Source: Macrostomum lignano
Taxonomy: Eukaryota
DNA length: 41,312 bases
Assembly (NCBI GenBank): GCA_002269645.1
Contig: NIVC01004586.1
Coordinates: 1-41,312, forward strand
Direction of reading: 5' to 3'
Part shown: in pieces, positions 1 through 41,312 of the stretch
Position numbering within the stretch: the first letter of the stretch is position 1
How the letters are laid out: each line of letters starts with the position of its first letter
Translations under genes and position numbers: made by a program
The notes under the pieces: model-generated
The model's database searches: none
What the model was told of the DNA's origin: nothing
What the model saw: the letters and a program-made list of their open reading frames with translations, nothing else

Positions 1-177
1 TTAAAGAAATTCTGGCTTAAAACTTAAAAATTAAACATTAAATTTCTGCCGAGATCTGCTGAGATTCGCCATTGATATTTCGTATCATCAATGACAGCAT
101 CCACTACTATAAAAAGCTTGAAACCAATTCATCTGCTTTAGGTATCGATTTTTCTGAGATCCAAGATTATAACGATC

Positions 178-995
178 ACAGCTTGTGAAGTTTCAAGCTT
201 GTGAAATTCGAACTGATAAAGTTTCGAGCTGATAAAATTTCGATCTGATAAAAATTCGAGCTGGTAAAGTTTCGAACTGATAAAGTTTCGAGCTTGTGAA
301 GTTTCGAACTGATAAAGTCTCGAGCTTGTGAAGTTTCGAACTGATAAAGTTTCGAGCTGATAACGTCTCGAGCTTGTGAAGTTTCGAACTGATAAAGTTC
401 GAGCTGATAAAGTCTCGAGCTTGTGAAGTTTCGAACTGATAAAGTTTCGAGCTGATAAAATTTCGAGCTGATAAAAGTTCGAGCTGGTAAAGTTTCGAAC
501 TGATAAAGTTTCGAGCTTGTGAAGTTTCGAACTGATAAAGTTTCGAGCTTGTGAAGTTTCGAACTGATAAAGTTTCGAGCTTGTGAAGTTTCGAACTGGT
601 AAAGTTTCGAGCTGATAAATTTCGAGCTGATAAAAGTTCGAGCTTGTGAAGTTTCGAACTGATAAAGTCTCGAGCTTGTGAAGTTTCGAACTGATAAAGT
701 TTCGAGCTTGTGAAGTTTCGAACTGGTAAAGTTTCGAGCTGATAAAATTTCGAGCTGATAAAAGTTCGAGCTTGTGAAGTTTCGAACTGATAAAGTCTCG
801 AGCTTGTGAAGTTTCGAACTGATAAAGTCTCGAGCTTGTGAAGTTTCGAACTGATAAAGTTTCGAGCTGATACAATTTCGAGCTGATAAAATTTCGAGCT
901 GATAAAATTTCGAGCTGATAAAATTTCGAGCTGATAAAAGTTCGAGCTTGTGAAGTTTCGAGCTTGTGAAGTTTCGAACTGATAAAGTTTCGAGT
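178..995. repeat. Minisatellite of 16-bp subunits (GAGCTTGTGAAGTTTC / GAACTGATAAAGTTTC / GAGCTGATAAAATTTC), often paired as 32-mers
   Basis: Directly visible tandem units. ORFs 138..875 and 176..1093 are translations of the repeat. Confidence 0.95.
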
Positions 996-1220
996 TTAGG
1001 AAACATCCGGATGAAAGACAATTTAATAATCAAATCGTTAAAAAATTTCTTCATTCTAAAAAAAGTATTTAAATGTCCTGAAGGTTGCGACAATTGTGTG
1101 AAACCAGGTTTTTAACCAATCTGTAAATTTCCTGTGCCTGCATGGCTGCTCCGTTCTGGCGCAAAAAAAGACTGTAAAAAATTAATCAGTTAAGTTCATT
1201 AACTACGAGTACGATGTTAA

Positions 1221-2097
1221 CTAAACTGGCAATAAATCTTCCAGACAGGACATCACAGACAGGACATCACAGGCGTGACTCGCCAGCATCGAGGCCCACA
1301 GTGTCACCTCGCCATTCACCGTGAAATCGTCGCCTTGTGACTGGTCGCCTTCACGGTCTTTAGACGAGCACAAACCAGCAAGCCAAGCGTCACTCGATGG
1401 TCGACAGCCTTCATGGCTACTACTAGCAGTAGCATCAGCAGCATTCGCTGATTGTTTAACAATTAGTTTAGAAGCCAGCTCGGGAACTGTGCCAGCTGAG
1501 TTGGGCAGCAAATTCAGCTCTTCAATAACCATCCAGATGTCCCACTTAGCAACTAAAGAAGCCGTGACTAAATCCGATCGGACAGAATCGCCAAAGTAGG
1601 CAATCTTTCTGGATTGAGTTTTATCATCACATTGTCCAAGAAATTTCAATTCAAATTCTTCCGCACAACCGCTGATGTAAGCTTTACCCCGACCGAATGG
1701 AAGGCGTTCGAAGCTTTCGTAGCTGCTGTAGTAACTAGCGAGCTTGAATAATACGATTTGGACTTTTCATAAAAAAGTTCGGCTTCCCAGCCTCCAACAG
1801 GCAGGCGTCGAATAAATCCGGCCAGTCCTGACCCAGAATGTGCTCAAGATGTCTGGCAGCGAACTGAGCCTCAGAGGATGATAATAAAAAGACATAAATG
1901 CCGCGTTGGCGAAGCTGTTTGAGCAGCACTCGAACTCCGGAGGTCACCGGGCACAGGTAAGCGCTGGGATTAGCTAATACATATTTAAAATAAGCGCCAT
2001 CATCTGAGTAGACGTGAAGCAAAGCTGAGTAGCAATCCTGCCAAAGGCTGCTGCAGTCAGTCAGTGGGGTGGTTCGATTCTCTTCTGCCAAGTCCAC
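1221..2097 (-). CDS. NT5DC1: NT5DC1-type HAD 5'-nucleotidase, exon 2, with an apparent +1 frameshift at about 1738-1770
   Basis: Acceptor caacag|GTG GAC at 2098/2097. Contains LLSSS (motif II), GKPNFF (motif III Lys) and, in the shifted frame, YISGCAEEF, IAYFGDSVRSD (motif IV), WDIWMVIEEL and LWASMLAS. These are colinear with human NT5DC1 as recalled (KPGFF, YSQGNA, VVYFGDSMHSD, WETVLILEEL). Confidence 0.88.
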
Positions 2098-2152
2098 CTG
2101 TTGATGAAGCCAACTTGCTTTTAGTAGAATATCAGCACGTATATGTAGCATC

Positions 2153-2185
2153 ATACTGTACTGCACTGTACTGTACTGTACTGCA
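2153..2185. repeat. Short (ACTGT)n microsatellite in the NT5DC1 intron
   Basis: actgtactgcactgtactgtactgtactgca. Confidence 0.8.
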
Positions 2186-2287
2186 ACCCACCTGGCCATT
2201 TTCATTTTTTTGTGCTCACAAAGCCCCAAATGAATGTGGCTGCGCAACCAGAGGTGGTCCTGGAGCCCCCCTCCTTCCCCAACGCAC

Positions 2288-2716
2288 CAATTTAGCGAAT
2301 ATCAAACTGCCAGGCAAGTCGTAGTGAGTATCCTGAAATCGATAGCGACCATCTCGTTCGTGTCGATAGCCGCTATTGAGAACGGCTTGAGCAAACGGCG
2401 GCCGACCGTCTGGCGGATAAGCCAATTTAGCGTCAAACTGTTTGCTGCCGTGACAAACTCTCAATGCTGCACCTGTGGGCGACATCAAAAGCAGATTGCC
2501 GCCTATTTTGTCTAAAATAGCGGCCCTACTCATTAAGCCGCACTCAACTGGCGATGACCAGTCAAGACTGCGCAGATGATTGGGATAGCCGCGATGCTTA
2601 ACTAAATAGTCTGCCAATTCAACGTAAGCTAGACTGACCAGATTGCGCAACTGATAACGGCCCAGCGTGAGATCGATGTCAAAACCGACTGCGTCGTAGT
2701 CAAACAGACGCTCCAT
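2288..2716 (-). CDS. NT5DC1: NT5DC1-type HAD 5'-nucleotidase, exon 1
   Basis: ATG at 2716. DAVGFDIDLTLGRY is HAD motif I (DxDxT). GNLLLM, RVCHGSK and HYDLPGSLIFAKL match the NT5DC1 pattern. Phase-0 donor TTG|GTGCGT at 2287; the 190-bp intron joins AKL|VD in frame. Confidence 0.92.
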
Positions 2717-2844
2717 ATTTATTTGGTGTTGTCTGACTAACCGACTAAACTGACGGAATCGGTGCTGAAAATAATAATAATAAATCGGAGTGCTAGTTGG
2801 TATCGAGATGAGATGAATATTTGAAATTTGTCATGATTCATGAC

Positions 2845-3622
2845 TTAGACTCTTAAGTGTTGGAATCATTAGTCTTAGTCTTAGTCTTAAATTCTTATTC
2901 GCAGACTCTTATTATTAGACTCTCAGTCTTAGACCCTTAGTCTTAGACCCAGTCTTATTTGTGTTTCAACAAACTTTCATCAGTCTTAGTCTAAGATTCT
3001 TAGTCTTAGACTCTTAGTCTTAGATTATTAGTCTTAGACTCTTAGTCTTAGATTCTTAGTCTTAGACTCTTAGTCTTAGATTCTTAGTCTTAGACTCTTA
3101 GTCTTACATTCTTAGTCTTATACCCTTAGTCTAAGATTCTTAGTCTTCGATTATTAGTCTTAGATTATTAGTCTTAGATTATTAGTCTTAGATTATTAGT
3201 CTTAGATTATTAGTCTTAGATTCTTAGTCTAAGATTCTTAGTCTTAGATTCTTAGTCTTAGACTCTTAGTCTTACATTCTTAGTCTTATACCCTTAGTCT
3301 AAGATTCTTAGTCTTCGATTATTAGTCTTAGATTATTAGTCTTAGATTATTAGTCTTAGATTATTAGTCTTAGATTCTTAGTCTTAGATTCTTAGTCTAA
3401 GATTCTTAGTCATAGATTCTTAGTCTTAGACTCTTAGTCTAAGATTCTTAGTCTTAGATTCTTAGTCTTAGACTCTTAGTCTTAGATTATTAGTCTCAGA
3501 CTCTTAGTCTTAGATTATTAGTCTTAGATTATTAGTCTTAGATTATTAGTCTTAGATTATTAGTCTTAGATTCTTAGTCTTAGATTCTTAGTCTTATACC
3601 CTTAGTCTTAGATTCTTAGTCT
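2845..3622. repeat. 14-bp minisatellite (TTAGTCTTAGATTC/ATTA and variants) between the divergent NT5DC1 and ZNRF3-like starts
   Basis: Directly visible tandem units built from two related 7-mers. Confidence 0.95.
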
Positions 3623-4222
3623 CATTTGTGTTTCAACAGGCTTTCATCATTTTCACTTCGTGAAATCCGCTCTATAGATAGATCTAAGAAATTAGCATTG
3701 GACATTACTGGTATTGGCATCTATATCTAAGAAAATCAGTATGCCAAATGACAAAAGTGATGTACAATGTAACCTTGATCTACAAAAAACTAAGTGCATA
3801 TCTATGATTCTTGAATTTTCATAAATTAACAAACGAATGGGTCATTTATTTCTTTAAAATATAGTTTCACCCAGCGGAGGGGCATAGATTACTAGTCTAT
3901 TATACTAATTAGACAGTAATATTAAAATACTAGGCATTACTTTGCATATACTTATCTACGTGCAAAATATCGGTCTCAAAACCCAATGGCCCGATTTCTA
4001 ACAGTTTAGAAAAGAATGACAAACATAGGGGGCAATTTAACGCCCAGCCTATAGCGCCTGGCCACTGAGCAATTTAGCAGTCAACAGCCAATGAGAAAAC
4101 GATACAGGCGCCATATGGAAGATGCAGTAAGTAGAGAAATGGGATCCTTATTTAATGAGCCATTCGAAAAATCCAACTGATAATGAAACAGAAGCTTTGA
4201 GGGAAAAAAAACAACCGTTAGA

Positions 4223-4456
4223 ATGGCAAAATCACCTGGCCTGCTATCAATTACAATCGCGCTGCTTGTGGTCAGCAGCGAACTAAAGATCACAGCACAG
4301 GGCTGGCAGTGGACTAGAGCCAATATTAGCGTGAGTATTCAGCAATCAGCTTTGCCACACGGCAAACAAGGCCAAGATAGGATTGTTCGACTAGCCGGAT
4401 TTTATGCTCCAAAGACGTCGAATGAAGCGTTCAACAGCAGTGGAAATCTGGTCAAG
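4223..4456 (+). CDS. ZNRF3/RNF43-like E3 ligase, exon 1 (signal peptide and start of PA ectodomain)
   Basis: ATG at 4223; hydrophobic LLSITIALLVVSS. RANISVSI..RLAGFY..SGNLVK parallels ZNRF3 AFVEVVL..LTGRF..EGEIVQ. Phase-0 donor AAG|GTGAGC at 4457. Confidence 0.72.
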
Positions 4457-4621
4457 GTGAGCCAAAAACGAGCTACAGGGTAAAAATGAAGATCGTGAGC
4501 TCTTTTTAAAAATAGATCGAAATATTTCTTATTCTGACAAATCGTTTCTTAAAAAGCTTAAGACTTCTGATCAAAAGTCGCATTAAATTAAAATGCCCCT
4601 GCCGAACAGTTATAAGGAACT

Positions 4622-6440
4622 AACTTGACAATTGTCAGTTAGTCTGTAAGATACCTGACCAAGAGTTGACAATTGTCAGTTAGTCTGTAAGATACCTGAC
4701 CAAGAGTTGACAATTGTCAGTTAGTCTGTAAGATATCTGACCAACAGTTGAAAATTGTCAGTTAGTCTGTAAGATACCTGACCAAGAGTTGACAATTGTC
4801 AGTTAGTCTGTAAGATATCTGACCAACAGTTGAAAATTGTCAGTTAGTCTGTAAGATATCTGACCAACAGTTGAAAATTGTCAGTTAGTCTGTAAGATAT
4901 CTGACCAACAGTTGAAAATTGTCAGTTAGTCTGTAAGATACCTGACCAAGAGTTGACAATTGTCAGTTAGTCGGTAAGATATCTGACCAACAGTTGACAA
5001 TTGTCAGTTAGTCGGTAAGATATCTGACCAACAGTTGACAATTGTCAGTTAGTCTGTAAGATACCTGACCAAGAGTTGACAATTGTCAGTTAGTCGGTAA
5101 GATATCTGACAAACAGTTGAAAATTGTCAGTTAGTCTGTAAGATATCTGACCAACAGTTGACAATTGTCAGTTAGTCGGTAAGATATCTGACAAACAGTT
5201 GAAAATTGTCAGTTAGTCTGTAAGATACCTGTCCAAGAGTTGACAATTGTCAGTTAGTCTGTAAGATACCTGACCAAGAGTTAACAATTGTCAGTTCGTC
5301 TGTAAGATACCTGACCAAGAGTTGACAATTGTCAGTTAGTCTGTAAGATATCTGACCAACAGTTGACAATTGTCAGTTAGTCGGTAAGATATCTGACCAA
5401 CAGTTGACAATTGTCAGTTAGTCGGTAAGATACCTGTCCAAGAGTTGACAATTGTCAGTTAGTCTGTAAGATACCTGACCAAGAGTTAACAATTGTCAGT
5501 TCGTCTGTAAGATACCTGACCAAGAGTTGACAATTGTCAGTTAGTCTGTAAGATACCTGACCAACAGTTGACGATTGTCAGTTAGTCTGTAAGATATCTG
5601 ACCAACAGTTGACAATTGTCAGTTAGTCGGTAAGATATCTGACAAACAGTTGAAAATTGTCAGTTAGTCTGTAAGATACCTGACCAAGAGTTAACAATTG
5701 TCAGTTCGTCTGTAAGATATCTGACCAACAGTTGACAATTGTCAGTTAGTCGGTAAGATACCTGACCAAGAGTTAACAATTGTCAGTTCGTCTGTAAGAT
5801 ATCTGACCAACAGTTGACAATTGTCAGTTAGTCGGTAAGATATCTGACAAACAGTTGAAAATTGTCAGTTAGTCTGTAAGATACCTGACCAAGAGTTGAC
5901 GATTGTCAGTTAGTCTGTAAGATATCTGACCAAGAGTTGACAATTGTCAGTTAGTCGGTAAGATATCTGACAAACAGTTGAAAATTGTCAGTTAGTCTGT
6001 AAGATACCTGACCAAGAGTTGACAATTGTCAGTTAGTCGGTAAGATATCTGACAAACAGTTGAAACTTGTCAGTTAGTCTGTAAGATACCTGACCAAGAG
6101 TTAACAATTGTCAGTTCGTCTGTAAGATATCTGACCAACAGTTGACAATTGTCAGTTAGTCTGTAAGATATCTGACCAACAGTTGACAATTGTCAGTTAG
6201 TCTGTAAGATATCTGACCAACAGTTGACAATTGTCAGTTAGTCTGTAAGATATCTTACCAACAGTTTACAATTGTCAGTTAGTCTGTAAGATATCTGACA
6301 AACAGTTGAAAATTGTCAGTTAGTCTGTAAGATACCTGACCAAGAGTTGACAATTGTCAGTTAGTCTGTAAGATACCTGACCAAGAGTTAACAATTGTCA
6401 GTTCGTCTGTAAGATATCTGACCAACAGTTGACAATCATC
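4622..6440. repeat. 41-bp satellite (GTTGACAATTGTCAGTTAGTCTGTAAGATACCTGACCAAGA), about 44 copies, in intron 1 of the ZNRF3-like gene
   Basis: Period measured from TTGAC at 4625 and 4666. Head-to-tail units with no unique spacers. Confidence 0.97.
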
Positions 6441-7394
6441 AGTTAAATTGTATTTGTAAGATAATAATTTATCGGGCACTGAGCTGACATGCTCACTTGT
6501 TAAAGTTGTTAGTATGTATCGAAATCAATAAAACACTGCAGAGGAGTGGCAGAAAGTCAGTTAATAATGCCTTGTGCTAACGATAGTAGGGAATAGAGCA
6601 ATATATAATGAATTGAACAGAACAATGGGTTTTGGAAAAGGAAAAATCAGATAGAATTTAATGGCATTGACGAAAATTCCCCTAAAAATTCTAAAAAGCC
6701 CCTATTAACTATCCTATAAGTCACTAATCAGTCACATTTATACCAAACCAAACCTGAAGTCTAACTGGGAAGAGATTTAAGGTAAAAAAATCAATACAAC
6801 AAAGGAGAATATTTCCAACCGGATCGACACCTGATACCTGAAAAGCAGCTTCCTATGAGGCAATGATTCTTTTAATAAGTGCTAGATTGATTGGATATGC
6901 AGTAAAGCATGCTATGCAGGATGCACAAGCTAGGAGTATAGAAAATCCAAGTACAATAAGTATCTTAAGCGTTGTTATCCACACAAATCGCTAAGATCGT
7001 TTCTGTTTACCAAAACTAGCATTGTGAAATATTCCATCTGTTTTTTTTCAGCTATTTCGGTATCAATAAATAAACCTTGGAACAAACTTTCAATAAATCA
7101 TCTTAAGGCTACTAGAACGGCGACTGTTCCTCAAACAGCAGCAGTGATAAACAGTTTTATAATTTTTATTAAAAAATTTTAATCAAACTAGGCAGCCGGT
7201 GACAAAGCAGGAAACGGGGGTAAGTTTTTATAGGAAATTAAAGACGGAAATTTGAATTACGAATCAAATTTTTGTAGCAAAGCAACAGACCCATGGGTTT
7301 CAGTGCTTCGTGTAGCAGGGTCGGTGATAGAGACAAGGCACGTGACGAGTAGGTAGGATCGACTTATGCACTATATAGCGAAAACAAGTATTGC

Positions 7395-7885
7395 TTTTGT
7401 CAGCCTAACTGAGAATAAAGCCATCCAAAGTGAGAATCCTGCCTACGCTGACTGCGAAGGGCCTGGCTGCGTGCAGCCTTAGTCTATGGGCCATAGACAA
7501 TAAAGGACAAGCAAAGTGATAAAAAGCCATCCAATGTGAGAATCGATTGGTCTATGCGTCGTATTGTTTTATTTTTATACCTTCTGAGCCATATGACTAG
7601 CCAATAGCTTGAACGGAATAACGGAAACAGGAACACACTGGATAATGTCTTTTTAAAACTTTGCTTGTCCTTTATAGTCTATGGCTCATAGACTAGGCTG
7701 GACGCAGCTAGGCCCTTCGTATTCAGCGTAGGCAGGATTCTCACATTGGATGGCTTTTTATCACTTTGCTTATCCTTTATAGTCTATGGCCCATAGACTA
7801 AGGCTGCACGCAGCCAGGCCCTTCGCAGTCAGCGTAGGCAGGATTCTCACTTTGGATGGCTTTATTCTCAGTTAGGCTGACAAAA
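7395..7885. mobile_element. Foldback/MITE-like element with 150-bp inverted arms (7395-7544 and 7736-7885) and an extra internal partial copy
   Basis: The arms are reverse complements with about 2 mismatches. Internal hairpin AGTCTATGG-N-CCATAGAC(T/A). 7659-7735 is a further diverged tandem copy of the right arm. Confidence 0.8.
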
Positions 7886-9429
7886 CCTATACTAAGCGAA
7901 CGTGAAATAAAGAAAAAATGGAAAGAGAATTGACAGCCTGACAGAACACGGAGCGCACAGGGCGAATTCGTATTCTCAAGCATCAACTACTTTTTTCTTA
8001 GAAATCAGCATTAACCACAGTATAGTCTGCAGCCTCCCGTTAGGCTACAGTATACAGCATGTCTGCTTTAAATTCTACTTAGCAAAAACACCAACGATGC
8101 AGGCAGATATAAATATATGAAGCATTGTTTTCAGTGCTTAAACAGGCTAGATAGGAAGGAAACAGACGGAATCAAAATGAGGCGAGAGAGTGAGTAATTG
8201 ACAGAGAAATTGAGAGAGAGATGGAGATAGACACAGGAAAGAGGGAAAGTTAGTTATAGCTGTCAATCATTCGATAAGCACCCTTGCCTCCAGAACACGG
8301 CCTCTATACATGGCCTGCCTGACTCAGCTAAAGAGACAAGCCTCTCAAACTGTTTCTTAGATAGTTGGAATCCATGTGATTGCGTCACTGCTTCTCCATT
8401 TTTCACAGCTACAGTCTCGTCAGCAGCAGAATCGATTATTAGGAAACTTATAACAGAGTCGACTTCAATTTCTACTCAACAATAAAAAACCCACCAGACG
8501 GCCATACTTATTGTGGGCCCCCTCCTCGGGGGGCGGGAGTAGCTACCTGTCAATCCTAGGAGAGAATGAGAGCACTGGGATTTCTGTTCACACTTGGCGT
8601 CAAGGCCCGACCCGCCCCAGAGAAGGAATTGAGAGTCCATTTTGAGTAAAAAGCGATGACGCATGACGACGCTGACTAGCAGTAGCAAAGTAGTTTACTC
8701 GTATTATTAAAGTTTTCAGCCAGCCCAGTGTTGGTGCTTAAAAATTTCAAACCCGCGCTACACTTAAATTCTACTCAGGTATAACAACGCGAGCAGAGCT
8801 GGGAGCGAGAGAAACCGGGAGAAAAATTAGGAAGAAAAAGAGAAAGTGACGCACACCACAGCGCTGGCTGTCTGTCTCTCACCCAATACAGCACAAGTGC
8901 TGGAGCAAGGTCGACTCCGCCCACTAGAATAGCCCTTCCTCCCGTGCAGCCCCAGCAGTTTTCGCTCTCAAGTCTTCTTCCCTGAAACCACCTTCCCCAC
9001 GTTTGCAGATTCACAATAGAATTGCCACACACACGCACACTCTTCACACCCAGGTGGCAGAAGCTCAACTCTCTTCCCCCTTTTCAATCCGTTCTGTCTG
9101 TCTCTCTGCCCCCCTTCCCCTCATTATTCCTCGCTTTCGCCTCCTCCGGTCATAACTTGTCAATCTCGCTTTAATAAGGCTATACCCACTCACCCTGTCT
9201 GCAACAAAATCTATATTTGGAGCTCTGGCTGCAGCCTCAATTAAGGTATTTTATGCAACCAAAACAGTCTAGTTATTTATCAGGTCATCCCGAAAAATTT
9301 CTGCAATTTTTCTTTGGCTTTAATATTAATATTAATAATTGATTACACCTGCGCGAATGCGCAGATGTGCAACCGACAGCTCATCTGAAGGTTGCGTACG
9401 GCTGTTCAGCCCAAGGACTGGGGAGTCGG

Positions 9430-9607
9430 CCACACACACCCTCAATTACCCCAGATAATGCTGACACCCATTTTACAGCTTGGGTGAACTGAAGCAATGC
9501 AGAGTTAATTATCTTGCGTAAGGACACAATTTGTTCTGAGTAGATCGAGAATCGAAACCCCGACCTTTCAGCCGAGTCCGGCGCTCTAGTCTCTAGGCTA
9601 CAATCCC
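9430..9607 (-). mobile_element. tRNA-derived SINE with CORE-like central domain (copy 1)
   Basis: The reverse complement aligns by eye with 34476-34644: degenerate B box GTTTCGATTCT, then TGCATTGCTTCAGTTCACCCA(A)GCTGTAAAATGGGTG and CTGGGGTAATTGAGGG. Confidence 0.8.
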
Positions 9608-10856
9608 ATCTTTGGCTTTGATAGCTCAAAAACTTTGGTTGAGTTTCACTTTATCTCTTTAGACATTTCTCAGTATCTGCTAGAAAAAGTTGCGACCTTT
9701 TTGAGTGAATTATATTGCATATTTTAATAGGCTTATAAACCTGCAGATAAGAATTCGAGCTCAGAAATGTTGGAAAAATTCTGAAATCAACAGTGCATAT
9801 ACTATAGCTTGTAAGAGAAAATAGCTTCTAGTTCTGCCATACAAATAGCTATTCATCGTTAAACTTCATCCTCTCCCACTAAGTTCATCTTTTTTGTTTA
9901 AAAACCAGGCAAAGGCAAATAATCGATACTCAACAGAGTAAAACAGGGAGCTGCATTAAACACCAGAGCAGCGCAATTAGTATAGAGAAATAGGAAGGAA
10001 ATATGCCAGGTATGGAGATGCGCGGTGAAATGACGATACACACACTAACGGGACGGGTTGTCTGTTTGAGATATAGTAAAAGTGAAAACGATATTCCCTG
10101 TCCGGTAAAATGGATGCATGGATAAACGGAACTAGCCGCATGGAAAGCTGAACAAGAAAAGTTTAGTCAATCTCTTTCCTGTTGACTTCATCCTGCTACA
10201 CTACACGCACTGTCAACTCAACTCCTATTGATTATAGCTAAGCTGTCTTCATTAGCAACAAAAGCGGTGCACCAGACTGCCCCATTTGATAGCTCAGTTG
10301 CCACGCCCTATCGATCCAAATCTGGAAATAGGCTCTGTAGTAGCTTATACCAACTAGTGAATTTTCATTTCGATTCTGCAAAATTTCATTCTATAAGAAC
10401 ATGAAATGCTAAGTAATTATGAAAGTAAATTAGGCCGATTAAATAAATGTCTACACAGAATTGAAACAAGGACAAATTTTCGAAGAAAGTTTCGGCTTTA
10501 GGAAAAATTAAAATTTGTAAATTTAATAAATGCCTGATGTTTACAAAAATTAAAGAAACAATAAAATTGGATGTCATATCAAAAGACGAGCATTTGATTC
10601 TGCTTTTAAAAGCAATCCAAATTTTGTACCGAGAAATTTCGGTATTGTATTTTTCGTACAGTGCTAGCCCTCAAGTATTTTTCCAGGAATTTAAGTTTTA
10701 TTTACGTTCTTAATTACTTGAAACCTACGTTCATGCCCAAGCCTCGTGACGTTGTTCTAAGCTTAGAACCTTGGTGACCACACATTTTTAAAATTAGTTT
10801 TGAAAGTTGCAAACTTGTAAAATACTTAATAAGTAGCCGAAAAAACCTTCTAACAG

Positions 10857-11060
10857 ATATTATCGCTGGGTCTGTGTCGCGAAGACACCGATCAACTGCA
10901 CCACGAGGCATGGATTGGCCTAGTCTATCCCAAAGAATCCGATTGGTTTGCGCCAAGCACCTGCAATCGACTGGCTGAGCAGACTCGGAGGGCGGCTAAA
11001 CGAGGCGCCGTTGGATTAGTGTTCGACGTGCGCAACGCTCACGGACACCTGCGAGAACAG
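10857..11060 (+). CDS. ZNRF3/RNF43-like E3 ligase, exon 2 (PA ectodomain core)
   Basis: Acceptor ctaacag| and donor CAG|GTAGAC; 204 nt, phase 0-0. Translates ILSLGLCREDTDQLHHEAWIGLVYPKESDWFAPSTCNRLAEQTRRAAKRGAVGLVFDVRNAHGHLREQ, matching ZNRF3 HPLGLC..YGWVGVV..C..KRAVQRGATAVIFDV. Not in the ORF track. Confidence 0.88.
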
Positions 11061-11152
11061 GTAGACTATATTTAGAATTCTGGTATGATGATATGCTACT
11101 TGAATTAGGATATCAGCATTAAACAAGGTCTTCTGAATTATTTATTCCACAG

Positions 11153-11430
11153 CTAATGGAAGCTGGCAAAGACCAAGAAGGCTTCAACATCACGGTGGCA
11201 ATAGTTGACTCAAGAGATGCAACAAATTTAGACCTGTTGGAGTCGCTGGATTTAGCAAAATACCACGCCAAGGTTGACATTCGACCAGCTTCAAGCGTCA
11301 AAAGTCGGTACAGTGGTCGCACTGGGAACCGAGGTCCGAAACCACTCGGGTGACATTCTACGCGGAGATTGCGGCCTTCCTACTGTTCTTTCTGGCCTTC
11401 TGCATCATCGGAATCGGGCTGCTAGTTAAG
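11153..11430 (+). CDS. ZNRF3/RNF43-like E3 ligase, exon 3 (end of PA domain and TM helix), apparent 1-nt deletion
   Basis: Acceptor ccacag|CTA ATG; LMEAGKDQEGFNITVAIVDSRDATNL..AKVDI. The -1 frame then gives RVTFYAEIAAFLLFFLAFCIIGIGLLVK ending at donor AAG|GTAGGA (11431). The exon is 278 nt, one short of a phase 0-0 exon. Confidence 0.82.
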
Positions 11431-11678
11431 GTAGGAGAAGCTTTATAATAATATTTGGCTCTAGTTGAATAAAACTTCAACAGACAGACGACAATTACAA
11501 AACACAATAGCACTAGTAAACACTCGTCTACACTTCAAACTTTGTCTTAATGCAGTAGACGTTGTTGACGACTGAACTTTAATAGCACGACTATTTTTGC
11601 CACGTATGTGGCTCATGATTGTTTTAGCCAAAAAGTTTATGTCCACTGTATATTGCCGGTAGCCATTTCTTTCTTCAG

Positions 11679-12151
11679 TTCTACTCCTATCGGGAAACCA
11701 ACAACACAGCTGGGACGCTGTTACTAAGGAACCCCAAGCTGGCAGGATCAGCAGCGGACCAGCATCTGACCCAGCATCTTCGCCGAGAATGTTGCTCAAC
11801 CTGCTTGGAGCCGTTTCAAAACACCAACGAGCCACACCGTACGCTGCCCTGCGGACACGGATTTCATTTGCAATGCCTCAACAATTGGCTAGCTGCCAAT
11901 CAGACCTGTCCAATATGCAACACAATATTCTGGGCGAACCGCCACTTGAAGAAGACAATACAATGGAAACCATGACAACCACGGCTACGGCAACCACTGC
12001 GGTTGCGATAGAAACGGCTGTATCCGACGAAGTCTATTCGTCTAACTATAGCGTACTATGCGACGACGGGCCAACAAACATTTCTAGCAGCAAATTTCTG
12101 TCAAACATAACAACAGGAAAAACGAATCCGTCACGAGAGACAACGCTTTGA
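11679..12151 (+). CDS. ZNRF3/RNF43-like E3 ligase, exon 4 (RING-H2 and S/T-rich tail), apparent 1-nt deletion at 11919-11920
   Basis: Acceptor tttctttcttcag|TTC. The frame from 11679 gives CSTCLEPFQNTNEPHRTLPCGHGFHLQCLNNWLAANQTCPIC, a complete C3H2C3 RING-H2. HNILG follows in the -1 frame (ZNRF3 has CPHCRHNII). Stop at 12151, or at 11975 if unshifted. Confidence 0.88.
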
Positions 12152-14004
12152 TCATTGAGCAAGTTTTCTAGCATACTAACCTTGTATGCTCCAGTTTTTT
12201 CAAGACTTCATCGAATCAAAACTCAACCGTGATCGGTTCAATAGAACCATATGTTCAACATTGTAAATATGGCGTCAACTAATATTATTGTCATAAGATT
12301 TATTGATTAGTTATTTGCACGAACTATAACGGGTGGCCCAAGCACAGGGTTACACTTTAACTACCACTACCAATACCTGAAAGATATTTTACCTTAGCGC
12401 AGGGACGAAGTCCTCCCAACCACAACAATTTTTGTTTTCTATAAAGTAGACTTAAGAAATTGTGGGGGCGGTTGATAGAGTTTTGGCCATAGACAGCTGG
12501 TTGCATCAACTACTTTGGTGCTTTCCCTGCCGCTCAATTAGCAGGTGTTAATGCGTCAGTGGCTATTATTTAACGGGAACGGGACAAGCAGGCTAATGTA
12601 CAATTCAAGCCAGTGCGAAACCAGAGTTATACAAGTTTATCAATTCAAACATACTAAAGAAATCAATGGAATGTTATAATCTGGCTTTGAGTGTTTTTTC
12701 ATTTTAATTATATAAGCACATCATTACAAACGCGATATTCTATTAAAATCGATCTATTTAAATTGTCCTATCACCTTCGTTCTTAATGCTGATAACTACG
12801 GCAAATTGTAAATATGACTCTCCCATAGTTGAAATCATCTATTCTATAATTTTGTTCTACAACATGCTTATTCCAGGACGTGTATTGAAGAATAAATTAA
12901 TGCATGCCTATACTACTTAAACATTAAGGGCTCTATCGATTCAAGATTTACCTTAATTTCTAAGCACACTTAGCTCAACTTTTAAGAAAAACAATGAAAA
13001 ATGAAGTAGTCAAGAATAGCGACAAGTGAAAAAGATGTCATCAAAAAATGAAATAATCTTTGCTCGCATTTCAAACAGCTGAGATCTTTTTTTATACAAT
13101 TTCCATTTTTTAATAAAAATTCAACAAAGTCAAACAATCAGCATGCAAAGGGTGACAGTTATACTTGGTATACTGGAGATGGCCCTTAAAACCGAATAAA
13201 AACCAAACCAAACCCGCAAACACAGAACACAAAAGACAACAAATTTATTGAGTAAAAAGGCCAACACAAAATACGATTGGTGTCTGGAAAGTCCGCACAC
13301 CTCTCGTAAAATTCTAAGAAACACATATATTAATCTAAGCCAAACACGTGAAAACGCGCCGTACTGATCAACAATAAACAACAAAATTGTTTATTACAAG
13401 AAAGTGAGAGCTTCAACCATATTAAAACAAAGTTCAACGAATGAAATGTAACGAATACGCAATATACAATAAATAGATAGAATGTTTCGGTTTTACAAGC
13501 CAATAATGTTGAATAAATACACACGAATAGAACACAGAAATGCTTAGTAAAAGAAATACATTTTATTTGTGCTGGTAGCGCTCCACCCAAATCTGTCAGC
13601 TCCAGACGGATCTAAAAATGACAAAGTAATAAAAGAAAAAAAGAAAAAGAAAAAAAGCACTTTCAGCCTACTGTCAGTAAAACAAAGAATTGTTCCGTTT
13701 AACTGTTTTTAAAAAGCTGCTAATGAAATAGCTTTAGATAAGGTTTTTTAACTGAAAACTAAAGGATTTGAAGGATTCTGAATTAAAGTAAAGACAAAAG
13801 GGCAAGGAATTGCGAAAGAATTAGTAGTCACACTATAATTCTATAATTTTGAACGAAATTAAAAAAGAGGGGTTTAGAGAAATGAGAACGAGGAAGAGAG
13901 GTGTCCTTGACAGCGCGACCGGCGATTAAATGGAGCAAACAAAAAAGCCAATGAATGAGGAAAAGAAGCACAGCAATGCAGCTGAGGTGCCGAAAGGACA
14001 CATA

Positions 14005-15195
14005 AGATACAGTGAGACACACATGAGATACAGGTGACACACACGAGATACAGGTGACACACACAGGAGATACAGGTGACACACACGAGATACAGGTGAC
14101 ACACACACAGGAGATACAGGTGATACACACACAGGAGATACAGGTGACACACACGAGATACAGGTGACACACACACAGGAGATACAGGTGATACACACAC
14201 AGGAGATACAGATGACACACACACAGGAGATACAGGTGACACACACACAGGAGATACAGGTGATACACACACAGGAGATACAGGTGACACACACAGGAGA
14301 TACAGGTGACACACACACAGGAGATACAGGTGATACACACGAGATACAGGTGACACACACACAGGAGATACAGGTGATACACACACAGGAGATACAGGTG
14401 ACACACACACAGGAGATACAGGTGACACACACACAGGAGATACAGGTGACACACACACAGGAGATACAGGTGACACACACACAGGAGATACAGGTGATAC
14501 ACACACAGGAGATACAGGTGACACACACAGGAGATACAGGTGACACACACACAGGAGATACAGGTGATACACACACAGGAGATACAGGTGACACACACAG
14601 GAGATACAGGTGACACACACACAGGAGATACAGGTGATACACACACAGGAGATACAGGTGACACACACACAGGAGATACAGGTGACACACACACAGGAGA
14701 TACAGGTGATACACACACAGGAGATACAGGTGACACACACACAGGAGATACAGGTGACACACACACAGGAGATACAGGTGACACACACACAGGAGATACA
14801 GGTGATACACACACAGGAGATACAGGTGACACACACAGGAGATACAGGTGACACACACACAGGAGATACAGGTGATACACACACAGGAGATATAATGACA
14901 CACACAGGACACACACAGACACACACAGGAGATATAATGACACACACAGGAGATACAGGTGACACACACACAGGAGATACAGGTGACACACACACAGGAG
15001 ATACAGGTGATACACACACAGGAGATATAATGACACACACAGGACACACACAGACACACACAGGAGATATAATGACACACACAGGAGATACAGGTGACAC
15101 ACACACAGGAGATACACACAGGAGATACAGGTGACACACACACAGGAGATACAGGTGACACACACAAGAGATACAGCTGTGACACAGGTGACACA
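14005..15195. repeat. 18-22-bp minisatellite (ACACACAC)AGGAGATACAGGTG with variable CA tract
   Basis: Visible tandem units. ORFs 13828-15249 and 14164-15325 are repeat translations. Confidence 0.96.
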
Positions 15196-15829
15196 CAGGA
15201 CAGGAGGGACTTTTTGTATTTTAACAAAATCTATAACAAAAATTGACAAAACTGATCAGAAAAAGATACGAAGGGAACGGGAACTCAGTTATCGCGACCT
15301 GAGCAATGAAATGCTAAATCTGTAGTCAGAAAATACTGGTACTAACCCAAAGGGAGCAGTGTGTTTTTTCAATTCTAGAATTGATTTCAACCAAAAATAA
15401 CACGCATTTGAGCCTAGATTTTGGATAGAACTATCCATTTAGTAGCTTAACTATGAAATACTAGATAAATATTATTATTTATAGAATATAGGCAGAAACG
15501 AGTGCCAGGAAACGACTAGATCAGCAGTTTCGCTATAAGGAGACAGTCATTGCCGCACATGCATGGAAGGATTCGTGGCTCTACTTATAAGATATCTCTG
15601 CGCTCTGTGCTTGGGAGATCCGCTTTGAAGTTATTACTTCCATTGCCTGCATCTAACTGCACAAGCCTGCATGTATATACGAAAATACAAAGGCATAGTT
15701 ATATTTTTCTGCTAGGGAGGGGGTACATAGCAATGTGAAGCTTTGATTGCAATGCAGGGTTGCTATATAGCAATGCGTAACAAATTAGGGATAAACAAGC
15801 TCTTGAGAAAATACTGAGGCAGATAAGCA

Positions 15830-15958
15830 GGACAGACAGACAAACAGCAGACAGACAGGAAGGCAGGCAGACAGACAGACAGACAGACAGAGACAGACAC
15901 TAAGACAGACAGACAGACAGACAGGAAGACAGACAGACAGACAGACAGACAGGAAGGC

Positions 15959-16001
<43 letters not shown>

Positions 16002-16005
16002 AGGC

Positions 16006-16050
<45 letters not shown>

Positions 16051-16125
16051 CAGACAGACACACAGACAGACAGACAGACAGACAGACACAGACAGACACA
16101 CAGACAGACAGGAAGGCAGACAGAC
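15830..16125. repeat. (GACA)n microsatellite interrupted by GGAAGGCA
   Basis: Direct. Confidence 0.96.
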
Positions 16126-16364
16126 TATAACACAGAACAAGCCAGTGAGCAAGCCTACCTAGGTGTACCTGACCGCATTTCCACTGGAGAGCCTGCTGCC
16201 AATAACCAAGTCATTGCCGGCATCGAAGTCAACGCTCCAGCACTCTCCATTAGTTATGGCGGTAGCAGCGTCGGAGCCTGTGGCCGAGATAGCTACAGTG
16301 GCGGCGGCAGGGCCAGCAGTAGAGACGACGGACAGCTGAGTTTGTCGCCAAGCACCGGTAAGAG

Positions 16365-17863
16365 TCAAGGTCTGGTGGACAGCGGCACAATGGGCCTCGG
16401 GGGCGGCCTAGCGGCCAATTGCCGGTCACTGTTGCATTGGACACCGCTAGCGGCATTGCCAACAGCGGCCTCGCTAACTACCCCGTTTAACTCTGTGTCC
16501 AAATATTCCAAGCACTCTAATCTAGTATCGTCTATTCGCCTGATATTGTTGAGGCGATTAGTTGCCATGGCAACCATAGCTTCGGCGGCCTCGGCTTCGG
16601 CTCGGCGACGCTTATCAACGCATGAAGGCAAACTTTGAGAAGCTTCAATGTCGGAATGACTACGTTTTCTGCTGCTACTAGAAGCAACGGTGCTAGACTG
16701 TTGCTGCGATTCCTGATGACACTGGAAATCCACAGCGCTGTTATAAGCTGCCTGCAAAGCTCTAGCCAGCTGTTGATAGGCATTAGCCAACGGCTCCGGG
16801 ACAGTGAATTTCCTATCCGACATTGTCGTGTCAAAGACATCGAAATTGTCAATAACTGGACTTGCGGAGCAATCGCAGGAATTCAAATAACTTTCAGCTA
16901 TCACTGGCGGATCTAAAGTCCTTGTTTCTTGATCGGAGGAGTCTTTGTTAAGATCGTCAATAGTTAACACGTCAACAACTTCGAGACAGTCAAAGTCTAG
17001 ACTATCTGCATCGCTATTATTGTCGTCAGAATGCTTGTCTGACTGTTCAGCAATCTGTTGAAGCTGCTGATGCTGTTGCTGATGCGGATGCAGCTCAGAC
17101 AATGATGAGGTCGCAGGAGTAGCCGGTCCAAAATGCTGACTACTAATAGTAGGATTAGACATCGGATTATCCGAGCTAGACAATAAACTTAATGGAGCTT
17201 CGCCCAGGTCGTCGCCATTCGGCAGGTCGGCCGCACCGCTGGAAAAGTCCGAGCCCTGATCGAATTTAAACAGCGAATCAGCCGCAGCGGCAGCCGCCTC
17301 GGTGCCAACCTCCGAGCTGGCATCCGCCGTTAACAGATAATCTTCTATCGACAATTCTTCCCTAACACCGCCATCGCCTTCGTCTTCGCTAATAGGCTCA
17401 AATACCGGAGTCTGCAATGCGGAGCTTCTTTCCTCATCAATTTTATTGACCTCCCTCTCTACCCTAGCTTCTTGCCGATGGTGATTGTTAACCGTGGACG
17501 CCTGCTGCGAATGACTGGCATGACAGAAGCCGTAGAACAGGCTTGGGTACAGGCTGTCATAATGAGTTACAGCATCAGCATCCGCCTGACCTGGCGATGA
17601 CAACAGCTGGCCCAGATCCACACTGAGCGCATCGCCAAGAAGGTCTGGTGAGTATAAAGTTGGCGGCTGTGACAGTAACTGTTGCTGCTGCTGTTGTTGT
17701 GTCTGCTGCTGATGCTCCTGAGATGAAAATTCCATACCGTCAAAGTAGCGAGCCAACGCTAATCTAACGTAATCGCGCATTACGCCTACCCGATGCGGGG
17801 AGCTGCGCACCGGACAGCTGCGGGCCCAGCGGCGACTGCGGCGCCAAAGAGCTCCAACTGCTT
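16365..17863 (-). CDS. Large exon of a putative nuclear/transcription factor: end of the NRF1-like domain, acidic and poly-Q low-complexity region, basic NLS-like motifs; may extend to 16159 via a frameshift
   Basis: Acceptor ttccccttatcccacag| at 17864, phase 1. Open for about 500 codons: (E)AVGALWRRSRRWARSCPVRSSPHRVGVMRDYVRLALARYFD..., poly-Q, RKRSHS, KRRR. Confidence 0.8.
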
Positions 17864-17884
17864 CTGTGGGATAAGGGGAAGGGG

Positions 17885-18295
17885 ATGGGTTATGGGGTCA
17901 GATAGGGGGTCAGATGGAGTCATATAAGAGGGGGTCAGATAAGGGTCAGATGGAGTCATATAAGAGGGGGTCAGATATAACAGGGGGTCAGATAGGGGGT
18001 TAGATGGAGTCATATAAGAGGGGGTCAGATAGGGGTCATGTAGGGGGTCAGATAGGGGTCATGTAGGGGGGGGGTCAGATAGGGGTCATGTAGGGGGGTC
18101 AGATAGGGTCATGTAGGGGGTCATGTAGGGGGATCAGATAGGGTCATGTAGGGGGGTCAGATAGGGGGTCATGTAGGGGGTCAGATAGGGGTCATGTAGG
18201 GGGGTCAGATAGGGGTCATGTAGGGGGGTCAGATAGGGTCATGTAGGGGGGTCAGATAGGGGGTCATGTAGGGGGTCAGATAGGGGTCATGTATT
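17885..18295. repeat. G-rich minisatellite (GGGGTCATGTAGGGGGGTCAGATA, about 23-25 bp; 34-bp variant at the left), followed by GGATTAGGG-type degenerate repeats to about 18400
   Basis: Direct; two G4-6 runs per unit. Confidence 0.93.
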
Positions 18296-18734
18296 AGGGT
18301 GAGGTGGATTAATGTGAGATGGATTAGGGGGGAGAGATTAGAGCATGGATGGATTAGGGTGGGGTGGATCAAGGTGGGATGGATTAGGGTAAAGAGGATT
18401 CGAATAAGGTTGTGAATGTATATTTCTAATTTGCAGCCGCAACAATAAAATAGCTAAAAAATGACTTGAAATTCTTAGTTTGGCTAAAACCCACAATACC
18501 TACTAATCTATATCTAGTTGCTTTATTTCAAATCTATTTTAGAGCTTAAGTATTATTTAAATTAAAACAAAAACAACACGCTACGACACGACACGTATAC
18601 CTGGTTTCTAGGGCACAGGGGAACAGTAACCTAAATACGAGTACAACAGATAAAGAGACACGCAAGACAGAAAAATATAAAGAATGAATAAAGCAATTAA
18701 AGTATATAGACAAAAATAAGCTAGAGTGAGTCAC

Positions 18735-19730
18735 TGGCCTACACACTGGACAGGAGTGACACACAGGGTGAAGCACTGGACAGGAGTGACACACAGGGTG
18801 AAGCACTGGACAGGAGTGACACACAGGGTAAAAGCACTGGACAGGAGTGACACACAGGGTGAAGCACTGGACAGGAGTGACACACAGGGTGAAGCACTGG
18901 ACAGGAGTGACACACAGGGTGAAGCACTGGACAGGAGTGACACACAGGGTAAGCACTGACAGGAGTGACACACAGGGTGAAGCACTGGACAGGAGTGACA
19001 CACAGGGTGAAGCACTGGACAGGAGTGACACACAGGGTGAAAGCACTGGACAGGAGTGACACACAGGGTAAAATCACTGATCAGGAGTGACCCACAGGGT
19101 AAAATCACTGACAGGAGTGACACACAGGGTGAAAGCACTGGACAGGAGTGACACACAGGGTAAAAGCACTGGACAGGAGTGACACACAATGTGAAAGCAC
19201 TGGACAGGAGTGACACACAGGGTGAAAGCACTGGACAGGAGTGACCCACAGGGTGAAAGCACTGGACAGGAGTGACACACAGGGTAAAAGCACTGGACAG
19301 GAGTGACACACAGTGTGAAAGCACTGGACAGGAGTGACACACAGGGTGAAAGCACTGGACAGGAGTGACCCACAGGGTGAAAGCACTGGACAGGAGTGAC
19401 ACACAGGGTAAAATCACTGATCAGGAGTGACCCACAGGGTAAAATCACTGATCAGGAGTGACCCACAGGGTGAAAGCACTGGACAGGAGTGACCCACAGG
19501 GTGAAATCACTGATCAGGAGTGACCCACAGGGTAAAATCACTGATCAGGAGTGACCCACAGGGTGAAAGCACTGGACAGGAGTGACCCACAGGGTAAAAT
19601 CACTGATCAGGAGTGACCCACAGGGTAAAATCACTAGACAGGAGTGACTCACAGTGTAAAAATACTGAATAGGAGTGACGAGTGACTCACAGGGGAAAAC
19701 CACTGCTCAGGAGTGACCCACAGGGTAAGA
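18735..19730. repeat. 30-31-bp minisatellite (CACACAGGGTGAAGCACTGGACAGGAGTGA)
   Basis: Period 30 at 18758/18788, with 31-bp variants to the right. ORFs 18546-19448 are repeat translations. Confidence 0.96.
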
Positions 19731-20384
19731 GCACAGGATACCTTTCATAACCTCTGTATGTTTATTCAGAAAAAAACCGACCAAAGGATAAAACTAAAAG
19801 TGCGGTGCTCTTAATAAAATACTTGCACATGTAGAATACAGATTGCAAGGTGCAAAGCTTTGCTAACTACTTGTGCACATAATAACGTTATGTAATACAT
19901 CTGCATGCTAGTATGCTGTCATATCATTGCAAAAAATGTTCTGCAATAAATTACAACACTTATCATGTAGGTACAACGTAATAATATAATAATAATAACT
20001 GCTTACTGCCAAAGGTTTAGAATCCAAATATGAGTCTGCAGTGCTGGAATATAATATTCAACTTATATTACATTACTTTTAATATATGGAGAATATTTAT
20101 AGGTACACACATAGGTACACACAGGGGTAACAAGTGTACTAGTAATTAAACAATGCATTTTATCATACACTTTTTTGTGTGTTTATCCAGATCCGCCATC
20201 TACTTTCTCCGGTTCTATGATGCCTACCTAATTATTTCTTGCTAGCTATTCAGCTAGCTAACAGGCGCGCGTGTAACTAAGCCAAATAGTGCAATATCAA
20301 GTAAATAGACGATACCTACTGACTGAATGGCATTAGTTAAGGGGCAGGGGCGTGATACAGACCTGACTGACTGGAGATTATACT

Positions 20385-20945
20385 CAGCTAAGAGACTAGA
20401 TTTTAAACAGCTATGAGACTAAACTATTGTTAGCTATGAGACTAGATAATCAGCGATGAGACTAGATTATAATCAACTATGATACTAGACTATAATCAGC
20501 TATGAGACTAGATTATAATCAGCTATGAGACTAGATTATAATCAGCTATGAGACTAGATTATAATCAGCTATGAGACTAGATTATAAACAGCTATGAGAC
20601 TAGATTATAATCAGCTATGAGACTAGATTATAATCAGCTATGAGACTAGATTATAAACAGCTATGAGACTAGATTATAATCAGCTATGAGACTAGATTTT
20701 AAACAGCTATGAGACTAGATTATAATCAGCTGAGACTAGATTATAAACAGCTATGAGGCTAGATTATAATCAACTATGAGACTAGATTATAAACAGCTAT
20801 GAGACTAGATTATAATCAGCTATGAGACTAGATTATAAACAGCTATGAGACTAGATTACAATCAGCTATGAGGCTAGATTATAATCAACTATGAGACTAG
20901 ATTACAATCAGCTATGAGGCTAGATTATAATCAACTATGAGACTA
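20385..20945. repeat. 23-bp minisatellite (CTAGATTATAATCAGCTATGAGA)
   Basis: CTAG at 20462, 20485 and 20508 gives period 23. Confidence 0.95.
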
Positions 20946-21024
20946 GATCACCGTCTTTTATTACGGTTAGGACAGCAAAACAGTTTTAGTAATACTACTG
21001 AAATTACTGTAAAATCTTACTCAC

Positions 21025-21218
21025 CTTTACACCTAGCCTCGGCGTTCCAATATCCCAACACCAGATCCGTCAGGCTCTCCAAATGCTGAATGTTTTGTGA
21101 TCAAACGTAGCAATGGTCACTTTATTACCGTTAAGGCCGGAGAATATTTGCTGCTTAGCCATTGGATACCGCAACCGGCTGAGACTGCCAACGCGATACA
21201 CACCAGAGCTGGGAGAGG
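21025..21218 (-). CDS. Internal exon of the NRF1-like gene, apparent 1-nt deletion (TTTT at 21093-21096 on the plus strand)
   Basis: Acceptor cccaatccacag| and donor AAAG|GTGAGT; 194 nt where phase 1-1 needs 195. PSPSSGVYRVGSLSRLRYPMAKQQIFSGLNGNKVTIATFDHK, then in the -1 frame NIQHLESLTDLVLGYWNAEARCK. Confidence 0.68.
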
Positions 21219-21399
21219 CTGTGGATTGGGTTTTTGGGGAGAGGAGGATAAAGGATCAATGTTCATTACAATGTTTATACGAAATTCAAGGTGACGGGAA
21301 GTACAATATATGAAAGCTGGTTATAAAACGGCGAATGAGTAGTTTTAATAAATACAAATAGATGATGAACAGGTGTGGGACTAAATATAGCAGGGATTA

Positions 21400-21760
21400 G
21401 ACTAGATTAGGCAAGTATGAGCCTAGGTTACAACGGATACAAGACTGGATAATAAAGGATGTCACTTGAATATTAGGGGTATGAGACTAGATTATAATGG
21501 ATAATACTAGATTACAATAGATATAAGACTAACTAGATTACAATGGATATTGTAATAGATTATACTGATTATAATAGGTTATACTAGATTACAAGGGATA
21601 TGAGACAAGATTATAATAGGTACGAGACTAGATTATAATAAATTTGAGACTAGATTATAATAGATGAGACTAGATTACAATGGATATGAGAATAGATTAT
21701 AATGGATATGAGACGAGATTACGATGGATATGACACTAGATTACAACGAATATGAGAATA
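21400..21760. repeat. Degenerate about 23-bp minisatellite (ACTAGATTATAATGGATATGAG), related to the 20385-20945 array
   Basis: Shares ACTAGATTA(T/C)AAT and ATGAG. Confidence 0.8.
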
Positions 21761-21784
21761 GATGATAAGAAAATCAAAGCTCAC

Positions 21785-21991
21785 GCTTAAATTTCGTCAG
21801 ACACAGTCTCCATTCTCTAGTCAAATTTGTTCTCAATTCAAGCGCCACAGAGCACAGGTCTTTCACTTGACAGCCGCGCAGGGTCCTGTTGTTAATGGCG
21901 ACGGCAGTGGACTCGGACACGAGGCGATGAAAATAACGCGCCTTCTTGGAGATACGAGGCGACTGCCGGCAAGGCTGGTCGATCAGCTGAT
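21785..21991 (-). CDS. Internal exon of the NRF1-like gene
   Basis: Acceptor catctccag| and donor AAGC|GTGAGC; 207 nt, phase 1-1, fully open: QLIDQPCRQSPRISKKARYFHRLVSESTAVAINNRTLRGCQVKDLCSVALELRTNLTREWRLCLTKFK. Confidence 0.75.
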
Positions 21992-22234
21992 CTGGAGATG
22001 TTCATGATTTTGAAGGATAGATTAATAATCTCAAATCAAATTATTGCAATACATTGTCGCCCTTGGGATTCAGGCGCCAAATCTCCCACTTCTGAGAGCC
22101 AGGTATACAGTACGAAATTCCTCTTTTGGGAACTTTGGCATCAAAGATTTTGGCATAAAAATCTCACTTATTTAATAATCAGGCATAAAAATCTAACCAC
22201 TTACAGAATCTAACCATTTGATGATTGCGGCATG

Positions 22235-23090
22235 AAAATCTCAAATCTGTGAGTTTCAGGTATCAAAATATCACCACTGCGAGATTCAGGTATCATAGTC
22301 TCACCTCTGCGAGATTCAGGTATCAAAGTCTCACCTCTTCGAGATTCAGGTATCAAAGTCTCACCTCTGCGAGACTCAGGTATCAAAGTCTCACCTCTGC
22401 GAGATTCAGGTATCAAAGTCTCACCTCTGCGAGACTCAGGTATCATAGTCTCACCTCTGCGAGATTCAGGTATCAAAATCTCACTTCTGCGAGACTCATG
22501 TATCAAAGTCTCACCTCTGCGAGACTCAGGTATCATAGTCTCACCTCTGCGAGATTCAGGTATCAAAGTCTCACCTCTGCCAGACTCAGGTATCATAGTC
22601 TCACCTCTGCGAGATTCAGGTATCAAAATCTCACTTCTGCGAGATTCAGGTATCGAAATCTCACCACTGCGAGACTCAGGTATCAAAGTCTCACCTCTGC
22701 GAGATTCAGGTATCGAAATCTCACCACTGCGAGACTCAGGTATCAAAGTCTCACCTCTGCGAGATTCAGGTATCAAAATCTCACCTCTTCGAGATTCAGG
22801 TATCAAAGTCTCACTTCTGTGAGACTCAGGTAACAAAGTCTCACTTCTGCGAGATTCAGGTATCAAAGTCTCACCTCTGCGAGATTCAGGTATCAAAGTC
22901 TCACCTCTGCGAGATTCAGGTATCGAAATCTCAGCACTGCGAGATTCAGGTATCGAAATCTCACTTCTGCGACATTTAGACATCAAAATCTTACCCTTCA
23001 AAGATTTGGGGATCAAAATCTCACCCCTTAGAGATTTGGGTAGTAAATTCTTACCCCTTATATATTCTGGTATCAAAATCTTAACCCATT
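22235..23090. repeat. 30-bp minisatellite (GAGATTCAGGTATCAAAGTCTCACCTCTGC), degenerating at both ends
   Basis: Direct. ORFs 22210..23076 and 22225..22833 are 10-aa repeat translations. Confidence 0.95.
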
Positions 23091-23589
23091 ATTGAGACTC
23101 AGTGTTTAAAATTTTACCAATTTGAAATTCCATCATTAAAATATTCACCCCGTTCACACTAATCATCAAAATCTCCCACCACCCATTTTAAGAATCGATT
23201 TTCAAAATCTCATTTTTCGAGATTTAAGCACATTTTGAGATATAATCATGGATCGAATGGCTTTAAATGAAGGGTGTGGCAGTTCTATCACAGTACCCCA
23301 TAAAGGGGGAAGCCAAAGTAAGTCAAGAGATTTATCCTCTACTCCTTTGGCATCAACATATTCGAATAGATGATGAAGCATAACCATGATTCAGTGTCTT
23401 AAAAATCGGGTCAACCTGTCTGAAACTTGAAGTATTCTTGCACCGTAAAAGTGCACACAGAAAAACGCCATAAATTTGATTCGATCATTTATTTATACAG
23501 TTGCTATTTATGATAAGGCTTGACCATACGGTTTCACACACACACTGAGCAGAAAAAAATAAAACAACCAACGATTCAGCCACCTTTAA

Positions 23590-24290
23590 TGACAGTGAAT
23601 ATCCTGACAGTGAATATCTTGAGTGAATATACTTACAGTGAATTAGCCTGACAGTGAGTATCCTGACAGTGAATTAGCCTGACAGTGAGTATCCTGACAG
23701 TGAATTAGCCTGACAGTGAGTATCCTGACAGTGAATTAGCCTGACAGTGAGTATCCTGCAGTGAATTAGCCTGAGAGTGAATAGCCTGACAGTGAATATC
23801 TTGAGTGAATATCCTGACAGTAAATATCCTGACAGTGAATATCCTGACAGTGAATATTCTGACAGTGAATATCCTGAGTGAATATCCTGATTGAATATCC
23901 TGACAGTGAATATCTTGAGTGAATATCCTTACAGTGAATTAGCCTGACAGTGAATATCTTGAGTGAATATCCTTACAGTTAATAGCCTGACAGTTAATAG
24001 CTTGACAGTGAATAGCCTGACAGTGAATATCCTGACAGTAAATATCCTGACAGTGAATATCCTGACAGTGAATATTCTGACAGTGAATATCCTGAGTGAA
24101 TATCCTGATTGAATATCCTGACAGTGAATATCTTGAGTGAATATCCTTACAGTGAATTAGCCTGACAGTGAATATCTTGAGTGAATATCCTTACAGTTAA
24201 TAGCCTGACAGTTAATAGCTTGACAGTGAATAGCCTGACAGTGAATAGCCTGACAGTGAATAGCCTGACAGTGAATATCCTGACAGCCAA
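23590..24290. repeat. 11-16-bp minisatellite (CTGACAGTGAATATC) with a 218-bp higher-order duplication
   Basis: The diagnostic variant TAAATATCC occurs at 23821 and 24039, and the variant order is repeated. Confidence 0.93.
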
Positions 24291-24362
24291 GACACCGTCA
24301 ACAAGCCAATTTATTTTATATCTGTAATACAGACTCATAAAGGAAAGGTATAAAGGTCTTAC

Positions 24363-24458
24363 AAGAGGACATAGGCCAATCAGTGAGTCGATATTTCTGG
24401 AGACCATCCTCCTTTGCTAGTTCAAGGCTTACAACCAGTTTTTGTTCTTCCTGCTTAT
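24363..24458 (-). CDS. Most upstream exon found of the NRF1-like gene (true first exon not located)
   Basis: Strong acceptor tttttattgttaatttttcag| and donor T|GTAAGA; 96 nt, phase 1-1, open: KQEEQKLVVSLELAKEDGLQKYRLTDWPMSS. Phase-compatible with 21991. Confidence 0.62.
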
Positions 24459-25849
24459 CTGAAAAATTAACAATAAAAATGATCAAACAATGCTACTCTT
24501 TCGAACAGGTAATAGTAGTATTGTGCGAATATATGATTTGCAATTTTTGAAATGCAATTTTTACTTACATATTTTCTCAAAATCATTGCCATTTTCAGTA
24601 TTACTACCAGAGTTGGGCAATTCGGTTTTATTGTCCATTATATATAATTTACCGACTCTGAAAAAAGCAGAAAAGTTGAGAGATAACATTTTACATTTTA
24701 CAAAAATGTTATTTTTGTGACATAGCTTTGCATTGCAATAGTTTTTTCTTTAGTTTCAATTAATAAATGGCCTCTTGTGCAAGTTTTTACTCTTTTTCTT
24801 CCCTTATTTTTTACATTTTTTGTGTTTTTTTAATACTTTTTCTAATGTACCTTCCTTATGATTTTTGGTATTTGGTTAATTAGTTTGCAACATACTACAT
24901 ACCTACTTTTCTTTCACATTTGTTTTAATGAAACAAAAATTCATAGCAATACCATGTGCCTGCTTGCAAAAAGTTGAGCATTTTTAAATACCCAAGAAAT
25001 TTCTAACACTGTTTATAGAGTTTGCATAGGGGTCTATGGTTTTTGTCTATGGCCAAAATATTCTATATTCATATCACATTATAATGCATATAGAATGCAT
25101 AGAATATAATAGGTATCTCTTTGCCTTAACCTTAAACTGTAAAAGATAAAGGTGTCTAAAGCAACCTTGGTAATAGTAGAATATTTCAAAAAATATGTAC
25201 AACATAAGAATTGAGTTATAATATTTTTCTACTTTTCAATTCTTAACTAAAGATCTTTTAGAATTTTTTAAGGTATATATAAAGTGTTTTTATTGATTAG
25301 ATTACAAAATTACAACTAATCTAAAACAAATTTGGTTAAACAAAGATCTAATATCTTAAATGATCTAAAACAAGTTTTGATCTAATGCCAAATCAAATGC
25401 CTAATTGGAACAAATCTAGAAAATATACCAATGGTATGTCAAATATGCAAAGGCATAGCCAAATTTCAATCCTAGATATAAGTTACACAAGGTCAAAACA
25501 AAAGTGAAAATGTTAACCAAATATTATTTTGTTTTTTGTTATTCTTTGAGCAATAGAAGCAGTTTTTGCAATATAGTTTTAATGGTTTTTTTAATTCAAG
25601 ATTTTATATTAAGTATCAATTAATGTTTTTTTATATAATGCCATCTATACAGACATATATTTGCTCCAATTTGTAAGTCACAAAACAAAACTTTCAATCA
25701 AAACTAAAGTTATATAGCAAGTATATTTTAGAAGTTTTATATATAATAGGTGGCAGCTAAAGCTTATCTCAATCATTTTCATTGGCTTCTATAAATCAAT
25801 CTGTCTATCAAGCAGCCAATGACTGCTTGATAGACAGTCATGGATATAA

Positions 25850-26185
25850 TAACAATTCTATGGCCTTTATCAAAATATCCAATAGATACATTGCAAAGTT
25901 TTCAACTAGCTCTGGTATGTTACAAGGTGACACCTTTCTCTTTGCTATTTGTCCTACTGATGGACTATGCTCTATACGACTCTGTAATAAAAGGATAGAT
26001 TTTTAGTCAGTTAGTGCCACAGATTGCAAAATCTTGAGGTCTAACTCCCTTGCTTGCCCTATGTTGACAACATTTTGTCTACTATAGCCTGAAAGTTGGC
26101 ACAGAGAAAAACAAAACCTACTCTTCAAGGAAGGTGCTTGCATAGGTCTGCAGATTAGTACTAAGAAGACTAAGGTGCTTCATAT
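25850..26185 (+). mobile_element. Decayed non-LTR retrotransposon RT fragment
   Basis: FSTSSGMLQGDTFLFAI resembles GVLQGDTLAPFLF; AYVDNIL resembles YADD; GLQISTKKTKVL resembles GLKINxxKTKVM. Frameshifts and stops are present. Confidence 0.7.
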
Positions 26186-27598
26186 AGGCATTGAGACTCT
26201 ACTAATGCTGCCCAAAGGGGAAATCAGCTGACAATCAGCTGGATGTAACGCATAAAATGTGCAGAATCCACCAAATAACCCACCTAACACTTGGCTGTTT
26301 CCTGGGTGGATTTTGTTTCAGAAACTGCCAAAGAACCCACCAGCCATTGTGCAGTTTCCTGGGTGGTTTTTTCAGTTAGAAACTCTTCTCTTGGTGGTTT
26401 TTTGGTGGTTTCATCTTAGCGGTTTCCTAAAGAGAGTAAATGGTGGATTCTGCAGGAATCATCCAAAGCTTTGTGAGAACCAGCCAAAGTTTCTGGTGGG
26501 TTCCTTTGTCAATTCCAATTTTCAACATGGCTGGAATCTCTGAAAGAAACTGATAAGTGTTTGGTGGTTTTTTTAGTTAGAAACTTTTCTCTAGGTGGTT
26601 TTTTTGGTGGTTTCTTATAGTAATATTTTGTAGACTAGTCTCTGAATATAGACAATAAATGCAAAAAAATTTGCTTTGCATACTGCAAACAGTATATTTA
26701 AGATGTAATCTACCAAGTATGCACCAATAGACTAGGGGGTAGGCCCCTATTGCAACAATAAAGGACCTGTTTTAGCACTTGACATTACTCTAGCAATGAT
26801 AACAAGTCAACAAAACAATATTGCTATACCCTAGGCCTATAACAGGCTATAAGGAGCATATTAAACAACTTGGCCAACTCTTTGATGTACACTATGGACA
26901 TGGTACTAAACTGCCTATAACCTTGTTTCATGTGAGAATTTTCCCTACAAATTTCTAAGAGTTAGGGCCTTAGGTGCATAGCTAAGATTCATATCAAAGG
27001 AGGGGACAAAGACATAAATAGAAACATAAATTTATCTCCGATAGAAGCAAAATATAAAGGCAGAAAAAAATTTCCCCTTAAGTAGACTATTGGCCTACTA
27101 GGAGTATGGAGGGCATAAATTGTAACTAGGCCCAGACTTTCAAATCTTTTACATGGTACACTAGAAAATATGACCCTCTATACTATAAATTTAAATTTAT
27201 GCCAAAAAACAAATTTAAATACTTGTGATCTATATACCAGACATTATCAAAAAGTGTTACAACAAAAAAAGACTATTGCATTGCAACAATTAAGGACCTT
27301 TTTTGAGTTATGACAATATAAGACCCTTTCATGCATTATGTCATTTGGTATTTTGTATACTAATAGCTATGCTATATGTTGGCTCTGTGGCACAATTTTC
27401 TAGTAGATTCTTCTCTATACTAGATATTTATGTAACAGGGGGGATTCTTCCTTCTTAATAATATCCCACCGCTGCAACCAAAAGCTGTCCTAGGGCTCTT
27501 AATTATTCTCTTTCTAGTCTTACTCGCTGCCACCAAGTTGTCAAAGTGGTGTTCCTGTACGATACAAAATCCCACCAATTAGCCACCAAGCTGTTACA

Positions 27599-28383
27599 GG
27601 CTCATTCCATATAAGATAGACATATTTGGAAAATAGAAAAAAGTCAATATTTTTGCTTGCCATTGCCTAATTAGCCTATTTTTTTACCAAATGTTTATAT
27701 TGTGCAATATATACAATCTAAGAATAAAGGAATGGTAAAATGTTGGATTAGTATGTTATCAATTGGCAAAAAGTCATTTTTGTAAAAATTTGGACATTTT
27801 TCGAAGCAAAAGACATCATTAAGATTTTGTACCTTTTAAAAACAAATAGAAAGCTTTTGAAGGTTGAAACAAACTATAGATAAAAGTATAGTACTTGCAT
27901 CATCAGATAAAAGCATTGGTGACCAAATAATCTATTATATTTTTAATGTATTAGTACCTCAAAGTTACTGAATTGACAGAAAAAATATGTTACGACCATA
28001 ATGTTACGACCATAAGGCTGCCTTTTCTTTTGTATCTTTGTTGCCTTTTGAGTTTATATATTCTAATAAAAGAGTATGATTTCTAAAGATGTTCTTAGTC
28101 AAATTTTAAAAAAGTATTGCAAAATATCAAAAAAGAAAAATGTTATAAGACTTTTACCTTTTAGTTTCTATATGTCAAAAATCCTGTCGTTACGACCAGA
28201 AGTGTCATTTAAGGTTTAATAGCATCTATACTAATGATGATATCTATATGAAACTCTATAAATATATTCTAGACAAAATAATCTTTCATTTAAAATATTG
28301 GTTTAGTATATTCTATTATTAGATTTCATTTTATAAGTAAAAATAACCTGTCATGTTACGACCATGCTTATATGGAATGAGCC
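27599..28383. mobile_element. 785-bp non-autonomous DNA transposon (MITE) with 17-bp perfect TIRs and 4-bp TACA TSD
   Basis: GGCTCATTCCATATAAG (27599-27615) and CTTATATGGAATGAGCC (28367-28383); TACA at 27595-27598 and 28384-28387. The interior is AT-rich with four GTTACGACCA motifs. Confidence 0.8.
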
Positions 28384-30171
28384 TACAGGGCTAATTTACT
28401 AATCTCTTAAGTGTTCTTCTTGGGTTGGTAGCTGCCACTAAGATTATTCTATTAATAAATTATGAGCTTATCAATATTAGAATAATCTAAGAAATGTTTC
28501 TTAGAATAGGTCTGAGTATTTAGTCTGAGTATTATTCTTAGAAAAACTGTTAGCCCTGAAAGATTTTACTCTTCTGATTATTCTGGTAGCGTTCTATTAT
28601 TCTGGTAGCGTTCTATTTAATAATGGCCTGAGCAGTATTTTGGCTTACTAATATATGTATTTCATGTAATTTGCAAGTCCTTAGGTGTTACCGAGATCAG
28701 AGGGTCACAGCCTCCGGTTATTCTTACATGTATCACTTTAGATCTACTTCGTATTCTCTTACTACTCAATACTGCTGCTTCTCAATAGTATGTACTGTAT
28801 ATGCTTCAGTCTATTTCACTCTTACTTCTTAAAAAGAATCAACACAGAAAACACTTCTTCAATTCTTATTTTCTCGGAACTCTTACTATTCATTATCAAC
28901 TATTTTGTTAGTGAACCGCGGTGCGCGAGGTTGGTCTCTCCTCTGCCAAAAACGCTTCTATTTATACTAAAATTTGCTACAGTTTTAAACAAAAATTCGT
29001 TAGTGTAAAATATTATAGAAAATATGAGTATTAAAATAAAATATGTTTCTTAGTTTTGGCGTGAATTCAAATTGACTAAACAGTGACTATTTTATAAAGA
29101 AATTGGGAGGGGCCCTGCACATTTACTAACCATTTTTAGGTCTGTTGTAGCCTATACTACTAGAACCTTTTTGTATTTATATAGGCCTATGATTTAGGAA
29201 TAGAGGACTAGGCCTATTTTAGGATATCTAAAGTAGATTTTGAGTCTGAGTTTTAAGGAATTAGACATTGCCACATTGGGGCAGATTTTGAGTCTGAGTA
29301 ACTGAGTTTTGGTATAGACTATAGGCCTATTGAGGTAGAAAGTTTTTTGGTTTTAAATATATTCCTAGGCAATTGATATAGGCCTATTTAGCAACATTTA
29401 AAGTTGCTACTTTATACTTGTATGCCAATGAGTAATTTTTGGACTATTCTGAACAAAGGTAAAAAACTAATTGGGGTAGGCCCAATAGCCTAACTTTGCC
29501 TTTTAATATGTCCAATCTTTGTACACTAGGCTTACTACCCCTATTTTATTCTTTAACTTGAATCTGTAGTGGCATAGCTAAATTGTGACACTTGCAAAGA
29601 TTGAGAGACTTTAGGCCTATCTGCACTCTCAAAAGCTAAGGGCCTATGTTATGTCACAATCCTGACCTGACTATGGACCTAGCCTAGTCTAGGACGATAG
29701 GTCCTTGAAAATTTAAAATAAAGATAGGCAGCAAGGTCCCAAGGAACTTGGAAGGCACAATTAATTTACACAGTAACATTCAAAGTAGACCTATGCCTAA
29801 TATAATATGATGTATGCCCTCTAGTCTAGGCTAACAGTTCACAGTTGTACTTGTAGGCCTAAAAAATGGGCCTAGCCTGCAGCTAAACGTTACACTTACA
29901 CGTACACAGATAAACCTAATTAAAATGTGAACCACTATGGCAAAATGGCACTACAACAAAATAGCCAATAAATACGATAAAAAGAATACAATTGTATATA
30001 ATACTGTTGTATACAATACAGACACAATTATCTATCTAATACATTACCGACACAGACTTCATAAAAAACGATTTTTTGCTCGAAAAACTAACTACTAATC
30101 AGGTAAAGTGGCTCGCTTGATGAAGAGTAGATAAATAAAGGTAAATATCAACATGAAGTATTATTTGAGTT

Positions 30172-30215
30172 GCCGATGCATTTCGTCCATTTGCATTAGG
30201 ACATCGTCAGGGTCT
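30172..30215 (-). ncRNA. Minimal type-I hammerhead ribozyme motif in the inverted pLTR copy
   Basis: Exact reverse complement of 31517-31560. Confidence 0.6.
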
Positions 30216-30736
30216 TTTTATTGAGAAACAATTTGAACGAATATTCAGTATATATAGATAGTTGAGAGTAACAAGAGTAGTTGAATTGAGTTTTTAATTG
30301 ATGGTTTAAAACTTGTACATAGTAATCAATTTTTGATACAGTATTGGTTGGGTAAAGTGCATATCAGTTTCAAGCCAGTCCGGTCATTGACAAATCAGCT
30401 AAAAAATTCTGAGTTGACGGCTAGCCCCACCCATCGCAAGTTGGTTATTTAACGTGGGCTGTTTGGTCTTAATGTACAGGGCTTCTAATAGGCAGAGCAT
30501 GTGATCTCTATTACAAAAATCAATAGCCTTTATCATTTCGTGTGGTTCAGCCTCACAACAAGAATTGCAGGTTAGCAGGTGTTCGTTAATAGCAGAGTTT
30601 TTTAGCCAGTGCTCTCTGACCCTCGTGTATAAGTGTCGTTTAGTTTTTCCTATGTAGGAGATGCTCTACATAGGAAACAATGTAGAGCTACAATGGCTAT
30701 CCTACAATGGCTATCCTAAGAACTTTGTGATGAAAA

Positions 30737-31333
30737 TTGTCAACTCTTTTCTACAATGGCTATCCTAAGAACTTGGTGATGAAAATTGTCAACTCTTTTC
30801 TCAATGACAAACTGACTGAACCTAATCGGATGAAAGTTCGTGATTCCACCTCTGAATGTCCCTTGATCACTTTGCCTTACTTTGGTGTTTGTTCTATAGA
30901 GTTTAAAAAGAAGTTAGAAAAGCTGCTCCGTAAAGACTTAAACACTCAAATCCGTGTTGTGTTTCGCACCGAAAAGATTGCTAAGTTTGTCTGCAAGTTG
31001 AAATCCAGTGTTCCACGTCCTCTCGCGGCTGGTGTCGTGTATAAATTTGTTTGCTCTGAGGACCAGAGCATCTCCTACATAGGAAAAACTAAACGACACT
31101 TATACACGAGGGTCAGAGAGCACTGGCTAAAAAACTCTGCTATTAACGAACACCTGCTAACCTGCAATTCTTGTTGTGAGGCTGAACCACACGAAATGAT
31201 TAAGGCTATTGATTTTTGTAATAGAGATCACATGCTCTGCCTATTAGAAGCCCTGTACATTAAGACCAAACAGCCCACGTTAAATAACCAACTTGCGATG
31301 GGTGGGGCTAGCCGTCAACTCAGAATTTTTTAG
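30737..31333 (+). CDS. PLE ORF remnant: RT thumb/linker and GIY-YIG endonuclease
   Basis: NGYPKNLV, ITLPYFG, GVVYKFVC..SYIGKTKRHLYTRVREH, SAINEHL, LEALYIKTKQPTLNNQ are PLE GIY-YIG hallmarks. Intact to stop; the N-terminus is created by the truncation junction. Confidence 0.93.
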   Translation: MSTLFYNGYPKNLVMKIVNSFLNDKLTEPNRMKVRDSTSECPLITLPYFGVCSIEFKKKLEKLLRKDLNTQIRVVFRTEKIAKFVCKLKSSVPRPLAAGVVYKFVCSEDQSISYIGKTKRHLYTRVREHWLKNSAINEHLLTCNSCCEAEPHEMIKAIDFCNRDHMLCLLEALYIKTKQPTLNNQLAMGGASRQLRIF

Positions 31334-31516
31334 CTGATTTGTCAATGACCGGACTGGCTTGAAACTGATATGCACTTTACCCAACCAATACTGTATCAAA
31401 AATTGATTACTATGTACAAGTTTTAAACCATCAATTAAAAACTCAATTCAACTACTCTTGTTACTCTCAACTATCTATATATACTGAATATTCGTTCAAA
31501 TTGTTTCTCAATAAAA

Positions 31517-31560
31517 AGACCCTGACGATGTCCTAATGCAAATGGACGAAATGCATCGGC
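31517..31560 (+). ncRNA. Minimal type-I hammerhead ribozyme motif in the 3' pLTR
   Basis: CUGACGA (31522-28), extra U, stem II GUCC/GGAC, GAAA (31548-51), palindromic AUGCAU helix III, predicted AUC cleavage after 31557. Helix I has only 2-3 bp (CC/GG). Confidence 0.6.
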
Positions 31561-33682
31561 AACTCAAATAATACTTCATGTTGATATTTACCTTTATTTA
31601 CTAACTACTAACTAACTATTTTTCGAGTAGCTAACTATAATTCTAAGAATCAAATTCGATATAAGGAAGCGATACGCTTCAATAAGCCGCGTAGATAGTC
31701 CAACGAAAGCACAACTGGGTGAATTCATTTTATTTCAAGCTTATCTGTGAATATTGATCAAAGTCAGGAAACTTTTCTCTAAACTTGAACAAGCATGATA
31801 AGTTGTTGATTCTTTTTTACTTTTACTCGTCCTACCATCTAACCGAAGCTGCCTTGAGTAGCTAAGTGTTCTGGTCTAAGCTTGGCTATAGGCCCTTATT
31901 ATATCATCATTCATCAGCATTGATGTATGTCTTTTGTCTGTAGGTGTCGGATTCTTTTCAATATTACATTCAGCATGTGTAAACTCTGAATCATAATTAT
32001 GATTCACTACTGTCATTATACTACATGTAGCTGACGTAACCCGAGCTGCATGAGAATACCTGCAAATCCCTGGGCTTTGGCGCTGAAAAGTACAGCCACC
32101 AGGCCTCGTCCCCTAGACTTTGTCCATGTCTGGATGGTGCGGTAGCTGACGACGTTGCGCGGCCAACAAGATACCTAATTTGGACAGCGGACCCCATAGT
32201 TTTTTGAAAGTACACGTCAGAAGCCTGGCCGCCACCAGTCACCTGTGCAGGAGTACATATACACCCGCGCCGTAAAAACACTAACGATGAGACGTACGGG
32301 ACTCCCGGTCAAGCAGACTGTGAGGAATATTAGAAAATGGTGAGCAATGGGGGGTGGAGACGACCTGACTAAGGATACTCAAAGACAGCGCAAGGAAGGG
32401 AGGAAAATAACTTAACAGACACGGCTGACGGGCAGGGCTGCTTGGGCACAGTAGTCGTCAGATGGTCACGGTGGCCGCTGGATGATTCAGGAAGTCTCGG
32501 AATGGGGTGGGCGTCAGCCAGACTGGTGGGCAACAGATAGGGAAGAGGAAGAAGGACAGTTAGCGAATGTCTATTGGGGAGCTCCTGAGGATCTAGGAGC
32601 AATAATGAAAGTATTCGGAGGAAATTAAATTAGTCTTAGGGGTGATCGCCGCGGTTCGGGTACGGAGTCCGGTCTCGCGGGAAAACAAACTAAACAGCAC
32701 AATTGGGGCGGAAACAGTAAAACGAGTACAGGTCCCGATTGAAGGAAAGTGAAGAAAGAACGGTTTAATGCTCAGGACTCAAAACGGGCTCCTACCTCTG
32801 TTACTAAAAAACCCTGATGACGTCTCGCTGTGATTGGATGAGAAATTGGGGTGGGGCACAGCGGCGAAAATGATTTATGATAGGGGATTACTTAACAGGT
32901 GGGAAAAGCTTGGGGACATAGGGGGTCAGAGTTGCGCATTGGATTTGATGATACGTGAGAATTAAGCTAAGCAAGCTAGGCGTGCATATTACTGCGGCGC
33001 GGGCTATCGAGAAAACGTTGTTAAATGTATTGAATATATTTCTTCGAGTAAAAAGATATTATAGCATTACGAGTATTAGGATGCATAGCACATGTAACAG
33101 AGGCAAAAGGGTGCAGCAAGCAAAGAGATGAGACAGTACAGCGAGGGGAGAGACACAGATGCAATAAATAGGGAGGATAAAGGGATTTACATGGAGGTGA
33201 AGGGGAGTGATAGAATAATAGTGATAGTGGACAGTGCTAGGAGGCAGGAGAAGCCGCACTCGACCCAAGGGTCACAAGTCACATATCTTGTGTACTAGAG
33301 AGAACAAGAGCCCAGGGGGGGGGCAAGGCAGCCGTCTAATTGACGAGGCACTCAGACGCCAAGGCCGTGGTTACAGCACTTACTTTATAAATCATATTTC
33401 CTAGATACGAATGAAAAACCCTTTTCACCATAGCCGTCTAAATCAACTCAGTGAGGTTTGCGAAAATTGAAAAATGCTTTTTTCGTTTTTGCAAAATCGA
33501 CAGCTTTGAGTCAAAAAGGTTTCTCGATTGATAATGGATTTTAATCAGTATTCACCCAGCCGTGTGGACCAAAACGACAGGCGAAAAGACAATTTCAATT
33601 TAAAATGCAATATAAAAAATCCATTAAGAATCGAACGGGCTCTGCAAATTTCTCGAATTCTGATCTGATTCAAGCTTTGGCC

Positions 33683-34112
33683 ATGATGGCGCTCCATAGA
33701 ATTTTCCCGATCCTGAGCAGCCTGATCTGCGTCACTCTTTGTCGGCAGTTTCAGACCACGGATCTCGGCTTCTTTGTTGACTACACGAATGGTGTGAGAG
33801 ATATATGCAAACTGAAAAACCTGGGCCTGACACGGGTTGGCCGTTACACCATACGGCCTGACGGTACTGATGTAAGTTACGTTTTCGTGTCGAGTTGGCA
33901 AATGACTCATGAGCTGTGCGGCACCATCTGCTCACTTGGCGGCTTCAAGTTTATGACGCTTCAAGGCGAAAACTGGTGCAGCTGCGGCAACTCCTACGGC
34001 TCGCAGAGCGCGGCTCCTGACTGGGAATGCTGGGACACCTGCGCCGGTAACAGGACTCAAAACTGTGGTGGTCCTTACCGAAATCGAGTGCTAAAATTGA
34101 CATATGCTGGCA
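33683..34112 (+). CDS. Secreted WSC-PAN protein, exon 1 (signal peptide and WSC domain)
   Basis: MMALHRIFPILSSLICVTLC signal peptide. GFFVD..RD..MTHELCGTIC..WCSCGNSYG..EC..TCAGNRTQNCGGPYRNRV is a WSC domain. Phase-1 donor GGCA|GTAAGT at 34113. Confidence 0.88.
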
Positions 34113-34475
34113 GTAAGTTTACAGGAATTTATTTCTGGGTAGCTACCGAGCATAATCCTAACAGTAGGATTAGTAGTTTCTTAGAAATAAGCATGTCGTA
34201 TACTCTCTATAGAAATCGGATTTTCTCATGACCAATTTTGTCTATGGTGAAAGCCCATTCACCGCTCTAGAGCGTACTAAACAAGGCGTACTAGGTACTA
34301 AGCGTACTAAGCACTAAACAACTAAACAAGTTGTTCATGGTGATTACAGGAAGCTATAGTTAAAGGCTAAGAGATTGAGCTTTAGTGTACAGGCAGAGCT
34401 CCGATGATATGACGAGTTGAAAATCAGACTTGCAACTATTTATCAATTATTTTCAAGCCCTTTCAAGTAGGTAGA

Positions 34476-34644
34476 GGTTGTAGGCTAGTGATTCGAGCGT
34501 CGGACTCACGACTGTAAGGTCGGAGGTTCGATTCCCGATCCACTCGGAACAATTTTGTGCCATTGAGCGAGACACTCAATTCTGCATTGCTTCAGTTCAC
34601 CCAGCTGTAAAATGGGTGCCAGCATTAGCTGGGGTAATTGAGGG
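34476..34644 (+). mobile_element. tRNA-derived SINE with CORE-like domain (copy 2), in the WSC-PAN intron
   Basis: B box GGTTCGATTCC at 34525-34535. TTCAGTTCACCCAGCTGTAAAATGGG resembles the MIR CORE (CTCAGTTTCCTCATCTGTAAAATGGG). A homologous copy lies at 9430-9607. Confidence 0.82.
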
Positions 34645-34770
34645 TAATGTATTAATATTGCAAAGAGGTTGGTTTTGGATGCATCTACATGCAGCTGAGG
34701 GCTTAAGCCTGTGGTCCATGGTTAGAGACGCACAGAAGTCGTTCAACACAATGCCCCCCCCGTATTGCAG

Positions 34771-35015
34771 ATGAGAACTTGTTTGTCCTTGGAAACCGAA
34801 CCTTGGTCAGCATCGACAGACCAAATGCGTCAGAATTCTCCACCCTCAGCGCCCCTAATCGAAGCGAGTGCGTGTTCATGTGCGTCCTCCAAGGCGCCGC
34901 CTGTCAGGCGGTGATCTTCAGCCAGCAGCAGGGCCAGTGCCACCTGCTGGAGTATGCCGTAGTCCCGCTCGCTCTCAGCAGTGCCAGCAGCGGCGATTTC
35001 TTTGTCCGTGGCTGA
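34771..35015 (+). CDS. Secreted WSC-PAN protein, exon 2 (PAN/Apple-like domain)
   Basis: Acceptor ccgtattgcag|AT, phase 1 compatible. SECVFMCVLQGAACQAVIFSQQQGQCHLL fits the PAN Cys pattern; stop at 35015. The joined CDS is 224 aa and intact. Confidence 0.85.
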
Positions 35016-35174
35016 TCGAGACAAACATATCTGAAATTTAGAAAAACTTGAATGTGCTTGTATCCGTCTATCTCAGGGGTCGGTAAACCTTTTATATCTC
35101 GTGGGCCAAAATAGGGAATCTAATGCAGCATGAGTGCGGGTCAGAAGAGGGAAGAGAGGAAAGGTTGAGGGGAA

Positions 35175-35410
35175 GAGCAGAGGAGAGCAGAGGAGAGGAG
35201 AGGAGAGGAGAGCAGATGAGAGGAGAGGAGAGCAGATGAGAGGAGAGGAGAGGAGAGGAGAGGAGAGGAGAGGAGAGGAGAGGAGAGGAGAGGAGAGGAG
35301 AGGAGAGGAGAGGAGAGGAGAGGAGAGGAGAGGAGAGGAGAGCAGAGGAGAGGAAAGGAGAGGAGACGAGAGCAGAGCAGAGGAGAGGAGAGGAGGGGAG
35401 AGGAGAGGAG
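35175..35410. repeat. (GGAGA)n pentanucleotide microsatellite
   Basis: Direct. Confidence 0.96.
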
Positions 35411-35892
35411 ATTTAAGAGAAGATAGGAGATTAGAGAGAGAGCGCTGAGAAGAATCACAAACCTTGAGCAAGCCAGTTTGCAACTCGCATGATGAAATTT
35501 CAAATTTTAGCGGGCCGGAGTTTGCCGACCCCTGTATCTGCCTACCTTTACTTACGACGTATTGAGATTACTTTATTCGGACAAATTAAATATACGCTAG
35601 CAAAGAAAGAGCAGTACTGTGAAATCGCACTTGACGATGTCTGCACTCGGCTGTCTTCCTCGTGCATGTAATTGTTCTTTAAAATGGAAATATGACAAAC
35701 TACTAAAAATCATACACGCTTTGTGAAATGTTATAACTCAAGCTACATGTACAAGCGGTTCAGTTTATTTTACTGATAAATTATATACCTCTGACCCTTC
35801 AGCACTGTATAAATTAACAAGTGAGACTATACCAATTCCTATATTATTTTGACACTCCTGATGGAGTAAAACTCCATTTGCCACTCCTCTAG

Positions 35893-37230
35893 ATGGGTTG
35901 TCACTCCTCCCGATGGGTTGTCACTCCTCCCGATGGGTTGTCACTCCTCCCGATGGGTTGTCACTCCTCCCGATGGGTTGTCACTCCTCCCGATGGGTTG
36001 TCACTCCTCCCGATGGGTTGTCTCTCCTCCCGATGGGTTGTCACTCCTCCCGATGGGTTGTCACTCCTCCCGATGGGTTGTCACTCCTCCCGATGGGTTG
36101 TCACTCCTCCCGATGGGTTGTCACTCCTCCCGATGGGTTGTCACTCCTCCCGATGGGTTGTCACTCCTCCCGATGGGTTGTCACTCCTCCCGATGGGTTG
36201 TCACTCCTCCCGATGGGTTGTCACTCCTCCCGATGGGTTGTCACTCCTCCCGATGGGTTGTCACTCCTCCCGATGGGTTGTCACTCCTCCCGATGGGTTA
36301 TCGCTCCTCCCGATGGGTTATCGTTCCTCCCGATGGGTTGTCACTCCTCCCGATGGGTTGTCACTCCTCCCGATGGGTTGTCACTCCTCCCGATGGGTTG
36401 TCACTCCTCCCGATGGGTTGTCACTCCTCCCGATGGGTTGTCACTCCTCCCGATGGGTTATCGCTCCTCCCGATGGGTTATCGTTCCTCCCGATGGGTTG
36501 TCACTCTTCCCGATGGGTTGTCTCTCCTCCCGATGGGTTGTCACTCCTCCCGATGGGTTGTCTCTCCTCCCGATGGGTTGTCACTCCTCCCGATGGGTTG
36601 TCACTCCTCCCGATGGGTTATCGCTCCTCCCGATGGGTTGTCACTCCTCCCGATGGGTTGTCACTCCTCCCGATGGGTTATCGCTCCTCCCGATGGGTTA
36701 TCGTTCCTCCCGATGGGTTGTCACTCTTCCCGATGGGTTGTCACTCCTCCCGATGGGTTATCGCTCCTCCCGATGGGTTATCGCTCCTCCCGATGGGTTA
36801 TCGTTCCTCCCGATGGGTTATCGCTCCTCCCGATGGGTTATCGCTCCTCCCAATGGGTTATCGCTCCTCCCGATGGGTTATCGCTCCTCCCGATGGGTTA
36901 TCGCTCCTCCCGATGGGTTATCGTTCCTCCCGATGGGTTATCGTTCCTCCTGATGGGTTGTCACTCCTCCCGATGGGTTATCGCTCCTCCCGATGGGTTA
37001 TCATTCCTCCCGATGGGTTGTCACTCCTCCCGATGGGTTGTCACTCCTACCGATGGGTTATCGTTCCTCCCGGTGGTTTATCGCTCCTCCCGGTGGGTTA
37101 TCGCTCCTCCGGTGGGTTATCGCTCCTCCCGGTGGGTTATCGCTCCTCCCGGTGGGTTATCGCTCCTCCCGGTGGTTTATCGCTCCTCCCGATGGGCTAT
37201 CGCTCCTTTCGATGGGTTTTTACTCCTCCT
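35893..37230. repeat. 20-bp minisatellite (GATGGGTTGTCACTCCTCCC, changing to GATGGGTTATCGCTCCTCCC), about 67 copies
   Basis: Direct. ORFs 35893-37428 are repeat translations. Confidence 0.97.
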
Positions 37231-37649
37231 GATGGGTTGCCACTTCTTAAATCGGGTAGTTGCACTTTTTTGTCATATGGTAAATCCTTAAGATTAAGCA
37301 ATACGGCTACAAATGCTATCAAACTTCATCGTTCGTACAGAAAAAAATGGACCAATCCATTGAGTTGGCGCGTGTGTATTTTGCTTCCTGCTGCTGTTAT
37401 GAACAGGAAAAATGACATTCTGCAGTGAATGCAGCTGAGCAAAATAGAAAAATGAAAAAACTCAGCAACTTCATTTCGAAAATTTTTACAAGGAAGAAAA
37501 AATCGGATTGAAAAAATGTCTCGACACTTCAGGTTTCTGACAGTTAAATGAGCGTCGTCTGTGTGTGTTTTACATCGCCAACAAATTGCGCTGCGGCTGT
37601 ACAGTTTGGTGAAAAATGTGTACATGGTAGATGGCAGCGTCAGTCATCA

Positions 37650-38081
37650 TCAGCAGTAGTCGCCGCAGCGGCTGTAGCCGCAGCTGTACCTGTCGTGGCA
37701 TAGTTGCGCAATCTGTTGATCGTCTCGCTGATCCATCAGCTCGCAGCAGCGTCGTTTCCATTCGCGCGCCTGCTCCCGCCATCTGATGGCTTCCGCTTTC
37801 CACTGGCGCACCAGTTCGCGCGTTCTCAGCGCCTCTGTGCGCCAGCCGATTAGGGCGCCTCTCGCTTTTGCTAATTCGGCCTGCACTATGCCGGTCTGTT
37901 GGCGCCAATGGTTGGCGCTGCGAGTCATGTCGCAGAGCTGCTTCTGCAGGCGCAGGGCCTCGGAGCGCCACTTTTCGCGGCTTCGCTTCCAACGGTGGAT
38001 GCAGTCTTTCCAGTTCACGCTGACCAGATCCTGTTGCTGCTGCTGCTGTTGCCAGTCAGCGCTGCAAGCGTTATTGAACAT
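37650..38081 (-). CDS. Trp-heptad coiled-coil protein of unknown family
   Basis: ATG at 38081, non-repetitive DNA, poly-Q. Nine Trp at positions 10, 24, 31, 38, 59, 80, 94, 101 and 108, all 3 mod 7. A pyrimidine tract and AG lie just upstream. Confidence 0.72.
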   Translation of the reverse strand: MFNNACSADWQQQQQQQDLVSVNWKDCIHRWKRSREKWRSEALRLQKQLCDMTRSANHWRQQTGIVQAELAKARGALIGWRTEALRTRELVRQWKAEAIRWREQAREWKRRCCELMDQRDDQQIAQLCHDRYSCGYSRCGDYC

Positions 38082-38761
38082 TTCCGGCGAAGGCTTAAGG
38101 CGGGCTGCTCCTTGTGCAAAAAAAACTGAGTCAAATTGCCGAATTCACTTCTAGATGGCTGCTTTCTCTTTTAGTGGCTACACAGACTCAAGCAGCCGTA
38201 ACCATAGGCCTATATTTGTGCGCCTACTTTTGACCATAGACAAAATAAACAGTGAGGCTCGGTAGACCATAAAACATTATATAGTATTTTTGTTGAGTAC
38301 TTTTTTTGAAAAGTTCAAGTTCAAACCATAGACAATGAATGCAATAAAGATATATTTATGCATCTATCCACTACTTCACAATATGAAAATTTGCGACAGC
38401 AGTTTTGCCGAAATTACACTATACAGCTGTTAGTAGCTTTAAACCGGGGGAAATATCAGAGTTAGAGGTTAGGTAGAGACTTTGTGGATTTGTATAAAAG
38501 TAGAAAGCAGGAAAAGTTACGTACATTGAGCTATGTACATTCATCTCGTGCTCATCAAATATGACTTGCAAATTTTTATCATGTGCGTACGCGTTTTTTT
38601 TAGAGGCAGGGGGGTTGTGTGCACCCTGGCGCACTTTAAGCGACATAGGCACACAACCGGCGAGAGGCATTACTGCCCATTCCGCCGACTCCCCTGAGCA
38701 GGCATACAAGCGCGCGGATACGTACGCAGGCACACACTCACACAGGAGTGTACAGCGGCCC

Positions 38762-38953
38762 TAACTTTATATTATCGTTAGGCATGTACACTTCAATGCG
38801 CCTTGGGGGGTTGGCTCTCAAGGCCGTTAATTGCACGAGCAGAGCCAAGCCGAGATTCCAATTCAGCCCCAAATTAATGTGACTGCACTTGGAATCGAGC
38901 CTGGGTCGCTGGCACACCAGAGCAGCTGCGCTACCGCTGGGCTACGGCCCCCC
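38762..38953 (-). mobile_element. tRNA-headed SINE-like element of a different family from the CORE-like copies
   Basis: The minus strand begins GGGGGCCGTAGCCCAGCGGTAGCGC; A box at 38944-38934, B box GGCTCGATTCC at 38901-38891. No tRNA 3' acceptor strand; ends in an AT-rich tail. Confidence 0.65.
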
Positions 38954-39929
38954 TGCGTACGCGTTTATTTTAGTGTACATCTCACAGCCAAACCGCCCGT
39001 TTTATTGTCATATGCTCATAATTCAATCATTAATCATTAATTACAACCATTAATTAACCATAATCATTAATCAAGTTTTAATTTTTTTCAGCACAAAAAT
39101 TGTTATTGCTTTTGATAGGAGACAGATCCAGTGTTCATCTTTTGATATGTTGTGCCTTTCTTATTGCTCTATCGATATTTATAAAGCTTTGTGTTCAGAA
39201 ATAGTTTTAAAGGCAGGTTTCACCGGAAAAATACACTACGGAGATAGGAATTTCACGATTTTCAACACTAAAACAGTGATAGGGTCTCTTAACAGTGTCA
39301 GAGAAAGTCCTAATCACACTATTTTGTGCCTCACATGCTGCTCTAACGACGCATTAATCGCGATTTTTCATGGTAAAATGAAAGGTTTGTGCTTTGATTC
39401 ATGCAATTGATGGGTTTCGACCTTCGGGCTCCTTGTTAGGGAAGCCTTCGGGCCTCAGGCTCAGAAATAAATCAATTAGAGACCTGGCCCCCCACTCCTG
39501 TCAGATGGTCAGCCCCATGGTAGCTTGATCGTGTGGCGAGCAGTCTAGGTCCTATAGCTAAGAGAGGGACAGCGAGAGACGAGCAGGGAGAATTTTGAAA
39601 GTAGAAATTAGCTAATCCGCAGATCAACTAACTTGCTGCCACCAGCCCGTGCTCACCACACCGGGACTCTCGAAATCGGGCTTCCGACTAGAAGGGGCTT
39701 TGCACTTACCTGCCAACTAGTGTCTTTTTGCTGTCAATCTCGAAGTCATAGCCGATGATAAGGGACACTGCTGGGACTAGATCGCGTTGGCCATGCAGGT
39801 ACAGAGGGGACTTGTGCAGGGGATTCTTGCGGTGGCGAGTCTATGGGGTAGCTACATGTACTATTACATTGCTAAATACGAAGATATGTACTTTTGGCCT
39901 TCAACGCGCCAACTAGCCTCTCATAGCGC

Positions 39930-40095
39930 TGATGATAGACTAACTCGAACTTCAGAGACCGCATGATTCATTTACCCGAGCCGCTTGGCTACCCTAGAGT
40001 GCACAAAGTACATCTCTGGCGCCGATTCTGCACTTTTGGCAGTTTTGCTCACTGATTTGTTAGATTGGTCGACTGAGAACTGCCTTGCCATTGGT
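39930..40095 (+). mobile_element. Possible highly decayed LINE RT fragment
   Basis: FIY..CTKY..LLTDLLDWSTENCLAI loosely resembles LQxDLDxLxxWSxxNxLxLN downstream of YADD. YADD itself is absent. Confidence 0.3.
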
Positions 40096-40683
40096 CCACT
40101 GTGACCGGCGCCTACTAGCTTAGCTACTCATCTGAGCCATCGACGAACAAAGAAATAAAGCCGACAAAGATAACTGTTAGATTTAACCTTCTCCTTAGTT
40201 CACTTCACACTTTAGATTGAATTGGAGTCTTAGACTACTAGCAGTATTATTGAATGATTCCTGCCTCAGCAACAGCACTACTGAACAAAATGAGCAAAAG
40301 TGTGCGCCTAATTCAGCTACTGCGACAGGGGACAGAAAAGGGATCACCCAATCAAGCAAGTCTAGGTAGCCTCTCACCCAACCAATCAGAAACTCAACAG
40401 CCGGAGACCAGGTATTCCACAGTGGCCGAATCGGCTCGATGCTCTGCAGCTGTAGACTCGGGATGATGCTGTCACAATCTTCGCTGTTAGCTAGCAGGTG
40501 ATGCTCTTAACTGGATGTTCGCTGCTGTCGACCGGGGGACTCGTCCTTGATGATGATGGGGGAAGTTGCAATCCGGGGATCAAGAAACGACGGTCGTGCT
40601 CCGGGAACCAGAAGTTGCGCGCTGGGCCCGAGCCAAAGTAAGAAGAAGGGGTTGTTGTTGCGTCCGAGCGGGCCAAAAACTCC

Positions 40684-40816
40684 GGTTTAAATAGCCGCCA
40701 ACTGGACCGCAGTTTGTTATAACGGAACACGTCGATTCTGATTGGCTGAGCCGTTTTGTTAAAATGAGCGCCGAATTTTCTGATTGGCTAAGCTCGTTGC
40801 TACCCAGAATCACGTG
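40684..40816 (-). promoter_or_regulatory. Candidate Pol II promoter: E-box, two CCAAT boxes and a TATA-like box
   Basis: CACGTG at 40811-40816; CTGATTGGCT (AGCCAATCAG on minus) at about 40739 and 40780; TATTTAAA on minus at 40691-40684. A CpG-rich stretch lies downstream on the minus strand. Confidence 0.5.
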
Positions 40817-41312
40817 ACCGAGAGATCCTATCAGTTCCCACAGGTCGTAAAAAGATGACAGGTGCGGCCATAAATCACTCAAAATCGCAACAAAATGATT
40901 TATGACTTTTCGCGTAGGATTGACAGAAATTAATGAAAAAATATACATTAGAAAGCTCTTATTAAATAGAAAGTGAAGATAATGAAGAGAAATTGCTAAT
41001 CGCTAATCCAAGGTACTTTTAGGGGTAAAACGCATAGCTGTCAAAGCTGTCACACGCTTGAGTGAATCCGAACAATAGGCTCTGACCTCATAAATCTTGA
41101 TGGCCTGTCAAAATGATGAGAAAAAAGCTACGCCCGCATCCTCTCAGACCATCTGGCGCCCGCTTCAACACTGAGTGAGGCGCAGGTGGCTGTCAGATCA
41201 GCTTCGAAAGCGATGATTTATGACCAAAAAGCTGCGCCTATGTTATTATGACTACTAGTATGGCCAGACATTATATCTAGTATAGATTCTATGAAATTCG
41301 CAGAAAAAGGAT

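Follow-up and report, generated by a model that had tools for sequence, protein, structure and literature searches.

Segment 4223-12151 of the DNA analysed here, a stretch of 41,312 nucleotides from Macrostomum lignano (hereafter the window), raises the question of whether it encodes a membrane-bound RING ligase akin to the Wnt-receptor ligases ZNRF3 and RNF43, and in what state this copy is. A sequence-only reading had assembled, by splicing, a signal peptide, a PA ectodomain, a transmembrane (TM) helix, a RING-H2 domain and a Ser/Thr-rich tail, and had allowed for the host being a regenerating flatworm, as M. lignano is. All these elements were found, at the positions reported below, but they do not form one open frame, being interrupted by two 1-nt breaks. 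The segment is probably a four-exon gene on the forward strand, or else a duplicate of one, disabled very recently; that the gene codes for a PA-TM-RING ligase of ZNRF3 type is very likely. The features are the following.

4223-4456, forward strand: exon 1, aa 1-78; ATG at 4223, signal-peptide-like N-terminus (4223-4294), first ectodomain strands; donor GTGAGC
4457-10856, forward strand: intron 1, 6400 nt, phase 0, repeat-rich; GT...AG borders
10857-11060, forward strand: exon 2, aa 79-146; ZNRF3-type ectodomain core (LGLC, WIGLV, PSTC, RGAVGLVFDV)
11061-11152, forward strand: intron 2, 92 nt, phase 0; GTAGAC...CACAG
11153-11430, forward strand: exon 3, aa 147-239; rest of the ectodomain (second half), stalk, TM helix
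11336-11337, forward strand: frame break 1, CC opposite a His codon of UniRef A0A1I8JI27
11431-11678, forward strand: intron 3, 248 nt, phase 0; GTAGGA...TTCAG
11679-12151, forward strand: exon 4, aa 240-396 plus stop; linker, RING-H2, Thr/Ser-rich tail
11922-11923, forward strand: frame break 2, AC opposite a His codon of UniRef A0A1I8JI27

All three introns, identical in phase, have canonical GT/AG borders (GTGAGC/CAG, GTAGAC/CAG and GTAGGA/CAG). A signal-like hydrophobic N-terminus, MAKSPGLLSITIALLVVSS, is found directly after ATG 4223. Since a stop precedes the acceptor of exon 2 by one codon and this exon contains no ATG, an upstream exon is needed. A profile built locally from 12 ZNRF3-like proteins, run over all six frames of the entire window, matches these exons only; exon 2 alone scores 35.4 bits, the inclusion of exon 1 lifts the ectodomain score from 39.2 to 51.7 bits, and exon 1 is the sole match in the window to the N-terminal part of the profile. 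In addition, the M. lignano protein A0A1I8JI27 is colinear with the model across the exon 2/3 and exon 3/4 junctions and through the tail, with 11 substitutions over 306 aligned residues (96% identity) in exons 2-4. Intron 1 carries a 41-bp minisatellite (4625-6445) and the two arms of an inverted repeat (7387-7544 and 7736-7893).

That no gene exists here, chance ORF fragments having been joined by eye, is hardly credible. The exons are short, intron 1 spans 6.4 kb and the frames join only if two missing bases are assumed; against this, exons 2-4 have colinear, 96% identical counterparts in two separately annotated M. lignano proteins, and domain E-values from 1e-8 to 1e-17 occur in family order. 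The chance reading was refuted by the UniRef colinearity, together with the confinement of the profile matches to these exons. The domain matches are well beyond chance (Pfam: ZNRF_3_ecto, E=2.2e-8; zf-RING_2, E=2e-11). The gene had been called hidden, and the list of ORFs was said to contain none of the PA core, the TM helix and the RING. The remark on the list is roughly right: none of its entries includes exon 2 or the TM segment, the RING falls within an ORF of 56 aa, and another of 65 aa covers the second half of the ectodomain. The gene is not fully hidden, as A0A1I8JI27 and A0A1I8HUU9 in UniRef, both N-truncated models of it, already carry PF18212.

The ectodomain motifs pointed out in the sequence-only reading are all present and lie in exon 2: LGLC (aa 82-85), WIGLV (97-101), PSTC (111-114) and RGAVGLVFDV (127-136). 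Cys85 (codon 10875-10877) and Cys114 (codon 10962-10964) both fall in alignment columns at least 90% conserved, and the pair corresponds to the disulphide described in ZNRF3 (PMC3905715). The ectodomain also contains three N-glycosylation sequons. The match to Pfam ZNRF_3_ecto (PF18212) scores 34.5 bits, for a cut-off of 26.2, and covers aa 82-174; the PA domain PF02225 has no Pfam match in the protein. When PDB was searched by phmmer, the top match was full-length human ZNRF3 (5e-16), with ZNRF3 ectodomain chains at 1e-8 to 2e-6 and RNF43 ectodomains at 5e-5 to 2e-3. In an exhaustive search of 1.84 billion proteins, those matches spanning ectodomain, TM and RING that were looked up by name are all ZNRF3-like, their sources being fish, Saccoglossus, Ciona, Haliotis, Argopecten, Pinctada, Owenia, Tubulanus and Antedon; the Tubulanus protein aligns by BLASTP in one colinear block spanning aa 56-324 (E=2e-28). 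By local profiles, the ectodomain scores 51.7 bits as ZNRF3-like and 8.5 bits for the Goliath/RNF13 group. Foldseek, run with an AF2 model, places ZNRF3 ectodomains at all ranks from 1 to 28 (E 3e-7 to 8e-5), followed by RNF43 (4e-4) and, at rank 39, the GRAIL PA domain (9e-3); the model, whose confidence is low (pLDDT 66), derives from an alignment of ZNRF3-like proteins, so that the fold match is partly circular. Identity of the ectodomain to ZNRF3-like proteins is just 21%, an extreme divergence.

The corrected product is a 396-aa type I membrane protein. Its single strong hydrophobic segment is the TM helix FYAEIAAFLLFFLAFCIIGIGLLV (11356-11427), with a Kyte-Doolittle peak of 2.9 at aa 219-237, and is joined to the RING by a linker of 39 residues. 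The alignment shows no clear match to the vertebrate ALEKMETRKF segment, as had been remarked from the letters, and only a remnant of the LxKMETRKF linker is seen, adjoining the RING. The RING-H2 domain (11793-11918) keeps 8/8 zinc ligands and reads CSTC; at the site of the Thr, the classical E2-contact position and an established main contact, 60 of 61 related RINGs have I, V or M. RING identity is 40-47% to all PA-TM-RING groups alike. The tail, made up of 77 residues, is acidic and Thr/Ser-rich and ends with -ETTL before TGA 12149-12151. As a ZNRF3/RNF43-type ligase the protein is atypical, with the unusual Thr at the E2-contact position of the RING, the reduced linker and no long cytoplasmic tail.

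The exons lack a single continuous ORF, having two 1-nt gaps at 11336/7 and 11922/3. The ectodomain frame meets TGA 11351-11353, upstream of the TM helix, and the RING frame terminates at TGA 11973-11975, the tail being in a different frame; read literally, the exons encode a 212-aa secreted ectodomain, devoid of TM and RING. At each break the two UniRef proteins have an extra His (GNRG-H-ETTR and CPICN-H-NILG) and are otherwise colinear, which indicates that one base is missing in the window at each position. Intact copies are present in M. lignano, and the two gaps are either assembly errors or the mark of a non-functional duplicate. A real recent pseudogene, with both 1-base deletions genuine and no ligase made, at most the truncated secreted ectodomain, is a serious possibility, if below an even chance. 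It is favoured by the occurrence of two independent breaks within 1.19 kb of coding sequence, neither of them within a long homopolymer, while other long ORFs of the window are unbroken (e.g. 1446 nt at 16365-17810), and the 11 residues that differ from the UniRef copy fit a relaxed constraint; moreover, M. lignano DV1 has large duplicated blocks, at least 95% identical (PMC5730564), which leave spare copies free to decay. On the other hand, past each break the correct frame stays free of stop codons and larger lesions, for 195 and 76 codons, and shares 96% identity with the intact copy; the UniRef copies themselves, identical elsewhere, are set apart by a frameshift in the tail. Published M. 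lignano assemblies are error-rich, with 32-64% error-free bases by REAPR (PMC5730564), so that indel artefacts in this gene are plausible. The protein adds a divergent member to a known family, and UniProt already holds unnamed N-truncated fragments of it.

The assignment originally proposed was to the ZNRF3/RNF43/PLR-1 family. It is borne out for the type of ectodomain, by Pfam, PDB, profiles and Foldseek, but NJ trees do not distinguish specific orthology to ZNRF3/RNF43/PLR-1 from a basal or RNF215-side position. These separate Goliath, RNF13 and protist PA proteins from a group of ZNRF3-like, RNF215-like and Macrostomum proteins with 76-83% bootstrap, and the clustering with RNF13/RNF130-type proteins, named beforehand as contrary to the assignment, was not observed. 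The Macrostomum protein is basal to the ZNRF3+RNF215 group: it lies outside ZNRF3-likes plus RNF215-likes in 59-64% of bootstraps, joins RNF215-likes in 11-14%, and ZNRF3-likes without RNF215 in only 4-8%.

The basal placement, as well as a RING and linker no nearer ZNRF3 than other groups and the absence of a ZNRF3-type cytoplasmic tail, would suit a lineage-specific PA-TM-RING ligase, split before or beside ZNRF3/RNF43 and RNF215 and acting, like Goliath/Godzilla/RNF13, in general endosomal sorting, on membrane cargo other than Wnt receptors; RNF215-likes show that a ZNRF3-related ectodomain extends beyond Wnt-receptor ligases. Such an origin is rather unlikely, although it carries real weight: long-branch attraction would yield a basal placement for so fast-evolving a sequence, and Pfam, PDB search, profiles and motifs (LGLC, W-G-V, FDV) all mark the ectodomain, which is implicated in the recognition of partners, as specifically ZNRF3-like. 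A flatworm orthologue of RNF215, likewise a short (~375 aa) PA-TM-RING protein, is improbable. The total length is comparable, RNF215-likes adjoin ZNRF3-likes and are joined by the Macrostomum protein in the minority of bootstraps given above, and the linker remnant aligns best, by BLASTP, with a scallop RNF215-like protein. However, no ectodomain similarity to RNF215-like proteins was found by BLASTP, phmmer or a local profile of two RNF215-like sequences, though this profile detects ZNRF3-like ectodomains; a Cys-containing insert between ectodomain and TM, found in both RNF215-likes, is missing, and these proteins end 10-11 residues past the RING, against a Macrostomum tail of 77 aa.

For the preferred reading, a ZNRF3-type ligase, down-regulation of Frizzled/Wnt receptors is a tentative function, only a little short of even odds, proposed by analogy. 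The protein would sit in the plasma or endosomal membrane, as ZNRF3, RNF43 and PLR-1 do, and its RING would recruit an E2 for the ubiquitination of cytoplasmic loops of Frizzled-class Wnt receptors; these would be internalised and degraded, lowering Wnt sensitivity, and the process would run without R-spondin. By the same analogy, Frizzled removal may contribute to head-tail polarity, as had been suggested. The long tail of vertebrate ZNRF3/RNF43 serves Dishevelled-dependent targeting; since it is absent here, the ectodomain/TM or the short tail would have to determine the choice of target. ZNRF3 and RNF43 ubiquitinate Frizzled, and PLR-1 does likewise in a worm without R-spondin and LGR4/5 (PMC3937510, PMC10686798).

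Among known systems, ZNRF3/RNF43 and the invertebrate ZNRF3-likes have the same order of parts (signal peptide, ZNRF3-type ectodomain, TM, RING-H2), and it is these proteins that match best in sequence, profile and fold. The Macrostomum protein keeps their Cys pair, LGLC, W(I/V)G(L/V)V and RGA..(V/I)FD(V/I), and shares with them NI(L/I)xE after the RING (compare Ciona CPLCNFNILGDPP). It differs in PF18212 score (34.5 bits versus 126-150 in canonical ZNRF3/RNF43-type members), in the RING (Thr for Ile/Val at Cys1+2, LNNWL for VDPWL), in length (396 versus 700-950 aa) and in the tail (77 versus 400-600 residues). RNF215 is also a short PA-TM-RING protein, near ZNRF3-likes in NJ trees, with an ectodomain distantly related to ZNRF3 (47-48 bits with the ZNRF3-like profile); on PF18212, RNF215-likes score 24.3 and 20.8 bits, below the cut-off, whereas the Macrostomum protein is above it and differs from their Cys-rich insert before the TM, ALxxMxTRKW linker and CAICL...VDPWL RING. 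Goliath, Godzilla, RNF13, RNF128 (GRAIL) and RNF130 resemble it in overall layout (PA-like ectodomain, TM, RING-H2) and in about 40-47% RING identity, but the Goliath/RNF13-type ectodomain is a canonical PA domain (PF02225), which the Macrostomum protein does not match. No gene of the planarian RING catalogue has ZNRF3 or RNF43 as best human match, so that a flatworm precedent is lacking. R-spondin is reported by reviews from deuterostomes only (PMC3937510); unlike vertebrate ZNRF3/RNF43, the Macrostomum protein is expected to have no R-spondin partner, its host being a protostome. In C. elegans, the RNF43/ZNRF3 relative PLR-1 lowers the surface levels of Frizzled, Ror and Ryk without R-spondin or LGR (PMC3937510, PMC10686798), and PLR-1, compared by literature description rather than by sequence, offers the natural functional parallel to a protostome protein such as that of Macrostomum.

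The exon model was obtained by reading positions 4000-12400 and splicing them by script. The coordinates and motifs proposed by the sequence-only reading were recovered in this way, for a gene composed of four exons:

4223-4456, forward strand (+), 234 nt: exon 1, with the ATG, a signal-like N-terminus and the first ectodomain strands
10857-11060, forward strand (+), 204 nt: exon 2, the ectodomain core
11153-11430, forward strand (+), 278 nt: exon 3, with the remaining ectodomain, the stalk and the TM helix
11679-12151, forward strand (+), 473 nt: exon 4, with the linker, the RING-H2, the tail and the stop

The introns (6400, 92 and 248 nt) are all phase 0, and their borders are canonical (GTGAGC/CAG, GTAGAC/CAG and GTAGGA/CAG). 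The conceptual product, of 396 aa, has a hydrophobic N-terminus, MAKSPGLLSITIALLVVSS, followed by an ectodomain where the motifs LGLC, WIGLV, PSTC and RGAVGLVFDV and all three N-x-S/T sequons are found. One strong hydrophobic stretch, FYAEIAAFLLFFLAFCIIGIGLLV (11356-11427), forms the TM segment, and is followed by a 39-residue linker, by a RING-H2 (11793-11918) with all eight zinc ligands in place (C278-x2-C281...C297-x-H299-x2-H302-x2-C305...C316-x2-C319; zf-RING_2 E=2e-11) and by an acidic, Thr/Ser-rich tail of 77 residues ending in -ETTL. Hydropathy analysis, with a hydrophobic N-terminus at aa 7-19, corresponding to a predicted signal peptide, and a single peak at aa 215-238, indicates a type I topology. 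The product is a membrane protein of type I that combines a ZNRF3-type ectodomain with a RING-H2.

A 5' exon is required, because exon 2 has no start codon of its own and a stop lies one codon 5' of its acceptor. Exon 1 provides the ATG, the signal-like segment and a phase-0 donor. When it is added, the ectodomain score against a local profile built on 12 ZNRF3-like proteins rises from 39.2 to 51.7 bits, with an alignment beginning at residue 30; pairwise alignments with ZNRF3-like proteins start at residues 47-58, also within exon 1. When all six frames of the window were scanned, the N-terminal part of the profile was matched nowhere except in exon 1, and no protein of the searched collection contains this exon. 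This putative part of the gene model is therefore new, and is based on sequence logic rather than on transcripts. It supplies the first exon (88 N-terminal residues, signal peptide included) missing from both UniProt models of the gene.

The sequence-only reading missed that the exons fail to join in one ORF, being interrupted by two frame breaks, at 11336/7 in exon 3 and at 11922/3 in exon 4. In exon 3, the ectodomain frame meets a TGA (11351-11353) ahead of the TM helix; the helix is in a different frame and is reached only if the first break is bridged. The RING frame of exon 4 closes with …WKP at a TGA (11973-11975), and the tail is again found in a different frame. Read literally, the window copy encodes a 212-aa ectodomain devoid of TM and RING.

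The only database relatives detected by a word-indexed search were two M. lignano proteins, A0A1I8JI27 (308 aa) and A0A1I8HUU9 (315 aa), present in UniProt as unnamed N-truncated fragments carrying PF18212; both are labelled 'RING-type domain-containing protein' and both begin inside exon 2. After frame correction, 11 substitutions over 306 residues (96% identity) distinguish the window protein from A0A1I8JI27, and at each break it is short of precisely one residue: A0A1I8JI27 has GNRG-H-ETTR and CPICN-H-NILG at places where two bases only are present in the window, CC at 11336-7 and AC at 11922-3. On this comparison the breaks are 1-nt gaps, not introns. Short introns at these sites were ruled out by the colinearity of the UniRef proteins, with exactly one extra residue per site, and the same colinearity ruled out a location of the first break in the AAAA run near 11313.

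The gaps may be assembly errors or may be real lesions, which would make the window copy a broken one. Downstream of each break the correct frame is open and 96% identical to the UniRef protein, as would suit an error of assembly, and the two UniRef copies, elsewhere identical, themselves differ by a tail frameshift. The last 33 residues of A0A1I8HUU9 correspond to the tail in a shifted frame (…NISKQQISVKHNNRKNESVTRDDALIIEQVF; window ~12085-12175), so that a small indel separates the two copies; the shifted tail also shows a synonymous change relative to the window, ACA versus ACG in ETTL. An assembly error is likewise suggested by the many errors of published M. lignano assemblies (PMC5730564). 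Pointing to true lesions are the occurrence of both breaks within 1.19 kb, other long ORFs of the window being intact, the lack of a long homopolymer at either break, and the extensive duplications of the genome, at least 95% identical (PMC5730564), which leave spare copies free to decay. The two single-base discrepancies are worth checking by annotators.

Several other elements were observed within intron 1 and in the rest of the window:

1221-2716, reverse strand (-): 5'-nucleotidase-family gene (PF05761), in three ORF pieces matching profile positions 13-138, 130-256 and 298-333
2844-3622: 14-bp minisatellite, between the 5'-nucleotidase and ligase genes
4625-6445: 41-bp minisatellite, consensus TTGACAATTGTCAGTTAGTCTGTAAGATATCTGACCAACAG, 44 copies, 92% matches, occupying 1.8 kb of intron 1
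7387-7544 and 7736-7893: 158-nt inverted repeat in intron 1, with arms 97% complementary and 191 nt apart, plus nested shorter arms
16365-17810, reverse strand (-): 481-aa ORF without interruptions, containing poly-Q and acidic stretches; no match in Pfam
30737-31333, forward strand (+): 198-aa ORF encoding a GIY-YIG nuclease domain (E=2.4e-7)
33605-34231, forward strand (+): 208-aa ORF encoding a WSC carbohydrate-binding domain (E=5.6e-12)

The 5'-nucleotidase and ligase genes are arranged head-to-head, the former about 1.5 kb away from the ATG of the latter. The 5'-nucleotidase gene was considered as a gauge of assembly indels, but its ORF pieces seem to be split by an intron rather than by frameshifts; a homologue search gave no match. 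The inverted repeat looks like a foldback or MITE-like element. The 481-aa ORF is possibly a real single-exon gene, and the GIY-YIG ORF, whose domain is of a kind found in Penelope-like retroelements, may be a mobile-element remnant. A tRNA-derived SINE, considered at 9300-9700, was dropped, as neither this segment nor the window gave a match when scanned for Rfam families and tRNAs. Minisatellite density is very high, with 45 TRF rows in the window (further examples are 188-994, 14017-15186, 15831-16125, 18744-19738, 20375-20948, 22235-23036, 23590-24286 and 35878-37244), and many long 'ORFs' in the mechanical list are merely translated repeats. This density fits a genome in which simple and tandem repeats account for 15% (PMC5730564).

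The assignment of the ectodomain is based on several types of search. PF18212 (ZNRF_3_ecto) matches aa 82-174 at 34.5 bits versus a cut-off of 26.2 (E=2.2e-8), while the canonical PA domain, PF02225, gave no match to the protein at E<=1. On PF18212, canonical ZNRF3/RNF43-like proteins score 126-150 bits and one divergent member 48 bits; two RNF215-like proteins, at 24.3 and 20.8 bits, fall under the cut-off. In a PDB sequence search the best match was full-length human ZNRF3 (5e-16), with ectodomain-only ZNRF3 chains at 1e-8 to 2e-6 and RNF43 ectodomains at 5e-5 to 2e-3. Against local profiles, the ectodomain scores 51.7 bits for ZNRF3-likes versus 8.5 for a Goliath/RNF13/RNF215/protist group; the profile of RNF215-likes alone did not match it, and pairwise E-values for Goliath/RNF13/GRAIL are about 1.

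An exhaustive HMMER search with the UniRef protein against 1.84 billion representatives returned 11,734 matches, most of them to the RING only. The best non-self match (P0003, 206 bits) was discarded, since it contains eight tandem RING repeats and is not a relative. Among the matches aligned across ectodomain, TM and RING, part were looked up by name: those from fish and from Saccoglossus, Haliotis and Argopecten are named ZNRF3-like, the one from Ciona is named zinc finger (RING)-10, and those from Tubulanus, Pinctada, Owenia, Antedon and Candidula are unnamed proteins. By BLASTP, the protein from the nemertean Tubulanus gave one colinear alignment over residues 56-324, with 29% identity and E=2e-28. 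A profile search with the ZNRF3-like alignment returned the Macrostomum cluster alone.

An AlphaFold2 model was derived from a 13-sequence alignment of ZNRF3-likes, with low to moderate confidence (mean pLDDT 66). By Foldseek, ranks 1-28 were all ZNRF3 ectodomains, with E-values of 4e-4 for RNF43 and 9e-3 for the GRAIL PA domain; this fold match is partly circular, because the alignment behind the model is made of ZNRF3-likes. Cys85 (LGLC) and Cys114 (PSTC) occupy alignment columns conserved at 90% or more. The ZNRF3 ectodomain disulphide joins the beta3-beta4 and beta4-alphaA loops (PMC3905715), and the two columns correspond to it; a bond is predicted here too. The gene thus very probably encodes a ZNRF3-type PA-TM-RING ligase, apparently a divergent member of the well-known ZNRF3/RNF43 family.

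Similarity values are low throughout. Ectodomain identity is 21% to ZNRF3-likes, 19% to RNF215-likes and 18% to Goliath/RNF13, with BLOSUM62 scores per column of 0.80, 0.38 and 0.43, respectively, and the RING is equally similar to those of all PA-TM-RING groups. Judged by its sequence, the protein is extremely divergent. NJ trees of the full length, the ectodomain or the RING, using either Kimura or gamma distances with 100-300 bootstrap replicates, covered ZNRF3-like, RNF215-like, Goliath/RNF13 and protist PA proteins. Clustering with RNF13/RNF128/RNF130, which the sequence-only reading had named as refuting it, did not occur: in 76-83% of replicates the protein is split from the Goliath/RNF13/protist PA group, and it forms a long basal branch inside a ZNRF3+RNF215 group. 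Replicates that place it with ZNRF3-likes alone amount to only 4-8%, and those that place it with RNF215-likes to 11-14%.

RNF215 is a real rival, because its ectodomain is a distant relative of that of ZNRF3, RNF215-like ectodomains scoring 47-48 bits on the ZNRF3-like profile. However, neither profile nor pairwise searches detected similarity between the Macrostomum and RNF215-like ectodomains, the Cys-containing insert that precedes the TM in RNF215 is missing, and only the Macrostomum protein passes the PF18212 cut-off. Membership in RNF215 is accordingly given a low probability. Strict orthology to ZNRF3/RNF43/PLR-1 is no more than a candidate relationship; the NJ trees separate the protein from Goliath/RNF13 and give no placement relative to RNF215.

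Within the ZNRF3-type assignment, departures from the family are evident. The family linker was taken to be LAxxALxKMETRK(F/Y), with a further 20-35 residues separating it from the RING; a version of the motif, with substitutions, follows the TM in all 11 ZNRF3-like proteins aligned and in the single RNF215-like one. The Macrostomum linker, in contrast, is without it, and only a weak remnant, KLAGSAADQHLTQHLRR, directly abutting the RING, was found in the alignment, so that the earlier remark on a missing ALEKMETRKF-type segment was right. The RING starts with CSTC, with Thr two positions after the first Cys, versus CAIC/CAVC in the family; among 61 RINGs from 42 related proteins this position is I in 44, V in 14, M in two and H in one. 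The Thr is not a defect of the window, because A0A1I8JI27 also carries it. In RING E3s this residue is a principal E2 contact, and for this reason the activity or E2 choice of the Macrostomum RING may differ.

The alignments to ZNRF3-likes all stop about 5-10 residues past the RING. In vertebrates, the long Ser-rich tail found there carries Dishevelled- and CK1-dependent regulation. The C-terminal -ETTL (12140-12148) fits the class I PDZ-ligand pattern S/T-x-hydrophobic, a match that could matter for partner recruitment, given that the long ZNRF3-type tail is missing.

R-spondin inhibits vertebrate ZNRF3 and RNF43. These ligases multi-ubiquitinate Frizzled loops and drive receptor endocytosis, and PLR-1 acts likewise on Frizzled, Ror and Ryk in a nematode that has neither R-spondin nor LGR4/5 (PMC3937510, PMC10686798); R-spondin is placed by reviews in deuterostomes only (PMC3937510). 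By analogy with ZNRF3/RNF43/PLR-1, the Macrostomum ligase would ubiquitinate Wnt receptors and so dampen Wnt responsiveness, independently of R-spondin. Since the long tail is missing, targets would be recognized through the ectodomain/TM or the short tail. This function is proposed tentatively, at slightly less than an even chance. The TCF/LEF motif CTTTGATS, which might have hinted at Wnt feedback, gave no signal in a scan (4 sites versus 4.4 expected). In the open literature no study of a flatworm ZNRF3/RNF43 homologue was found, just the KEGG annotation 'Znrf3' in transcriptome data from Stenostomum; the portion covered of the supplementary tables of a Schmidtea RING/U-box catalogue has ten 'GOLIATH'-class genes and none with ZNRF3 or RNF43 as best human match.

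The host is a regenerating flatworm, the case for which the sequence-only reading had proposed a role in polarity: the 96% identity to M. lignano proteins indicates this species or one very closely related, and the many minisatellites agree with it. Wnt/beta-catenin signaling is the main determinant of head versus tail identity in such animals. That a stripped-down ligase of 396 aa, with no METRKF linker, long tail or R-spondin partner, still clears Wnt receptors via its ectodomain/TM or -ETTL is considered rather unlikely. If true, this would make it a feedback brake on the Wnt gradient setting head-tail polarity in regeneration, define the minimal working core of a tumour-suppressor family and provide flatworm axis patterning with a regulator at the level of the receptor. 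Should an intact copy act on Frizzled, it would offer a handle on Wnt receptor turnover in a transgenesis-capable flatworm, extend PLR-1-style, R-spondin-independent regulation to Spiralia and indicate that a core of ectodomain, TM and RING suffices without a long regulatory tail.

Compared with known systems, the Macrostomum protein differs from Goliath/RNF13/GRAIL, whose ectodomain is the canonical PF02225, and from RNF215, which ends 10-11 residues after the RING, where a 77-aa tail is found here. Relative to ZNRF3-likes, it has LNNWL instead of VDPWL and a tail of 77 residues instead of about 400-600; with ZNRF3/RNF43 it shares the Pfam ectodomain, the Cys pair, the type I topology and the RING-H2.

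Follow-up and report, generated by a model that had tools for sequence, protein, structure and literature searches.

Macrostomum lignano encodes a family of small proteins with a conserved tryptophan heptad lattice and a predicted coiled-coil fold

A short intronless gene of the flatworm Macrostomum lignano encodes a 143-residue protein, here called P0001, in which tryptophan recurs at a single position of a heptad repeat, and this protein is a member of a duplicated family that is under purifying selection and has been seen so far only in M. lignano. The gene was found in a 41,312-nucleotide stretch of contig NIVC01004586.1 (assembly GCA_002269645.1), referred to below as the window. We are highly confident that P0001 is a genuine gene whose product is a heptad-Trp helix. 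With moderate confidence, the protein is interpreted as a lineage-restricted, cytoplasmic, parallel and homo-oligomeric coiled coil whose core is built of alternating Trp and Ala layers; of this arrangement, the parallel orientation, the self-association and the low oligomer number are what we infer from the residue pattern.

The P0001 reading frame runs on the minus strand from an ATG at 38081 to a TGA stop codon at 37650-37652 (Table 1). Its exact amino acid sequence is present in both NCBI nr and UniRef, starting at the same ATG and ending at the main-frame stop. The GenBank annotation of GCA_002269645.1 (Mlig_3_7) was derived from an RNA-seq-based transcriptome with TransDecoder ORFs, from which transcripts overlapping repeats had been removed (PMC5730564), and this provenance points, indirectly, to transcription of the locus. 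A full-text search and the supplements of four M. lignano papers yielded no expression table naming the gene IDs of the paralogues. A previous sequence-only reading of this DNA had set the lower boundary of the feature at 37640 and had suggested that the real C-terminus may lie in the +1 frame (SETINRL...DDD, stop 37640). That coordinate belongs to the stop of the +1 frame, and the alternative ending is refuted on three counts: the main frame is conserved to about residue 131 (ELMDxKDDQQIAxxC) in the full-length members, the annotated frame is the only one open in all four paralogues, the others being full of stops, and the database protein terminates in the main frame. The predicted product is a basic protein of 17 kDa (pI 9.3) with nine Cys, among them the C6, C27 and C112 that are invariant in the family, and with no Pro within the helix. 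No signal peptide was recognised, the N-terminus of P0001 being polar (MFNNACSADWQQQQQQQ) and devoid of a hydrophobic signal segment. The coding sequences of the paralogues have a GC3 of 0.75-0.87.

Table 1. Position of the P0001 gene, its segments and the tandem arrays in the window
Feature	Position	Strand	Basis or remark
Complete single-exon CDS of the Trp-heptad protein P0001, 143 aa + stop	37650..38081	minus	ORF list; identical nr/UniRef protein
Conserved island: CDS + ~120 nt upstream + ~100 nt downstream	37547..38201	minus	Haplotype-copy comparison
Residues 1-23: variable, predicted disordered, with Q7 run, W10 and invariant C6	38013..38081	minus	pLDDT and paralogue indels
Residues 24-135: one continuous predicted alpha-helix with heptad lattice	37677..38012	minus	AlphaFold2, composition, periodicity
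First WWW block, W24/W31/W38, NWKDCIHRWKRSREKW	37968..38012	minus	Nearly invariant across the family
Second WWW block, W94/W101/W108, WKAEAIRWREQAREW	37758..37802	minus	Stretch most like the cholinesterase WAT motif
Tandem arrays	188-994, 2844-3622, 4625-6445, 14017-15116, 18744-19738, 20375-20948, 22235-23036, 23590-24286		TRF

All nine Trp residues of P0001 (10, 24, 31, 38, 59, 80, 94, 101 and 108) fall at 3 mod 7, as the sequence-only reading had claimed; none of 200,000 random placements brought nine Trp into one class modulo 7 (the analytic value being (1/7)^8 = 1.7e-7), and 18 of 200,000 matched when any period from 3 to 11 was allowed. The lattice that is conserved in the family comprises eight of these residues (24-108), which are spaced by 7, 7, 21, 21, 14, 7 and 7 positions, carry no indel in any paralogue over 85 residues, would arise by chance in one sequence with a probability of about 1e-6 and are reproduced in four lineages. 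W10 is in register only in P0001, being offset by 2 in P0002 and P0007 and absent from P0006, so that the nine-membered register holds for P0001 and its first member stands outside the conserved lattice. The proposed recurrence of W[RK]xEA was also reproduced, with three occurrences in P0001 (at 38, 80 and 94) and six of the looser W[RK]xx[AILVC]. In the partner register (0 mod 7) the residues are I, R, A, L, A, T, L, L, A, V, A, A and C; the sequence-only reading had described the register as mostly small or aliphatic from a list that left out R35, which is invariant in the family. Neither a tandem array (TRF, 37245..41312) nor a direct DNA repeat (37600..38120) was detected, which rules out an internal DNA repeat as the origin of the periodicity and therefore places it at the protein level, as had been argued.

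When the heptad register is anchored with Trp at d and composition is counted over the whole family (60 residues per position), position d contains Trp in 32/60 and Leu in 9/60 cases, and position a contains Ala (22/60) and Leu (11/60) and no Trp at all, with Arg or Lys making up 39/60 of the residues at e and Gln or Glu 29/60 of those at g. In the eight invariant heptads d is Trp, and in the remaining ones it is Leu, Met, Val, Ala or Thr. The hydrophobicity spectrum has peaks at 3.50 (7/2) and 2.33 (7/3) and none at 3.60, the power being 7.4-10.3 at 3.50 versus 0.3-1.2 at 3.60; such a spectrum marks a heptad repeat that supercoils rather than a straight amphipathic helix. The 3.5 periodicity is unbroken, a and d are apolar, and the pattern extends over at least four heptads, as in a putative heptad coiled coil.

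The AlphaFold2 model, obtained for one chain from a three-sequence alignment, predicts one long helix from residue 24 to 135, with a block pLDDT of 93-98 over residues 31-120 and a pLDDT below 50 for residues 1-19, where W10 lies. The non-helical monomer that the sequence-only reading had considered as an outcome was thus not what the model returned. A lone helix with high pLDDT is the AlphaFold2 output for any coiled-coil-like sequence. No matches were obtained when the lone-helix model was compared with the PDB by Foldseek.

The evidence for selection comes from the paralogues. At least four old lineages are present in the M. lignano genome, represented by P0001, P0002, P0007 (with its truncated allele P0003) and P0006 (with the fragment P0004); their proteins are 56-62% identical and their genes lie in unrelated genomic contexts, with neighbours such as arrestin and aldehyde dehydrogenase. 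Across 13 loci the annotation lists six related proteins, with one to four copies per lineage, all of them within syntenic haplotype blocks. Outside the CDS the flanking sequences have nothing in common between paralogues, and within it the indels are confined to the N-terminal segment (residues 1-23). Synonymous sites are near saturation (pS 0.59-0.77 between paralogues), and pairwise dN/dS is 0.13-0.37 among the paralogues and 0.16-0.21 between P0001 and the others; the family is under purifying selection. The P0003 allele differs from P0007 by a GAG to TAG change just past the last Trp heptad and is found on two contigs (L008:5001-5357 and L009:5001-5357, versus L010:3001-3453). Its premature stop removes the C-terminal 32 residues and keeps every Trp, so either the tail is dispensable or this copy is decaying. 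A neighbouring gene for a 145-aa secreted protein was considered as a conserved partner and rejected, because it lies beside P0003/P0007 and neither at the other loci nor in the window.

Within the P0001 lineage the picture is one of near identity. The CDS is present on four contigs of the assembly with zero differences; the copies on L003 and L004 are 99.6-100% identical, and the other two contigs carrying a P0001 copy differ from both by 2-8% in the flanks. Since the four copies lie in syntenic blocks, they are haplotype or homeologue copies and not transposed ones, and the M. lignano assembly is known to hold such redundant copies (PMC5730564). Comparison of the haplotype copies reveals a conserved island, some 650 bp long, with one variable column, versus 3-9% variable columns farther out, and the approximately 40 differences in a 1.35-kb block all lie outside it. 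The island is probably the transcription unit. The silent codon positions within it are frozen too, as are some 220 nt of non-coding flank, which exceeds the prediction from protein-level selection alone; gene conversion or an RNA-level constraint is possible, and with silent sites and UTRs frozen alike, the conservation of the island between haplotype copies could stem from gene conversion and not from selection.

Several sequence elements were observed around the gene. A T8 tract followed by GCACAAG/G at 38112-38127 (minus strand, ~31-46 nt 5' of the ATG) resembles a splice acceptor or SL trans-splice acceptor, and the reading frame is open for a short stretch upstream of the P0001 ATG. The motif GTCTATGG(T/C)(C/T)AAAAGT occurs ~145-160 nt 5' of the start codons of both P0001 (window ~38224-38244, minus strand) and P0006 (L011 ~2841-2860), and within a repeat (window 7645-7863) there is a sequence akin to it, TAGTCTATGGCCCATAGACTAGG; the motif may belong to a promoter or to a short dispersed element. 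Downstream, 400 bp from the gene, lies a 20-bp minisatellite (TTGTCACTCCTCCCGATGGG, 68 copies, 94% matches, 35878-37244) whose length varies among the haplotype copies and in which all three plus-strand frames are open, giving rise to spurious ORFs of 351-511 aa (MGCHSSRWVVTPPDGLSLLP repeats).

Over the whole window (1-41312) tandem repeats are very dense: the 45 TRF rows include arrays 0.6-1.8 kb long with units of 14-41 bp, and these give rise to many artefactual long ORFs. Three ORF pieces at 1221-2716 (minus strand) match the 5'-nucleotidase family PF05761 (E = 5e-14, 4e-13) and probably belong to exons of a gene for a cytosolic 5'-nucleotidase. A 198-aa ORF at 30737-31333 (plus strand) contains a GIY-YIG endonuclease domain (E = 2.4e-7) and may have been left behind by a mobile element, Penelope-like or other, a 208-aa ORF at 33605-34231 (plus strand) contains a WSC carbohydrate-binding domain (E = 5.6e-12), and a 481-aa open frame at 16365-17810 (minus strand), which is GC-rich, rich in Gln, Ser and Asp, apparently disordered and without a Pfam match, probably represents one large exon of a gene yet to be characterised.

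In the mechanism that we propose for P0001, a short disordered head would precede a helix of some 110 residues with an uninterrupted heptad repeat. On a straight helix a seven-residue stripe would wind left-handed by about -20 degrees per heptad, or about 240 degrees between W24 and W108, and because the stripe drifts in this manner its continuous burial would need a left-handed supercoil. Chains would pair in parallel and in register to form a homo-oligomeric coiled coil, in which layers of bulky Trp (d) would alternate with layers of small Ala (a). The mean core volume would approximate that of a leucine zipper, and since the mean side-chain volume of a Trp(d)/Ala(a) pair is near that of Leu, an alternation of big and small layers is plausible without a wide bundle. 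Ion pairs between Glu at g and Arg or Lys at e' would hold the assembly together, according to a pairing rule restated in PMC4619341; with basic residues at e and acidic or amide ones at g, the parallel orientation would be favoured, as an antiparallel one would juxtapose like charges. The invariant C112, at position a, would be placed for cross-linking neighbouring chains. On the other hand, the invariant Arg35, also at a, argues against a tightly closed high-order core, and together with the Thr, Gln and Cys found at core positions it weakens the case for a canonical closed one. A parallel dimer or trimer with Trp at d would be unusual on steric grounds, and we know of no natural precedent. 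The sequence-only reading had compared the protein to engineered tryptophan zippers that form wide bundles; this comparison has been set aside, since Trp occurs only at d, a is mostly Ala or Leu, and a wide high-order bundle does not follow. The cellular role is probably that of a structural or adaptor rod.

Homology searches bear on the first alternative. In an exhaustive HMM search, no relative from outside M. lignano emerged among 1.84 billion representative proteins, and no assignment to a family or to a TE ORF1 was obtained; one further protein, P0005 (E = 2e-5 in the same search), is a Trp-free generic coiled-coil protein and was rejected as compositional. The Pfam scan of P0001 and of all six members gave nothing at threshold, the weak matches being to coiled-coil families and to the cholinesterase WAT domain, and the PDB profile search gave nothing significant, its best matches being the N-terminal region of the T7 tail-fibre protein gp17 (E = 0.66) and designed helical repeats. 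The earlier statement that no natural family could be recognised is thus right at threshold, and it overlooked the WAT domain as the only recurrent, sub-threshold match. In cholinesterases, four parallel WAT helices wrap a polyproline-II PRAD, an assembly mode stated to be found in cholinesterases only (bioRxiv 10.1101/431288, 10.1101/068098).

By analogy, the flatworm protein might form a free-standing, cytoplasmic sheath of parallel helices in a left-handed superhelix, whose Trp-ladder channel would clasp a proline-rich partner in the PPII conformation as WAT does on the PRAD of ColQ or PRiMA; this is considered unlikely, though it is the alternative that survives best. The likeness is recurrent. 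PF08674 (AChE_tetra) is the Pfam family matched by the largest number of members (weakly, in 3/6, best E = 0.0011), P0001 matching it over residues 92-110 (E = 0.24, 11.6 bits, below the 25-bit gathering cut-off), and BLASTP against the WAT chain of 1VZJ aligned E..RQWKAE..RW......WK with 11/21 identities, with a second alignment on the first WWW block. With a local WAT HMM built from three cholinesterases, and shuffles that keep every Trp fixed as the null (2000 each), P0006 scored 17.4 bits and P0001 12.9 bits, values that were reached by 0/2000 and 2/2000 shuffles, respectively, and the first WWW block matched the profile as WK...HRW......W with 6.0 bits. Three Trp at exact heptad spacing on a predicted amphipathic helix, as in WAT, are found twice, at W24/31/38 and at W94/101/108, the heptad roles agree (W at d, K at e, E at g), and hhalign aligned 27 columns with E = 2e-4. 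However, the hhalign probability was 46%, the Pfam scores stay under the cut-off, and the real scores of P0002 and P0007 were reached by 11/2000 and 148/2000 W-fixed shuffles, so that P0007 is indistinguishable from them. The residues four after each Trp, I28, R35 and A42 in the first block and A98, A105 and C112 in the second, are also unlike the F, M and F of 1VZJ, which are conserved at a in WAT. Moreover, P0001 is a stand-alone protein with no cholinesterase catalytic domain, no other Pfam domain and no signal peptide, whereas WAT and PRAD assemble in the secretory pathway; no gene for a proline-rich partner is linked to any paralogue, and so short a motif, in an assembly mode described for cholinesterases only, could be convergent. 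The ORFs of the 20-bp minisatellite (PPDGLSLLPMG...) were considered as a proline-rich partner and rejected, given that all three plus-strand frames are open and there is no sign of coding. The homology of the family with WAT, as read from these alignments, is unproven. More doubtful still is the possibility that the protein represents the first free-standing WAT-type assembly outside cholinesterases, that is, a tryptophan ladder of 16 heptads forming a hollow sheath round a long PPII ligand, or else a natural wide-bore bundle lined by Trp; if true, such a sheath or bundle would be a new natural module for the recognition of proline-rich partners or for rod building.

The second alternative dispenses with self-association and views the protein as a monomeric, basic, Trp- and Arg-rich amphipathic helix whose Trp stripe docks on a membrane interface, a nucleic acid or a cytoskeletal polymer. 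Pairs of Trp and Arg are typical of membrane-interface and nucleic-acid binders, and in this family almost every Trp is directly followed by Arg or Lys, each chain carrying 27-29 Lys+Arg at a pI of 9.1-10.4; the lone helix given by AlphaFold2 would also fit. Yet the hydrophobic face spans just two positions, the period is 3.50 exactly over about 105 residues, with essentially no power at 3.60, a stripe that winds through some 240 degrees from W24 to W108 cannot face one flat surface, and the charge pattern at e and g would be left without a role, all of which makes a monomer improbable. By far the least probable is that the ORF is non-functional, whether as a frame open by chance, as a pseudogene or as a portion of a repeat or TE (for instance an ORF1-type coiled coil): it is small and intronless, adjoins a 1.4-kb minisatellite in an extremely repeat-rich contig, lacks homologues beyond one species and has an allele with a premature stop, but a dN/dS well below 1 between old paralogues, the single conserved open frame, the indel-free Trp lattice, the low copy number in syntenic haplotype blocks, the unique contexts and unrelated flanks of the paralogues, the absence of an RT or transposase adjacent to the gene in the window and the removal of repeat-overlapping transcripts from the annotation all argue against it, and a TE ORF1 was excluded, there being no dispersed copies with shared termini and no adjacent RT.

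The interpretation we prefer is a parallel coiled coil that combines Trp in d with Ala in a; the link of the family with the WAT motif is suggestive but unproven. To our knowledge, the three-Trp WAT peptide of cholinesterases is the only natural heptad-Trp motif, and our literature searches for natural Trp-core coiled coils found nothing relevant. Eight Trp at d, fixed through a silent divergence that has reached saturation, constitute a natural experiment in the periodic packing of a large aromatic residue; a structure would extend the design rules of coiled coils to the Trp(d)/Ala(a) case and would test the WAT/PRAD principle outside cholinesterases. The family further offers a clear case of duplicated, intronless genes that are taxonomically restricted and under purifying selection, in an organism amenable to RNAi and transgenesis, in which function is directly testable.

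Trp is the rarest core residue in natural coiled coils, and each of the known systems with which the family can be compared shares only part of its pattern. The GCN4-like leucine zippers have the same strict heptad phase, the two-residue-wide core, Lys or Arg at e and Glu or Gln at g, and P0001 would, like them, form a continuous helix, here predicted to exceed 100 residues; they differ in that the d positions of the flatworm proteins are dominated by Trp and the a positions by Ala, with an invariant Arg at one a. The engineered Trp-zipper pentamer of Liu et al. 2004 (PDB 1T8Z), which PMC4619341 cites, is reportedly a designed peptide whose Trp residues fill a as well as d and thereby impose a bundle of five helices. 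It shares with the flatworm proteins a heptad repeat with core Trp, whereas in the latter Trp is confined to d, in 8 of about 15 heptads, and faces small residues at a; the PDB profile search gave no match to 1T8Z at E <= 10. Closest is the cholinesterase WAT, likewise a natural amphipathic helix with a seven-residue Trp spacing, in which the first heptad is nearly identical (WKAE-x-x-R-W) with Lys after Trp, W occupies d, K e and E g (WKAE[F/A]xR), and a Cys lies downstream of the last Trp. WAT chains are parallel and form a left-handed supercoil, a likeness that for the flatworm proteins is a predicted one. WAT, with aromatic residues or Met at a, is 40 residues long and appended to the C-terminus of a secreted alpha/beta-hydrolase, whereas the flatworm protein is free-standing, has Ala, Leu or Cys at a, and extends over about 16 heptads that include two WWW blocks together with W59 and W80.
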